Part shown: positions 1 through 30,093 of the stretch, piece by piece | How positions within the stretch are numbered: the first letter of the stretch is position 1 | How the letters are laid out: every line of letters begins with the position of its first letter | Origin: a virus | Taxonomy: Duplodnaviria; Heunggongvirae; Uroviricota; Caudoviricetes | Strand: one strand, 5' to 3' | IMG/VR virus record: IMGVR_UViG_2562617113_000015 | Coordinates: 1-30,093 of that record | DNA: 30,093 nt | Position numbers and translations under genes: made by a program | The notes under the pieces: generated by a model | What the model was told of the DNA's origin: nothing | The model's database searches: none | The model's input: the letters and a program-made list of their open reading frames with translations, nothing else

Positions 1-1314
1 CTAACTTACTGATTTTAATAGACCTCTTGTGTCACTTTGGTGACTATGGGACATCATTGGGACATAATCTGCCAGCTTCTGATTCAGCATGGCGATCTGT
101 TCTGCATTGCTGTCAGTCATCCATGCTCCGTATACATTGAACACCATCTGGGCACTTGCATGGCCCATCTGGCTGGCAATGAAGCTTGGATTTGCTCCGG
201 CAGATAATGACCAGCACGCATAAGTGTGTCGTGACTGGTATGCCTTTCGATACCTGATGCCAGCACGCTTAATGGCTGTTTCCCATGAGTCGCCAATGGA
301 ATCTACCTTGTAGATAAAACCTACCTGTTTGCTTTTTCTAACCACCTGGGGGTTAAATACGAAAGTACATTCATGATTCACTGAACGTCCATATTCACGT
401 AGTTGCACCTTGATGTGGTGCTGCTTACCCAGTCTTGTCATTTCAGCCTGATTTTTCAGGACACTGATAGCGGGCTGGATAAGATGCACAACCCTGTTTG
501 TACTTGCTTCAGTTTTAGGTAGAGTGAACTCACCGAGTTTCGTATAATTGCGCCTGATAGTAATTGTTCCTGCTTTCAGATCGATATCTTCCCAGGCCAG
601 GGAGACCAGTTCACCATGACGCATTCCTGTGTACACAGCCAATGACCACAGGTTTTTTGTCTGCTGATGCCGGCAAGCATCTATCAGGCGAATAAATTCG
701 TCACGAGTTAGCGGATCTGGCTCTGCCCTGGCTTTTTTAAGAGGCTTAATTCTCTCGAAGGGATTTGCTTCTAAGTAACCGTGATCTGCAGCAAACTGGA
801 ACATTCCAGCGATTGTCGTCATGTAATAATTTACTGTGACAACGCTTCGTCCTTTTACTCGAGCTTTACCTTTTGTTGGATTTTGGTATCCGGTCAGCAA
901 ATCTTTCCTGATATACAGCAATTCCTCTTTGGTCACCGTTGACACCAGTCTGCTACCTCCAATTTTCGGAACCATCGTTCTTGCAACGGATTTATAGCGA
1001 TTGAATGCATTTGCAGAGATTTCCATGCGTTTCAGATCCAGCCACTTTTCTTCAAGTTCTTTCACCGTAATTTCTTTTTTATTTACCCCAAAAGCCTTGA
1101 GGTTAGGAGAGTCAGGGAACTGCGCAGCATAATCAAAGTTTCCTGTACGAATGGCAAAACATACAGATGTCCGCAGCTCTCCGGCGATCTTCCTGTTCTT
1201 GACAGTGTCAGGGACACCAAGATTTTCCCTGACACGTTTACCTTTAAAATTAAACCAGATGCGTAATGTGCCGCCGTGGTTTTCGACGCCTGTTGGATAT
1301 TTGACTTTATCCAT
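1..1314 (-). CDS. int: Tyrosine-type site-specific integrase (437 aa)
   Basis: Long minus-strand ORF at the prophage edge; GGAGG RBS upstream of the ATG at 1314; C-terminal region has the R/H/R/Y-type layout expected of tyrosine recombinases; stop codon is at 1-3, so attL/attR is not in the window. Confidence 0.85.
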   Translation of the reverse strand: MDKVKYPTGVENHGGTLRIWFNFKGKRVRENLGVPDTVKNRKIAGELRTSVCFAIRTGNFDYAAQFPDSPNLKAFGVNKKEITVKELEEKWLDLKRMEISANAFNRYKSVARTMVPKIGGSRLVSTVTKEELLYIRKDLLTGYQNPTKGKARVKGRSVVTVNYYMTTIAGMFQFAADHGYLEANPFERIKPLKKARAEPDPLTRDEFIRLIDACRHQQTKNLWSLAVYTGMRHGELVSLAWEDIDLKAGTITIRRNYTKLGEFTLPKTEASTNRVVHLIQPAISVLKNQAEMTRLGKQHHIKVQLREYGRSVNHECTFVFNPQVVRKSKQVGFIYKVDSIGDSWETAIKRAGIRYRKAYQSRHTYACWSLSAGANPSFIASQMGHASAQMVFNVYGAWMTDSNAEQIAMLNQKLADYVPMMSHSHQSDTRGLLKSVS

Positions 1315-1369
1315 TGATACCTCCAGACGCCCAAGAGCGATACGAGCTTACATATTTCATGGTATTAAA

Positions 1370-1606
1370 TCACCCAGGTTGTTTGTTTTTCATTGAAGAG
1401 ACCCAGGCATCTATTGCTTTTCTGTTATACATACATTCACTGGAAGGTTTTGGATTACCGTCTGGCGATACGTGAATATACTCTCTTCCTACCATCCAGC
1501 ATTCTTTCCGGGCTCGGAGAATTGTGCCAGGTTTGAGCCCGGTAATTGCGATAAGAACGCTTTCACAAACCCATTCATTGGGAGCCAGTTGAATCACATT
1601 GCCCAT
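1370..1606 (-). CDS. xis: Excisionase-like small DNA-binding protein (78 aa)
   Basis: Small ORF immediately upstream of int on the same strand with a GAGG RBS; size and position fit an excisionase; sequence family not verified. Confidence 0.5.
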   Translation of the reverse strand: MGNVIQLAPNEWVCESVLIAITGLKPGTILRARKECWMVGREYIHVSPDGNPKPSSECMYNRKAIDAWVSSMKNKQPG

Positions 1607-1614
1607 GTATTACC

Positions 1615-1761
1615 TCACACAACACTCAGCCCACGGCAGTGGCACCACACTTCAAACATTCGTTTCACAACTTCACGGCAGTAGAAACCGTCAACATCTC
1701 GCGTCAGGTCATAACGATTGCCGTAACGCTGGCGTACCCATAGCTCAAACGCTTTATTCAT
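1615..1761 (-). CDS. Hypothetical small protein (48 aa), not in the ORF track
   Basis: ATG at 1761 (minus) and stop at 1615-1617 read by eye; packed between the flanking genes; below the ORF-track size cutoff. Confidence 0.25.
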   Translation of the reverse strand: MNKAFELWVRQRYGNRYDLTRDVDGFYCREVVKRMFEVWCHCRGLSVV

Positions 1762-1764
1762 TCG

Positions 1765-2007
1765 CTACTTCCTTTTCATGGCTCGTAATTTTTTCAGATG
1801 AGCTTCCTGCTCTGTTTCTGCCAGAATTTGTCGGTATTCCTGGTGATCGATCCGTTCAAACGATTCATTAAAATCGTTCATTTTTACCGATTGTGTTCGC
1901 CCATCCATTCTTCTGTACAACACGGTGTTATTTATGCAGCGAATAATTTTTACCGGGTAACCGGCACTGTCGGTATACAGTTGTCCCTGATTAATCAAAG
2001 CAAACAT
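1765..2007 (-). CDS. Hypothetical protein (80 aa)
   Basis: Internal ATG (MFALINQ...) preceded by GGAG; the track ORF 1765..2130 is probably over-extended at its 5' end. Confidence 0.45.
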   Translation of the reverse strand: MFALINQGQLYTDSAGYPVKIIRCINNTVLYRRMDGRTQSVKMNDFNESFERIDHQEYRQILAETEQEAHLKKLRAMKRK

Positions 2008-2038
2008 TTTTTCTCCTGCTCTCTGAATAGTGAGAACT

Positions 2039-2416
2039 TCAGAGCCGTATGTTTGTAGCGGGTTCAATACTGATAATTTCTGCTGAGATAAGCATCCCGG
2101 CAAGCCAGAGTTCTCCGGACAGGTCTTCATCCTGACATATCAGTTCGCCAATATTAATGGTGGCCATGATATCTGTTTCCCCTGTGCGCTCATCCTTGAC
2201 TTCTTCATAAGGCAGCGTTGCGTACAGGCTTTCAATAGCGCAACTGATAACATCCAGTCCGGTCAGATTGCCGCCGACAGTAACTTCGAATGTTTCGCGG
2301 TATTCCCATAGTCCGAAAGTTAATCGAACGGTTTGGTTTGCCATGCGTCCGCATGACGTCAGATTCGGGTCATAGTTCATTATTTGCGGTTGAGTATTCT
2401 GGGTGTTCATCTGCAT
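2039..2416 (-). CDS. Hypothetical protein (125 aa)
   Basis: ORF with an AAGGGA RBS upstream of the ATG at 2416; no recognisable family. Confidence 0.5.
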   Translation of the reverse strand: MQMNTQNTQPQIMNYDPNLTSCGRMANQTVRLTFGLWEYRETFEVTVGGNLTGLDVISCAIESLYATLPYEEVKDERTGETDIMATINIGELICQDEDLSGELWLAGMLISAEIISIEPATNIRL

Positions 2417-2449
2417 TTCCCTTAGCCCGGCGCCTGCCGGGCATATAAG

Positions 2450-3277
2450 TTATTTAATCTGGATAAATGGTGTATTGGCACCACTGGTCATGTATTGCGG
2501 CAGTGTACCGTTCCACTTGTTGATGGCTTCCAGCTCCATGACGCCTGGGTTCTGGCGTAGAGCTTCGCCGCGTAAACGAATGGCATCGGCTTCTGCCTGG
2601 GCTTTTGTTCGAATGGCATCAGCCTGTCCGGCAGCTTCCGCACGTAGCATGTTGGCCTCCGCTTCACGTTGCTTGACTTCCTGCTCGCGCTGCAGGGTTT
2701 TCTGGTTTGCCGTGACTTTGGCATTAATGCTGTCGATAACGGTTGGCGGGTACTCCGGCTTACCCACATATGAGAGGCTCATTACCTGAATACCGATAGG
2801 TGTCATCTCTGCCTGAATGTCTTTAAGAGCTTCATCCAGCAGCTCAGACTTGCCGCCGTCGATAAATTTGTCAGTGGTCATTTTGCTGGCCAGTCGGTTG
2901 AGTGCGTCGGCGATCTTCTGGCGCAGGTCAGTGTCGGTAATGTCATCCACGCCTTTGCGGTAGGTCTGAAACACCGTGGTAACTTTGGATGGATCAACTT
3001 TGTAGGCCACGCCAATGTGATAGCCGATGGTTGTACCGTCACTCATCTGGAAACTGAACGGTTCATCGTAGGTCTTCATTTGTTTGAAGGTGGGGAAGAT
3101 ATAAACTTCAGTATTCCAGCCAGTCCAGTAGCGACCAACACCGACCACCTCACCGACGCCTTTGTCGTCGCCCAGTTTATTTACCTTGATGCCAACATTA
3201 CCTGGTTCAACGCGATCGCAACCGACAAGGCCAATAGTCGGCAGAACAATGGCTAAAGCAAAAATAATTTTTTTCAT
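2450..3277 (-). CDS. SPFH/band-7 (prohibitin-like) lipoprotein (275 aa)
   Basis: N-terminal signal peptide ending in lipobox L-V-G-C; central SPFH-like region; C-terminal Ala/Glu/Arg/Gln-rich coiled coil; AAGGA RBS; start overlaps the upstream gene's stop (ATGA). Confidence 0.8.
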   Translation of the reverse strand: MKKIIFALAIVLPTIGLVGCDRVEPGNVGIKVNKLGDDKGVGEVVGVGRYWTGWNTEVYIFPTFKQMKTYDEPFSFQMSDGTTIGYHIGVAYKVDPSKVTTVFQTYRKGVDDITDTDLRQKIADALNRLASKMTTDKFIDGGKSELLDEALKDIQAEMTPIGIQVMSLSYVGKPEYPPTVIDSINAKVTANQKTLQREQEVKQREAEANMLRAEAAGQADAIRTKAQAEADAIRLRGEALRQNPGVMELEAINKWNGTLPQYMTSGANTPFIQIK

Positions 3278-3462
3278 CTTTTATCCTTAGTGAAAGAAAG
3301 ACCCTTGTAAATGGCATAAATGCAGGGCGGGGTCAGAAACGCCAGTGCAAAGCCAGAAATAACTGCTATCGTATCCTTCATGGATATAAGGAACGGAACG
3401 AGTAATCCGTAAATGCATGCGATAATTGCCAGTAAAATTACTATTGTGAAATACAGTCTCAT
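3274..3462 (-). CDS. Small two-helix membrane protein (62 aa), translationally coupled to the SPFH gene
   Basis: Two hydrophobic segments; stop overlaps the SPFH start codon (ATGA at 3274-3277). Confidence 0.6.
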   Translation of the reverse strand: MRLYFTIVILLAIIACIYGLLVPFLISMKDTIAVISGFALAFLTPPCIYAIYKGLSFTKDKR

Positions 3463-3485
3463 TGGTCTGTGGTATCCCGATATTT

Positions 3486-3593
3486 TTAACCGACTGACAG
3501 CGCAATAAAGAGAATAATGATTTCAGTTAGTGTCAGTACTGTGGCAAGGATTAAAATCAGTTTTACTCTGTTTAATTCACGGTTGCTTTTCAT
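3486..3593 (-). CDS. Possible small hydrophobic peptide (35 aa: MKSNRELNRVKLILILATVLTLTEIIILFIALSVG)
   Basis: Read by eye on the minus strand; charged N-terminus followed by a single predicted transmembrane helix; no clear Shine-Dalgarno. Confidence 0.25.
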   Translation of the reverse strand: MKSNRELNRVKLILILATVLTLTEIIILFIALSVG

Positions 3594-3638
3594 ATAAACG
3601 GTTGGTAAAAGATGGAAGAATTATATTCTTCTTAATAT

Positions 3639-4220
3639 TTAATGTGTCACTGGCGCTTCTGGCATACCATGAGTATTCAGGTCGTTCATCATTTCATCCA
3701 GAAGGAGTTCAAGCCCTTCGCGCCCCATAGCAGAAATAATGAAACCATTATCAGGATCTGCGATGAGCATTTTTTGATAGAGAAACAGAACTCGCCCCAT
3801 GCCTTCAGCTTCGCCATATTTTTCAATAAATCCCCATTCGACGTGGTTTTGCAGGGCAATACGAAGTGGTCCGGGGTAGATACTCAGGCAACCATGTTTA
3901 CCCTTGTAAATAACCGCGTGATCTGTAGTTCCGTTATCGTTAGGGATATCAACGGTACCGTTCTTGTCTTTCTCTTCATTTATAAACGTAGTCACATACA
4001 GCCATCGCCACTGAGCAACCTTCATATCGACTGAAAATCGTCCCAGCAACCCTGCATCATCGGCTTCAGCAATACATTGCATGATTCTTAAGCCGTGCCA
4101 GTATGGATTGTCGTATTCACCATCATTAAGTCGCTGTACGGCATCAACAAAATTAATGGTTGTATTGCCAATTTTTATGCCATGTGGCGTAACTTCTGGT
4201 CGGAAATCTGAATGATTCAT
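3639..4220 (-). CDS. Hypothetical protein (193 aa), last gene of a coupled three-gene unit
   Basis: Internal ATG at 4220 preceded by AAGGAG; start overlaps the stop of the upstream 62-aa gene (ATGA at 4217-4220); AT-rich; no recognisable family. Confidence 0.6.
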   Translation of the reverse strand: MNHSDFRPEVTPHGIKIGNTTINFVDAVQRLNDGEYDNPYWHGLRIMQCIAEADDAGLLGRFSVDMKVAQWRWLYVTTFINEEKDKNGTVDIPNDNGTTDHAVIYKGKHGCLSIYPGPLRIALQNHVEWGFIEKYGEAEGMGRVLFLYQKMLIADPDNGFIISAMGREGLELLLDEMMNDLNTHGMPEAPVTH

Positions 4221-4405
4221 AATGTTTGCTCCTTTGCTGGTGGAATAATCGTGTAGCCAGCTCTTTTTGCCATCCACAGAAATGTATCCATGCAGCCAAC
4301 GAATTCATTATCCAACAGATGTTTTGAGTAAATTACTTCACCATTTTCAATGGTTAGCAACACTCTTACTTTTTTATGTGTTATGTTTTGTTGTTTTTCT
4401 TTCAT
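4217..4405 (-). CDS. Hypothetical protein (62 aa)
   Basis: GGGAGA RBS; translationally coupled to the downstream 193-aa gene. Confidence 0.5.
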   Translation of the reverse strand: MKEKQQNITHKKVRVLLTIENGEVIYSKHLLDNEFVGCMDTFLWMAKRAGYTIIPPAKEQTL

Positions 4406-4409
4406 TTAT

Positions 4410-4523
4410 TTATCTCCCATATGCTTTGCGCAAATACAGGTTGGCTATATGAAGATAAGAATCTCCATGTTGTGCAATGAGGCAGGCAGTTTTATACGAT
4501 GCCTTATGTTTCAGGAAAGTCAT
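4410..4523 (-). CDS. Possible small basic protein (37 aa: MTFLKHKASYKTACLIAQHGDSYLHIANLYLRKAYGR)
   Basis: Read by eye; AGGAG RBS 8 nt upstream of the ATG at 4523; stop lies 4 nt before the start of the next gene. Confidence 0.25.
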   Translation of the reverse strand: MTFLKHKASYKTACLIAQHGDSYLHIANLYLRKAYGR

Positions 4524-4601
4524 AACATAATCTCCTGCGAATAAAGGTTGCAACAATCCCCGGCGATAAAACCGTAATAAACATTCAGTGAATATTTATT
4601 G

Positions 4602-4802
4602 TTATTGCGCTAATTCTTTTTTGACTGCAGCTTTCGAATATTCACATGCAAAAGACAGGATTTCATCACCTAATGTTTTTGCATTCTGATTATTTGACAT
4701 CTGTAAAACTTGCGCAGCGCACAACAGACTATGAATGTTTATTGCAAATGAATCCGATGCCAGACAAATACCTTCGAAATTGTCATGGATATTACTATTC
4801 AC
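4602..4802 (-). CDS. Small protein (66 aa) paralogous to the N-terminal domain of the adjacent HTH protein
   Basis: GTG start with AAGGAG RBS; segment DSFAINIHSLLCAAQVL...ILSFACEY aligns with DSFALNIANLLSAVRTF...VMEFIHEY of the upstream gene. Confidence 0.55.
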   Translation of the reverse strand: MNSNIHDNFEGICLASDSFAINIHSLLCAAQVLQMSNNQNAKTLGDEILSFACEYSKAAVKKELAQ

Positions 4803-4807
4803 TGCTG

Positions 4808-5260
4808 TTACTCCTTTGCAGCATTGCTACCAGTCAATAACCACATCGGATCGCAGCCAAGAATATTTGCCAGTGGGATAAGCATACTGATGGTTGGTTC
4901 ATACTCTCCGCTCTCCCACTGGATGATGATTTCTTCATCAAGAGCGAGCAGCCTGGCGAGTTCGGCTGTTGTTAAGCCGCAGGCTTCGCGTTGGGTGCGA
5001 AGGTTAACCAGCCAGCTTTCAGGGAAGGATTGTTTTTGTTGTGCAGGAGAAGCAGCAGATAGAGCATATTCATGGATAAATTCCATTACCTCAATGCCCA
5101 GTTCCTTTGAGCGAGCACAATCCAGAAGATGGAATGTGCGTACAGCACTTAGCAAATTTGCAATATTTAATGCAAAGGAATCAAGTTCTAAGCCCTTAAG
5201 CGTAACACAGCCGCAGTTGATAAAATTAGTTGTTTCTGGAGTTGCTTTTAGTGTCTTCAT
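4808..5260 (-). CDS. Two-domain protein (150 aa): unknown N-terminal domain plus C-terminal Cro/C1-type (XRE) HTH
   Basis: C-terminal GLTTAELARLLALDEEIIIQWESGEYEPTISMLIPLANILGCDPMWLL is a typical XRE HTH; first gene downstream of the PL-like promoter. Confidence 0.75.
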   Translation of the reverse strand: MKTLKATPETTNFINCGCVTLKGLELDSFALNIANLLSAVRTFHLLDCARSKELGIEVMEFIHEYALSAASPAQQKQSFPESWLVNLRTQREACGLTTAELARLLALDEEIIIQWESGEYEPTISMLIPLANILGCDPMWLLTGSNAAKE

Positions 5261-5290
5261 ATACCCACCAACAATTTTAAATTGAATTAA

Positions 5291-5342
5291 ATCAAGTTAT
5301 AATTGATGGTGCGATATTATGCTTTGGGAAATAGGCTGTCAA
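5291..5342 (-). promoter_or_regulatory. PL-like leftward promoter with OL operator
   Basis: Minus strand reads TTGACA-N17-TAATAT (-35 at 5337-5342, -10 at 5314-5319); perfect 17-bp palindrome ATCAAGTTATAATTGAT at 5291-5307 at the predicted start site; the ATCAAG half-site recurs in OR. Confidence 0.5.
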
Positions 5343-5370
5343 GAAAAAATTGATATCGTATATTTCAGGC

Positions 5371-5397
5371 AGAAAAAAAACGGGCAAAGCCCGTTAA
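5371..5397 (-). terminator. Rho-independent terminator downstream of the cI-like gene
   Basis: 7-bp stem (AACGGGC / GCCCGTT) with a 3-nt loop, followed on the minus strand by a U8 run; sits 10-30 nt after the cI stop. Confidence 0.65.
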
Positions 5398-5406
5398 AAT
5401 CAAAGA

Positions 5407-6096
5407 CTAACCAAATCTGTTTATGTTGAATGGTACTGATGAGATCACTTTAGACTGGATATAAAGCAGAGCTAACCCCTCTTTTTCGATGCTCCATGGT
5501 TGATAATTGGGGTTATCAGATAACACCATGATTTTGCTTCCAATTTTTTGAAGCCTTTTCACGTAGCATTCTCCATCAAAACAAAATGCATAAATACCAT
5601 CGCCATCAAAATAAGTTACTGTCTTATCAAGAAAAAGAAGGTCGCCAGGTGAGATTGTGGGAGCCATACTGTCTCCTCTGGCGTTACCTATTTCTATATT
5701 TTTGAATGCCCGATTTCCAACAAGACGTCGGGCATATTCAGGATCAAGTTCTATTGAGCGCACTACATCTATCAAGTCACCACGGACATGAGTTCCATCA
5801 CCGCAACTAAACTCAACATCAAGGACATTAAACACGACGCTATCTGTTCTTGTCTGGTGTTTCTCTTGCGAGGAAAAGGTTGGTGAGGAGTCTTCACCTA
5901 AGAACCAGGATTGTGGATAACCGCTAATCTCTGATAAATGCGCGAGCTTATCACTCCGTGGAAATGTTTTTCCTGTTGTCCAGTACTGCACTGATTGCGC
6001 ACTCACACCTAACTTGCGGGCCAGTTGAGCCTGAGTCCATCCTTTTGCTTTCAGCATCGCGGCTATTCGATTTTCCGTGTTTTTGACGTTCTTCAT
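5407..6096 (-). CDS. cI: CI-like prophage repressor (229 aa): N-terminal HTH plus C-terminal S24 (LexA-like) autopeptidase domain
   Basis: N-terminal HTH (GWTQAQLARKLGVSAQSVQYW); C-terminal G-D-S-M serine motif and a downstream lysine, as in LexA/CI; divergent from the cro-like gene. Confidence 0.9.
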   Translation of the reverse strand: MKNVKNTENRIAAMLKAKGWTQAQLARKLGVSAQSVQYWTTGKTFPRSDKLAHLSEISGYPQSWFLGEDSSPTFSSQEKHQTRTDSVVFNVLDVEFSCGDGTHVRGDLIDVVRSIELDPEYARRLVGNRAFKNIEIGNARGDSMAPTISPGDLLFLDKTVTYFDGDGIYAFCFDGECYVKRLQKIGSKIMVLSDNPNYQPWSIEKEGLALLYIQSKVISSVPFNINRFG

Positions 6097-6229
6097 GACC
6101 AGGTCCTGTGGGTTTCTTTACAAGGATAAATCTTTACTTGATTTTAGTGTATTCGATCCTTTTGCAACTTGCATGTTAATTTAATCTTGATGTATTCTTG
6201 TGTTATCAAGTTAATATTGGTGTTTTGCT
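6097..6229. promoter_or_regulatory. OR-like immunity region with divergent PRM/PR promoters and operator half-sites
   Basis: Intergenic region between divergent cI and cro; ATCAAG/CTTGAT half-sites at 6138-6143, 6186-6191 and 6205-6210; candidate PR is TTGATG-N18-TTAATA (6187-6216); exact -35/-10 assignments are uncertain. Confidence 0.55.
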
Positions 6230-6530
6230 ATGAAAGGAAATGATTACGACGTACTTCGCGCATTAATTGCGCAAAATGCCATTGCACGAAACCTTGGTGT
6301 AACTCCGCAAGCGGTGAATCAGTGGTTTTCCAAAAAACACAATTCCTGCTCGTTTTGTTTTACGCGTATGTGAAGTAGTTGCATGGAAGGTCACGCCACA
6401 TGGCTTAAGGCCAGATCTTTATCCTCACCCTGAAGATGGAATTCCTGATTCGTTACGCAAAATTTCAAATCCAAGCCTAGCGCGCACGGAAGATGGGCAG
6501 AGTGATTCATCAGAAATGTCCACGCGATGA
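6230..6530 (+). pseudogene. cro: Cro/YdaS-like regulator, frame-disrupted at an A6 run (6332-6337)
   Basis: The ATG frame gives an HTH (LGVTPQAVNQWFSK) and stops at 6371-6373 after ...HNSCSFCFTRM; the +1 frame continues TIPARFVLRVCEVVAWKVTPHGLRPDLYPHPEDG... to a stop at 6528-6530, matching the C-terminal pattern of YdaS-type Cro proteins. Confidence 0.55.
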
Positions 6531-6606
6531 ACGGTTACTGAACGAAAAAAGAAAAGCCGGGCCGCACTCCGTCAGCCCGACTTATTCTGATTAGTAAGGG
6601 GATTTC

Positions 6607-7374
6607 ATGATGATCAATAAACAAAAAATAGTCAACCCTGAAAACTTGCCAGTTATTGAGTGGCAGGGAGTACGTGTAGTTACCACCGAAACGTTGGCGG
6701 CGGGATATGGAACAACGCCAATCCGTATACAACAGAACTACATTCGAAACGAAGATCGTTTCGTTGAGGGTAAACACTTTTTCAAAATCAGCGGTGATGA
6801 GCTGAAATCTTTCCGACTATCTTTTAGCGAGTCGGTTAATAAACATACAACATCACTTGTCCTCTGGACAGAACGCGGCGCTGCCCGCATGTCAAAAATC
6901 GTCGATACAGACGAGGCCTGGTCGTTCTTCGAAAAAATGGAGCAGGCGTATTTTCGTAAAGCAACGCCTTCTTCAAACACTATTCCAGACTTTGACGATC
7001 CGATCGCTGCTGCTGAAGCGTGGATTGAAGCCAAAAAATCCGAACGCCTTGCTCTCGGGTATGCAGAGCGTCAGGCTCGCTACATCAGCAAACTCGAAAG
7101 CCATCTCGCCGATGGCATCACTCCTGTGCAGTTCTGCAAACAACTCAACGGTGTAAACACTCGTCAGATTAATGCGTTCCTTGAAGAGCGTAACTGGCTG
7201 TATGACGACCGTCCGGAGGCTATGTATCCGCGCTGGCGTGTAAAAGCGTATGCACGTGACCAATACCTGACTGAGCGTTCTGGGCAGGTTGAGCAGGAAA
7301 ACGGGGAAATGCGCGAGATTTTCAAACCACTCCTGAAGAAAAAAGGTGCCCCTGGTTATATCGCCATTATCTGA
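6607..7374 (+). CDS. Antirepressor-family protein (255 aa), ORF6N-like N-terminal domain plus Ant-like C-terminal domain
   Basis: AAGGGG RBS; motif LWTERGAARM shared with the 13225..13713 gene (ILWTERGAARHAKM); C-terminal region resembles phage antirepressor C-terminal domains. Confidence 0.8.
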   Translation: MMINKQKIVNPENLPVIEWQGVRVVTTETLAAGYGTTPIRIQQNYIRNEDRFVEGKHFFKISGDELKSFRLSFSESVNKHTTSLVLWTERGAARMSKIVDTDEAWSFFEKMEQAYFRKATPSSNTIPDFDDPIAAAEAWIEAKKSERLALGYAERQARYISKLESHLADGITPVQFCKQLNGVNTRQINAFLEERNWLYDDRPEAMYPRWRVKAYARDQYLTERSGQVEQENGEMREIFKPLLKKKGAPGYIAII

Positions 7375-7459
7375 ACGGTGAACTACCGATGAAGAAAACA
7401 TGGGATGGGCTGTTTACCCATAACACTGAGCTCGCGAATCTTTTACAGGAGAACAAATA

Positions 7460-7669
7460 ATGCAAACCAAGACGTGTGTAACTGGTGATGTCGATCTGAA
7501 ACCTTGCCCGTTCTGCGGAAATCCGGAAGTACAACTCATTGAGGTGAAATATTTTCTGGATGGCGATGATGGTTATTACGTCGCATGTACTTGCTGTAAC
7601 GCAAACCAGATCCCTGATTCGAAAGAACGTGCTGTTCATGACTGGAATCAGCGCGAAAACGCGGATTGA
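7460..7669 (+). CDS. lar: Lar-family restriction-alleviation-like zinc-ribbon protein (69 aa)
   Basis: CPFCG ... CTCC cysteine pairs and size fit the Lar family as remembered; AGGAG RBS. Confidence 0.6.
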   Translation: MQTKTCVTGDVDLKPCPFCGNPEVQLIEVKYFLDGDDGYYVACTCCNANQIPDSKERAVHDWNQRENAD

Positions 7670-7705
7670 TGGCGAGTAGGTACAAAATGATCCGCAACCA
7701 ACATA

Positions 7706-16266: not shown

Positions 16267-16449
16267 ATGACGCGAAAACACTGGACACACAGAATGCCGC
16301 GAACGGCGGTGAAATGGGCACTGGTAGCGATACTGGTGCCTTTTTTCCTGGTGGGCTGCGTCAGCCTGGATAAGGCGCGCCAGCTTTTCGATACAGCTTC
16401 TCAGGTCTGTGAAATTGTTGATAGTGTCCGGCAGTGTATGCAGAACTGA
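16267..16449 (+). CDS. Small lipoprotein (60 aa), possible outer-membrane spanin-like component
   Basis: Signal peptide with lipobox L-V-G-C; lies after the lysis genes; not proline-rich, so the spanin assignment is tentative. Confidence 0.45.
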   Translation: MTRKHWTHRMPRTAVKWALVAILVPFFLVGCVSLDKARQLFDTASQVCEIVDSVRQCMQN

Positions 16450-16491
16450 CCGACGGTGAGAGCAGAATATTTTTTAGAGGAGCGAAATTCT

Positions 16492-16842
16492 ATGCCATCA
16501 CAAATCCCTCGTGCATGCCGTAAGCGAGGCTGCGCAGGCACAACGACGGACAGTTCTGGCTACTGCGATAAGCATCGCGGCGAAGGTTGGACACAACATC
16601 AACGCGGACTGAGCCGCCACCAGCGTGGCTATGGCTCGAAATGGGATGCCATACGTGCGCGCATACTGAAGCGTGATAATCATTTGTGTCAGAACTGCCT
16701 GCGCAATGGGAGAGCCGTTGAAGCCAGAACTGTGGACCACATCATTCCGAAAGCGCATGGCGGTACGGATGCAGACGGTAATCTGCAGAGCCTGTGCTGG
16801 CCATGCCACAAGGCGAAAACAGCGCGTGAACGCATCAACTGA
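16492..16842 (+). CDS. HNH endonuclease (about 116 aa)
   Basis: GAGGAG RBS; Cys-rich HNH region (CQNC ... DHIIPKAHGG ... CWPCH); HNH-before-terminase arrangement. Confidence 0.8.
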   Translation: MPSQIPRACRKRGCAGTTTDSSGYCDKHRGEGWTQHQRGLSRHQRGYGSKWDAIRARILKRDNHLCQNCLRNGRAVEARTVDHIIPKAHGGTDADGNLQSLCWPCHKAKTARERIN

Positions 16843-16990
16843 TAATCGTTCTCATCTGTAAGGGAGGGGCGGGTCAAATCTCTGCAACCCTGGCTGCTCA
16901 GTACCGCCGCCTGACCCTTCCTCACATCGCCGCAGGTTCGAAAACTTTTTTTTGGAAATGTGAACAAACGATTGATAGGTAAGACCGATT

Positions 16991-17473
16991 ATGTCAGGAC
17001 CTCCGAAAACCCCGCCACGCCTGCATTTGATACGAGGCAACCCCTCAAAGCGTCCCGTTAAAGACCACAAAAAAACCGCTAAAAAGGATGAAAAAGGTCT
17101 TCCTAAAATTCCGCAGCATTTAGGGGCTCAGGGGAAGTACTGGTTCAGGCGAATGGCGGAAGAGCTGAATGCGGAAGGGATCATTTCTCAGCTTGATGCA
17201 CGTGCGCTCGAGTTGCTGGTGGAAGCCTACACCGAATATCGGCATCACTGCGAAACACTCGATGTTGAGGGGTATACTTACCGCACGGAAACGCAGAGCG
17301 GTGATGTACTGATTAAGGCGCACCCCGCGGCGGCAATGAAAGCGGATGCCTGGAAGCGGATCCGGGCAATGCTTGCAGAGTTTGGTATGTCACCGGCAAG
17401 CCGGGCTAAAGTAAATATCGCCGGACCGGATGATGTTGATCCGCTGGCGGAGCTTTTAAAAGCGAGAGACTGA
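16991..17473 (+). CDS. terS: Terminase small subunit (P27-like family)
   Basis: Position immediately before the large terminase; size and basic N-terminus. Confidence 0.75.
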   Translation: MSGPPKTPPRLHLIRGNPSKRPVKDHKKTAKKDEKGLPKIPQHLGAQGKYWFRRMAEELNAEGIISQLDARALELLVEAYTEYRHHCETLDVEGYTYRTETQSGDVLIKAHPAAAMKADAWKRIRAMLAEFGMSPASRAKVNIAGPDDVDPLAELLKARD

Positions 17474-19230
17474 TGGCAAAAGTGGCTGACGGGATCCGCT
17501 ACGCCGAACGTGTTGTTGCAGGAGAAATTGTTGCTGGCGAATTTGTCCGCCTGGCCTGCCAGCGTTTTCTTGATGATCTGAAGTACGGCGAAGAGCGGGG
17601 GATTTATTTCAGTGAACCCCGTGCGCAGCACATCCTGAATTTCTACAAATTTGTGCCTCATGTAAAAGGGGCGCTGGCAGGCCAGCCCATTGAGTTGATG
17701 GACTGGCATGTATTTATCCTCATTAATATTTTTGGTTTTGTCATTCCGCTGGTCAATGAAGAGACCGGGGAAGTTGTCATGCGCAGCGATGGCAGCGGAC
17801 GTCCGGTGATGGTGCGCCGGTTCCGGACGGCGTACAACGAAGTCGCCCGTAAAAACGCAAAATCAACTCTGTCATCGGGTATCGGCCTGTATATGACGGG
17901 GGCAGATGGTGAAGGCGGAGCTGAGGTGTATTCAGCCGCAACCACGCGTGACCAGGCCAGAATCGTGTTTGAAGACGCCAAAAATATGGTCAGAAAAGCC
18001 CGGTCGACACTCGGGCGGTTGTTTGATTTCAACAAGCTGGCGATTTACCAGGAGCAGAGCGCATCAAAATTTGAACCGCTTTCTTCGGATGCAAACAACC
18101 TGGATGGTCTGAACATTCACTGCGCCATTATTGATGAGCTGCATGCACATAAAACCCGTGACGTGTGGGACGTTCTGGAAACGGCAACCGGTGCTCGTCT
18201 GCAGTCCCTTTTATTTGGTATCACCACGGCAGGGTTTAACAAGGAAGGGATTTGTTACGAGCAGCGTGATTACGCCATCAAGGTATTGCGTGGCTATAAC
18301 AGCGACGTGGAGGGCGCGGTAAAAGACGACTCCTACTTTGCGATTATTTACACCCTCGATGAGGGAGATGATCCGTTTGATGAAACGGTCTGGCAGAAAG
18401 CGAATCCCGGCCTGGGCATCTGTAAACGCTGGGATGATCTGCGTCGCTTGGCGAAAAAAGCGAAAGAACAGGTCTCTGCACGGGTGAATTTTTTTACCAA
18501 ACACATGAATGTGTGGGTAACAGCAGAGTCTGCCTGGATGGACATGATTAAGTGGGAGAAGTGCGAATACATTGCCCCACGACATGAGCTGAAAACGTAT
18601 CCCATGTGGGTCGGCGTTGACCTTGCTCATAAGATTGATATCTGTGCGGCGGCAAAACTCTGGCGAACGGATAACGGGCATGTTCATGCCGATTTTAAAT
18701 TCTGGCTTCCGGAAGGACGGCTGGAACGATGCTCGCGGCAGCAGGCAGAACTTTACCGGAAGTGGGCGGAGATGGATAAGCTGATTCTGACGGATGGTGA
18801 TGTTATCGATCATGCTCAGATAAAAAGTGACTTACTGGAATGGATTGGTGGTGAAAACCTCAGGGAACTGGGATTTGACCCGTGGAGCGCGATGCAGTTC
18901 AGCCTGGCACTGGCTGAAGAAGGGATACCGCTGGTGGAGGTTCCGCAGACGGTTCGCAATCTGTCAGAGGCCATGAAGGAAACGGAATCACTGGTCTATG
19001 CCGGGCGTTTCCATCACAGCAATCATCCGGTCATGAACTGGATGATGTCTAACGTTACGGTAAAACCGGACAAAAACGACAATATCTTCCCGAATAAATC
19101 CACGCTGGAAGCCAAAATCGACGGTCCTGTTGCGATGTTTACAGCAATGAGCCGGATGCTGGTCAATGGCGGTGAACCGGAGCCGGATCTGTCTGAGCAT
19201 CTGGTCAGCGTTGGTATCCGCTCGCTTTAA
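17473..19230 (+). CDS. terL: Terminase large subunit (585 aa)
   Basis: Long ORF with an ATPase N-terminal half and nuclease C-terminal half, in the expected position. Confidence 0.9.
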
Positions 19231-19241
19231 CCGAGGTCATT

Positions 19242-19424
19242 ATGTTTCTGATAATTCTCACGCCACTGGTGGGCGTGCTGGGGGCGCTTTTGCTGTCGTA
19301 TGGCACATGGCTGATTTATCCCCCGGCAGGTTTTGTTGTTGCCGGGGGGCTGTGCCTGTGCTGGTCGTGGCTGGTTGCGCGTTATCTCGATCGTGGTCAC
19401 CGGGTCGCCTCCGGAGGTGAGTAA
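19242..19424 (+). CDS. Small membrane protein (60 aa)
   Basis: Two hydrophobic helices; overlaps the portal start. Confidence 0.45.
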
Positions 19425-20665
19425 TGTTTTTCCAGGGGCTTTTTCAACGTAAAAATAATACCCCCGTCACAACGCCCGGGATGCTTGCGGAAGAACTTGG
19501 GTTGTCATACGACACCTATACCGGAAAGCGGATCAGCAGTCAGCGGGCCATGCGGCTGACGGCGGTGTATTCCTGCGTCAGGGTGCTGGCGGAGTCTGTT
19601 GGTATGCTGCCCTGCAGCCTCTACAAAATCACCGGCACTCTTAAAACACGGGCAGTGGATGAACGACTGCATAAGCTGATTTCGGCAAAACCCAATGGCT
19701 ACATGACACCGCAGGAATTCTGGGAGCTGGTTATCGTCTGCCTGTGTCTGCGGGGTAATTTTTACGCTTACAAGGTGAAGGCGCTGGGAGAAGTGGTGGA
19801 GCTTCTTCCTATAGATCCGGGATGTGTGGAGCCGAAGCTGAACTGTCAGTGGCAGCCGGTTTATCAGGTGACATTTCCGGATGGTTCTGTGGATGTGCTG
19901 ACTCAGGATGAAATCTGGCATGTGCGTACTCTGACGCTGGACGGACTGGTCGGGCTGAATCCCATTGCGTATGCGCGTGAGGCCATTTCACTGGCAGCGG
20001 CAACCGAGGAGCACGGTGCCAGGTTGTTTGGCAACGGTGCAGTGACATCCGGTGTGTTGCGTACGGATCAACAACTTTCTGATCAGGCTTATGCGCGTAT
20101 CAAAAAGGATTTTGAGGAACGGCATGTCGGGCTGGGAAATTCTCATCGTCCGATGATTCTGGAAATGGGGCTGGACTGGAAAACGGTGGCACTGAATGCC
20201 GAGGACAGCCAGTTCCTGGAAACCCGCAAGTTTCAGCTGGAAGAAATCTGTCGCCTGTTCCGCGTGCCGCTGCATATGGTGCAGAACACCGATCGCGCCA
20301 CCTTCAACAATATTGAAGAGCTGGGGCTTGGTTTCATTAACTATTCCCTTGTGCCGTATCTGACCCGTATTGAGCAACGGATCAATACAGGGCTGGTCAG
20401 GGAGAGCAAGCAGGGGAAGTTTTACGCCAAATTTAATGCCGGAGCATTGTTGCGTGGCGACATGAAATCCCGCTTTGAAGCGTATGCCACGGGGATCAAC
20501 TGGGGGATTTATTCCCCTAATGACTGCCGTGATCTGGAAGATATGAATCCCAGACCGGGTGGTGATGTGTATCTGACACCGATGAACATGACCACCAGTC
20601 CCTCTGCTGGCGATGACAACGGTAAGAAAAAGGAGAGTGGAGATGCAGACAAAACAGCGTCTTGA
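19424..20665 (+). CDS. Portal protein (HK97-like family)
   Basis: Size (413 aa) and position after terminase. Confidence 0.9.
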   Translation: MFFQGLFQRKNNTPVTTPGMLAEELGLSYDTYTGKRISSQRAMRLTAVYSCVRVLAESVGMLPCSLYKITGTLKTRAVDERLHKLISAKPNGYMTPQEFWELVIVCLCLRGNFYAYKVKALGEVVELLPIDPGCVEPKLNCQWQPVYQVTFPDGSVDVLTQDEIWHVRTLTLDGLVGLNPIAYAREAISLAAATEEHGARLFGNGAVTSGVLRTDQQLSDQAYARIKKDFEERHVGLGNSHRPMILEMGLDWKTVALNAEDSQFLETRKFQLEEICRLFRVPLHMVQNTDRATFNNIEELGLGFINYSLVPYLTRIEQRINTGLVRESKQGKFYAKFNAGALLRGDMKSRFEAYATGINWGIYSPNDCRDLEDMNPRPGGDVYLTPMNMTTSPSAGDDNGKKKESGDADKTAS

Positions 20666-21293
20666 TATACCGCTGAACCTGAAATCCGTCAGTGATTCCG
20701 GGGAATTTGAAGGTTACGGTTCTGTTTTTGGTGTTAAGGACAGCCACGATGATGTGGTGGTCCCCGGTGCCTTTACCACAACACTCCAGAAATGGAGCGA
20801 AAAAAAGGCGCTGCCTGCGTTGCTCTGGCAGCACCGCATGGATGAGCCCATCGGTGTGTACACCGAAATGAAAGAAGATGATGTCGGGCTTTATGTCAGG
20901 GGGCGATTACTCGTTGATGATGATCCCCTGGCAAAACGTGCACATGCCCATATGAAGGCCGGTTCTTTAACCGGCCTTTCTATTGGCTACATCCTGAAAG
21001 ACTGGGAGTACGACCGTGAAAAAGGGGTATTCCTGCTGAAAGAGATCGACTTGTGGGAGGTCAGTCTGGTGACGTTTCCTTCCAATGATGAGGCACGCAT
21101 CAGCGATGTGAAAAATGCGCTGGCGCGTGGGGAGATCCCTGATCAGAAAATTATTGAGCGAGTCCTGCGCGATGTTGGACTCTCGCGAACCCAGGCCAAA
21201 GCATTCATGGCCGGGGGATATGGCGCTTTATCCCTGCGTGATGCTGAGGATGTGGATGCCGCACTGAATGCACTGAAAAATCTTAAATTTTAA
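20643..21293 (+). CDS. Prohead maturation protease (HK97-like)
   Basis: AAGGAGAG RBS upstream of ATG 20643; position between portal and capsid genes. Confidence 0.85.
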   Translation: MQTKQRLDIPLNLKSVSDSGEFEGYGSVFGVKDSHDDVVVPGAFTTTLQKWSEKKALPALLWQHRMDEPIGVYTEMKEDDVGLYVRGRLLVDDDPLAKRAHAHMKAGSLTGLSIGYILKDWEYDREKGVFLLKEIDLWEVSLVTFPSNDEARISDVKNALARGEIPDQKIIERVLRDVGLSRTQAKAFMAGGYGALSLRDAEDVDAALNALKNLKF

Positions 21294-21307
21294 CCAGGAG
21301 AAAAATA

Positions 21308-22531
21308 ATGGCTGACATTAAAGATGTGGAGCAGGTCGCGCAGGAGCTGCAGCAGAAGTTTGACGATTTTAAGGCAAAAAACGACAAGCGCATTGACGCG
21401 ATCGAACAGGAAAAAGGCAAGCTGGCCGAACAGGTGGAAAGCCTGAACGGGCAAATCAGCGAGCTGGAGAACCTGAAAAGCGACCTGGAAAAAGAGCTGG
21501 CAGACATCAAGCGTCCGGCAGGCGGCACGCAAAATAAAGTTGCCAGTGAACACAAAGAAGCGTTTATCGGATTTATGCGCAAGGGGCGTGAAGACGGCCT
21601 GCGTGAGCTGGAGCGTAAGGCGCTGCAGGTGGGCAATGATGAAGATGGCGGTTATGCCATTCCGGAAGAACTGGATCGCACCATTCTGACGCTACTGAAA
21701 GATGAGGTGGTGATGCGCCAGGAAGCCACTGTGATCACCCTCGGGGGCTCGGATTATAAAAAACTGGTGAATCTGGGCGGCACAACGTCCGGATGGGTGG
21801 GGGAAACGGATGCACGTCCGGAAACCGCCACCTCAAAACTGGGGCTGATTGAACCCTTTATGGGGGAAATCTACGGCAACCCGCAGGCCACCCAGAAAAT
21901 GCTCGATGACGCTTTCTTCAATGTGGAAGACTGGATCAACAGTGAGCTGGCGCTGGAATTTGCCGAACAGGAAGAAATTGCCTTTACCAGTGGCGACGGC
22001 AGCAAAAAACCAAAAGGTTTTCTGGCTTATGAGTCCACCGATGAAGATGACAAGACCCGTGCGTTTGGCAAACTTCAGCACATCGCTTCCGGTGCGGCTT
22101 CTGGCGTGACTGCCGATGCGATCATTAAACTGATTTACACCCTGCGCAAGGCGCATCGCAGCGGCGCGAAGTTCATGATGAATAACAGCAGCCTGTTTGC
22201 CATTCGCCTGCTGAAGGATAACGACGGAAATTATCTGTGGCGTCCGGGCATTGAGCTGGGTCAGCCTTCTTCACTGGCGGGGTATGGCATCGTTGAGAAT
22301 GAGCAGATGCCGGATATTGCTGCCGATGCAAAAGCTATTGCGTTTGGTAACTTCAAACGCGGCTATACCATCGTTGATCGTATCGGCACCCGCATCCTGC
22401 GCGATCCTTACACCAACAAACCGTTTGTGGGCTTTTATACAACCAAACGAACCGGCGGTATGCTGGTGGATTCTCAGGCGATTAAGCTGATGAAGATCGG
22501 TGCTGCAACCCGCCAGAAAGCCGCTGCGTAA
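21308..22531 (+). CDS. Major capsid protein (HK97 fold) with N-terminal coiled-coil delta domain
   Basis: GGAG RBS; 407 aa; coiled-coil N-terminus followed by a capsid-protein-like body. Confidence 0.9.
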   Translation: MADIKDVEQVAQELQQKFDDFKAKNDKRIDAIEQEKGKLAEQVESLNGQISELENLKSDLEKELADIKRPAGGTQNKVASEHKEAFIGFMRKGREDGLRELERKALQVGNDEDGGYAIPEELDRTILTLLKDEVVMRQEATVITLGGSDYKKLVNLGGTTSGWVGETDARPETATSKLGLIEPFMGEIYGNPQATQKMLDDAFFNVEDWINSELALEFAEQEEIAFTSGDGSKKPKGFLAYESTDEDDKTRAFGKLQHIASGAASGVTADAIIKLIYTLRKAHRSGAKFMMNNSSLFAIRLLKDNDGNYLWRPGIELGQPSSLAGYGIVENEQMPDIAADAKAIAFGNFKRGYTIVDRIGTRILRDPYTNKPFVGFYTTKRTGGMLVDSQAIKLMKIGAATRQKAAA

Positions 22532-22575
22532 TGCAGTTTTTTATGCCCGCACAGTGTTGCGGGCAGGAGTTTCTG

Positions 22576-22893
22576 ATGGCAGCAATAGTGGAAAAACTCA
22601 GGGCGCAGTGCCGTATTGATACAGATGATGCAACTGATGATGAGTTACTGATGCTGTATTTCCGGGCTGCCTGCCGCAAGGCAGAAAATTTTATCAACCG
22701 TAAGCTTTATGAGGAGATGGTGCCGGAAGGTGATCCTGAAGGGGTGCTTATAGCTGATGATGTTTTGTTGGCGCTCATGTTGCTGGTCGGACACTGGTAC
22801 GAAAACCGGGAAAATTCCTCAGATGTCAGCAAGGCACCAGTCCCGTTTGGTTTTTCTTCTCTGCTGGAGCCTTATCGTTTTATTCCTTTGTAG
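22576..22893 (+). CDS. Head-tail connector protein (gp6-like)
   Basis: AGGAG RBS upstream of ATG 22576; small acidic protein directly after the capsid gene. Confidence 0.7.
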   Translation: MAAIVEKLRAQCRIDTDDATDDELLMLYFRAACRKAENFINRKLYEEMVPEGDPEGVLIADDVLLALMLLVGHWYENRENSSDVSKAPVPFGFSSLLEPYRFIPL

Positions 22894-22901
22894 GAGGAAC
22901 C

Positions 22902-23240
22902 ATGCAGGCGGGCAGATTACGTGATCGCGTAACTATTCTGAATGTCACCACCGCCCGCTCTCCGTCAGGGCATCCGGTGGAGACGGTGACGGAGGGAGCT
23001 ACCGTATGGGCAGAAGTTAAGGGTATCAGCGGGAGGGAGAGAATATCAGGAGGTGCAGAAACCGCTCAGGCTACGGTCAGAGTCTGGATGAGATTCCGAC
23101 GCGATGTGACGGCAGCTTCACGTCTGAAAGTGCTGACCGGTGCATTCAAAGGAGCCATTCTTGGTATAGAAGGGCCACCAATACCGGATGCACGCACCAC
23201 CCGGCTTGAAATACTCTGCAGCCTGAAGGGGAATGTGTGA
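22902..23240 (+). CDS. Head closure / head-tail adaptor protein
   Basis: Size and position in the HK97-like head-tail joining module. Confidence 0.75.
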   Translation: MQAGRLRDRVTILNVTTARSPSGHPVETVTEGATVWAEVKGISGRERISGGAETAQATVRVWMRFRRDVTAASRLKVLTGAFKGAILGIEGPPIPDARTTRLEILCSLKGNV

Positions 23241-23686
23241 TGGATTTCAGTCTTGATTTTTCCGGCCTGGCGGATATTGCACGGGATCTGGAGACGCTCA
23301 GCAGGGCAGAAAACAATAAGGTTCTGCGCGATGCCACCCGTGCCGGTGCTGAAATTATGCGGGATGCAGTTGTTGAACGTGCGCCGGAGCGAACCGGGAA
23401 ACTGAAGAAAAATGTGGTTGTTCTCACGCAGCGTTCAAAGCGTCGGGGGGAAATTATCTCGGGTGTCCACATTCGCGGACGGAACCTGCGAACCGGAAAC
23501 AGTGATAACAGCATGAAAGCCAGCGATCCCCGAAATGCGTTTTACTGGCGCTTTGTGGAGCTGGGAACGATAAACATGCCCGCGCATCCATTCATTCGCC
23601 CGGCTTTCGATACGACAGAGGAGCTGGTGGCGCAGGTTGCCATACAGCGAATGAATCAGGCTATTGATGAGGTCTTAAGTAAATGA
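23237..23686 (+). CDS. HK97 gp10-like tail component
   Basis: Overlapping start/stop with flanking genes; position. Confidence 0.7.
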   Translation: MMDFSLDFSGLADIARDLETLSRAENNKVLRDATRAGAEIMRDAVVERAPERTGKLKKNVVVLTQRSKRRGEIISGVHIRGRNLRTGNSDNSMKASDPRNAFYWRFVELGTINMPAHPFIRPAFDTTEELVAQVAIQRMNQAIDEVLSK

Positions 23687-24027
23687 GGGAAGCCACACTG
23701 TATTCCCTGCTGTCTCAGTTGGCCGGAGGACAGGTTTATCCTTATGTGGTCCCGCTGACGGAGGGAAAGCCTGCGGTATCTCCGCCGTGGCTGGTGTTTT
23801 CTGTGGTGTCTGACACGGCGTCTGATGTGCTTGATGGTCAGGCTGAATCCAGAATTACCGTGCAGATCGATGTCTGGGCAACAGTACCTGATGACGCAGA
23901 TGATATCCGAGAACAGGCGCTTGATGCGGTAAGGCAACTTGTACCCTCCGTTATTTCTAAAACTCAGGGTTATGATCCTGATTCCCGTCTGAGCAGAGCC
24001 ACGCTTGAATTTCAGGTAATAGCCTGA
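23683..24027 (+). CDS. Tail completion/terminator-like protein
   Basis: Position immediately before the major tail protein. Confidence 0.55.
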   Translation: MREATLYSLLSQLAGGQVYPYVVPLTEGKPAVSPPWLVFSVVSDTASDVLDGQAESRITVQIDVWATVPDDADDIREQALDAVRQLVPSVISKTQGYDPDSRLSRATLEFQVIA

Positions 24028-24087
24028 GGTCGTTAATGATTTTACCCACCCACCGCTGTCGGATTTTTTTATTTTCAGGAGACGAGT

Positions 24088-24792
24088 ATGTCCTCTAATT
24101 TTGAGCGTTCGCAACTGACGAAAATTATGATTTCGTCTGCACCGGTAACAGCAGAAACCCTGGATTCTGCCAGCTATCTTGGCCTGAGCTGTACAATCAA
24201 AGAGGTGCAGTTTACCGCAGGACAAAAGCAGGATATTGATGTCACCACGCTGTGTTCTGTTGAGCAGGAAAATATTAACGGTCTTGGTGCCGCGTCAGAG
24301 ATTTCCATGTCAGGCAACTTTTACCTCAATGCTGCCCAGAACGCGTTGCGCAGTGCCTATGACAATGACACCACGTATGGCTTTAAAGTTATTTTTCCGT
24401 CAGGAAACGGATTTACCTTTATGGCAGAGGTGCGTCAGCATACCTGGTCTGCAGGAACCAATGGTGTTGTGGCTGCAACGTTTTCCCTGCGCCTGAAAGG
24501 TAAACCTGTGCTGGCGACAGAGCCGCTGAAAGTGAAGGTCGATTTAAACAGCACGCTGCAGGTTTCTGCCGGAGCGAAACTCGAAATGGTGGTTGAGGCT
24601 GCCGGTGGTGTGCCGCCTTATTCTTATGTCTGGAAGAAAGGTAGTTCTCCTGTTTCCGGACAGACGGCGGCAACGTTCAGTAAGGCATTTGCAGTATCCG
24701 GTGATGCGGGCGCATATACCTGCGAGATTTCTGATTCAGCAAGCCCGGTTAACAAAGTGACCTCCACTTCCTGCACTGTAACCGTCAGTTAA
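24088..24792 (+). CDS. Major tail protein with C-terminal Ig-like domain
   Basis: RBS; the C-terminal 90 aa resemble an Ig-like domain as in lambda gpV. Confidence 0.8.
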   Translation: MSSNFERSQLTKIMISSAPVTAETLDSASYLGLSCTIKEVQFTAGQKQDIDVTTLCSVEQENINGLGAASEISMSGNFYLNAAQNALRSAYDNDTTYGFKVIFPSGNGFTFMAEVRQHTWSAGTNGVVAATFSLRLKGKPVLATEPLKVKVDLNSTLQVSAGAKLEMVVEAAGGVPPYSYVWKKGSSPVSGQTAATFSKAFAVSGDAGAYTCEISDSASPVNKVTSTSCTVTVS

Positions 24793-25178
24793 TGAGGATG
24801 GGTGTGATGACTAAAAATATCCGTAATCTGGCTCTGGCAACGATGTCGGGGTTTCGCCATAAAACTGTTGATGTGCCTGAATGGGAAGGGGCAACGGTTG
24901 TATTACGGGAACCTTCTGCAGAAGCCTGGTTGCGCTGGCAGGAGATCGTTAAAGCAAAAGATGATGAGACACCGTTATCCGTTGCGGAGCGCGCCCGCCG
25001 AAATCTGGAGGCAGATGTTGAACTGTTCATTGATGTTCTGTGTGATACCGGACTGCAACCTGTATTTTCAGAGGATGATCGTGAACAGGTGATTGCCGTG
25101 TATGGCCCGGTGCATGCGCGGCTTCTTCGGCAGTCTCTGGAACTGATCAGTGATGCCGGCGAGGTTAAAAAAAAGTAG
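24792..25178 (+). CDS. Tail assembly chaperone (gpG-like); start may be at 24807
   Basis: Ends ...GEVKKK-stop with slippery heptamer A-AAA-AAG at 25169-25175. Confidence 0.75.
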   Translation: MRMGVMTKNIRNLALATMSGFRHKTVDVPEWEGATVVLREPSAEAWLRWQEIVKAKDDETPLSVAERARRNLEADVELFIDVLCDTGLQPVFSEDDREQVIAVYGPVHARLLRQSLELISDAGEVKKK

Positions 25179-25480
25179 CGCTTCCGGGGATGCGTTTTCT
25201 GATGATGCTGGCACTCAGGATGGGGCGCACATTGTCAGAGTTACGCCGGGAAATGTCCGCATCAGAAATCATGATGTGGGCAGAATTTGACAGGTTCAGC
25301 CCGCTGGGGGACGAACGGGCTGATATCCGGGCTGCCCAGATTGTTTCAGCTGTTTACGGTGCGCAGGGTGTCAAAGTACCACTGAATGATGCGCTTCTTC
25401 AGTGGGAGCATGATTCAGAAGAAAATAAATGCGATGATCCATTTATTGGATTAGAGGTTGCTCTAATGTCTTCACTATAA
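25169..25480 (+). CDS. gpT-like extension of the tail assembly chaperone, reached by a programmed -1 ribosomal frameshift
   Basis: The -1 frame is open from the slippery site through 25480; ORF 25190..25480 has no independent RBS. Confidence 0.7.
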   Translation, partial: KKVALPGMRFLMMLALRMGRTLSELRREMSASEIMMWAEFDRFSPLGDERADIRAAQIVSAVYGAQGVKVPLNDALLQWEHDSEENKCDDPFIGLEVALMSSL

Positions 25481-25538
25481 GATAATTTTTTAATCGTTTT
25501 GAAATTGAATGCTTTACTCAAAGTCAGGAGGATTAATC

Positions 25539-25880
25539 ATGAGAAAATCAGTGGTGACATTAGCTTGTTTGTTTTTTATTAGTGCATGTAAGCCATCAGA
25601 TAATTATGTTATTTCTTTAGGGGAAAACTTAGTTAAAGATAAGCTTATTGATCCTGATAGTGCAAAATTTAATTCTTTTTTTCATAAGTCAGGTGATTTA
25701 TATGGTTATGTTTGTGGTGATGTTAATTCAAAAAACACGTTTGGTGGATATACAGGGAAAAAGCCATATTTTGTTTATTTGGAAGTTGTGGATGGAAAAG
25801 TTAAGAGTCATGGGACTGTAACAATTGTTAATGATCATGATCCAAGCAGTATGGAAAAATATAAGTTGTTTTGCCAATAA
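25539..25880 (+). CDS. Lipoprotein moron (about 113 aa)
   Basis: AGGAGG RBS; signal peptide with lipobox F-I-S-A-C; AT-rich relative to the flanking tail genes; followed by its own terminator. Confidence 0.65.
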   Translation: MRKSVVTLACLFFISACKPSDNYVISLGENLVKDKLIDPDSAKFNSFFHKSGDLYGYVCGDVNSKNTFGGYTGKKPYFVYLEVVDGKVKSHGTVTIVNDHDPSSMEKYKLFCQ

Positions 25881-25890
25881 TTATCATCTT

Positions 25891-25916
25891 AAAAAACCGC
25901 AGAAGCGGTTTTTTTA
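25891..25916 (+). terminator. Rho-independent terminator after the lipoprotein moron
   Basis: Stem ACCGC / GCGGT with loop AGAA, followed by T7. Confidence 0.65.
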
Positions 25917-25929
25917 TGGGGTAAAGTAA

Positions 25930-30093: not shown

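Follow-up and report, generated by a model that had tools for sequence, protein, structure and literature searches.

A phage cassette pairing an SPFH lipoprotein with a two-helix membrane protein in the left arm of a P27-like prophage

Escherichia coli HflK and HflC are periplasm-facing proteins with SPFH1, SPFH2, and coiled-coil regions, each anchored by an N-terminal transmembrane (TM) helix, which form a heterodimer-based cage inside which the periplasmic domains of FtsH bind the SPFH2 domains (PMC12624060). Other SPFH genes belong to SPFH-NfeD operons (QmcA-YbbJ, PDB 8z5g; YqiK-YqiJ; archaeal stomatin-PH1510), in which they lie adjacent to, and in the same orientation as, a gene for a small membrane protein with an NfeD (PF01957) OB-fold or ClpP-like domain. 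On the phage side, the small amphipathic peptide CIII of lambda competes in the cytoplasm as a substrate of FtsH, and superinfection exclusion (Sie) systems usually consist of small inner-membrane proteins and lipoproteins; T5 Llp, Cor, TP-J34 Ltp, T4 Imm/Sp, P22 SieA, and HK97 gp15 are envelope lipoproteins and/or small inner-membrane proteins expressed early or from the prophage. Phages are not mentioned in the published work on prokaryotic SPFH diversity that we examined, and the literature searched yielded no functional experiment on any phage SPFH lipoprotein, including the gp19/gp20 pair of phage N4. Genome notes have speculated on a link to HflKC and lysogeny (CSP3, AH14b, Delta), on "adsorption or DNA entry" (GIB1), or, for Kayviruses, on help with Tgl secretion, and mass spectrometry of a Kuttervirus preparation has identified an SPFH protein of this kind.

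The window analyzed here, a stretch of 30,093 nucleotides (IMG/VR record IMGVR_UViG_2562617113_000015, positions 1 to 30,093), represents the left arm of a P27-like prophage. Positions 1-4775 are 95.7% identical to the left arm of phage phiP27 (gene order int, xis, L03, L04, L05), in agreement with the prophage setting proposed in an earlier note on this DNA. The P27 stx2e/tRNA segment is missing from the window, which is irrelevant to the cassette described below.

The cassette consists of two minus-strand ORFs: a 62 amino acid two-helix membrane protein gene (3274..3462) and a 275 amino acid SPFH (Band-7) lipoprotein gene (2450..3277), whose product is 99.6% identical to phiP27 L05. The phiP27 records carry no annotation for the 62 amino acid partner gene. 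The two reading frames share an ATGA stop/start overlap at 3274..3277 (the TGA of the small ORF at 3276-3274 over the SPFH ATG at 3277-3275), suggesting translational coupling, and an AAGGA Shine-Dalgarno sequence for the SPFH gene can be read on the minus strand at 3284..3288, within the end of the small ORF and 6 nt upstream of the ATG. This confirms the overlap reported in the earlier note, which had also described the two genes as fused; the frames do overlap, but there is no single ORF at this locus, true fusions being found elsewhere. The same 4-nt overlap is seen in Pylas gp28/gp29, Ostro, phi1026b, and many bacterial loci.

The cassette has a raised GC content and is flanked by hairpins on either side, features that would suit a moron. 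Directly 3' of the SPFH stop codon, on the minus strand, lies a GC-rich hairpin with a 7-bp stem and a 4-nt loop (2425..2442; -17.2 kcal/mol, z=-2.8), which lacks a U-tract and could serve either as the end mark of the cassette or as an mRNA stabilizer. Upstream of the pair, an unannotated minus-strand ORF (3486..3593) encodes a 35 amino acid single-helix membrane peptide and is tentatively regarded as a third gene; it is intact in 37 related loci, has a pN/pS of ~0.33 (computed on little divergence), and gave no PHROG match. A classic moron would have a promoter of its own; a consensus scan found no sigma-70 promoter on the minus strand immediately upstream of the small ORF, and one promoter-like site located within it. 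Further upstream, a candidate leftward early promoter (TTGACA-17-TAATAT, minus strand, 5314..5342; 10/12 consensus matches in the promoter scan) is flanked by operator-like repeats of family D2 (5291-5307 and 5338-5354, with a further copy at 6205-6221), and terminator prediction on the minus strand found no terminator-like site from this promoter to int. This PL-like candidate is the probable source of cassette transcription. The same putative operon is headed by a CII-like regulator (phrog_4836, E=8e-77), and a search of left-arm ORFs returned no CIII-like PHROG match.

The 275 amino acid protein matches Pfam Band_7 (PF01145, clan CL0433) with E=3e-31 and 109.2 bits, passing the gathering threshold (cut-off 23.6), and the PHROG 200 profile with E=3.9e-114. 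Its SPFH1 and SPFH2 domains span residues 22-208 (2654..3214, minus strand), as delimited by the Pfam envelope, AlphaFold2 secondary structure, and Foldseek. The AlphaFold2 monomer (pLDDT 78) shows two alpha/beta SPFH subdomains followed by one continuous helix at residues 178-242. Foldseek retrieved HflK/C, PHB1/2, erlin1/2, stomatin, flotillin, QmcA, and MVP with a probability of 1.00, the top full-length matches being HflC/HflK (7vhq), prohibitin (8rrh), and erlin1/2 (9vvj), all at E ~1e-13, while sequence-level PDB matches were confined to HflK and prohibitins. The SPFH lipoprotein with a long helix that had been recognized earlier is supported. The best NCBIfam matches, the HflC and HflK equivalogs (TIGR01932/TIGR01933), are both sub-threshold (25.9 bits vs 134.4 for HflC; 23.1 vs 159.4 for HflK). 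From enterobacterial to Staphylococcus phages, conservation extends over the whole length of the SPFH part. The GenBank label of phiP27 L05, "putative serine protease", is wrong, an annotation relic: no protease family matched the protein, and a weak, partial match to a PHROG "protease" (E=6e-4) falls over its coiled coil.

At the N-terminus (MKKIIFALAIVLPTIGLVG-C), a lipoprotein signal peptide (residues 1-19) is followed by the lipobox LVGC with Cys20 and then by Asp at +2 (3218..3277, minus strand). Cys20 is invariant in 11 divergent phage homologues, and the lipobox Cys is likewise invariant in 18 fusion proteins. In E. coli, Asp at +2 is an established inner-membrane retention signal. Here Asp+2 is followed by Arg at +3, which may weaken retention, and elsewhere in the family the +2 residue is Y, E, S, or G; because of this Arg and the variable +2 residue, the inner-membrane location of the lipoprotein is not secure.

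The long CC1-type helix (residues 178-242, 65 amino acids; 2552..2746, minus strand) would form the wall of a predicted cage. Applied to its length, a published regression of SPFH cage subunit number on CC1 length (PMC12624060) gives an estimate of ~22 subunits. The C-terminus carries the motif I-x-K-W-N-G-x-L-P (residues 252-260; 2498..2524, minus strand), in which K254, W255, G257, and P260 are invariant in the 11 divergent phage homologues. This motif is presumed to be the cap-forming region; in the monomer model, pLDDT is <50 across residues 246-275.

The 62 amino acid partner (minus strand, 3274..3462) matches PHROG 1130 (E=2.5e-23), whose class is "moron / host takeover". Hydropathy places TM1 at residues 7-25 and TM2 at residues 32-50, with positive charges at both ends, and an N-in/C-in topology is predicted. 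Since its pN/pS (0.40) is close to that of the SPFH gene (0.38), we consider this ORF a real coding gene. The family is defined by a short periplasmic loop between the two helices, with the motif P-x-[LM]-[IV]-S-x-x-[DS] (here PFLISMKD; 3373..3396, minus strand). Across 22 stand-alone and fused homologues, conservation of Pro23 and Ser27 reaches at least 90%, and both residues are invariant in either set taken alone. A check for an NfeD partner, suggested in the earlier note, came out negative: no NfeD or other Pfam domain was detected in the 62 amino acid protein, in 10 upstream partners from other phages, or in the N-domain of 8 fusions, and NCBIfam gave no NfeD signal for the 62 amino acid protein.

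The association between the two proteins is conserved. Among 16 species genomes with SPFH homologues of at least 40% identity, 14 have an abutting 2-TM ORF and IS1 interrupts the remaining two, against 8 of 830 control ORFs (1%). N4, Moo19, Pylas, SSE121, RCS47, Ostro, and phi1026b all have a small 2-TM ORF abutting or overlapping the SPFH gene; the small upstream membrane ORF is of another kind in phiCbK (3 TM) and in the Kayvirus MbpV/MbpS pair (1 TM). The small partner is always linked to SPFH and adjoins lysis genes in Kayviruses only. Furthermore, 19 of the 150 best cluster representatives are single ORFs with the order 2TM-linker-TM3/lipobox-SPFH, and their N-domain is homologous to the stand-alone partners (hhalign 98.8%, E=6.5e-17). 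These fusions occur on phage-like contigs, two of them having been found in two samples; the fusion model contains three TM helices (pLDDT ~80), and the TM2-TM3 linkers are rich in K/R, which places the SPFH part outside. One fusion locus has an Acb2/Tad1-type anti-defense gene two genes away. Given the conserved adjacency across phage families and the natural fusions, the SPFH and 2-TM proteins can be regarded as one functional unit, a stronger tie than was first claimed.

SPFH homologues were found in 737 phage records, mostly of virulent phages. The family is commonest in large virulent or long-cycle phages (Kayvirus, Vequintavirinae, Kuttervirus, jumbo phages, phiCbK, N4), the cassette is also carried by environmental phages, and distant homologues occur in haloarchaeal viruses. 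Among P27-like, P1-like, N4-like, and Vequintavirinae phages of the same hosts, cassette identity ranges from 48 to 91%. The diversity of homologues was taken from a scan of species genomes; a scan of IMG/VR with a diverse alignment returned relatives of at least 91% identity only and was used for allele counts. The cassette (PHROG 200 plus PHROG 1130) is mobile and widespread among phages. It had been described as non-standard lambdoid equipment, and it is indeed missing from lambda, but it is no oddity of this prophage.

Of the described systems, the cassette fits the N4 gp19/gp20 type, sharing both PHROG profiles, the lipobox Cys, the KWNG-LP motif, and the loop P-x-L-[IV]-S. N4 gp20 is 63% identical to the SPFH protein over its full length (E=3e-130) and is orthologous to it, gp19 is 37% identical to the 62 amino acid protein over the TM1-loop-TM2 core, and in both phages the small gene precedes the SPFH gene with overlapping reading frames. 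The settings differ: N4 is strictly virulent and carries the pair just downstream of its RNA polymerase II genes, whereas here it is found near int, in the early-left arm of a temperate prophage. HflK and HflC are the closest matches in sequence and fold and share the periplasm-facing SPFH1-SPFH2-coiled-coil layout, and the helix length predicted here would suit a cage of ~22-24 subunits. In contrast to HflK/HflC, the phage has one SPFH gene instead of a K/C heterodimer, is ~17-18% identical, lacks the hflX-hflK-hflC context, and would use a lipobox-attached lipid in place of an N-terminal TM helix as anchor. The adjacent, co-oriented small membrane-protein gene recalls the SPFH-NfeD operons, but the phage partner is only a 2-TM hairpin, and QmcA (Foldseek rank 33) faces the cytoplasm, whereas the phage protein is predicted to be exported and lipidated. 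A two-component spanin (Rz/Rz1) was considered and rejected: the sizes are reversed, the large coiled-coil protein being the lipoprotein, and the pair lies in the early-left arm, with the P27 lysis genes elsewhere.

Taken together, these features suggest that the cassette may form a cage on the outer side of the inner membrane. Our tentative proposal for its function, possible but short of probable, is that the pair is a unit assembling an HflK/C-like cage on the periplasmic face for takeover of the membrane early in lytic growth, with FtsH as the leading client. After processing by signal peptidase II, the SPFH protein would be held solely by its lipid anchor (Cys20, Asp+2), and the 62 amino acid partner, through coupled synthesis, would supply in trans the TM helices that HflK, HflC, and other TM-anchored SPFH proteins provide for themselves, placing its conserved periplasmic loop where the SPFH1 domains meet the membrane. 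With some 20-24 copies, a closed dome would result, enclosing an area of the inner membrane. Because the cassette lies in the putative leftward early operon, as delimited by consensus scanning, it would be made upon induction or infection, a timing that would parallel that of N4-like phages, in which it is among the genes following those for RNA polymerase II. The cage could then govern which inner-membrane proteins meet, and the quality-control protease FtsH, normally enclosed by host HflK/C, would be the leading candidate.

The earlier note had suggested a functional analogue of cIII. The cassette does occupy a place comparable to that of lambda CIII, in a leftward early operon with a CII-like regulator among its genes; unlike CIII, the pair is membrane-bound and periplasmic and is common in phages unable to lysogenize. 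Since it is present mostly in strictly virulent phages, a purely lysogeny-promoting role is not its general function. The effect would instead be a general takeover of the host membrane in lytic growth, and any cIII-like bias toward lysogeny would be no more than a by-product in temperate carriers. The same distribution also weighs against the FtsH reading itself, as the benefit of FtsH control in virulent phages is speculative, and the HflK/HflC equivalog scores far under the cut-off and the single SPFH gene without a TM anchor of its own point the same way. In addition, the family extends to haloarchaeal viruses, whose hosts are not known to have FtsH.

Several other functions have to be weighed. 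Superinfection exclusion, in which a change made by the pair to the periplasmic side of the inner membrane would keep out the DNA of a second phage, appears rather unlikely, although several observations are compatible with it: the components have the form of T4 Imm/Sp, T5 Llp, Cor, and TP-J34 Ltp, the carriers are both virulent and temperate, as for known Sie genes, the cassette moves between unrelated phages sharing hosts, and the small protein belongs to the "moron / host takeover" class. The cassette of N4 and Moo19 adjoins a gene annotated "superinfection exclusion, similar to P22 gp17", and that of PhiSH19 adjoins a Sie-annotated ORF, but these neighbor annotations rest on similarity. 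A search of the two proteins and three neighbors against the PADLOC-DB v2.0.0 defense models (E up to 0.1) gave no match, and we found no sequence or profile relation to the known Sie systems, none of which has an SPFH domain or an expected cage. Moreover, a cage of 20-plus subunits would be an unusual means of exclusion, and the end-to-end conservation of the SPFH part suggests that the target is a general host component and not one specific to a phage. An equally unlikely reading is that the cage stabilizes or repairs the inner membrane and keeps it energized over a long infection, delaying premature lysis or blunting membrane-damaging abortive-infection effectors, much as host flotillin/YdjI-PspA stress systems do, only from the outside face. 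Such a role would suit the prevalence of the family in large virulent and long-cycle phages, including N4 with its lysis inhibition, and the anti-defense gene near one fusion, and host SPFH proteins are linked to envelope-stress protection (PMC8581546). On the other hand, this reading is hard to tell apart from the others, and the preprint on N4 lysis inhibition is silent on gp19/gp20.

We regard a role in lysis timing as quite improbable. The partner would here act as a class II holin- or antiholin-like pore former restrained or organized by the SPFH cage, and its small size, two helices, N-in/C-in topology, and charged C-terminus are indeed typical of class II holins, a likeness of architecture and not of homology. 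MbpV/MbpS of Kayviruses are encoded between tgl and the endolysin/holin genes, and MbpV has been likened to holins (PMC7150955). In P27-like, N4-like, Vequintavirinae, Pseudomonas, and Burkholderia phages, however, the pair occupies early or middle regions well away from the lysis genes. P27 has holins and an endolysin of its own, and conservation in the small protein falls on the periplasmic loop instead of a pore-lining face. Least probable of all is a lipoprotein of lysogenic conversion or virulence, expressed from the prophage, exported on vesicles, and acting on the animal host. The model for this would be Pasteurella multocida PM0222, an HflK/C-like protein of a prophage island that activates TLR1/2 signaling and whose deletion attenuates virulence in mice (PMC9872710), and P27-type phages are Stx2e converters. 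PM0222 is a prophage-borne SPFH protein with a phenotype, but it can be likened to the present protein by description only, and its activity concerns the animal host and not phage biology. Against this reading, environmental phages and strictly virulent ones carry the same cassette, the scan detected no separate promoter for it, and its early operon is probably repressed in the prophage. Any bacterial lipoprotein, moreover, can stimulate TLR2.

Beyond the FtsH-centered proposal for this locus, a wider reading, which we hold to be possible but doubtful, is that a "split SPFH" cassette spanning all phage lifestyles (temperate P27- and P1-like; virulent N4-like, Vequintavirinae, T4-like, jumbo, and Gram-positive Herelleviridae phages) constitutes an unrecognized class of host-takeover device. 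In it, a virus-made cage on the outer side of the cytoplasmic membrane, with a palisade of dedicated 2-TM proteins, would sequester a host inner-membrane complex such as FtsH or a DNA-entry route, and the fusion forms would be cut by signal peptidase II at their internal lipobox, yielding the two parts found elsewhere as separate proteins.

The structures of SPFH cages (HflK/C, prohibitin, stomatin, flotillin, erlin) are understood, and a version selected in a virus for one infection task, with a dedicated and genetically separable membrane subunit, could reveal what these cages do. The presence of the cassette in N4, in Stx-converting P27-type prophages, in P1-like phage-plasmids, and in therapeutic Kayviruses makes it directly testable with existing genetics. 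If the target is FtsH, the cassette would represent a second, mechanistically different phage route to FtsH control beside lambda CIII; a target in DNA entry or membrane integrity would make it a new kind of exclusion or host-maintenance device.

Our analysis of the window identified two overlapping ORFs on the minus strand at 2450-3462, as the earlier note had described: one encodes a 62 amino acid membrane protein (3274..3462) and the other a 275 amino acid SPFH lipoprotein (2450..3277). The TGA stop codon of the 62-aa ORF shares bases with the ATG of the SPFH gene (ATGA at 3274-3277), and an AAGGA ribosome-binding site lies within the 62-aa ORF, 6 nt 5' of this ATG. Residues 22-208 of the larger protein correspond to the Pfam Band_7/SPFH domain (E = 3e-31), and its AlphaFold2 model (pLDDT 78) bears out the proposed fold, with SPFH1 and SPFH2 domains, one helix of 65 residues (178-242) and a C-terminus modelled at low confidence. 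The N-terminus is a lipoprotein signal peptide (MKKIIFALAIVLPTIGLVG-C), and Cys20 is unchanged in all 11 divergent homologues compared. An Asp after the lipobox Cys is a classical inner-membrane retention signal in E. coli; this protein has Asp directly after the Cys, but since it carries Arg at +3 and its relatives carry other +2 residues, an inner-membrane location is uncertain.

The 62-aa protein has basic ends and two hydrophobic helices, which predicts an N-in/C-in topology, and the pN/pS of its gene (0.40, 28 alleles, vs 0.38 for the SPFH gene) argues that the ORF is a real coding gene. Twenty-three nt further upstream lies an unannotated ORF (3486-3593, minus strand) encoding a 35 amino acid single-helix peptide (MKSNRELNRVKLILILATVLTLTEIIILFIALSVG), which is intact in 37 related loci with a pN/pS of about 0.33 at small divergence, and for which a PHROG search gave no match. 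This peptide may be a third small membrane component of the cassette.

Across the phages compared, a small membrane ORF lies immediately 5' of the SPFH gene, usually with an overlap of 1-8 nt. This arrangement is found in Moo19, Pylas, Ostro and phi1026b, in RCS47 (unannotated) and in SSE121, where one extra small ORF intervenes. The upstream ORF has a single TM helix in MHN1 (9-nt gap), Bacillus phage B4 (12-nt gap) and the Staphylococcus Kayvirus MbpV/MbpS pair, and three in phiCbK. When loci of species-representative genomes were grouped by SPFH identity to the query, an abutting 2-TM ORF was present at 14/16 loci with at least 40% identity, 17/39 with 30-39% and 6/23 below 30%, as against 8/830 for the control set of other ORFs of at least 150 aa in the same loci. 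The other two loci of the highest class have an IS1 insertion exactly between the small gene and the SPFH gene. An IS1-type element at this exact junction (L092, 3027-4001, from Shigella flexneri CP182556; also L093) uncouples the pair and changes the C-terminus of the small protein. In proteobacterial phages and genomes the short loop that joins the partner's two helices carries a shared motif, P-x-[LM]-[IV]-S-x-x-[DS], and a Gly after it in TM2 is conserved too. These sequence comparisons indicate that the pair functions as one unit.

The strongest evidence that they form one unit comes from natural fusions, in which 19 of the best 150 cluster representatives encode both parts in a single ORF (322-392 aa). 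Their layout is a 2-TM domain with the partner loop motif, a K/R-rich linker, a third hydrophobic helix that runs into an intact lipobox, and the SPFH region; for one fusion modelled with AF2, three TM helices are predicted (pLDDT about 80). Profile-profile comparison matched the fusion N-domains to the stand-alone partners with 98.8% probability (E = 6.5e-17). The contigs are phage-like, and two fusions were seen in two independent samples. The positive linker points to an N-in/C-in partner with the SPFH region outside, and the lipobox Cys, unchanged throughout, suggests that lipidation persists in the fusions and that signal peptidase II may separate them into partner and SPFH protein. In one metagenomic contig (L178, fusion P0182), the fused gene has, two ORFs upstream, a gene (218-520) for an Acb2/Tad1-hairpin domain, which belongs to a family of anti-CBASS/anti-Thoeris sponges.

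The SPFH protein belongs to PHROG 200 ('lipoprotein'; E = 4e-114) and the partner to PHROG 1130 ('membrane protein'; E = 2.5e-23). Coliphage N4 gp20 is 63% identical to the SPFH protein (E = 3e-130) and N4 gp19 shares the TM1-loop-TM2 core of the partner; the pair is orthologous to gp19/gp20. By tblastn, SPFH homologues occur in 737/50,697 phage records, foremost, by organism name, in Staphylococcus, Pseudomonas and Enterococcus phages, mostly of strictly virulent groups. Band 7 ORFs are also present in the T4-like phages RB43, 44RR and Aeh1, distant homologues occur in haloarchaeal viruses, and a Kuttervirus homologue has been seen by mass spectrometry. A full HMMER search over 1.84 billion cluster representatives gave 229 matches at E ≤ 1e-30 and 966 at E ≤ 1e-10. 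The region is found in 398/5,426 complete E. coli genomes, at 427 chromosomal and 34 plasmid places, the latter presumably P1-like phage-plasmids such as RCS47. Many Caulobacterales species genomes (Caulobacter/Asticcacaulis loci L129-L151 and others) have a homologue of ~30% identity, in many cases preceded by a 2-TM ORF; in Phenylobacterium-type loci a pentapeptide-repeat gene takes this upstream position.

Window positions 1-4775 share 95.7% identity with the left arm of phiP27, an Stx2e phage. The SPFH gene is phiP27 L05, labelled 'putative serine protease' in GenBank and 'lipoprotein' in RefSeq; L05 has no protease domain. The 62-aa gene is absent from the annotation of both phiP27 records (AJ298298, NC_003356), and PGAP names it 'hypothetical protein' in E. 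coli genomes. The annotated start of phiP27 L04 overlaps L05. DUF5406, DUF4222, xis and int follow the pair downstream on its own strand, and homologues of phiP27 L06 and L07, a CII-like regulator and a LexA-type CI repressor are found upstream. The window, a P27-like prophage of mosaic make-up, lacks stx2e and the two phiP27 tRNA genes (window 12200-15000 vs phiP27 15500-19100; ARAGORN found no tRNA gene in the window), and its immunity region (cI, cro, antirepressor) is unlike that of P27.

The CII-like regulator (4808-5260, minus strand; phrog_4836, E = 8e-77) is the first gene of the leftward operon, and no left-arm ORF searched matched a CIII-annotated PHROG. A predicted minus-strand terminator-like site after cI (5395..5379) is followed by a strong leftward promoter-like site found by promoter scan (TTGACA-17-TAATAT; 5342..5314, minus strand), and operator-like TCAAG-N6-TTGAT repeats flank this site (5291-5307, 5338-5354) and recur beside the cro-like gene (6205-6221). 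This arrangement looks like a PL/OL-type control region at the head of the operon. From this arrangement, and with no minus-strand terminator-like site predicted from the promoter-like site to int, the cassette would lie in a repressor-controlled early-left operon that is switched on by infection or by induction. Directly in front of the pair, a sigma-70-like promoter was not detected. The GC content of the cassette (SPFH gene) is 0.50-0.55 and that of its flanks 0.36-0.45. A stable GC hairpin without a U-tract (2425-2442, minus strand; -17.2 kcal/mol, z = -2.8) directly follows the SPFH stop codon, and a weak predicted AT hairpin with CAUCUUUU (3615-3631, minus strand) follows the upstream L06-like gene. 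The raised GC and the hairpins on either side suggest that the cassette is an insert.

Foldseek matched the SPFH protein over its full length to PDB structures of HflC/HflK (7vhq, 7wi3, 9cz2), prohibitin 1/2, erlin 1/2, stomatin, flotillin, QmcA-YbbJ (8z5g) and major vault protein, and sequence-level PDB matches were to HflK and prohibitins only (E = 4e-4 and weaker). HflC/HflK are also the best curated-family matches, yet far below their cut-offs. Together these matches place the protein in an outward-facing, protease-associated SPFH branch rather than as an HflK/HflC orthologue. Profile searches gave no NfeD domain in the partner, which is therefore not an NfeD protein; the cassette is distinct from both HflK/C and SPFH-NfeD systems. 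PADLOC gave no match for either protein.

The best-supported model is a split SPFH cage. Lipid-anchored SPFH subunits would build a dome on the periplasmic face, and the 2-TM partner, made by coupled translation and presumably at about 1:1 (exactly 1:1 in fusions), would supply the transmembrane palisade for which HflK/C subunits carry helices themselves, so that the cage would enclose an inner-membrane patch early in lytic development. Extrapolating from a published regression that relates the number of subunits to CC1 length (y = 0.1782x + 10.22; PMC12624060), the 65-residue helix would correspond to about 22 copies per cage.

For the role of such a cage we rank first, as a tentative reading, control of access to FtsH-type quality control. 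It is favored by the HflK/prohibitin affinity, by a membrane side shared with HflK/C, and because FtsH periplasmic domains bind SPFH2 inside HflK/C cages (PMC12624060). A further point in its favor is that the operon also encodes a CII-like regulator and that none of the left-arm ORFs searched gave a CIII match. A strict FtsH model is weakened by the distant homologues in haloarchaeal viruses, whose hosts are not known to carry FtsH. The earlier note had proposed an FtsH modulator analogous to cIII or a superinfection exclusion module, and this is partly supported: the frequent presence of the cassette in phages unable to lysogenise argues against a cIII analogue as the general function, although a cIII-like effect could follow in temperate carriers. 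Exclusion of superinfecting phages by the cassette is rather unlikely, and protection of the membrane over long infection cycles is similarly doubtful. A role in lysis timing seems improbable, and even more so one in virulence or lysogenic conversion of the kind reported for Pasteurella PM0222.

Searches of the open-access full-text literature turned up no experimental work on an SPFH lipoprotein from a phage. Genome papers have speculated on HflKC and lysogeny for CSP3 (PMC10269572), AH14b (PMC4936722) and Delta (PMC8540360), the last already remarking on the occurrence in obligately lytic phages, and others suggested adsorption or DNA entry (PMC13239085) or an aid to Tgl enzyme secretion (PMC7150955). 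Neither the conserved 2-TM partner nor the fusions were described in the open-access papers retrieved. The SPFH gene has been in the databases for a long time with an SPFH lipoprotein annotation; the new finding is that it is part of a conserved two-part, sometimes fused, phage cassette.

What the first reader, a model, noticed from the sequence alone, without database searches (positions are those of the whole stretch)
3639..4523. Tightly coupled three-gene cassette of unknown function in the AT-rich early-left operon
Reading frames of 37, 62 and 193 codons are packed with 4-nt spacing or ATGA overlap, each with its own Shine-Dalgarno, in the most AT-rich part of the prophage. None matches a family I recognise. 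Compact coupled operons of small proteins plus one larger effector-sized protein in this position are where exclusion, defence and toxin-antitoxin systems are usually found.
Basis: inference. Interest (0 to 1): 0.6.

Follow-up and report, generated by a model that had tools for sequence, protein, structure and literature searches.

The report
Conserved early-operon phage genes, unknown function
Three tightly packed genes in a dormant E. coli virus are real and conserved and sit in the operon predicted to switch on when the virus wakes, but nothing marks them as a defence or toxin-antitoxin system, and their function is still unknown.

Summary
On the minus strand, ORFs of 37 aa (4410-4523), 62 aa (4217-4405) and 193 aa (3639-4220) are packed with a 4-nt gap and an ATGA overlap. 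Each has a Shine-Dalgarno sequence, and all three are under purifying selection (dN/dS 0.07 for the 37-aa ORF).

The window is a phiP27-like E. coli prophage. The genes are phiP27 L07 and L06 plus an ORF that RefSeq leaves unannotated.

They lie downstream of a terminator that ends the repressor gene and of a consensus-like promoter overlapped by a repressor-operator palindrome. This is the repressed early-left operon, not a lysogen-expressed unit.

No Pfam, NCBIfam, PADLOC or PDB match exists. The 193-aa protein has a confident AlphaFold model with no structural neighbour.

Comparative genomics shows a conserved Enterobacterales gene set. The 37-aa and 62-aa genes always travel with the 193-aa protein or a shorter 119-aa paralogue. 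The 193-aa family also occurs alone in P4-like satellites beside the primase gene. It ends in a conserved tail resembling a Lon degron.

Best reading: transient early accessory proteins, with p62 and p193 probably forming a complex that acts on host or phage proteins. A toxin-antitoxin-like reading remains a minority possibility. Defence is not supported. Interest is modest.

The parts
4410..4523 (-). p37: 37-aa basic protein (pI 9.8), MTFLKHKASYKTACLIAQHGDSYLHIANLYLRKAYGR, with conserved C-terminal LYLRKAYG(R/K)
   Evidence: ORF and SD read from the sequence. dN/dS is 0.07 against the Stx1a_499 lineage. There are 25 distinct variants, including Klebsiella, Aeromonas-phage and Salmonella-type copies. 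It is annotated only in LC567825. No Pfam or PHROG hit.
4217..4405 (-). p62: 62-aa protein, phrog_340 (unknown function). Predicted disordered N-terminus, long beta-hairpin, one helix, disordered C-terminus
   Evidence: phrog_340 E 3e-24, with a weak hit to the C-terminal part of an 'anti-repressor' PHROG (E 0.004; 6e-5 for a relative). At least 570 homologous clusters, all short hypothetical proteins. AF2 secondary structure has pLDDT 73-83 over the p62 part. It always abuts a p119/p193-superfamily gene.
3639..4220 (-). p193: 193-aa acidic soluble protein (pI 5.0), phrog_1515. Alpha/beta fold with no known structural neighbour. Conserved flexible tail ...G-M-P-E-A-P-V-T-H-COOH
4217..4220 (-). 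ATGA start/stop overlap of p62 and p193 (translational coupling)
   Evidence: Read from the sequence.
4555..4579 (-). 25-nt conserved intergenic box TATTACGGTTTTATCGCCGGGGATT upstream of p37. It is the left recombination joint of the p37-p62-p193 block and may form a small RNA hairpin
   Evidence: 23 of 25 nt are identical between lineages whose p37 coding sequence has saturated dS. The chimeric locus L009 switches lineage here. Function not tested.
3607..3631 (-). Weak AT-rich hairpin plus U-tract directly after the p193 stop. It is the right boundary of the block
   Evidence: dG -4.9 kcal/mol, z -1.4. It is below the terminator scan threshold. Relatives have a longer T-run. Loci lacking the next module diverge exactly at the stop codon.
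5314..5342 (-). pL-like promoter TTGACA-17 nt-TAATAT, predicted to drive the whole leftward operon
   Evidence: 10 of 12 consensus match; sequence read. Function is inferred, not shown.
5291..5307 (-). Operator-like palindrome ATCAATTATAACTTGAT at the predicted transcript start. The same ATCAAGT/ACTTGAT half-sites recur in the cI-cro intergenic region at about 6137-6221
   Evidence: Repeat families D4 and I2; sequences read. Repressor binding is inferred.
5379..5395 (-). Intrinsic terminator ending the repressor gene, upstream of pL
   Evidence: 7-bp stem with 5 GC pairs, followed by T8.
4808..5260 (-). HTH150: first gene of the operon, an XRE-type HTH regulator (phrog_4836, 'CII-like')
   Evidence: PF01381 E 9e-10; phrog_4836 E 8e-77.
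4602..4802 (-). p66: 66-aa paralogue of the N-terminal half of HTH150. It always precedes p37 in E. coli prophages
   Evidence: phrog_4587 E 4e-31, with reciprocal cross-hits to phrog_4836. Synteny.

Best explanation
The three ORFs are genuine, conserved accessory genes of the repressor-controlled early-left (pL-type) operon of a phiP27-like temperate phage. They are predicted to be silent in the lysogen. After induction or infection they would be transcribed from pL on one polycistronic mRNA (HTH150, p66, p37, p62, p193, and onward to xis and int) and translated with coupling.

p62 is a small protein with a beta-hairpin and one helix. p193 is an acidic soluble protein with an unassigned alpha/beta fold. 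They most likely work as a heteromeric pair, because p62 is always fused in register to a member of the p119/p193 superfamily. The conserved unstructured C-terminal tail of p193 ends in His. It probably makes p193 a short-lived Lon substrate, so its activity would be confined to the early phase.

By analogy with what early-left genes usually do, I take the pair, and separately the basic 37-aa protein, to be protein-binding modulators of a host or phage target. That means host takeover, counter-defence or early regulation, not a lysogen-protecting defence or addiction module.

Shown: the gene reality, operon position, synteny, paralogy and lack of known homologues. Inferred: the repression in lysogens, the complex, the Lon lability and the target class.
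For: - Coding and coupling.
- Operon context: a terminator after the repressor gene, a 10/12 promoter, and an operator palindrome shared with the oR region. No consensus promoter or strong terminator lies between 3600 and 4600.
- The palindrome upstream of p37 is not conserved among relatives.
- Conserved synteny: p37+p62+p193 in 149 loci, p37+p62+p119 in 22, and all four in 8. None has p62 without p119 or p193.
- In a p62-anchored sample, 25 of 25 loci have p37-p119-p62.
- The same gene set occurs in Citrobacter, Klebsiella, Salmonella, Yersinia, Pantoea and Rahnella.
- The p193 family sits in the early operons of temperate phages and of P4-like satellites, beside the primase gene.
- p119 is a paralogue of p193 residues 69-192 (hhalign E 4e-5, HMM cross-hits).
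- Tail G-phi-P-x-x-P-phi-x-H with a near-invariant terminal His, pLDDT below 50. It matches the class of C-terminal Lon degrons with an invariant terminal His preceded by hydrophobic residues (PMC11986505).
- No defence or TA HMM hits.
- Only 23 of 72,556 plasmid records carry a homologue, and all 23 are non-mobilizable.
Against: - No experiment or expression data were available. Promoter, operator and repression are consensus-level inferences.
- A weak hairpin and U-tract after p193 and a conserved box before p37 could hide regulation that I did not resolve.
- The p62-p193 complex is inferred from gene order only. A multimer prediction was not possible.
- The window's tail (V-T-H) fits the Lon degron consensus (x-L/I-L/I/V-H) only loosely.
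- The class 'host or phage protein modulator' rests on analogy with lambda and P22 pL genes (from memory), not on any homology.
- Relatives carry a ParE_like gene among these genes, which leaves room for a TA-like logic.
Confidence: 0.5

Rival explanations
1. Reverse-order type II toxin-antitoxin-like pair. The small upstream p62 (and, in relatives, the 72-aa ParE_like protein) is the toxic partner. p193 or p119 is the neutraliser, and p193 is kept unstable by its Lon-degron-like tail.
For: - The ATGA overlap, and conserved adjacency in both gene orders.
- Co-occurrence asymmetry: p62 and ParE_like are never seen without a p119/p193-superfamily neighbour, while p193 occurs alone.
- A PF24732 ParE_like gene (E 7e-18) sits inside the same gene set in relatives.
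- The terminal-His tail.
Against: - No toxin or antitoxin family matches p62 or p193.
- There is no own promoter or conserved operator, and the pair sits inside a repressed operon.
- It is confined to one operon position in phages and satellites and is absent from mobilizable plasmids.
- p193 stands alone beside the primase gene in satellites.
- The window has no ParE_like gene.
Confidence: 0.15
2. One reading: a lysogen-protecting exclusion, abortive-infection or defence cassette, with the 193-aa protein as effector and the small proteins as sensors or regulators.
For: - A compact coupled operon next to the immunity region, AT-rich, with proteins of unknown function.
- Prophage regions next to the repressor gene do host such systems (established knowledge, for example lambda rexAB; from memory).
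Against: - No PADLOC hit.
- The cassette is separated from the repressor gene by a terminator and placed behind an operator-covered pL-type promoter, unlike rexAB, which is co-transcribed with cI.
- It is conserved and syntenic rather than variable among relatives.
- The family is also found in satellites' early operons.
- p193 is soluble, with no TM segment, nuclease, NTPase or other effector signature.
Confidence: 0.07
3. Replication- or recombination-associated accessory factor. p193 assists element DNA replication or protects replicating DNA, using its tail to dock on a host or element replication protein.
For: - In three P4-like satellite lineages the p193-family gene lies directly, or within three small genes, upstream of the primase/helicase gene (DUF927, D5_N, Toprim).
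- This phage's early-left operon has no recognisable recombination or anti-RecBCD genes.
- The protein is acidic with a conserved terminal peptide.
Against: - In phages the gene is in the left operon, far from the replication genes of the right operon.
- There is no structural similarity to SSAPs, Gam, SSB or helicase loaders.
- The adjacency in satellites may only reflect a single early operon.
Confidence: 0.12

Closest known systems
Enterobacteria phage phiP27 genes L06 and L07 (NP_543058, NP_543059), with PHROG families phrog_1515 and phrog_340
   Same: These are the same genes. p193 is 90% and p62 is 98% identical at the protein level. The position between the immunity region and xis-int is the same, and so are the flanking SPFH lipoprotein and integrase.
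   Different: Nothing functional is recorded for them. The phiP27 record uses the 212-aa GTG start for L06 and does not annotate the 37-aa ORF.
Small accessory genes of the lambda and P22 pL operons (cIII, kil, gam, ral, abc2; established knowledge, from memory)
   Same: The place is the same: a repressor-controlled early-left operon between the immunity region and xis-int. The style is the same: small, tightly packed, translationally coupled genes acting early. Several of these proteins are unstable or act by binding host proteins.
Reverse-order type II toxin-antitoxin pairs (higBA, hicAB, mqsRA type) and the prophage three-component paaR2-paaA2-parE2 system (from memory)
   Same: A small upstream protein is overlapped by a larger partner with a protease-degron-like tail. 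The location is a prophage. A ParE-fold gene occurs in the same gene set in relatives.
   Different: No toxin or antitoxin domain is present, and no autoregulated promoter. The window has no ParE_like gene. The pair is restricted to one operon position and absent from mobilizable plasmids.
C-terminal Lon degrons ending in His (SulA-type; Yersinia pestis Lon substrates, PMC11986505)
   Same: The family has a flexible C-terminal tail with a near-invariant terminal His, usually preceded by V/I/T and then M/A/I/L/T.
   Different: The window's own tail is V-T-H, not two aliphatic residues. Degradation was not tested.

Membership tests
PHROG phrog_1515 (p193) and phrog_340 (p62), both of unknown function | Full-length match to the family profile | tested here: met
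   phrog_1515: E 2e-91, residues 1-193 on profile positions 12-203 of 203. phrog_340: E 3e-24.
Type II toxin-antitoxin system | One partner belongs to a recognised toxin family | tested here: not met
   No Pfam, NCBIfam or PADLOC toxin model hits p37, p62 or p193. The ParE_like PF24732 gene exists only in relatives.
Type II toxin-antitoxin system | The other partner is a recognised antitoxin or DNA-binding autoregulator | tested here: not met
Type II toxin-antitoxin system | Autonomous, autoregulated transcription unit (own promoter and operator) | tested here: not met
   No consensus promoter lies in the 78-nt gap upstream of p37. The palindrome there is not conserved among relatives. The nearest promoter is pL at 5342-5314. 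This is a consensus scan only.
Type II toxin-antitoxin system | Toxicity of one partner, relieved by the other | not testable with these tools
   Needs expression experiments.
Known anti-phage defence systems (PADLOC-DB v2) | A match of any component to a defence-system model | tested here: not met
   Zero hits for p37, p62 and p193 at E<=1.
Lysogen-expressed exclusion genes of the rexAB type | Co-transcription with the repressor, or an own constitutive promoter, in the lysogen | tested here: not met
   A terminator at 5395-5379 ends the repressor transcript. The cassette follows an operator-overlapped promoter. This is an inference from sequence; no expression data.
Lambda-type early-left host-takeover proteins (cIII, Kil, Gam, Ral) | Sequence or structural homology to one of these families | tested here: not met
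   No Pfam hit and no fold neighbour.
Lambda-type early-left host-takeover proteins (cIII, Kil, Gam, Ral) | Position in the repressor-controlled leftward early operon between the immunity region and xis-int | tested here: met
   the same holds in relatives.
C-terminal His-type Lon degron (PMC11986505) | Terminal His preceded by two hydrophobic residues on an accessible C-terminus | tested here: inconclusive
   The terminal His is near-invariant across 56 diverse members, and the tail has pLDDT below 50. The preceding residues are V/I/T and then T/M/A/I/L. The window has V-T-H. Degradation cannot be tested here.

The most novel reading that the evidence does not exclude
The p119/p193 superfamily is a previously unrecognised family of short-lived, Lon-tagged neutraliser (antitoxin-like) proteins with a new fold. 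Temperate phages and P4-like satellites of Enterobacterales would make them early. They would be paired with small partner proteins (p62, ParE_like), or stand alone as decoys that disarm host toxin-based abortive-infection defences.
Probability: 0.15. Interest if true: 0.65.

Novelty: new member of a known kind. Interest (0 to 1): 0.3.

Why it matters
As it stands the result is mostly clarifying. It corrects the strand, shows that a 37-aa ORF missed by RefSeq is a real gene under strong constraint, places the cassette in the repressed early-left operon, and removes the defence/TA label as the default reading.

There is some value beyond that. The work defines a conserved early gene set (p37, p62, p119/p193, and optionally ParE_like) shared by phiP27/HK97-like temperate phages of many Enterobacterales, including Stx-converting phages, and in part by P4-like satellites. 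The 193-aa protein has a confidently predicted fold with no structural neighbour and a tail that suggests controlled proteolysis. If it neutralises a host or phage factor, it would be a new early host-takeover or counter-defence protein present in about 6% of complete E. coli genomes.

Tried and rejected
- Sequence and profile searches of p193 against Pfam, NCBIfam, PADLOC and PDB gave nothing. These used a single sequence and a 56-member profile.
- The Klebsiella-phage annotation '2-polyprenylphenol hydrolase' was rejected as unsupported.
- An accession and PHROG-id literature search found no papers. Searches on phiP27 and on early-left toxic small proteins found nothing about these genes. 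A search for PF24732 found no papers.
- I looked for p62-like domains fused to antirepressor-type proteins. An HMM search over about 20,000 ORFs of all loci, and a tblastn search against phages, found none.
- The 25-nt palindrome upstream of p37 was tested as an operator or terminator. It is not conserved and its folding is not exceptional.
- An AF2 run on the natural p37-p62 fusion P0216 gave only a medium-confidence p62 part and an uninformative p37 part.
- A genome-contig scan with a Klebsiella p62 found nothing.
- Small genes upstream of p193 in satellites have no Pfam family.

Full report
**What is there.** The finding lies on the minus strand. Reading 4620 to 3560 in reverse complement gives three ORFs.
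- p37 runs 4523..4410, with AGGAG eight nt before its ATG.
- p62 runs 4405..4217, with GGGAG before its ATG, four nt after the p37 stop.
- p193 runs 4220..3639, with AAGGAG before its ATG, which overlaps the p62 stop as ATGA.

The mechanical ORF list shows a 212-aa GTG form of p193, but all homologues start at the 193-aa ATG. GC is 0.39-0.40 here against about 0.5 in the late genes. Two other stretches are more AT-rich.

**Are they genes?** I compared the window lineage with the roughly 66%-identical lineage found in Stx1a-converting phage Stx1_499.
- p37 has 16 synonymous and 10 non-synonymous differences, giving dN/dS 0.07 with dS saturated.
- p193 has dN/dS 0.13.
- p62 has pN/pS 0.45.
- The other frames of the p37 stretch carry stops.

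p37 has 25 distinct variants, including copies in Klebsiella phages, Aeromonas phage AsXd-1 and another enterobacterial prophage. All keep ...AYKTA.L.A..G......LYLRKAYG(R/K). RefSeq annotation omits p37, and here also p66. One GenBank phage record annotates p37.

**Where it comes from.** The window is an E. coli prophage integrated next to mlrA. It is 99% identical to strain E21845/O/A over the 1.5-kb query, and 319 of 5,426 complete genomes match at least part of that query. It is a relative of Stx2e phage phiP27. p193 corresponds to L06 (90% identity) and p62 to L07 (98% identity).

Gene order on the minus strand is:
1. S24-type repressor (5407-6096)
2. HTH150 regulator (4808-5260)
3. p66 (4602-4802)
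4. p37, p62, p193
5. p35
6. a 62-aa membrane protein
7. SPFH lipoprotein
8. DUF5406
9. DUF4222
10. xis
11. int

**Transcription context.** The repressor gene ends in a good intrinsic terminator at 5395-5379. A 10/12 sigma-70 consensus promoter, TTGACA-17 nt-TAATAT, follows at 5342-5314. The palindrome ATCAATTATAACTTGAT (5307-5291) sits at the predicted transcript start. Its half-sites recur three times in the repressor-cro intergenic region.

This is the classical pL/oL arrangement, so the cassette should be repressed in the lysogen and expressed after induction or infection. That is an inference from sequence. The scan found no consensus promoter and no terminator between 3600 and 4600.

The 25-nt palindrome just upstream of p37 is not conserved in relatives and does not fold exceptionally. 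A conserved 25-nt box (4579-4555) and a weak hairpin with U-tract after p193 (3631-3607) coincide with recombination joints.

**What the proteins are.**
- None of the three matches Pfam, NCBIfam or PADLOC.
- p193 is phrog_1515 and p62 is phrog_340, both of unknown function.
- p193 is acidic (pI 5.0) and soluble. With a 24-sequence alignment it gives a confident AF2 model: pLDDT 89.7 and pTM 0.84, with three small beta-sheets and six helices.
- An exhaustive HMM search finds only 128 representative clusters among 1.84 billion proteins.
- Across 56 diverse members the nearly invariant positions are D37, R72, W73, R120, E128, Y148, G166 and the last residue, H193.
- The last nine residues form a low-confidence but conserved tail, G-phi-P-x-x-P-(V/I/T)-x-H.
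- p62 is predicted to be a disordered N-terminus, a long beta-hairpin, one helix and a disordered C-terminus. Its only annotated resemblance is weak, to the C-terminal part of an 'anti-repressor' PHROG.
- p37 is basic (pI 9.8) and its composition suggests helices. No confident model was obtained.

**Comparative genomics.**
- In 80 IMG/VR loci found with p193, the order p66-p37-p62-p193 always holds. The repressor identity varies from 21 to 100%, and the downstream p35/membrane/SPFH module is present or absent.
- Anchoring on the downstream DUF5406 gene shows 63 loci with all three genes and 18 with p37 and a p62 homologue but no p193. In those 18, a 119-aa gene (phrog_1737) sits directly upstream of p62 and overlaps it.
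- hhalign aligns the whole 119-aa protein to p193 residues 69-192 (E 4e-5, probability 70%). The p193 HMM cross-hits p119 ORFs. p119 is therefore a short paralogue of p193.
- HMM mapping over about 190 loci gives p37+p62+p193 in 149, p37+p62+p119 in 22, all four in 8, and p193 alone in 6. No locus has p62 without a p119/p193-type gene.
- A p62-anchored sample gives 25 of 25 loci with p37-p119-p62, 20 with a following 72-aa gene, and 18 with p193.
- That 72-aa gene matches Pfam PF24732, ParE_like toxin domain (E 7e-18). It occurs in the gene set of Klebsiella, Citrobacter, Yersinia, Pantoea, Rahnella and some E. coli elements, usually together with a 130-146-aa gene. The window lacks both.
- More distant p193 relatives lie in the early-left operons of Morganella and other prophages. 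They also lie, without p37 or p62, in P4-like integrative satellites (int, AlpA, AntA/Ash, DUF4222..., p193, primase), at or near the primase gene.
- Homologues are on only 23 of 72,556 plasmid records, all non-mobilizable and mostly of phage size.

**How it most likely works.** Three steps are shown: these are real genes, they are part of a conserved syntenic early gene set, and they have no detectable relationship to any characterised family. The rest is inferred.
- pL-driven, repressor-controlled expression is inferred from sequence.
- A p62-p193 (or p119-p62) complex is inferred because the two families are always joined by overlapping or abutting start and stop codons, in either order.
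- Instability of p193 is inferred from its tail. A recent study defines a widely distributed class of C-terminal Lon degrons with an invariant terminal His preceded by two hydrophobic residues. In that study, changing the His to Asp abolished degradation (PMC11986505). The family tail fits this pattern, and the window's V-T-H fits it loosely.

Characterised early-left genes of lambda and P22 mostly act by binding host or phage proteins: cIII, Kil, Gam, Ral and Abc2 (established knowledge, from memory). The p193 family is also used by satellites. I therefore take the pair to be a transient early protein-binding modulator for host takeover, counter-defence or early regulation. Confidence in this package is about 0.5, and far less for any specific target.

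**Rivals.**
- *TA-like reading (0.15).* It is favoured by the coupling, by the rule that the small partner is never alone, by the ParE_like gene in relatives, by the degron-like tail and by the weak antitoxin-domain hit. Against it: no toxin or antitoxin homology, no own promoter, a single conserved operon position, absence from mobilizable plasmids, and solo p193 in satellites.
- *Lysogen-protecting defence or exclusion (0.07).* It has no specific support and is contradicted by the transcription context and by conservation rather than variability.
- *Replication-associated role (0.12).* It is suggested only by adjacency to the primase gene in satellites.

**Comparison with known things and novelty.** The genes are already in databases as hypothetical proteins (phiP27 L06 and L07; PHROGs 1515 and 340), so the cassette as such is not new. 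It behaves like the familiar class of small early-left accessory genes without belonging to any characterised family. I therefore file it as a new, uncharacterised member of a known kind. Three observations may be new:
- the reality of p37;
- the p119/p193 superfamily and its strict pairing with p62;
- the degron-like tail and the presence of the family in satellites.

**Verdict.** Early-left position and unknown function hold, and the genes move as a block within E. coli. The defence or TA effector idea is not supported. Interest is modest (0.3). The most novel reading not excluded is a new Lon-labile neutraliser family used by phages and satellites, with probability about 0.15.

Noticed in passing
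window 7741-7929 and 12979-13174 (+ strand): There are two copies of an isrK sRNA plus C4 antisense RNA pair, and one c4-a1b1 target element, all above Rfam gathering scores. These are P1/P7 immI-like antisense control modules, lying among Rha, Ash and ORF6N antirepressor-type genes.
   Followed up: no
window 2450-3593 (- strand): p35 (3486-3593), a 62-aa membrane protein (3274-3462, phrog_1130) and an SPFH/Band-7 lipoprotein (2450-3277) form a separately mobile module. It is missing from about 15 of 80 related loci, with the joint exactly at the p193 stop codon. This variable membrane module is a better moron or exclusion candidate than the finding itself.
   Followed up: partly
window 4602-4802 and 4808-5260 (- strand): The 66-aa protein is a paralogue of the N-terminal, non-HTH half of the adjacent 150-aa XRE-type regulator, with reciprocal PHROG cross-hits. 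This could be a regulator and truncated anti-regulator pair at the head of the early-left operon. p66 starts with GTG and is not annotated in the closest RefSeq genome.
   Followed up: partly
L119 3282-3889; L004 3365-4020; L184 3685-4340; L194 1244-1477: Relatives carry a 72-aa gene matching Pfam PF24732, ParE_like toxin domain (E 7e-18). It usually overlaps a 130-146-aa gene of unknown function, and the pair is inserted between p62 or p119 and p193. It may be a TA-like pair inside the early-left operon. The window does not have it.
   Followed up: partly
window 4555-4579 (- strand): The 25-nt box TATTACGGTTTTATCGCCGGGGATT upstream of p37 is more conserved between lineages than the flanking coding sequence. 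A small CGG(Y)...(G)CCG hairpin is kept even in Klebsiella phages. It also marks a recombination joint, seen in L009. An RNA element or a mosaic boundary sequence are both possible.
   Followed up: partly
L004 4001-4579 and other Klebsiella phage records (H45-H50): p193 homologues are annotated as '2-polyprenylphenol hydrolase / flavodoxin oxidoreductase' in several Klebsiella phage GenBank records. No profile or structure search supports this name.
   Followed up: yes
protein P0216 (E. coli, 3 contigs): A 110-aa protein fuses a p37-type N-terminus, via a frameshift near its end, to an N-extended p62. It is either a natural fusion or a sequencing or mutational artefact. An AF2 run on it was uninformative for the p37 part.
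   Followed up: partly
window 25501-26000: GC drops sharply to 0.33 in the late region, just upstream of the 1066-aa tape-measure-size ORF. This is the most AT-rich stretch of the window.
   Followed up: no

Follow-up and report, generated by a model that had tools for sequence, protein, structure and literature searches.

A predicted hairpin-HTH protein and its stand-alone hairpin paralogue in the first leftward early position of a putative phiP27-like prophage

Several described systems pair a regulator with a small protein that copies part of it. SinI binds SinR via residues that are conserved between the two proteins and thereby abolishes DNA binding (PMC3163267). H-NST is a truncated H-NS paralogue carried on a mobile element (PMC3897749), and such truncated paralogues, like the 'microProteins', poison oligomerisation (PMC3897749, PMC7074111). 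Here we analyse a stretch of phage DNA of 30,093 nucleotides (IMG/VR record IMGVR_UViG_2562617113_000015; hereafter the window), for which an original prediction had described a 150-aa protein joining an N-terminal domain to a Cro/C1-type HTH, followed by a 66-aa protein homologous to that N-terminal domain alone, and had proposed that the pair is a DNA-binding regulator with a built-in dominant-negative or anti-regulator, or a sensor/decoy pair.

The 1.8 kb aligned around this locus are 99.9% identical to a prophage in E. coli strain E21845/O/A that adjoins mlrA/yehW, and kindred early regions are found in phiP27, PhiR49_2 and many Stx1a-, Stx2a- and Stx2d-converting phages. We assign the window to an E. 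coli lambdoid prophage of the phiP27-like kind. The order on the minus strand is a cI-like gene, a terminator, a near-consensus promoter with cI-type operators, the 150-aa gene and the 66-aa gene, with the following features.

5407-6096, minus strand: cI-like repressor gene, 229 aa, HTH and Peptidase_S24 (Pfam Peptidase_S24 4e-17, HTH_3 4.9e-8).
5379-5395, minus strand: predicted intrinsic terminator past cI, a G+C-rich hairpin AACGGGCTTTGCCCGTT followed by a T-run (terminator scan; sequence).
5339-5354, no strand assigned: second operator-like site TCAAGAAAAAATTGAT, overlapping the -35 (repeat family D3).
5314-5342, minus strand: PL-like sigma-70 promoter, 10 of 12 matches (promoter scan; sequence).
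5291-5307, no strand assigned: operator-like perfect palindrome ATCAAGTTATAATTGAT, immediately downstream of the -10 (repeat families D3/D4).
4808-5260, minus strand: 150-aa gene, ATG start; hairpin N-domain, linker and one acidic XRE/Cro-C1-type HTH (ORF).
5054-5227, minus strand: hairpin domain of the 150-aa protein, aa 12-69 (BLASTP, shuffle test, AF2, family alignment A5).
4823-5011, minus strand: XRE-type HTH domain of the 150-aa protein, aa 84-146; near-invariant in the family, net charge -6, pI 4.1.
4811-4816, minus strand: Shine-Dalgarno sequence AAGGAG of the 66-aa gene, within the last codons of the 150-aa gene (sequence).
4602-4802, minus strand: 66-aa gene, GTG start at 4802; free acidic two-helix hairpin, paralogous to the N-domain of the 150-aa protein.
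4576-4600, minus strand: AT-rich hairpin/palindrome with an 11-bp stem, then UUUUAU (RNA fold -11.3 kcal/mol, z -1.86).

The -35 (TTGACA, 5337-5342) and -10 (TAATAT, 5314-5319) elements of the promoter are separated by a 17-nt spacer. Because promoter-like sites are not in excess in the region (4 found versus 6.6 expected in the promoter scan), the PL assignment is based on position and on the operators, which are palindromes of the ATCAA-N7-TTGAT type; a copy related to the 5291-5307 site lies at 6205-6221 in the PR region. The two operator-like palindromes and the promoter are best described as a putative PL/OL arrangement, and the pair of genes stands first behind it, in the position of lambda N, as the original prediction had placed it. 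The cI-like protein matches PHROG 4, 'transcriptional repressor' (9e-54), and its gene is taken, from the comparison of loci given below, to set the immunity type with which the N-terminal hairpin of the next gene co-varies.

The Shine-Dalgarno sequence of the 66-aa gene lies 8 nt upstream of its GTG, and only 5 nt separate the TAA stop of the 150-aa gene from this start, with 4-nt overlaps in place of the gap in relatives; promoter scan and sequence gave no intervening promoter in the window. Other loci have spacers of 150-720 nt at this place. Since the anatomy of the locus matches throughout, the earlier description was correct in its coordinates, start codon, ribosome-binding site and map position. 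The two genes appear to be translationally coupled in the window, and a putative antagonist encoded by the 66-aa gene would therefore have no separate control there, which counts against an antagonist model. The palindrome at 4576-4600, which begins 2 nt beyond the 66-aa stop, may be a weak terminator closing the two-gene unit and is not conserved in other locus types. Two proposed roles of sites were rejected: the palindrome AAACATTCAGTGAATATTT beyond the 66-aa stop as a conserved target of the HTH, given its presence in only 9 of the 96 loci compared below, and TTGCGCAA as a CII-like site, for which there was no enrichment (2 found versus 1.4 expected).

The GTG start of the 66-aa ORF, and its lack of annotation in RefSeq NZ_CP076272 (in which the aligned 1.8 kb are 99.9% identical), could be taken to mean that it is spurious or unexpressed. 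We consider this very improbable. Compared with diverged homologues, the gene has a dN/dS of 0.16-0.32 at saturated dS (dS > 1), with length and frame maintained across E. coli, Citrobacter and other Enterobacterales. It has a strong, correctly spaced Shine-Dalgarno sequence and a confident predicted fold (AF2 helices 16-34 and 39-65, pLDDT 85.5), and its homologues occur in 24 phage records and are annotated in many Stx phage records. The protein matches PHROG 4587 (4e-31) and also the C-terminal half of PHROG 5451, with no Pfam or NCBIfam match. We conclude that the 66-aa ORF should be treated as a real gene and that both genes are, by their substitution patterns, under purifying selection. 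A single gene split by a frameshift was likewise rejected as an origin of the pair, because the extra length of 230-aa relatives of the 150-aa protein is a second HTH and not the hairpin ORF, and because the 150-aa and 66-aa ORFs occupy different frames.

In agreement with the original prediction, the two proteins are homologous, and in the 150-aa protein the homology covers residues 23-69. BLASTP gave an ungapped alignment of the 150-aa protein (residues 27-69) with the 66-aa protein (residues 17-59), at 17/43 identities (40%) and E=1e-8, and the significance held under shuffling: the Smith-Waterman score of 81 compares with a shuffled mean of 25 +/- 4.6 and a maximum of 56, and none of 5000 shuffles reached 81 (Gumbel p about 6e-8). 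The PHROG profiles agree, since the PHROG 4587 profile also matches the N-domain of the 150-aa protein (3e-7). Both homologous regions are predicted to be two-helix hairpins, each a pair of long antiparallel helices. By inspection, about half of the residues in the hairpin helices are apolar, which exceeds what a lone two-helix hairpin would bury. The free hairpin of the window has a net charge of -3 and its relatives -3 to -9, and all free hairpins are acidic (pI 4.1-5.1). A ribbon-helix-helix protein, considered because of the beta-alpha-alpha-like layout, was rejected: there was no Pfam RHH match and none among the Foldseek matches, and the acidic 66-aa protein does not fit a basic DNA-contacting strand.

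A search of the hairpin profile (alignment A5) against 1.84 billion representative proteins at E<=1e-3 returned only 64 representative clusters. The hairpin stands free in proteins of 58-91 aa, makes up the C-terminal half of L08-type proteins of about 121 aa, and is found in longer proteins, of which all ten that were scanned with Pfam carry it N-terminal to one, two or three HTH_3 domains. All named members come from Enterobacterales (E. coli, Salmonella, Citrobacter, Klebsiella aerogenes, Enterobacter, Yokenella and Serratia), and the family appears to be small and confined to Enterobacterales phages and prophages, including Stx1/Stx2 phages and phiP27. Class A hairpins share a motif ahead of helix 1, [FY]-x-G-[LIF]-x-[LM]...P-x-[DE]-[AS]-[FL], as well as an Asn-Ile pair and an Ala in helix 1 and a Tyr in helix 2. 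'Class B' N-domains and small ORFs (the phiP27 L10 type and a 63-aa ORF beginning MKTPLNIL) have no detectable sequence similarity to the hairpin. No significant match to the hairpin was found in Pfam, NCBIfam, PADLOC, PDB sequences, Foldseek-PDB or BFVD; the best Foldseek PDB match had E=3, and a PDB profile search gave designed helical proteins only. Literature searches for a characterised equivalent pair, or for phiP27 L08/L10, found nothing relevant and turned up no interaction data.

One explanation for this paralogy, which we rank first and hold tentatively, is that the 150-aa and 66-aa proteins associate through their hairpins, giving either a SinR/SinI-like antagonist or an obligate heteromer. 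The hairpin would be a protein-protein association module that, in the 150-aa protein, gives a single XRE-fold domain its sole plausible self-association surface. Through this surface the free hairpin, translated together with its neighbour, would enter mixed complexes with proteins that bear the hairpin (in the window, that neighbour) and so change how they oligomerise and how active they are. Such an arrangement would be SinR/SinI-like or of the 'microprotein' kind, and its members would be among the first products made once the cI-controlled leftward promoter fires. We infer that the hairpins would associate and that mixed complexes would form, that the outcome may be antagonism rather than an obligate heteromeric complex, and that the long protein may bind DNA. 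Association is ranked first because of the shared fold, the near-exclusive association of hairpin with XRE domain, the adjacency of the genes and their coupling. It is also favoured by the restriction of the significant paralogy to the hairpin and by the lack of any other candidate dimerisation element in the 150-aa protein.

The HTH itself bears on what such an association could do. Residues 87-141 of the 150-aa protein match Pfam HTH_3 (39 bits versus a cut-off of 23, E=8.6e-10), which bears out the Cro/C1-type HTH of the original prediction, and the N-terminal part, which had been called unknown there, has no Pfam or NCBIfam match; the whole protein matches PHROG 4836 at 8e-77. In the AF2 model (pLDDT 71.8), a conserved extended motif precedes hairpin helices 26-45 and 49-69 (about 80), which are followed by a low-confidence linker and an XRE domain with the five-helix XRE fold; only four residues (aa 147-150) lie past the HTH domain. 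Alleles of this N-type are most commonly 230 aa long and have two tandem HTHs, and the single HTH of the window allele resembles HTH1 of these relatives up to 'LGCDP' and the end of HTH2 beyond. The HTH1 core is almost invariant even among proteins whose N-domains are unrelated by sequence. Its dN/dS is about 0.03, and because dN is only 0.01-0.07 while dS reaches 1.4, this constancy points to selection and not just to recent exchange.

Despite this conservation the domain is acidic. Its net charge is -5 to -8 (pI 4.1-4.5) across all seven N-types, compared with +5 for the HTHs of the window's cI (pI 9.9) and of P22 C2, and the window's 150-aa protein as a whole has a net charge of -8 and a pI of 4.8. 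In the HMMER alignment, the residues opposite S-N-V of P22 C2, where the recognition helix starts, are D108-E109-E110; we take these positions to be base-contacting from the P22 C2 and 434 operator complexes. The polar or basic recognition-helix start and the non-acidic DNA-facing surface typical of DNA-binding members are both absent from the HTH of the 150-aa protein. DNA binding by the single-HTH allele is therefore doubtful, and loss of DNA binding may not be the relevant output of an association. Of the 'DNA-binding regulator' of the original prediction, the XRE HTH match thus stands and the DNA binding is in doubt. The additional HTH domains of the two- and three-HTH relatives are more basic (net -2 to +3) and look, from their sequences, like ordinary DNA binders. 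A type II toxin-antitoxin pair with an XRE antitoxin was rejected, because NCBIfam and PADLOC gave only sub-threshold generic HTH matches and because the neighbour is a paralogue of the N-domain of the 150-aa protein and not a toxin family; membership in a defence system was rejected with no supporting match.

If the free hairpin is dedicated to its neighbour, the two hairpin types might be expected to change together. We compared 96 loci that encode the conserved HTH, clustering their N-domains, upstream repressors and downstream hairpin ORFs; these loci are phylogenetically redundant, so that the counts are descriptive and not those of independent trials. The conserved order is repressor, hairpin-HTH gene and free hairpin(s), and a class-A free hairpin ORF lies within 1.5 kb downstream in 90 of the 96, so that fused and free hairpin genes are strongly associated. 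Of the six loci without one, three share a single type, two are truncated contigs and one carries an IS insertion.

Within this order, the type of the free hairpin did not co-vary significantly with that of the fused N-domain (90 loci; Fisher p=0.23, or p=0.15 for class-A N-types only). Free type 0, the kind found in the window, stands behind N-types 0, 1, 2, 3, 5 and 6, and free type 1 behind N-types 0, 2, 3 and 4. The phiP27 L10-type loci (n=33) have an N-domain without detectable similarity to the free hairpin, and 32 of the 33 carry a type-0 free hairpin. In a single genome with two such prophages, the N-types differ and the free hairpins are near-identical. Either gene can also occur alone: in the Klebsiella-type locus L018 the free hairpin is the first PL gene and the fusion is absent, and three loci have the fusion without a free hairpin. 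Across the family, the free hairpin is thus best seen, on this sequence comparison, as a separately assorting module and not as a co-evolved partner.

These results count against association of the two proteins, as do the dissimilar phiP27-type N-domains and the lack of a sequence or fold match to the SinI/SinR hooks or to any solved hairpin. The claim that the free hairpin is the built-in partner of its neighbour's domain is not supported, given the independent assortment across 96 loci and the occurrence of each gene alone. For the broader proposal of a built-in anti-regulator, paralogy, hairpin fold and the SinR/SinI precedent speak in favour, and the failure of the free type to track the fused type speaks against. 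Locally the earlier description holds, because the window's free hairpin falls in the subgroup nearest the N-domain of its neighbour.

A possible but unlikely alternative is that the two proteins have no direct interplay. The free hairpin would then be an independently mobile early gene with a function of its own, such as host takeover, and its resemblance to the N-domain would be no more than a trace of earlier fusion or fission events that shuffled domains within a mosaic region. Besides independent assortment, this reading accommodates the variable spacing between fused and free genes (0 to about 720 nt, some of it taken up by insertions), the mosaic junction that falls exactly at the gene boundary in comparison with PhiR49_2, and the use of the hairpin as the C-terminal half of the 121-aa L08-type proteins. 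It also accommodates the arrays of several different small helical ORFs in L013, L016 and L018, of which L013 and L016 have two or three after the fusion. However, the association of hairpin and XRE HTH and the adjacency in 90 of 96 loci exceed what would be expected of unrelated functions. The tight translational coupling in the window and the 4-nt overlaps elsewhere also speak against this reading.

In contrast to the free hairpin, the fused hairpin follows the repressor. N-domain type and upstream repressor type correspond 1:1 in all 96 loci, with seven types (n=44, 33, 8, 5, 3, 2 and 1), and the fused hairpin is, as far as these types indicate, part of the immunity module. Its link with cI could be pure linkage or could reflect functional coupling to cI or Cro. 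If the latter, the long protein may be an adaptor or anti-repressor and not a DNA-binding regulator, with hairpins that bind targets rather than self-associate. On this view, the partner of the fused hairpin would be specific to the immunity type, namely the phage's own cI or Cro, and the acidic XRE-fold domain, itself invariant, would have an equally invariant partner in a host protein or in a basic DNA-binding surface. The free hairpins, also acidic, would compete for these targets or bind others. The perfect 1:1 correspondence is what this reading predicts. It would also account for an HTH core under extreme purifying selection that is nonetheless acidic, with D-E-E where P22 C2 has S-N-V, for the acidity of every free hairpin, and for a first PL position that in L018 holds a free hairpin without any HTH. 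On the other hand, simple linkage predicts the same co-variation, since the part of the gene that encodes the hairpin directly adjoins the immunity-specific OL/PL, and the first sequence beyond it that is sufficiently conserved to recombine is that of the HTH. Moreover, the partner is hypothetical, acidic HTH domains can still bind DNA, and the extra, more basic HTHs of the longer relatives resemble ordinary DNA binders. We judge the adaptor reading unlikely, and association of the 150-aa and 66-aa proteins through their hairpins keeps its first rank. A bolder version, which we regard as improbable, is that the locus encodes a new class of early phage switch factor, in which an immunity-specific hairpin that recognises cI or Cro is joined to a non-DNA-binding acidic XRE domain engaging a conserved host or phage partner. 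Free paralogues would compete within the phage and between co-resident heteroimmune prophages, and the system would tune the commitment to induction in Stx-converting and phiP27-like phages.

The hairpin-HTH and free-hairpin module would be the first product made once cI frees the leftward promoter, and it is widespread in prophages of E. coli, Salmonella and Klebsiella, including Stx1a-, Stx2a- and Stx2d-converting phages. Its parts have no described function, and as an Enterobacterales-restricted early-gene module of Stx-type and phiP27-type prophages it stands out for an invariant yet acidic XRE domain, a perfect linkage of hairpin and cI, and freely assorting hairpin paralogues. A free hairpin that modulates the HTH protein, or a fused hairpin that reads the phage's own immunity type, would add a new layer to the lysis-lysogeny switch of toxin-converting phages, and possibly a route of cross-talk between co-resident prophages. 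If the two are unrelated early genes, what remains is a case of domains shuffled within a mosaic region.

Among known systems, the map position recalls lambda N and HK022 Nun, each likewise the first gene from a cI-controlled leftward promoter, and there too the immunity-linked part of the product varies between heteroimmune phages. N and Nun are basic, arginine-rich RNA-binding proteins. The 150-aa protein, by contrast, is acidic and XRE-folded, with no Pfam N match and with matches above or near the cut-off to XRE-type HTH families only, and it is therefore no N analogue by any tested feature. The label 'CII-like regulator' of PHROG 4836 is annotation only (PHROGs 4587 and 5451 are labelled 'unknown function'); membership in the lambda CII family was rejected, because there is no Pfam Phage_CII match at E<=1 and the gene lies left of cI and not right of cro.

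Another comparison is with the small early phage proteins that directly bind and modulate an XRE HTH protein, namely MOR of the TP901-1 MOR-CI pair, Prx of the paratox Prx-ComR pair and AimX of the arbitrium AimX-repressor pair, and HTH-domain chains of these systems are among the structural neighbours of the HTH of the 150-aa protein. However, MOR, Prx and AimX are not paralogous to a domain of their targets, and no similarity between them and the hairpin was found. H-NS/H-NST and the eukaryotic 'microProteins' (Id, LITTLE ZIPPER) share the logic of a stand-alone copy of an interaction domain (PMC3897749, PMC7074111), although by analogy only: folds and targets are unrelated, and the target of H-NST is a host protein and not the product of a neighbouring gene.

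The arrangement of the pair is, from its domain layout, most like that of SinR/SinI of B. subtilis (and SlrR/SlrA), in which an XRE HTH is likewise joined to a two-helix element and a small partner is homologous to that element alone, yet the pair does not belong to the Sin family. Pfam gave no SinI match at E<=1, and neither the PDB profile search nor Foldseek matched the hairpin to the Sin domain. Here the order of domains is the opposite one, with the hairpin N-terminal, its helices are longer, and the HTH is acidic. The small gene lies downstream and, being translationally coupled, lacks separate regulation, and free and fused types do not co-vary, so that the partner specificity of SinR/SinI is not seen here.

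The HTH domain of the 150-aa protein differs in charge from that of the neighbouring cI, and the minus-strand DNA that follows the 66-aa gene holds two further small features.

4823–5011, minus strand: XRE HTH domain, nearly invariant and strongly acidic.
4576–4600, minus strand: AT-rich hairpin (stem of 11 bp; −11.3 kcal/mol, z −1.86) just ahead of UUUUAU.
4410–4556, minus strand: 48-aa ORF, flanked by the genes for the 66-aa and 62-aa proteins.

The XRE HTH has a net charge of −6 and a pI of 4.1, and Asp-Glu-Glu begins its recognition helix, whereas the HTH of cI carries a charge of +5. Both the acidity and the Asp-Glu-Glu of the former are unusual among DNA-binding HTHs. The AT-rich hairpin begins 2 nt past the stop of the 66-aa gene and may be a weak terminator closing a two-gene immediate-early unit; it was not conserved in the other locus types. 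The 48-aa ORF had no PHROG match, and its annotated homologue in PhiR49_2 is 37 aa long (KTACLIAQ...LRKAYGR). The 66-aa gene itself (window 4602–4802) is without RefSeq/PGAP annotation in a genome sharing 99.9% identity across the aligned 1.8 kb (locus L001, 6007–6407). Some Stx phage records annotate its homologues, and others have no annotation under the match.

Comparison with the near-identical E. coli relative NZ_CP076272 revealed an interrupted gene on the opposite strand.

6230–6530, plus strand: cro-like gene (YdaS/P22_Cro-type), frameshifted, with the break near 6335.

The predicted cro-like protein is only 47 aa in the window, compared with 99 aa in NZ_CP076272, and its remaining part was found in the +1 frame. 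Either the frameshift is a sequencing error or the prophage is cro-defective.

Two prophages of the hairpin-HTH kind (L028 and L080) were found in one genome (IMG 2562617057). Their immunity/N-domain types differ (0 and 1), yet their free hairpins are near-identical, and such co-residence could allow cross-talk. At a third locus (L086), IS3-like transposase ORFs are inserted immediately 3′ of the HTH gene, at the usual site of the free hairpin.

The two-helix hairpin shared by the 66-aa and 150-aa proteins (class A) also occurs in other architectures. A free hairpin of 68 aa is the first PL gene, without an HTH fusion, in a Klebsiella aerogenes-type prophage (L018, 3501–4148), where further small helical ORFs follow it. 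In a Salmonella prophage (L016, 2462–4502) the hairpin is joined to three HTH domains in tandem, in a protein of 333 aa, and the opposite strand carries, between the cI and PL genes, a 293-aa gene that matches BRCT weakly. Alongside the class-A hairpins there is a second small helical kind, the 63-aa MKTPLNIL-type ORF (PHROG 6882; L013, 3461–3840; L016, 4771–5147). Because only the first 63 of the 138 positions in the PHROG 27579 profile match this ORF, the alignment hints that it too has fused relatives. Finally, in phiP27 (L08), PhiR49_2 and other phages (L002, 4203–4568; L006, 2890–3255; L010, 3648–4013), a 121-aa protein (PHROG 5451) has the class-A hairpin as its C-terminal half, behind a conserved N-terminal extension of ~53 aa.

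Follow-up and report, generated by a model that had tools for sequence, protein, structure and literature searches.

The window, by which we mean the whole stretch of 30,093 nucleotides analysed here, carries a lambdoid (lambda-like) prophage of Escherichia coli. Its immunity region (window positions 5240-6260) is 99.9% identical to a prophage adjoining mlrA in E. coli E21845/O/A, and the following genes and features lie in and around it:

4808 to 5260, minus strand: gene for a 150-aa protein, the first in the PL operon; HTH_3 domain at the C-terminus (PHROG 'CII-like regulator')
5379 to 5395, minus strand: intrinsic terminator after cI, a 7-bp stem and then a T-run
5407 to 6096, minus strand: cI, encoding a repressor of 229 aa with an N-terminal HTH_3 domain and a C-terminal S24 LexA-like peptidase domain; recognition helix SAQSVQYW
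6230 to 6530, plus strand: cro, of the YdaS / P22-Cro type of helix-turn-helix (HTH); broken in the window, with a 47-aa product ending at 6373
Plus strand: ORF6N/ANT gene

The cI (minus strand) and cro (plus strand) genes are divergent and 133 bp apart, the short shared regulatory region that is expected of a lambdoid switch, while the gap between the gene of the 150-aa protein and cI is 146 bp. CI matches HTH_3 (4.9e-8) and Peptidase_S24 (4e-17), which is the lambdoid combination of an HTH with a self-cleaving repressor. Judging from the match coordinates for UmuD/LexA, Ser143 and Lys180 of CI align with Ser60 and Lys97 of UmuD, and Cys98-Gly99 aligns with the Ala-Gly of HK022, the usual cleavage position.

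The reading frame of cro is shifted by an extra C at 6330/6331 (TTTTCCAAAAAA in the window vs. TTTTCAAAAAA in the E21845 and EC11 prophages; region 6325-6373). Cro is annotated as intact in all eight relatives compared (77-99 aa vs. 47 aa in the window), and the frameshift is due to sequencing error, or else this prophage is unable to complete the lytic switch. A 66-aa ORF (4602-4802, minus strand), located just downstream of the gene of the 150-aa protein, matches PHROG families 4587 and 5451, as do residues 23-72 of that protein, suggesting a duplicated N-terminal module.

The left operon encodes the HTH 'CII-like' regulator, small proteins, a membrane protein, an SPFH lipoprotein, DUF5406 and DUF4222 proteins, and then Xis and Int. 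A preliminary description of this DNA had called it a cargo operon, which is an overstatement, as its genes belong to families that are common in the early-left operons of prophages, with xis and int at the end. No terminator was predicted on the leftward strand from 5260 to 1300, and the gaps between the left-operon genes hold no leftward promoter-like site. The single weak leftward match (9/12, 3450 to 3422) lies inside a small ORF, and such matches are fewer than in shuffled sequence (3 vs. 9.2).

The promoter at the head of this operon reads as follows:

5314 to 5342, minus strand: PL, with -35 TTGACA (5342 to 5337), a 17-bp spacer and -10 TAATAT (5319 to 5314)

The PL-like promoter named in the preliminary description is real as a consensus match (10/12), and its hexamers are kept across all lineages as TTGAC(A/G/T) and a TAnnnT -10. 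The positions of the hexamers put the start of transcription at about 5307, the first base of a 17-mer that had been described as a perfect palindrome at the PL start. The position of this 17-mer (5291-5307) at the inferred start stands; its perfection does not. The reverse complement of ATCAAGTTATAATTGAT is ATCAATTATAACTTGAT, so that the arms ATCAA/TTGAT pair and positions 6/12 (G/A) and 8/10 (T/T) do not, leaving 6 of 8 pairs symmetric. A rightward promoter-like match (TTTAAA-16-TATAAT, 10/12, 5276-5303, plus strand) also lies inside this 17-mer, oriented towards the 3' end of cI. Its TATAAT is missing in distant relatives, and the match is probably incidental.

Three ATCAAG/CTTGAT half-sites had also been described in the cI/cro region, and these are indeed present (CTTGAT at 6137-6142 and 6186-6191; ATCAAG at 6205-6210). 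Each forms one arm of a 17-bp site, with a degenerate sequence (ATAAAT, GTTAAT, or ACCAAT) in the opposite arm. On its own, the hexamer shows no enrichment over the window (24 copies of ATCAAG/CTTGAT found vs. 19.1 +/- 4.7 expected). In the window, only the 17-mer at 6205, OR1, differs at no more than 3 positions from the one at the PL start, OL1, and a single match of 14/17 between the left and right regions is not rare, as at least 14 was reached in 19 of 200 shuffles. The evidence as originally stated would therefore not exceed chance.

The 17-bp dyad as a whole gives a different result. A symmetric matrix was seeded on the three sites beginning at 5291, 5338, and 6205 and run over the whole 30-kb window. 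Its next three best matches, at 6175-6191, 5270-5286, and 6126-6142, all fall in the two regulatory gaps, and no other 17-mer in the 30 kb reaches 13.5 bits. For the null model, both gaps, minus the seed sites, were shuffled 2000 times with dinucleotide counts preserved, and the cut-off was 13.5 bits: 1996 shuffles gave no match, 4 gave one, and none gave two or more, compared with the three observed. The 17-bp dyad family is far beyond chance. Its members, with the predicted promoter of the right side, are as follows:

5270 to 5286: candidate OL3, AACAATTTTAAATTGAA; the weakest site (14.1 bits in the seeded matrix), in the 5' leader of the gene of the 150-aa protein
5291 to 5307: OL1, ATCAAGTTATAATTGAT; covers about +1 to +17 of PL
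5338 to 5354: OL2, GTCAAGAAAAAATTGAT; covers the -35 of PL, 47 bp from OL1
6126 to 6142: OR3, ATAAATCTTTACTTGAT; 13.7 bits; overlaps the candidate -10 of PRM (TAAAAT, 6146 to 6141, leftward)
6169 to 6198, plus strand: predicted PR, with -35 TTGCAT (6169-6174), an 18-bp spacer containing OR2, and -10 TATTCT (6193-6198)
6175 to 6191: OR2, GTTAATTTAATCTTGAT; 15.0 bits; fills the spacer of the predicted PR
6205 to 6221: OR1, ATCAAGTTAATATTGGT; covers about +1 to +17 of the predicted PR, its end being 8 bp upstream of the ATG of cro

OL2, which was first spotted in alignments with relatives, and candidate OL3 were both absent from the preliminary description. The centres of OL3 and OL1 are 21 bp apart, OR3 and OR2 are 49 bp apart, and a further site spacing is 30 bp. 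The right region thus holds three 17-bp sites of one consensus (at 6126, 6175, and 6205), and a second cluster beyond cI overlaps PL (OL1 on +1 to +17, OL2 over the -35), both as expected of a lambdoid immunity region.

Other registers and copies of the motif were considered. An AAATC-N7-GATTT register at 6128-6144 was rejected, as it does not recur at the other sites. ATCAAG is in excess on the plus strand inside cI and the HTH gene (six copies, at 4937, 5180, 5626, 5743, 5771, and 5818); at least six copies arose in 3 of 2000 codon permutations (p about 0.0015). As operator half-sites these copies were rejected in favour of a coding coincidence: five of the six encode Leu-Asp, and of the four in cI, three show synonymous variation among relatives. 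Only at 5743 is the copy kept in every relative; the dyad that it forms there, ATCAAGTTCTATTGAG, has a spacer of 4 bp.

This immunity type was found in phage PhiR49_2, in phage phi467, and in 142 of 5426 complete E. coli genomes, as well as in eleven records of Stx2a- or Stx2d-converting phages and the record of one related non-Stx phage. In nine aligned sequences, the variable positions number 10 of 72 in half-sites, 11 of 30 in spacers, and 104 of 177 in the rest of the intergenic DNA. The cI DNA of the most divergent of these nine lineages is only 80-83% identical, and the recognition helix of CI is invariant. In close relatives the half-sites of OL1 are invariant and OR2 varies at spacer positions only; 1 of the 12 half-site positions of OR3 varies, and its spacer is variable. 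The ATCAAG of OR1 is specific to the lineage of the window, most close relatives having ATAAAG there. In these relatives neither half of OR1 (ATAAAG / ACCAAT) matches the consensus, which counts against the operator reading. OR1 halves in most distant relatives are ATCAAG, GTCAAT, or ATCAAT, with GTAAAG in Citrobacter youngae.

We compared 92 loci, namely the window and 91 related ones, and counted matches of at least 11 bits. The sites lie at fixed offsets from cI, and only 5 such matches occur elsewhere in 512 kb. OL2 and OR2 are present in 92 of 92 loci, and OR3 lies 29-33 bp from the cI ATG in the 82 of 92 in which it is above the matrix threshold. OL3 keeps a fixed offset in E. coli lineages, and about 60 loci reach 11 bits at this site. 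In phi467 the OL1-OL2 and OR3-OR2 spacings are shifted by 1 bp.

Scans of genome and viral-contig collections yielded distant relatives with CI proteins 74-80% identical to that of the window, from Pseudocitrobacter, Citrobacter youngae, an Enterobacteriaceae genome, and metagenomic viral contigs. Around the sites the DNA of these relatives has diverged, and the sites themselves are sharper:

OL1: ATCAAGTTAAACTTGAT, a perfect palindrome
OL2: GTCAAGTTAAACTTGAT, 47 bp from OL1, as in the window
OR3: GTAAAGCTAACCTTGAT
OR2: GTTAATT(T/A)AAACTTGAT
OR1: ATCAAGTTATACTTTAT, GTCAATTTTAACTTGAT or ATCAATTATAGCTTGAT

Taken together with the positions in the 92 loci, these sites give the consensus ATCAAG-N5-CTTGAT. 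The earlier proposal of ATCAAG as an operator half-site shared by the left and right regions is thereby borne out in a fuller form: it is the conserved half of a 17-bp dyad that occurs on both sides of cI at 92 loci.

The -35 hexamer of PL sits inside the left half-site of OL2, which always begins with G because this half-site, GTCAAG, is the reverse complement of CTTGAC, with the TTGAC of the hexamer. A consensus promoter scan of the right gap returned nothing, PR and PRM being below its threshold. TTGCAT is invariant there, and each lineage has a TAnnnT further downstream, at a distance of 16 or 18 bp (TATTCT, TAATCT, TAACCT, TACTCT, TATTAT, or TATCCT). From these positions the PR start would fall near 6205, on the first base of OR1, with OR2 in the PR spacer. 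We infer the placement of PR and PRM on this basis, including that of TAAAAT, which abuts OR3, as the -10 of PRM. A 32-bp block between OR3 and OR2 (6143-6174, TTTAGTGTATTCGATCCTTTTGCAACTTGCATG) belongs to no 17-bp site and varies among E. coli lineages only at 6159 and 6163-6166. Its hexamer GTATTC recurs at 6192-6197, and the block has diverged in distant relatives except for CTTGCATG; it probably holds promoter elements of PRM and PR.

Conservation at these places could in principle be that of promoter elements only (-35/-10 hexamers and UP-like A/T tracts), with the dyad symmetry incidental. OL2 does contain the -35 of PL, OR2 does lie inside the spacer of the predicted PR, and the regions are 68% A+T. 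We nevertheless hold this explanation to be highly improbable, as shuffles that preserve composition do not yield the sites, OL1 and OR1 are downstream of the -10 hexamers, where the promoter constraint is small, OL1 is a perfect 17-bp palindrome in distant relatives, and one and the same consensus is found at five or six places.

If the dyads are protein-binding sites, the locus offers three HTH proteins, CI, Cro, and the 150-aa protein. The HTH of each is invariant among E. coli lineages, and these lineages therefore cannot discriminate the binder. Covariation of helix and operator was likewise not usable, since the helix of CI is invariant in all relatives but one, the C. youngae locus, whose sites essentially match those of the others. 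This is the only relative found with a changed recognition helix (CI residues 31-45 are SAQTVVYWTKGDT vs. SAQSVQYWTTGKT). Its OL1 is still ATCAAGTTAAACTTGAT, and the two helix substitutions apparently leave the half-site unchanged.

The distant relatives are more telling. They keep a homologue of Cro (about 60% identity, with the same helix) and lack the gene of the 150-aa protein; the first genes to the left of PL are unrelated and encode no HTH, and OL1 and OL2 are still present. The sites thus go with CI and Cro and not with the 150-aa protein. For the latter to own the sites, as the operators of an autoregulator or second repressor, we consider extremely unlikely. All E. coli lineages inherit its gene together with the immunity region, its HTH is invariant in them, and OL3 occurs only where the gene is present, being missing in the distant relatives without it; yet the Pseudocitrobacter and Citrobacter genomes and the metagenomic viral contigs that lack the gene keep OL1, OL2, OR2, and OR1 in both sequence and position. 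At most OL3 could be its site. OL3 adjoins the ribosome-binding site of the gene, and might belong to this HTH protein instead of CI.

Between the two remaining proteins the comparison is neutral: wherever the sites occur, both CI and Cro are present, so that an assignment to either one is beyond what sequence alone can give. The CI operator specificity that had been proposed as likely is in this form supported by comparative sequence, with the sites tracking the CI/Cro pair. A Cro that alone binds the dyads, through its YdaS-type HTH, with CI recognising another sequence, would fit its presence beside the sites in all relatives and the conservation of its helix (TPQAVNQWF). We think this very unlikely. 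No other repeated or dyad element common to OL and OR was found, lysogenic repression needs OL sites at PL, and the half-site TCAA(G/T) resembles the ACAA(G/T) of the 434 repressor, the closest solved relative of the DNA-binding domain of CI. Moreover, CI and Cro share operators in characterised lambdoid switches, and both are expected on the same sites here. CI most likely binds the dyads as a dimer.

Judging from all of this, we consider the motif to be part of the operator set of a lambda-type immunity switch, in which CI would bind 17-bp dyads of the form ATCAAG-N5-CTTGAT, with a probability of about 0.8. The sites, their statistics and conservation, and their presence together with CI/Cro are observed directly; which protein binds, the exact transcription starts, and cooperativity are matters that we infer. 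A dimer of CI, with its 434-like HTH and LexA-like self-cleaving domain, would occupy the dyads on both sides. On the left, OL2 would overlap the -35 of PL and OL1 cover the PL start, with a weaker OL3 in the leader of the operon's first gene. In the right region, OR2 would fill the PR spacer and OR1 cover the PR start, and OR3 would overlap the -10 of PRM, the promoter for maintenance of cI. Both PL and PR would be silenced by CI in the lysogen, and transcription of cI would stop at the terminator behind it, outside the left operon. RecA-stimulated cleavage of CI would then free PL, with expression of the HTH gene, the small genes, the SPFH lipoprotein gene, xis, and int, and Cro would probably act on the same OR sites.

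The left operon is expected to be under CI repression from PL. With OL1 and OL2 on PL, a terminator after cI, LexA-type Ser/Lys positions and a Cys-Gly in CI, and no terminator and just the one weak promoter-like match on the leftward strand inside the operon, repression in the lysogen and expression after the loss of CI are what one would expect. The preliminary description had proposed just this behaviour, which remains the default expectation and with which the anatomy agrees. The terminator is present in the window and in the PhiR49_2 and EC11 lineages, and its hairpin is kept in distant relatives. It is missing in the Stx2-phage and phi467 lineages, where cI transcripts could enter the PL region.

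A switch wired unlike that of lambda, as a three-regulator immunity module with a different cooperativity or looping, could be read from the site map. The main sites are 47-49 bp apart, the O1 site is on the start at both promoters, and a half-site doubles as the -35 of PL. The E. coli lineages, including the Stx2a phages, co-inherit the PL-proximal HTH regulator and the nearby OL3 with CI and Cro. We regard such a wiring as unlikely. As read from the sequence, this is an ordinary on/off switch with five or six sites around the repressor gene, whose operator sequence we have not found described before; a literature search for the site sequences returned no paper containing them. Our understanding of how lambda-type switches work is unchanged by this finding. 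What it provides is a likely operator consensus, ATCAAGTTAAACTTGAT, and a sequence-based site map of one immunity type, which should be useful for the prediction of homo-immunity, for the design of reporters, and for the study of induction in Stx2a and Stx2d phages.

Among known systems, the PaaR2 / YdaS switch of CP-933P is, like that of the window, the immunity region of a lambdoid prophage; its Cro analogue comes from the YdaS family, and its divergent region likewise holds several palindromes. The palindromes of CP-933P are four evenly spaced 18-bp elements with the half-site GTTTAGTAA, and its repressor is linked to a toxin-antitoxin pair (PMC8630535). Both motif and repressor are unrelated to those of the window, and the CP-933P specificity was rejected.

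The closest characterised full-length CI that we found is that of HK022, with 37% identity over residues 22-229 and the same domain order. The OR region of HK022 has dyads of the TGAAC...GTTCA type, not ATCAAG, and its HTH helix is TPKAISKW, so the HK022 specificity was also rejected.

The closest solved DNA-binding domain is that of the 434 repressor (E about 0.002), with which CI has in common Gln and Ser at positions 2 and 3 of its recognition helix and the GKT motif that follows. The operators of 434 are 14 bp long (ACAA-N6-TTGT), with the half-site ACAA(G/T), which is similar to the TCAA(G/T) of the window. The two systems differ in the core (TCAA-N7-TTGA, 15 bp within a 17-bp site, vs. 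14 bp) and in the helix (AQSVQY vs. QQSIEQ). The first base of the half-site, T here and A in 434, would correspond to the change of Gln28 to Ala. With 17-bp sites, a TCAA-N7-TTGA core, and the helix AQSVQY, the specificity is not that of imm434.

Lambda itself differs from the window in several respects. Its operators are of the TATCACCGC type, whereas the consensus here is ATCAAG-N5-CTTGAT. The spacings here are 21, 30, 47, and 49 bp, compared with 23-24 bp in lambda, and lambda-style cooperative pairwise binding therefore cannot be assumed. The O1 site here is on the transcription start, not on the -10. In addition, cI ends at its own terminator with no rexAB after it, and no N-like gene is evident. 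The general plan is that of lambda: an HTH and S24 self-cleaving repressor, divergent cI and cro genes, and odd-length dyads of 17 bp in two clusters that flank cI, one that would control PL and the other the predicted PR and PRM.

Follow-up and report, generated by a model that had tools for sequence, protein, structure and literature searches.

[quoted passage not shown]

Results

Immunity region and prophage layout

We analysed a stretch of 30,093 bp, referred to here as the window, which is the last 30,093 bp of contig AHZD02000010.1 (GCA_000247665.4) of the 2013 draft genome of E. coli O157:H43 strain T22. The element that it holds is a complete-looking lambdoid prophage. A Cro-like gene is the first gene of the rightward early operon and is divergent from the gene of a CI-like repressor, with putative operators shared between the two. 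This order of repressor, spacer and Cro-like gene is the classic lambdoid immunity layout. Further downstream follow an ORF6N/KilAC antirepressor-like gene, Lar, an Ash/Rha-type regulator, replication genes, Q, lysis genes and HK97-type structural genes. The features of the immunity region are:

5407..6096, minus strand: CI-like repressor, 229 aa, with an N-terminal HTH_3 domain and a C-terminal Peptidase_S24 self-cleavage domain (open reading frame list, Pfam)
6097..6229, no strand: divergent regulatory region, the 133-bp spacer between the repressor and the Cro-like gene (repeat search)
6130-6142, 6179-6191 and 6205-6218: three related inverted-repeat, operator-like sites of the ATC..AAG/CTT..GAT type (repeat search)
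6230..6373, plus strand: 5' fragment of the Cro-like gene as deposited, with an ATG start, 47 codons and the stop codon TGA at 6371-6373 (open reading frame list)
6330..6331, plus strand: the lesion, CC in place of the single C of all homologues, a one-base insertion that causes a +1 frameshift (alignment and pairwise differences)
6332..6337, plus strand: A6 run of wild-type length, not the site of the difference (alignment columns invariant)
6339..6530, plus strand: 3' portion of the Cro-like gene, which lies in the +1 frame and encodes residues 37-99 of the 99-aa protein before the stop codon at 6528-6530
6554..6583, minus strand: putative GC-rich terminator-like hairpin between the stop of the Cro-like gene and the ORF6N gene (consensus scan only)

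Both repressor domains scored over the Pfam cut-offs (PF01381 with 33.3 bits, PF00717 with 62.4 bits), and in relatives the protein is annotated as 'XRE family transcriptional regulator' (WP_000800136.1). Just downstream of the repressor lies a second HTH_3/HTH_19 protein of 150 aa (4808..5260, minus strand) which is conserved in relatives. By analogy with the lambdoid layout we infer an operator role for the three inverted-repeat sites. Within 6097-6229 a consensus scan for promoters gave no sigma-70-like match. In its intact form the Cro-like gene would be expressed from the rightward early promoter, opposite the S24-cleavable repressor, and would encode an HTH protein of 99 aa. As with lambda Cro and YdaS of CP-933P, such a Cro analogue would be expected to bind the shared operators during lytic development and thereby to lower the activity of the repressor promoter.

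From the gene order we take the DUF72 gene beside the integrase (window 1..1314; flank L007:1-3790) to be yecE, and the genes beyond it are presumably yecN, cmoA and cmoB. One of the phage records matched in the search for homologues of the Cro-like protein carries the name PPyecE. The T22 genome announcement describes all known Stx-phage integration sites as intact (PMC3668004), yet this prophage lies beside the presumed yecE. A literature search gave nothing usable on the prophages of T22.

Reading frames and site of the break

A preliminary description, made from the sequence alone, had proposed that a Cro gene of the YdaS type is broken by a frameshift, that the frame bearing the HTH ends after 47 codons and that the rest of the protein continues in the +1 frame; the break itself was mapped to the A6 run. 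The frame break is really in the deposited sequence and both frames are as described, but the cause given was off by one base and named the wrong nucleotide.

The product of 6230..6373 is the 47-aa peptide MKGNDYDVLRALIAQNAIARNLGVTPQAVNQWFSKKHNSCSFCFTRM, followed by the stop codon. Its residues 1-35 are native, containing the HTH and ending in IARNLGVTPQAVNQWFSK, while residues 36-47 are translated out of frame. The +1 frame is open from 6318 up to the stop codon at 6528-6530; from 6339 it reads NTIPARFVLRVCEVVAWKVTPHGLRPDLYPHPEDG and it ends with STR before the stop. The reading frame at 6330/6331 is disrupted relative to all nine relatives examined, as in a pseudogene.

The site of the disruption was located by alignment. 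Where the window reads TTTTCCAAAAAAC, the homologues read TTTTCAAAAAAC, i.e. TTTTCC followed by A6 in the window and TTTTC followed by A6 in the homologues, so that the inserted base is the second C at 6330/6331. The run AAAAAA at 6332-6337 is likewise A6 in all five aligned intact homologues and in the comparisons with four further relatives (L008-L011). We therefore rejected a change in the length of the A run as the cause of the frameshift. The intact gene reads CAG TGG TTT TCA AAA AAC ACA at this site, which translates into Q W F S K N T. Codon arithmetic shows that shortening A6 to A5 in the deposited sequence would give F-S-K-N-T and hence the exact wild-type protein. The earlier expectation that an altered A-run length restores the frame is thus arithmetically right, but it is not what distinguishes the window from its relatives, and it was probably this arithmetic that drew attention to the A run. 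Before a frameshift beside a homopolymer is interpreted, its position should be fixed by aligning the gene with intact homologues.

Intact homologues and family of the gene

The 521 bp around the Cro-like gene match 130 complete E. coli chromosomes. In each of the five chromosomes that we fetched the gene is an uninterrupted CDS annotated as 'transcriptional regulator', with a length of 300 bp in four of them (e.g. WP_063083379.1) and of 273 bp in O103:H2 strain 12009, where the 3' end is divergent. For the two closest of the aligned chromosomes, E. coli E21845/O/A and UTAK-5, the DNA is the same as that of the window save for the second C. Because removing one base makes the window identical to these intact 300-bp genes, the two-frame arrangement is not a chance juxtaposition of reading frames. 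A single C was found in all nine relatives that we examined in detail (L001-L005 and L008-L011). An intact Cro-like open reading frame was annotated or called in eight of them, with 99 aa in seven and as the 273-bp CDS in the other (L005). It was absent from the gene-caller listing of L008, though the single C is present there as well. At the site of the break the frame continues without interruption in all nine.

We scored the intact allele (L011:4786-5085, which is the DNA of the window minus one C) against protein families and solved structures. The 99-aa protein matched PF15943 (YdaS_toxin) over residues 15-66 with 47.3 bits, above the gathering score of 30, whereas the deposited 47-aa product reached 26.9 bits, below that cut-off, and covered positions 11-35 of the 65 positions of the profile. 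Weaker matches of the intact protein were to HTH_3 and to PF14549 (P22_Cro), the latter with 23.4 bits and below its cut-off of 30.2. The best match to a solved structure was PDB 3bd1, 'Cro protein' (E = 0.0014), over residues 11-66 and hence spanning the break; P22 Cro (1rzs) was matched with E = 0.094. A homologue is annotated as Cro in phage records. Together with the divergent CI-like repressor, the Pfam and PDB matches bear out the earlier identification of the gene as a YdaS-type Cro analogue with a +1 frameshift. Such YdaS/Cro analogues of lambdoid prophages are already known, and the gene is an ordinary one of this kind.

The allele with two Cs was seen nowhere else. Among 5,426 complete E. 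coli genomes a 71-bp probe gave no match of 99% or more, and the best value, 98.6%, corresponds to one gap. A 42-mer containing CC had 0 exact matches in IMG/VR and 0 in the JGI metagenome contigs, whereas 19 IMG/VR contigs contain the 41-mer of the wild-type sequence. As for the 47-aa product, its exact sequence is recorded for no contig other than AHZD02000010.1. The lesion was thus not reproduced in any of the independent data that we compared, namely the near-identical assembly LYNF01 described below, the 5,426 complete genomes, IMG/VR and the JGI metagenome contigs.

These comparisons bear directly on the idea that the two frames form one functional gene, with full-length protein produced either through transcriptional slippage on the A6 run or through programmed ribosomal frameshifting into the +1 frame; the Cro analogue would then be tunable or phase-variable. 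The A6 run does lie directly at the junction of the frames, and an mRNA or DNA with A5 encodes the wild-type F-S-K-N-T. However, the layout is not conserved: every homologue examined is a single open reading frame at this site and has the same A6. Runs that give efficient polymerase slippage are longer than A6. With a single C in nine of nine relatives and the wild-type 41-mer in the IMG/VR contigs, this non-conservation effectively refutes programmed frameshifting or slippage, and we regard a functional two-frame gene as next to impossible.

Comparison with a near-identical assembly

LYNF01000001.1 (GCA_001953095.1) is a contig of 3.9 Mb. Three overlapping pieces of it (L011, L051 and L015), retrieved through the integrase, Q and tape-measure proteins of the window, cover the whole window. 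The chromosomal flank of the prophage in T22 is identical to that of LYNF01 (100% over 3,771 bp with zero indels), whereas in three other hosts of the prophage the flank differs by 0.85-2.2%. Positions 1-14330 of the window showed 0 mismatches to LYNF01 and two gaps, an additional C at 6330 and an additional A in the run at 9892-9897. Both insertions break genes that are intact in LYNF01, which carries the complete 99-aa Cro-like gene. The second gene affected is:

9683..10562, plus strand: DnaC/IstB-like helicase-loader gene, split into 81 aa and 213 aa by a T22-only change from A5 to A6 at 9892-9897

The loader gene is intact with 292 aa in L008-L011 and in L042-L051, and the NCBIfam match to the DnaC loader falls below its cut-off. 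The split is probably an artefact of the same kind as the frameshift in the Cro-like gene.

Across 15930-30093 there were no gaps relative to LYNF01. As the whole window holds 180 runs of 5 nt or more, this absence of gaps indicates that indels are not scattered throughout the assembly. Three of the four remaining mismatches are G to A or G to T differences that fall within 12 bp (24052-24063) in a GC-rich hairpin. The LYNF01 version, cccgccgctggcgggttttttt, is a perfect GC hairpin followed by a T run, which is spoilt by the differences in T22. The hairpin is probably the terminator after the tail-completion gene, and the three differences may be consensus errors in a structure that is hard to sequence.

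The comparison with LYNF01 also carries most of the weight against the reading in which the insertion is genuine. T22 would then have lost its Cro analogue and, through the additional A at 9892-9897, its helicase loader as well, leaving lytic growth incomplete and the prophage in early domestication. The frameshift is unambiguous in the deposited sequence, and both isolated T22-only indels lie in genes of the lytic cycle, as selection against induction might predict. Against this, there are zero substitutions relative to LYNF01 in 18.1 kb (the flank plus 1-14330), yet two insertions that shift the frame. If indels arise spontaneously at about one tenth of the rate of substitutions, as in E. 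coli mutation-accumulation data, the probability that two out of two isolated differences are indels is about 0.01. The allele is moreover found nowhere else, be it in the product record, IMG/VR, the JGI metagenome contigs or the 5,426 genomes. For these reasons, and for two more given below, we consider a genuine insertion in T22 unlikely. The narrower version, in which the extra C and the extra A of the loader gene are both real and arose in T22 after its split from the LYNF01 strain, we hold to be slightly less likely still.

If the frameshift were real, it would mean that the lambdoid prophage at yecE had its lytic switch inactivated very recently. Were both insertions real, the prophage at yecE would have been locked only just now, negative for cro and defective in replication, and an otherwise identical pair of strains would display the first steps of domestication. 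The lesion would then be readily reversible, as the loss of one A from the adjoining A6 run restores the exact wild-type protein. The proposal of the preliminary description that the prophage is locked or domesticated through loss of its regulator is not supported by the evidence, though it keeps a small probability.

Other indels and an anomalous stretch of the contig

In the 29.6 kb compared we counted six indels that occur only in T22, at 6330, 9892, 14977, 14986, 15002 and 15035. All six are extensions of a run by one base (in this order C to CC, A5 to A6, TT to TTT, GG to GGG, GG to GGG and T4 to T5), and each of them breaks a gene that is intact elsewhere. The change at 6330 is thus a run-length change of +1 accompanied by further such differences unique to the contig, which is the pattern of errors from flow chemistry. 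A general decay of the prophage through indels was considered and rejected: the ten one-base indels counted relative to E21845/O/A came down to the six T22-only ones once they were polarised with closer relatives. The differences at 2433 and 4617, and also the A-run length at 5373 (relative to other relatives), are common to T22 and LYNF01.

Two further run-length differences in the window are shared with other assemblies. The ORF6N/KilAC antirepressor-like gene (6607..7459) encodes 255 aa, whereas the product has 284-286 aa in other relatives; the cause is the lack of one G at 7351, and about 85 bp of former coding sequence is left ahead of the Lar gene. This deletion is common to T22, LYNF01 and GCA_036878985.1. 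Since the allele occurs in two independent assemblies, it looks like a genuine truncation, unlike the lesion in the Cro-like gene. At 16058..16062 the window and at least eight independent assemblies have G5, where E21845/O/A and a few others have G4. A hypothetical open reading frame of 65 aa after the endolysin gene was called in E21845/O/A and in L012, both with G4, and not in the window or in LYNF01. G5 and G4 at 16062 are a real and recurrent pair of run-length alleles. As shared real alleles, those at 7351 (three assemblies) and 16062 (at least eight) imply that real frameshifts do occur in this prophage lineage, and they speak to that extent for a genuine insertion at 6330.

One stretch of the contig departs from LYNF01 as follows:

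14331..15095, plus strand: anomalous stretch made up of a foreign segment and a mosaic holin gene (comparison with LYNF01, alignment)

The first part, 14331-14834, is an AT-rich segment of 504 bp, unrelated to LYNF01, which stands in place of 503 bp there. The displaced DNA is the 3' half of an AraC-type HTH_18 gene together with its terminator, and the AraC-type product is shortened from 247 aa to 144 aa. The segment matches, at 99.8% identity, the 3' end of a gene annotated as 'subtilase family AB5 toxin binding subunit' together with the spacer downstream of it. Its source type is a different lambdoid prophage, found in strains NADC1036 and SA31-1, where the gene of the AB5 B subunit follows a gene for a scabin-related ADP-ribosyltransferase. 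At the left junction of the segment only a few bases are shared (TGT). The segment is either a chimeric assembly join or the result of real illegitimate recombination.

The second part, 14977..15095, lies in the Phage_holin_8 gene. Here a patch of 120 bp contains 10 mismatches and four one-base insertions, the latter within about 60 bp. Eight of the 10 mismatches match the paralogue of the other prophage type, while the four insertions are in neither type. The holin product is reduced from 130 aa to 100 aa, a form unique to the T22 contig. Judged from these differences, the patch looks like a consensus of mixed paralogues. Four run extensions crowded into about 60 bp have no easy biological explanation, which again counts against the T22-only insertions being genuine mutations.

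The mixing of paralogues raises a related explanation, in which the extra C at 6330 entered the consensus from a paralogous Cro-like region of another T22 prophage or from a minority subpopulation. Such mixing is clear in the holin gene of the same contig, and the foreign segment of 504 bp lies next to it. Around 6330, though, there are no substitutions of the paralogue type, and apart from the extra C kilobases on either side show no difference from LYNF01; nor was a homologue with CC at this site present in the IMG/VR, JGI metagenome and complete E. coli genome collections that we searched. We consider a mixed consensus at 6330 highly improbable.

Sequencing platforms and origin of the extra base

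Strain T22 was sequenced with SOLiD V4 mate pairs, 233,333 Ion Torrent PGM reads (mean length 161 nt) and 73,764 454 Titanium reads (mean length 619 nt), and CLC Genomics Workbench served for trimming and assembly, both of which are described as 'performed manually' (PMC3668004). From the read counts and mean lengths we computed a coverage of roughly 7.5x for Ion Torrent and 9x for 454; that of SOLiD is about 140x. Homopolymers give rise to insertions and deletions in 454 sequencing, and the errors of Ion Torrent are similar (PMC3504008), so the draft was built on platforms prone to miscalled run lengths, and to exactly the kind of error seen here, which is the second point that weighs against a genuine insertion.

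We conclude that the frameshift in the Cro-like gene most likely arose as an artefact when T22 was sequenced or assembled. Four lines of evidence favour this reading: the error-prone platforms, the intact gene in the near-identical LYNF01, the five additional run extensions unique to T22 and the absence of the allele from all other data searched. The error would be an overcall of one base, in which the C that separates T4 from A6 was doubled, and it would have survived in the consensus of a low-coverage hybrid assembly of 454, Ion Torrent and SOLiD data. We infer that it is located in the reads or in the consensus and not in the cell. The uniform direction of the indels, their clustering and the mixing of paralogues are what is expected of a manually curated hybrid assembly of repeated prophage DNA that draws on flow chemistry; spontaneous mutation would not be expected to give them. 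The alternative of a homopolymer sequencing error, which the preliminary description had offered beside a genuine lesion, is accordingly half right: the evidence favours an error, but the inserted base is a C beside the A run.

Several points stand against an artefact. The change from C to CC is no miscount in a long homopolymer, the classic error of flow chemistry, and a SOLiD coverage of about 140x might have been expected to correct the extra C. The otherwise clean window and the real one-base indel alleles at 7351 and 16062 weigh on the same side. We also considered whether the draft has an inflated gene count (5,587 predicted genes on 4.96 Mb compared to about 4,800-4,940 annotated features in complete genomes of similar size), as split genes would produce. 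We set this argument aside as weak, since the count for T22 was 4,792 in an independent re-annotation (PMC5422975). As a practical consequence, calls of gene integrity on the 2013 draft of T22 (AHZD02), especially in prophage regions, are not to be trusted without resequencing.

Comparison with known systems

In its probable origin the lesion resembles the errors of 454 and Ion Torrent drafts: both platforms were used at low coverage, and six run extensions of +1 are found in the contig. It differs from the usual homopolymer errors in that the run at 6330 is a single base (C to CC), flanked by T4 and A6.

The nearest relatives of the gene by family are the YdaS proteins of the Rac prophage of E. 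coli K-12 and of CP-933P of O157:H7, a likeness given by the PF15943 match of the reconstructed 99-aa protein. The genetic context is similar as well, since the Cro-like gene is divergent from a CI-like repressor as ydaS is from racR or paaR2. For YdaS, a role as Cro analogue has been argued, and binding to intergenic operators has been shown (PMC8630535, PMC5917428). In contrast to the YdaS systems, no ydaT or cII-like gene comes next in the window, its place being taken by the ORF6N/KilAC antirepressor-like gene, and the gene is frameshifted as deposited, with its 47-aa product under the threshold of the family. With the structures of lambdoid Cro proteins (3bd1 and P22 Cro, 1rzs) the intact protein shares a similarity that is weak but collinear over residues 11-66. 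It differs from Cro proteins of 60-80 aa by a C-terminal tail of about 35 aa, and its P22_Cro score lies below the cut-off.

What the first reader, a model, noticed from the sequence alone, without database searches (positions are those of the whole stretch)
7460..7669. Lar-like restriction-alleviation gene in the early-right operon
A 69-aa zinc-ribbon protein with the CPFCG motif typical of Lar-family restriction alleviation proteins is placed early in the rightward operon. This is a likely counter-defence function directed at host restriction-modification.
Basis: established knowledge. Interest (0 to 1): 0.4.

Follow-up and report, generated by a model that had tools for sequence, protein, structure and literature searches.

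The report
Lar-family zinc-ribbon gene in prophage
This is a real, intact, already-annotated Lar-family small zinc-ribbon gene in the early rightward operon of a lambdoid E. coli prophage; the family assignment holds, but its anti-restriction role rests only on homology to one distant relative whose function is disputed.

Summary
Window 7460..7669 (+) is a 69-aa ORF with a Shine-Dalgarno site, a KPCPFCG knuckle, a second CxxC and a C-terminal WNQR helix. It passes the curated cut-offs of Pfam PF14354 (43.1 vs 28.6 bits) and TIGR03655 (49.6 vs 39.6) and matches PHROG 599. It is under purifying selection (dN/dS about 0.12). It lies downstream of cI/cro and upstream of the O/DnaC/DnaB genes.

The exact protein is already public as "Lar family restriction alleviation protein", on at least 1000 contigs.

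The functional claim is only inferred. The protein is 33% identical to Rac Lar, the only tested member, which Guo et al. 2014 re-described as a DNase toxin (RalR) with an sRNA antitoxin. The window protein fails the RalR equivalog cut-off (26 vs 113 bits), has no RalA-like complementary RNA, and is unrelated to lambda Ral.

New context:
- This Lar subfamily is almost always coupled to an upstream modular Bro-N/KilA-N/ORF6N/Rha antirepressor-like gene: 14 of 15 loci, against 1 of 68 for distant Lar relatives.
- In E. coli it lies directly upstream of an isrK/C4 antisense-RNA plus Rha module.
- In this window the cro-like and ORF6N genes each carry a private 1-bp frameshift.

This is an ordinary finding of low interest.

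The parts
7460..7669 (+). lar-like CDS, 69 aa, Lar family (PF14354 / TIGR03655 / PHROG 599)
7447..7451 (+). Shine-Dalgarno AGGAG, 8 nt before the lar ATG
   Evidence: read from the sequence
7505..7516 (+). Codons for the first zinc knuckle C16-P-F-C19
   Evidence: invariant in alignments A1, A2 and A5
7586..7597 (+). Codons for the second zinc knuckle C43-T-C-C46 (aligns to CNGC of Rac Lar)
7643..7654 (+). Codons for W62-N63-Q64-R65 in the C-terminal helix, the most conserved non-Cys motif of the family
6607..7460 (+). Upstream ORF6N + KilAC(ANT)-type antirepressor/Roi-like gene. In intact relatives it is 284-286 aa and its TAA stop overlaps the lar ATG (TAATG). Here a private 1-bp deletion (G missing at about 7347) ends it at 7374 (255 aa).
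6230..6529 (+). cro-like gene, frameshifted by a private 1-bp insertion (extra C at about 6330). The reading frame gives 47 aa instead of about 99.
5407..6096 (-). cI-like repressor (HTH + S24 peptidase), divergent from the rightward operon
7741..7817 (+). isrK-like RNA / a1-b1 target region with its own intrinsic terminator (stem 7795-7812 plus T-run), 72 nt after the lar stop
7842..7929 (+). C4-type antisense RNA (P1/P7 immI type)
   Evidence: 80.1 bits against a gathering score of 45
7984..8547 (+). Rha-family regulator. The probable true start is ATG 7984, after the second GATTGGCGTCC target. The longer ORF from 7666 runs through the RNA genes.

Best explanation
The ORF encodes a genuine member of the Lar family, a ~60-aa four-cysteine zinc ribbon followed by a short helix. 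It sits in the early rightward transcription unit of a lambdoid E. coli prophage. The most likely role, by homology with Rac Lar, is to modulate the host type IA restriction-modification enzyme (EcoKI-like), lowering restriction and/or speeding de novo methylation of unmodified phage DNA. Expression would be early, from the cro-side promoter, and upstream of the first strong intrinsic terminator, which lies in isrK at 7795-7817. Shown here: the ORF, family membership, conserved Zn ligands and WNxR helix, purifying selection, and gene order. Inferred: the biochemical target, the effect on restriction, and the timing of expression.
Against: No experiment exists on this protein or its subfamily. 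It is only 33% identical to the single tested member and fails that member's equivalog model (26.2 vs 113 bits). Guo et al. [quoted passage not shown] The genomic context differs from Rac lar and lambda ral, which are both in the leftward operon near recombination genes. The tight coupling to antirepressor-like genes suggests a possible different role. A 90%-similar Lar homologue in phage Bas63 was conditionally important in strains without intact type I systems (PMC11482910).
Confidence: 0.5

Rival explanations
1. The protein is a partner or accessory subunit of the upstream modular antirepressor-like regulator (Bro-N/KilA-N/ORF6N/Rha N-domain plus C-domain). It would act in the lysis-lysogeny switch or host take-over rather than on restriction enzymes. 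The two genes form a co-translated cassette.
For: In 14 of 15 IMG/VR loci tested (Lar identity 49-100%), plus phage Fostie (44%), the gene directly upstream is such a regulator, with abutting or overlapping stop and start codons. This holds across four different N-domains and at least two C-domain types. In distant Lar-family loci the same neighbour is seen in only 1 of 68. In E. coli, lar at 97-99% identity pairs with either ORF6N or KilA-N. In Salmonella L006-8 a Rha gene directly follows lar. The mosaic break against phage PhiR49_2 places ORF6N and lar in one exchanged segment.
Against: Adjacency may only reflect a shared accessory-gene slot in the early operon. Salmonella loci L003-5 and IMG/VR loci L023/24 lack the neighbour. 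Rac Lar works without one. No paper in the held library links the two. No interaction was or could be tested here.
Confidence: 0.2
2. The protein is a RalR-like type I toxin, a small non-specific DNase kept in check by an antisense sRNA. Any restriction alleviation would be an indirect consequence of DNA damage.
For: The founding family member was reported as a Ca/Mg-dependent non-specific DNase whose toxicity depends on the region encoding the conserved helix (PMC4041452). There is a weak hit to the RalR equivalog model NF007260 (E 1e-5).
Against: The equivalog score is 26.2 against a cut-off of 113. No RalA-like complement was found: k=11 matches to the lar mRNA within +/-3 kb number 1 against 0.69 expected, while the same script recovers the 11-nt ralR/RalA repeat in Rac. 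No inverted repeat has an arm inside lar, and Rfam finds no RNA overlapping lar. The predicted fold is an Elf1-like zinc ribbon with no nuclease-fold match. The gene sits inside a lytic early operon rather than as a stand-alone TA locus.
Confidence: 0.1
3. The protein is a counter-defence factor against a system other than type I R-M, for example type IV restriction.
For: The PhageMaP preprint reports a Lar homologue in Bas63 that is less essential in DH10B than in strains which lack intact type I but carry type IV systems (PMC11482910).
Against: This is a single indirect observation on a different subfamily. Nothing in this window bears on it.
Confidence: 0.1

Closest known systems
Lar (= RalR, b1348) of the Rac cryptic prophage of E. 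coli K-12
   Same: Same Pfam/TIGRFAM family. Similar size (64 vs 69 aa). KPCPFCG and CxxC zinc knuckles and the C-terminal W-N-x-R helix all align. Both are lambdoid prophage accessory genes.
   Different: Only 33% identical, and fails the RalR equivalog model. Rac lar lies in the leftward operon between recT and xis with the RalA sRNA next to it. The window gene lies in the rightward operon between an ORF6N antirepressor-like gene and an isrK/C4-Rha module, has no RalA-like RNA, and the prophage has no recET/exo-bet genes in its left arm.
Ral of phage lambda (Pfam PF11058)
   Same: A small (66 aa) early phage protein. Lar was described as its functional analogue, giving restriction alleviation and modification enhancement of type IA enzymes (PMC3177214, PMC12707154).
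   Different: No sequence relationship: BLASTP E 4.6, and no PF11058 hit for the window protein, whereas lambda Ral scores 162 bits. Ral has no four-Cys ribbon of this type and lies in the pL operon.
Elf1-type zinc ribbon (eukaryotic/archaeal transcription elongation factor 1)
   Different: The score is marginal and Foldseek finds nothing significant. There is no evidence of common function. This is a fold resemblance only.
P1/P7 immI module (C4 antisense RNA - icd - ant) and the Gifsy-1 isrK locus
   Same: The RNAs immediately downstream of lar match Rfam isrK and C4 with full-length alignments. The C4 target motif GATTGGCGTCC is repeated on both sides of C4, ahead of an antirepressor-type (Rha) gene.
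   Different: lar is not part of the described P1 module. The lar-C4 adjacency is seen only in close E. coli relatives, not in Salmonella or other relatives.

Membership tests
Lar family (Pfam PF14354 Lar_restr_allev / TIGR03655 anti_R_Lar / PHROG 599) | Profile score above the curated family cut-off | tested here: met
   PF14354 43.1 bits vs 28.6; TIGR03655 49.6 vs 39.6; PHROG 599 E 5e-14. Positive control: Rac Lar scores 53.5 bits on PF14354.
Lar family (Pfam PF14354 Lar_restr_allev / TIGR03655 anti_R_Lar / PHROG 599) | Four-cysteine zinc ribbon: (L)KPCPFCG knuckle plus a second CxxC about 24-27 residues later | tested here: met
   C16, C19, C43 and C46 are invariant in A1/A2 and invariant or >=90% in the 53-sequence family alignment A5. 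They align to C9, C12, C30 and C33 of Rac Lar. The AF2 model shows ribbon strands flanking both knuckles.
Lar family (Pfam PF14354 Lar_restr_allev / TIGR03655 anti_R_Lar / PHROG 599) | C-terminal helix carrying the A-x(3)-W-N-x-R motif | tested here: met
   A58, W62, N63 and R65 are invariant including Rac Lar. N63 is invariant and W62 and R65 are >=90% family-wide. Helix at residues 55-63 in the model.
Lar family (Pfam PF14354 Lar_restr_allev / TIGR03655 anti_R_Lar / PHROG 599) | Alleviates restriction and enhances modification by type IA R-M (EcoKI) in vivo | not testable with these tools
   Known only for Rac Lar (King & Murray 1995, as cited in PMC3177214) and contradicted by PMC4041452.
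RalR/RalA type I toxin-antitoxin (NCBIfam NF007260 equivalog) | Equivalog-level sequence match to RalR | tested here: not met
   26.2 bits against a cut-off of 113; 33% identity.
RalR/RalA type I toxin-antitoxin (NCBIfam NF007260 equivalog) | Neighbouring small RNA with about 16 nt (11 contiguous) complementarity to the toxin mRNA | tested here: not met
   The k-mer scan of the lar mRNA against +/-3 kb and the whole window gives chance-level matches only (k=11: 1 vs 0.69 expected; k=12: 0 nearby). The same scan finds the ralR/RalA repeat in Rac. No inverted-repeat arm lies in lar and no Rfam hit overlaps lar.
RalR/RalA type I toxin-antitoxin (NCBIfam NF007260 equivalog) | Non-specific DNase activity and toxicity on over-expression | not testable with these tools
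   The structure model shows no nuclease-fold match. This is weak negative evidence only.
Lambda Ral family (Pfam PF11058) | Sequence similarity to lambda Ral | tested here: not met
   BLASTP E 4.6. No PF11058 hit at E<=10, while lambda Ral scores 162.5 bits.

The most novel reading that the evidence does not exclude
This enterobacterial Lar subfamily may not be a stand-alone anti-restriction protein. It may instead be the obligate small zinc-ribbon partner of the domain-shuffled Bro-N/KilA-N/ORF6N/Rha 'antirepressor-like' regulators. The two would be co-translated as a cassette and act together, either in the lysis-lysogeny switch or as a two-component counter-defence. That would give a first functional handle both on these very common but poorly understood phage regulators and on the Lar fold.
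Probability: 0.2. Interest if true: 0.5.

Novelty: already known. Interest (0 to 1): 0.15.

Why it matters
As it stands the finding matters little.

Two points are still useful. First, the name overstates the knowledge. The family label rests on one protein whose activity is disputed (restriction alleviation versus DNase toxin), and this subfamily is distant from it and lives in a different context. Second, the subfamily-specific coupling to modular antirepressor-like genes is a cheap, testable lead to what these small zinc ribbons really do.

Tried and rejected
1. RalA-like antitoxin RNA. I looked for inverted repeats and ran a k-mer scan for direct or inverted complementarity with a Rac positive control. 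Nothing was above chance, so this was rejected.
3. Fusion partners of the Lar domain as functional clues. I found only tandem Lar repeats and two Cys-rich false positives (PKD-like and HYR-like proteins), and no catalytic fusions. The literature mentions one DnaE1 fusion (PMC3919608).
4. Whether the lar-isrK/C4 adjacency is a conserved unit. It is present only in close E. coli relatives (L001, L011, L021, L022) and absent in Salmonella and other relatives, so I rejected it as a general feature.
5. Whether the antirepressor coupling is family-wide. It is not: 1 of 68 distant loci.
6. A second anti-restriction or Ral-like gene, or a recombination module, in the left arm. None was found.

Full report
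**1. Observation.**

Window 7460..7669 (+) is an ATG-to-TGA ORF of 69 codons. AGGAG lies at 7447-7451, 8 nt before the ATG. The product is MQTKTCVTGDVDLKPCPFCGNPEVQLIEVKYFLDGDDGYYVACTCCNANQIPDSKERAVHDWNQRENAD. The coordinates, length and motif are all confirmed.

**2. Is it a real gene?**

Yes.
- The protein matches Pfam PF14354 Lar_restr_allev (43.1 bits, gathering score 28.6, E 5e-11).
- It matches PHROG 599 "Lar-like restriction alleviation protein" (E 5e-14).
- It matches TIGR03655 anti_R_Lar (49.6 bits, cut-off 39.6).
- An exhaustive phmmer search of 1.84 billion cluster representatives finds 643 relatives at E<=1e-3.
- Among diverged relatives dS is saturated while dN is 0.1-0.47. Among the 14 unsaturated pairs the median dN/dS is 0.12.
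- The AlphaFold2 model (13-sequence alignment, mean pLDDT 82) shows strands 2-7, 24-31 and 37-43 around the two Cys knuckles and a helix at 55-63.

**3. Family membership.**

In a 53-sequence alignment of diverse single-domain relatives, C16, P17, C19, C43 and N63 are invariant. L13, K14, P15, F18, G20, C46, W62 and R65 are at least 90% conserved. The window protein has all of them.

I fetched Rac Lar from E. coli K-12 MG1655 (b1348, now annotated "endodeoxyribonuclease toxin RalR"). It aligns at 33% identity (E 1e-9) with all four Cys and W-N-x-R in register. It scores 53.5 bits on the same Pfam model.

Lambda Ral is a different family (PF11058, 162 bits) and has no similarity to the window protein (BLASTP E 4.6).

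**4. How well known is it?**

The exact 69-aa sequence is in the public collections on at least 1000 contigs as [quoted passage not shown]. It equals the product annotated by PGAP in strain 2012C-4227 (WP_001193680.1). Seventeen of 5426 complete E. coli genomes carry the gene at 90% nucleotide identity or more, always on the chromosome. Only three records among 50,697 deposited phage genomes encode a relative, at 38-44% identity.

**5. Genomic context in the window.**

The window is a lambdoid E. coli prophage. The gene order is:
- integrase and excisionase at the left end;
- a leftward early arm with no recombination genes and no Ral;
- a cI-like HTH/S24 repressor at 5407..6096 (-);
- an intergenic region with repeated ACTTGAT/ATCAAGT operator-like motifs;
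- then rightward: a cro-like gene (6230), an ORF6N + KilAC antirepressor/Roi-like gene (6607), lar (7460), an isrK-like RNA (7741..7817), a C4 antisense RNA (7842..7929), a Rha-family gene (to 8547), an O-like gene, a DnaC-like gene and DnaB.

The "early-right operon" placement is therefore correct.

The first strong intrinsic terminator on this strand is the isrK terminator at 7795-7817. I infer that lar would be expressed with cro before any antitermination is needed.

Against the closest deposited phage, PhiR49_2, homology breaks at 6476 and resumes at 7697, 28 nt after the lar stop. That phage has Cro-Roi there and no lar. ORF6N and lar are thus one mosaic segment.

**6. Context in relatives.**

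In Salmonella relatives (60-66% identical) the gene again lies between cro/cII-like genes and the replication genes.

I collected 29 IMG/VR loci with relatives of 49-100% identity. In nearly all of them the gene directly upstream abuts or overlaps the Lar reading frame. It is a 240-290-aa protein with one of four N-terminal domains: ORF6N, KilA-N, Bro-N or Rha. It also has one of at least two C-terminal domain types. By Pfam, 14 of the 15 loci tested were positive, and so was phage Fostie. In intact E. coli relatives the upstream stop overlaps the lar start (TAATG).

As a control, I examined the nearest upstream same-strand ORF in 68 loci of distant Lar-family members (26-45% identity). Only one was Bro-N/ANT. 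The others were typical early DNA-metabolism genes: five DNA methyltransferases, two RecT, and YqaJ, SSB, DnaB and a primase. The coupling to antirepressor-like genes is therefore specific to this subfamily.

The adjacency to isrK/C4 is narrower still. It is seen only in close E. coli relatives.

**7. Function and mechanism.**

Nothing here tests function. The name derives from Rac Lar. According to PMC3177214, removal of Lar enhanced EcoKI restriction, and Ral and Lar "are believed" to enhance de novo methyltransferase activity by an unknown mechanism. [quoted passage not shown]

Guo et al. 2014 (PMC4041452) reported instead that the same protein does not inhibit restriction-modification. They describe it as a non-specific DNase toxin neutralised by the RalA sRNA through a 16-nt complementarity.

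The window protein is not a RalR equivalog (26.2 vs 113 bits). It also has no RalA-like partner. A k-mer scan that recovers the Rac ralR/RalA repeat finds only chance-level matches for lar. No inverted repeat touches lar, and no Rfam family overlaps it.

A preprint reports that a Lar homologue of phage Bas63 matters in hosts without intact type I systems (PMC11482910).

My ranking is as follows.

| Reading | Confidence |
|---|---|
| Ral/Lar-type modulator of type IA R-M | about 0.5 |
| Partner of the upstream antirepressor-like regulator | about 0.2 |
| RalR-like DNase toxin | about 0.1 |
| Counter-defence against another system | about 0.1 |

**8. State of this copy.**

Two 1-bp indels lie just upstream of lar.
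- An extra C at about 6330 truncates the cro-like gene to 47 aa.
- A missing G at about 7347 truncates the ORF6N/KilAC gene to 255 aa and uncouples its stop from the lar start.

The large structural and replication ORFs of the window are uninterrupted. These are therefore either private inactivating mutations, meaning a prophage locked in lysogeny, or local sequence errors. lar itself is intact and identical to the common allele.

**9. Verdict.**

The functional interpretation is plausible but unproven, and it rests on a disputed precedent. The finding is already known and of low interest. The only mildly new element is the conserved cassette with modular antirepressor-like genes.

Noticed in passing
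window 7741..7817 and 7842..7929; second set at 12979..13174: Two isrK/a1b1 + C4 antisense-RNA modules (P1/P7 immI type) lie in one prophage. The first sits between lar and a Rha gene. The second sits between a Q-like antiterminator (12556..12951, PF06530) and a second ORF6N gene (13225..13713). The C4 target motif GATTGGCGTCC is repeated at 7765-7775 and 7933-7943, and the C4 loop ACGCCAACCC is complementary to it. A similar pair (GATTGGCGTC) lies in the second module, at about 13015-13024 and 13178-13187.
   Followed up: partly
window 7666..8547 (+): The 293-aa ORF that PGAP calls 'Rha family' or 'ash family protein' in relatives is Pfam Phage_ASH over residues 22-116. That stretch is exactly the translation of the isrK and C4 RNA genes. 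Rha covers residues 127-216. The Ash 'protein family' here looks like a translated RNA gene. The real Rha start is probably ATG 7984, preceded by a tiny ATG-TGG-TGA ORF at 7945.
   Followed up: partly
window ~6330 (cro-like gene from 6230): A private 1-bp insertion (TTTTCCAAAAAA against TTTTCAAAAAA in relatives) frameshifts the cro-like gene, giving 47 aa instead of about 99. It is absent from 15 related loci.
   Followed up: yes
window ~7347 (ORF6N/KilAC gene 6607..7374): A private 1-bp deletion (GGTGCC-CCTGG against GGTGCCGCCTGG) truncates the antirepressor/Roi-like gene by about 29 aa and removes its stop/start overlap with lar. It is absent from 17 related loci.
   Followed up: yes
IMG/VR loci L025-L039 (for example L028 2794..3204, L027 2710..3177): In many relatives the Lar domain is the C-terminal half of a 131-159-aa ORF, with an N-terminal extension of 65-90 aa of unknown nature. 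It is not clear whether this is a real extension or an overlap with the upstream gene in another frame.
   Followed up: no
protein hits P0020-P0051 and others: A large share of Lar-family relatives are tandem duplications or triplications of the zinc-ribbon domain (2-4 copies, 110-430 aa) with no other domain.
   Followed up: partly
L022 3903..4460: One E. coli-type relative carries two consecutive isrK + C4 sets downstream of lar, separated by about 180 nt.
   Followed up: no
L001 16404..16672: The related prophage in strain 2012C-4227 carries STnc100 and AgvB (anti-GcvB) sRNA matches next to a tRNA cluster in its late-regulatory region. The corresponding part of the window was not among the Rfam hits.
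   Followed up: no

What the first reader, a model, noticed from the sequence alone, without database searches (positions are those of the whole stretch)
25490..25916. Self-contained lipoprotein moron inserted between the tail chaperone and the tape measure gene
An AT-rich gene with its own AGGAGG RBS and a strong terminator encodes a lipoprotein of about 113 aa in a position normally free of cargo. Tail-module morons of this kind are often lysogenic-conversion or superinfection-exclusion factors expressed from the prophage.
Basis: partly seen in the sequence, partly recalled or inferred. Interest (0 to 1): 0.5.

Follow-up and report, generated by a model that had tools for sequence, protein, structure and literature searches.

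The report
Lipoprotein moron before tape measure gene
A small AT-rich gene for an exported, membrane-anchored lipoprotein sits between the tail chaperone and tape measure genes of an HK97-like E. coli prophage, in the slot where phage "morons" were first described; it belongs to a large, uncharacterised family of phage cargo proteins, and its most likely role, still untested, is to block entry of other phages.

Summary
Window 25539-25880 (+) encodes a 113-aa lipoprotein precursor with lipobox ISA-C17 and Lys at +2. AGGAGG lies 7 nt upstream, and a 10-bp hairpin with a T-run follows. GC is 0.30 against about 0.52 in the flanks, the lowest in the window.

The slot is not "normally free of cargo". 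It is the type locality of the word moron (HK97 gene 15). ES18 gp20, a homologue annotated "possible moron", also sits just upstream of its tape measure gene.

The gene is accessory: 18 of 5,426 complete E. coli genomes carry it, while 902 have the same T/tape-measure junction. It is not a recent insert. In Citrobacter and other prophages, homologues of 45-86% identity occupy the same slot, diverge in step with T (r = 0.97), stay AT-rich and show dN/dS of about 0.1.

The protein belongs to phrog_2320, part of a large exported-domain family (8,325 cluster representatives) with no Pfam, NCBIfam or PADLOC match. The predicted fold is cystatin/NTF2-like. Relatives lie mostly next to tape measure genes or at other prophage cargo sites.

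No member has a known function, and this copy has no convincing promoter of its own. Best guess: an envelope entry-exclusion factor (about 0.4).

The parts
24792..25178 (+). Tail assembly chaperone (G-like), upstream flank
   Evidence: PF06222 Phage_TAC_1 at E 2.8e-58 and phrog_344.
25190..25480 (+). Tail assembly protein T, upstream flank. It lies in the -1 frame relative to the chaperone, so it is probably made as a G-T frameshift fusion as annotated in HK97 and HK544.
   Evidence: PF06223 Phage_tail_T at E 4e-18. HK97 and HK544 annotate a joined CDS with a -1 frameshift. The frame relation is read from the coordinates.
25408..25480 (+). Left mosaic joint: the divergent, AT-rich last ~24 codons of T, which travel with the cassette
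   Evidence: Identity to the empty-site relatives ends at about 25407. GC of 25408-25480 is 0.33 against 0.54 for the rest of T.
25458..25486 (+). Best candidate sigma-70 promoter, TTGCTC-N17-GATAAT. It is weak and unproven.
   Evidence: It scores 8 of 12 and is also present in L013. It falls below the threshold of the consensus scan, which found no + strand site upstream.
25526..25531 (+). Shine-Dalgarno sequence AGGAGG, 7 nt before the ATG
   Evidence: Read directly from the sequence.
25539..25880 (+). Lipoprotein gene, 113 aa. Signal peptide and lipobox occupy 25539-25589 (Cys17 codon 25587-25589). The mature protein is 96 aa.
   Evidence: Translation; phrog_2320 at E 2e-33; conserved lipobox and two further conserved Cys; dN/dS 0.08-0.12; AlphaFold2 model with pLDDT 86.
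25891..25914 (+). Terminator-like hairpin (10-bp stem, AGAA loop) running into a T-run that ends at 25915
   Evidence: Perfect inverted repeat I4. Free energy -13 kcal/mol, z -4.25. Equivalent hairpins occur in HK97, HK544, the empty site and other family loci.
25930..29130 (+). Tape measure protein, downstream flank. Its start codon is the right mosaic joint.
   Evidence: 1066-aa ORF. RefSeq annotates it as a tape measure protein. Identity to the empty-site relatives resumes at the start codon.

Best explanation
**What it is (shown).** This is a moron-type accessory cassette in the T/tape-measure junction of an HK97-like lambdoid prophage of E. coli. It is an alternative occupant of the slot that holds gene 15 in HK97.

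It encodes a secreted lipoprotein precursor. By the standard E. coli sorting rule, Lys rather than Asp at +2 sends the mature protein to the outer membrane. The mature protein would be a 96-aa cystatin/NTF2-like domain held within about 4 residues of the lipid anchor, so it should sit at the periplasmic face of the outer membrane. It probably contains a C59-C112 disulfide.

The gene is under purifying selection and is an old, patchily retained resident of this slot. It belongs to a very large exported-domain family (core motif LKDPxSAxF...VCGxVNAKNSFGGYxG). Temperate phages carry this family at cargo positions, most often next to the tape measure gene.

**How it most likely works (inferred, not shown).** The protein is made in the lysogen and/or late in infection. 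It acts in the periplasm as an entry-exclusion factor, stopping superinfecting phages after adsorption or at the receptor. It could do this by interfering with the tail-tip or tape measure proteins as they cross the envelope, or by acting on the periplasmic side of an outer-membrane receptor.

The analogies are HK97 gp15 (same slot, exclusion dependent on the tail region), TP-J34 Ltp (a lipoprotein that targets the tape measure protein), and T5 Llp and Cor (proteins that inactivate FhuA; Llp is a lipoprotein).

**Confidence.** The anatomy and family assignment are about 0.9. The exclusion mechanism is about 0.4.
For: **Cassette and gene**
- Gene, ribosome-binding site, hairpin and GC trough are all present.
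- The gene is accessory: 18 of 902 junction-bearing E. coli genomes, and 18 of 5,426 overall. Empty junctions occur in close relatives.
- The slot is the same as that of the HK97 and HK544 gp15 moron. HK97 gp15 is expressed from the prophage and blocks genome injection (PMC3594210).
- The gene is functional: dN/dS is 0.08-0.12.

**Long residence in the slot**
- Homologues of 45-86% identity always lie between T and the tape measure gene.
- Their identity correlates with that of T (r 0.97) and of the tape measure protein (r 0.87).
- GC stays at 0.32-0.42 against 0.49-0.57 in the flanks.

**Family**
- phrog_2320 at 2e-33; 8,325 representatives at E <= 1e-3; at least 468 IMG/VR contigs.
- The domain is exported. 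Of 149 relatives, 85 have a lipobox and nearly all the rest that were inspected have signal peptides or membrane anchors; a few are N-terminally truncated fragments.

**Cargo contexts of relatives**
- In 44 of 77 downstream neighbours the next gene is a tape measure protein.
- 10 of 25 clusters lie directly upstream of a tape measure gene and 3 directly downstream.
- Other sites: between K and I; between ogr and the prophage end in P2-like phages; directly after, and overlapping, a cI-like HTH gene in Mu-like prophages; beside a polymorphic-toxin cassette in M. abscessus prophages.

**Precedents**
- Ltp targets the tape measure protein (title cited in PMC3952083).
- T5 Llp blocks FhuA (title cited in PMC12952977).
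- Another tail-cluster cargo gene, P-FimU, gives anti-phage defence.
Against: - No member of the family has a tested function. All source names are "hypothetical" or "lipoprotein". There is no PADLOC, Pfam or NCBIfam hit.
- No convincing promoter lies upstream in this window, so expression from the repressed prophage is unproven. The gene is co-oriented with the late operon and may be mainly a late gene.
- The core motif is nearly invariant from Enterobacterales to Pseudomonas and is recognisable in Mycobacterium and Gordonia phages. That fits a conserved envelope target better than a phage-specific or receptor-specific one.
- There is no sequence similarity to gp15. No Llp or Ltp structure appears among the best fold matches.
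Confidence: 0.42

Rival explanations
1. It is a peptidoglycan-directed or enzyme-inhibitor protein. The cystatin/NTF2-like domain would bind a conserved cell-wall component or inhibit a periplasmic hydrolase, such as a lytic transglycosylase, an endopeptidase or a tail-associated lysin. This would protect the wall of the lysogen or modulate lysis. It could itself be the mechanism of exclusion.
For: - The fold class includes protein inhibitors (cystatins, latexin, the PepSY-like YpmB) and the membrane-anchored colicin M immunity protein.
- The motif is nearly invariant from Enterobacterales to Pseudomonas and recognisable in actinobacterial phages, which argues for a conserved target.
- Pseudomonas phage and prophage members carry a C-terminal SPOR peptidoglycan-binding domain.
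- Neighbours are often tape measure proteins or the gpK NlpC/P60 peptidase.
Against: - There is no sequence match to Ivy, MliC, PliG or other known inhibitor families in Pfam.
- SPOR fusions are a minority of members (2 of 41).
Confidence: 0.18
2. It is a host-fitness lysogenic-conversion factor unrelated to phages. On this view it is an outer-membrane lipoprotein that changes serum resistance, adhesion, envelope-stress tolerance or colonisation, as lambda Bor does.
For: - It is predicted to be an outer-membrane lipoprotein.
- It has moron-type composition and distribution.
- Relatives sit at lysogeny-expressed cargo sites.
- Bor is the precedent for a prophage outer-membrane lipoprotein with a host phenotype (PMC3594210).
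Against: - There is no similarity to Bor (no Pfam hit).
- The family occurs in phages of soil, insect-associated and plant-associated bacteria and of actinobacteria, so no niche-specific virulence role is apparent.
- The strong bias towards slots next to the tape measure gene is not explained.
Confidence: 0.17
3. It is a late-expressed phage function rather than a prophage-expressed one. It would be made with the tail genes from the Q-antiterminated late transcript. It could prevent progeny virions from ejecting into debris or already infected cells (the second role proposed for T5 Llp; this comparison rests on my own recollection, not on a paper read here). Alternatively it could assist lysis or tail maturation in some hosts.
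For: - The gene is co-oriented with, and embedded in, the late operon, has a strong ribosome-binding site and has no clear promoter of its own.
- It has co-diverged tightly with T and the tape measure protein.
- The hairpin is also present at empty junctions, so it is read through in any case.
Against: - The gene is dispensable. Phages 96-97% identical in the flanks lack it, and these records are deposited under phage names.
- An exported lipoprotein is an unlikely virion or assembly component.
- Distant members sit outside late operons, next to repressor-like genes or at prophage ends.
- Several relatives have reasonable promoter matches (GTGACA-N17/18-TAGGAT and TGgTAGGAT).
Confidence: 0.15
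4. It is a decaying or non-functional passenger ORF.
For: It is rare in E. coli (18 of 5,426 genomes) and has no annotated function.
Against: - dN/dS is 0.08-0.12 across four comparisons.
- Lipobox, Cys pair and motif are conserved.
- The ORF is intact in all 18 genomes.
- The structure prediction is confident.
Confidence: 0.02

Closest known systems
HK97 gene 15 moron (gp15, YebO-like inner-membrane superinfection-exclusion protein)
   Same: - It occupies the same slot, between the tail assembly chaperone (G/GT) and the tape measure gene of an HK97-like tail module.
- It is a short single-gene cassette with its own ribosome-binding site, followed by a hairpin and T-run immediately before the tape measure start codon.
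- It is absent from close relatives.
- gp15 is prophage-expressed and blocks genome injection in a manner that depends on the tail region (PMC3594210).
   Different: - There is no sequence similarity.
- gp15 is a 62-aa inner-membrane protein, whereas this is a 113-aa lipoprotein predicted to go to the outer membrane, with a folded periplasmic domain.
- No function has been shown for this protein.
Salmonella phage ES18 gp20 (annotated "possible moron; function unknown") and Klebsiella phage vB_VIPKPNMC05 CDS0013
   Same: - They are true homologues (BLASTP 5e-15 and 2e-12, with the same core motif).
- They sit immediately upstream of the tape measure gene and are followed by a hairpin terminator.
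   Different: - They are longer (151 and 173 aa), with different N-terminal regions.
- In ES18 the upstream chaperone belongs to an unrelated family (DUF6246), so the phage backbone differs. The Klebsiella phage chaperones are annotated only as tail proteins.
- They are equally uncharacterised.
T5 Llp and the Cor proteins of phi80, N15 and HK022
   Same: - They are small phage-encoded envelope proteins.
- Llp is a lipoprotein that blocks the FhuA receptor (Decker 1994, title cited).
- Cor proteins inactivate FhuA functions (Uc-Mass 2004, cited).
   Different: - No homology was detected. phrog_1119 (Cor) is not among the hits for this protein, and no Llp entry appears among the best PDB fold matches.
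- Those proteins are receptor-specific and taxonomically narrow, whereas this family reaches phages of several bacterial phyla.
Ltp of Streptococcus thermophilus phage TP-J34
   Same: It is a prophage-encoded, surface-anchored lipoprotein that gives superinfection exclusion, and its identified target is the tape measure protein (PMC3952083).
   Different: - It comes from a Gram-positive host.
- No Ltp entry appears among the best fold matches, so there is no sign of a shared fold.
- No homology was detected.
Lambda Bor
   Same: It is a prophage-encoded outer-membrane lipoprotein and a classic lysogenic-conversion moron.
   Different: - No similarity was found (no Pfam hit).
- Bor lies outside the tail module.
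- The Bor phenotype is serum resistance.

Membership tests
Phage moron (sensu Juhala/Hendrix; as summarised in PMC3594210) | Present in one phage but absent between the same two genes in close relatives | tested here: met
   Of 902 E. coli genomes with the junction, 18 carry the gene. Phage vB_EcoS-689R5 and strain AF20 have the empty junction.
Phage moron (sensu Juhala/Hendrix; as summarised in PMC3594210) | Base composition different from the surrounding genes | tested here: met
   GC is 0.304 (GC3 0.19) against 0.49-0.52 in the flanks. It is the lowest-GC stretch of the window.
Phage moron (sensu Juhala/Hendrix; as summarised in PMC3594210) | Own transcription terminator | tested here: met
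   A 10-bp hairpin with a T-run, -13 kcal/mol, z -4.25. Caveat: a similar hairpin also exists at the empty junction and after HK97 gp15.
Phage moron (sensu Juhala/Hendrix; as summarised in PMC3594210) | Own promoter | tested here: inconclusive
   The scan finds no + strand promoter upstream. The best candidate, TTGCTC-N17-GATAAT, scores 8 of 12. Relatives have better matches of 9 of 12, or an extended -10.
Phage moron (sensu Juhala/Hendrix; as summarised in PMC3594210) | Expressed from the repressed prophage | not testable with these tools
   This needs RNA or protein data from a lysogen.
Bacterial lipoprotein (signal peptidase II substrate), outer-membrane sorted | N-terminal signal peptide ending in a lipobox [LVI][ASTVI][GAS]C, with no Asp at +2 | tested here: met
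   MRK, then a hydrophobic core, then I-S-A-C17, with K18 at +2. A16 to S20 are invariant in close homologues. Lipidation and localisation themselves are not testable here.
phrog_2320 and the related exported LKDPxSAxF / VNAKNxxGGYxG domain family | Full-length profile match and conserved core motif | tested here: met
   phrog_2320 at E 2e-33 over residues 1-113. All 41 sampled relatives match it. Nearly invariant residues are L36, D38, P39, F44, C59, G60, N63, K65, N66, G69, Y71, G73 and C112.
HK97 gp15 / YebO family | Sequence similarity to gp15 | tested here: not met
   BLASTP gives no alignment at E <= 100. There is no Pfam hit.
Lambda Bor family | Match to the Pfam Bor model | tested here: not met
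   The protein has no Pfam family at E <= 0.1.
Cor superinfection-exclusion family (phrog_1119) | Profile match | tested here: not met
   It is not among the 7 PHROG hits for this protein. One of 41 relatives hits it at 9.5e-4, which I attribute to the lipoprotein signal peptide, although the matched region was not shown.
Known anti-phage defence systems (PADLOC-DB) | Match to any PADLOC model | tested here: not met
   Zero families at E <= 1.
T5 Llp / TP-J34 Ltp exclusion lipoproteins | Shared fold or sequence with the solved structures | tested here: not met

The most novel reading that the evidence does not exclude
The exported cystatin/NTF2-like LKDPxSAxF / VNAKNxxGGYxG domain (phrog_2320 and relatives) may be a widespread, so far unrecognised class of phage-encoded envelope immunity proteins. 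Temperate phages of Proteobacteria and Actinobacteria carry it, preferentially next to their tape measure genes. On this reading it blocks a conserved periplasmic step of genome delivery, such as passage of the tape measure or tail-tip proteins through peptidoglycan. This cassette would then be a functional alternative to HK97 gp15 in the same slot.
Probability: 0.3. Interest if true: 0.65.

Novelty: new member of a known kind. Interest (0 to 1): 0.4.

Why it matters
As a genome feature it is ordinary: a moron in the best-known moron slot.

What is worth knowing is the family behind it. The domain is exported and has no Pfam, NCBIfam or PADLOC model and no characterised member. It has thousands of sequence clusters. 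It turns up again and again in temperate phages immediately beside the tape measure gene, or at lysogeny-expressed cargo sites.

If it is an entry-exclusion protein, it would add a common and easily testable mechanism to prophage-mediated phage resistance. That matters for phage therapy host range in E. coli, Klebsiella, Salmonella, Pseudomonas and Mycobacterium abscessus.

The locus also shows that a "moron" can be an ancient resident that co-diverges with its neighbours while staying AT-rich, rather than a recent insertion.

Tried and rejected
- **Family libraries.** Pfam, NCBIfam and PADLOC scans of the protein and of 41 relatives gave only SPOR hits in fused members and signal-peptide-level noise.
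- **PDB sequence searches.** Nothing was significant. The best hit, the ejection protein gp49 of 8vb2 (E 0.41, aligned over the core motif), is not supported by either fold search and is treated as chance.
- **Literature.** Searches for the family, ES18 gp20, phrog_2320, SPOR morons and exclusion lipoproteins found no characterisation. The Tai (tail assembly inhibition) defence paper is unrelated. The primary papers by Cumby et al. (2012) and on ES18 are not held.
- **Rfam.** Only sub-threshold hits were found (isrK 17.6 bits against a gathering score of 50, over the hairpin).
- **Insertion signatures.** I looked for flanking direct repeats. Only short imperfect matches were found, for example a 19-mer at 25544-25562 and 25923-25941 with 79% identity. 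These were judged to be chance. The boundaries look like homologous-recombination joints inside T and at the tape measure start codon.
- **Rejected readings.** A recent insertion from an AT-rich donor is rejected because relatives in the same slot co-diverge with T and all stay AT-rich. A tail-assembly gene is rejected because close relatives lack the gene.
Full report

Yes. Window 25539-25880 (+) is a 342-nt gene for a 113-aa protein, MRKSVVTLACLFFISAC|KPSDNYV.... RefSeq annotates the identical gene in E. coli MEI7BO1-21 as hypothetical protein WP_071605788.1.

- AGGAGG lies at 25526-25531, 7 nt before the ATG.
- The mechanical ORF starting at 25509 contains that ribosome-binding site, and homologues start at the MRK/MKK position. 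The start is therefore 25539.
- Residues 14-17 (I-S-A-C) form a canonical lipobox. A16, C17, K18, P19 and S20 are invariant in nine homologues.
- Downstream, AAAAAACCGC-AGAA-GCGGTTTTTT (25891-25914) is a perfect 10-bp inverted repeat that runs into a T-run. Its free energy is -13 kcal/mol, z = -4.25 against shuffles. Only four pairs are G-C, and the consensus terminator scan did not list it. "Strong" is generous, but it is a good terminator-like hairpin.
- Gene GC is 0.304 and GC3 is 0.19. The lowest-GC 342-nt stretch of the whole 30-kb window starts at 25410. The neighbouring genes are 0.49-0.52.
- The flanks are the tail assembly chaperone (24792-25178, PF06222), protein T (25190-25480, PF06223) and a 1066-aa tape measure protein (25930-29130).
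- No ORF of 50 aa or more lies on the opposite strand. No Rfam family reaches its threshold.

**2. Cassette boundaries**

I aligned the window with two close relatives that lack the gene: E. coli AF20 and phage vB_EcoS-689R5, which is 96-97% identical in the flanks.

- Identity stops at about 25407, inside T. It resumes exactly at the tape measure start codon.
- The last ~24 codons of T are a diverged, AT-rich version (GC 0.33) of the same C-terminus (...DPFxGLExAL...).
- The exchanged block is therefore about 25408-25929. The joints look like homologous-recombination joints, not an insertion with target duplications. Only chance-level short repeats were found.
- The empty junction is not bare. 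It keeps a hairpin, CCGC-TTCG-GCGG plus a T-run, between T and the tape measure gene.

**3. The slot is the classic moron site**

The opposite is true.

- HK97 and HK544 show gp15 (62 aa), followed by a hairpin terminator, at exactly this junction. HK544 shares an 87% identical tape measure gene with the window.
- The junction therefore exists in at least three states: empty with hairpin, gp15 with hairpin, and lipoprotein with hairpin.
- gp15 and the lipoprotein are unrelated in sequence.
- Salmonella phage ES18 carries three annotated "possible morons" between its chaperone and tape measure gene. The last one, gp20, is a homologue of this protein (41% identity, E 5e-15) and has its own annotated terminator.
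- Klebsiella phage vB_VIPKPNMC05 has another homologue in the same place.

**4. Accessory, but old**

- The T/tape-measure junction is found in 902 of 5,426 complete E. coli genomes. Only 18 carry the gene.
- A direct search with the gene finds the same 18 genomes, always single-copy and chromosomal. There are two alleles: >= 99% identity in 11 genomes and 93.3% in 7. The gene is therefore dispensable and rare.
- All closer protein homologues that could be placed on contigs lie in the same slot, between Phage_tail_T and the tape measure gene of HK97-like prophages. They are 86%, 58% and 48% identical and come from a metagenomic contig and from Citrobacter and other enterobacterial genomes.
- Further IMG/VR loci of 45-62% identity do the same.
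- Over ten such loci, the identity of the lipoprotein tracks that of T (r = 0.97; 0.87 without the closest locus). It tracks the tape measure protein less tightly (r = 0.87; 0.56 and not significant without the closest locus).
- In all of them the gene stays at GC 0.32-0.42 while the tape measure gene is at 0.49-0.57.
- dN/dS against four homologues is 0.08-0.12.

The gene is thus a functional, long-resident, co-diverging occupant of this junction. It has either been lost from most E. coli relatives or is swapped in and out by recombination in the conserved flanks. Its AT-richness is a maintained property, not a sign of recent import.

**5. The protein and its family**

- There is no Pfam, NCBIfam or PADLOC hit.
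- It matches phrog_2320 (unknown function) at 2e-33 over its full length, and several related PHROGs of unknown function.
- An exhaustive profile search finds 8,325 cluster representatives at E <= 1e-3.
- The nearly invariant core is L36, D38, P39, F44, C59, G60, N63, K65, N66, G69, Y71, G73 and C112. Written as a motif this is LKDPxSAxF...VCGxVNAKNSFGGYxG...C, with two conserved cysteines that probably form a disulfide (inference).
- Of 149 relatives, 85 have a lipobox. Nearly all the rest that were inspected have ordinary signal peptides or N-terminal membrane anchors, and a few are N-terminally truncated fragments. The domain is always extracytoplasmic.
- Some Pseudomonas phage and prophage members add a C-terminal SPOR peptidoglycan-binding domain.
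- Every source name is "hypothetical protein" or "lipoprotein".
- AlphaFold2 (pLDDT 86, pTM 0.74) gives a helix at 21-33, a four-stranded antiparallel sheet and a C-terminal helix.
- BFVD returns uncharacterised lipoproteins of Gordonia and Rhodobacter phages.
- With Lys at +2 (established Lol sorting rule) and only about four residues between the lipidated Cys and the first helix, the domain should sit at the periplasmic face of the outer membrane (inference).

**6. Where the family lives**

At least 468 IMG/VR viral contigs encode a relative. Among the best 80 loci:

- The downstream neighbour is a tape measure protein in 44 of 77 cases.
- The commonest upstream neighbours, of 80 scanned, are two unrelated chaperone families (DUF6246 in 24 cases, Phage_tail_T in 14), gpK (6), Ogr (6) and a tape measure protein itself (4).
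- After clustering at 70% identity there are 25 clusters. Ten lie directly upstream of a tape measure gene and three directly downstream.

Other sites:

- Between K and I in Escherichia phages Fraca and LMessi and in Pseudomonas phage AUS531phi.
- Between ogr and the integrase or prophage end in P2-like phages.
- In SSU5-like phage-plasmids.
- Beside a polymorphic-toxin cassette near the end of M. abscessus prophage records.
- In Mu-like prophages, directly after a cI-like HTH gene and overlapping it by 4 nt. This position suggests co-expression with that regulator.

All four distant members sampled were in prophage contexts or beside prophage remnants. One caveat applies: the 80 loci are the relatives closest to the query, so the bias towards tape measure genes may be overstated.

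**7. Is it self-contained?**

The ribosome-binding site and the hairpin say yes. The promoter is not established.

- The scan finds no + strand promoter upstream.
- The best candidate, TTGCTC-N17-GATAAT (25458-25486), overlaps the T stop codon and scores only 8 of 12.
- Relatives do better. Four loci have GTGACA-N17/18-TAGGAT (or TAGCAT in L014), scoring 9 of 12. ES18 and the Klebsiella phage have TGgTAGGAT, an extended -10 element.
- The family may therefore often carry a promoter, but for this copy expression in the lysogen is an open question.
- Because the gene is co-oriented with the late operon, it will in any case be transcribed late.

**8. Mechanism**

*Shown:* the anatomy, the accessory distribution, purifying selection, export signals, family membership and the cargo-site contexts.

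*Inferred:* outer-membrane localisation, the disulfide and action in the periplasm.

*Proposed (about 0.4):* an entry-exclusion factor that stops superinfecting phages at the envelope. The proposal rests on four precedents.

- gp15 in the same slot is prophage-expressed and blocks genome injection in a way that depends on the tail region.
- Ltp is a lipoprotein whose target is the tape measure protein.
- T5 Llp and Cor inactivate the FhuA receptor; Llp is a lipoprotein.
- P-FimU is a tail-cluster cargo gene that gives anti-phage defence.

The main difficulty is that the motif is nearly invariant from Enterobacterales to Pseudomonas and recognisable in actinobacterial phages. That points to a conserved envelope target, such as peptidoglycan or a wall enzyme, which the SPOR fusions and the inhibitor-type fold also fit. 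It does not point to a specific receptor or phage protein. That is the first rival, and it could equally be the mechanism of exclusion.

The other rivals are a Bor-like host-fitness factor, a late-expressed function (protecting progeny from debris, or a role in lysis), and a non-functional passenger ORF. The last is contradicted by dN/dS.

**9. Novelty and verdict**

The feature is a new, unannotated instance of a known kind: a moron in the archetypal slot, whose ES18 homologue was already flagged as a possible moron. It is not a new type of element.

The interest lies in the family, which is very large, phage-borne, exported, frequently next to tape measure genes and wholly uncharacterised. 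Interest is 0.4.

The most novel reading not excluded is a widespread new class of envelope immunity proteins. I give it a probability of about 0.3 and an interest of about 0.65 if true.

Noticed in passing
window 25408-25480: The low-GC block begins inside the T gene. The last ~24 codons of T are a diverged, AT-rich allele (GC 0.33) that travels with the lipoprotein cassette. Locus L013 shares this T allele (98% identity) although its chaperone is only 78% identical and its tail tube only 65%. The recombination joint is therefore inside T.
   Followed up: partly
L001 1895-1913 (empty junction, E. coli AF20); L014 about 6350-6385; window 25891-25914: The empty T/tape-measure junction keeps a hairpin, CCGC-TTCG-GCGG plus a T-run. 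Its stem and loop are identical to the hairpin that follows the lipoprotein gene in a Citrobacter prophage (L014). Hairpins of the form AAAACCGC-loop-GCGGTTTTTT follow family genes in several unrelated phages. The empty junction could be a deletion derivative, or the hairpin could be a recombination landmark.
   Followed up: partly
window 24792-25480: T (25190-25480) lies in the -1 frame relative to the chaperone (24792-25178), as in the HK97 and HK544 G/GT programmed frameshift. RefSeq annotates the two as separate genes. The slippery site was not searched for.
   Followed up: no
L108 4546-5624; L109 4546-5624; L110 4494-5621: In Mu-like prophages a 206-207-aa family member starts 4 nt before the stop of the upstream gene. 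In L108 and L109 that gene is a cI-like HTH gene transcribed divergently from the transposase operon, an arrangement that suggests lysogeny-phase co-expression. In L110 the overlapping upstream gene has no Pfam hit.
   Followed up: no
window 3355-3698, 4121-4724, 5059-5643, 13877-14883: Other AT-rich islands (342-nt GC below 0.36) lie in the early-left and immunity region and just upstream of the putative holin ORFs that start near 14861. They contain small ORFs of unknown function and may be further cargo.
   Followed up: no
window 1-16900 versus NZ_CM149560.1 (L022): The best E. coli match is 100% identical over 25100-26300, and its gene coordinates coincide with the window from about 16991 onward. 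Its early region is offset by about 1.2 kb: the integrase ends at 122 in the locus but at 1314 in the window. The window therefore comes from a mosaic relative, not necessarily from that strain.
   Followed up: no
window 25846-25915 (+): There is a weak sub-threshold Rfam match to isrK, a prophage Hfq-binding sRNA (17.6 bits against a gathering score of 50; E 0.41). It spans the 3' end of the gene and the hairpin and is probably driven by the terminator.
   Followed up: no
window 25544-25562 and 25923-25941: An imperfect 19-nt direct repeat (79% identity) joins the 5' end of the lipoprotein gene (AAAATCAGTGGTGACATTA) and the tape measure start (AAAGTAAATGGCGACATTA). It is probably chance, but it could be microhomology left by an old recombination event.
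   Followed up: no
protein residues 22-110 versus PDB 8vb2 chain I residues 712-803: The best, but non-significant (E 0.41), PDB sequence match of the family profile is an "octameric ejection protein (gp49)". It aligns over the VxGxVN...GYT core. Neither fold search supports it.
   Followed up: partly
L019 about 5950-6000; L038 and L042 about 4950-5000 (upstream of the family gene): In one subgroup of T/tape-measure-slot loci a 9-bp inverted repeat (CCCTATGAG...CTCATAGGG) overlaps the presumed ribosome-binding site of the lipoprotein gene. This suggests possible translational control.
   Followed up: no
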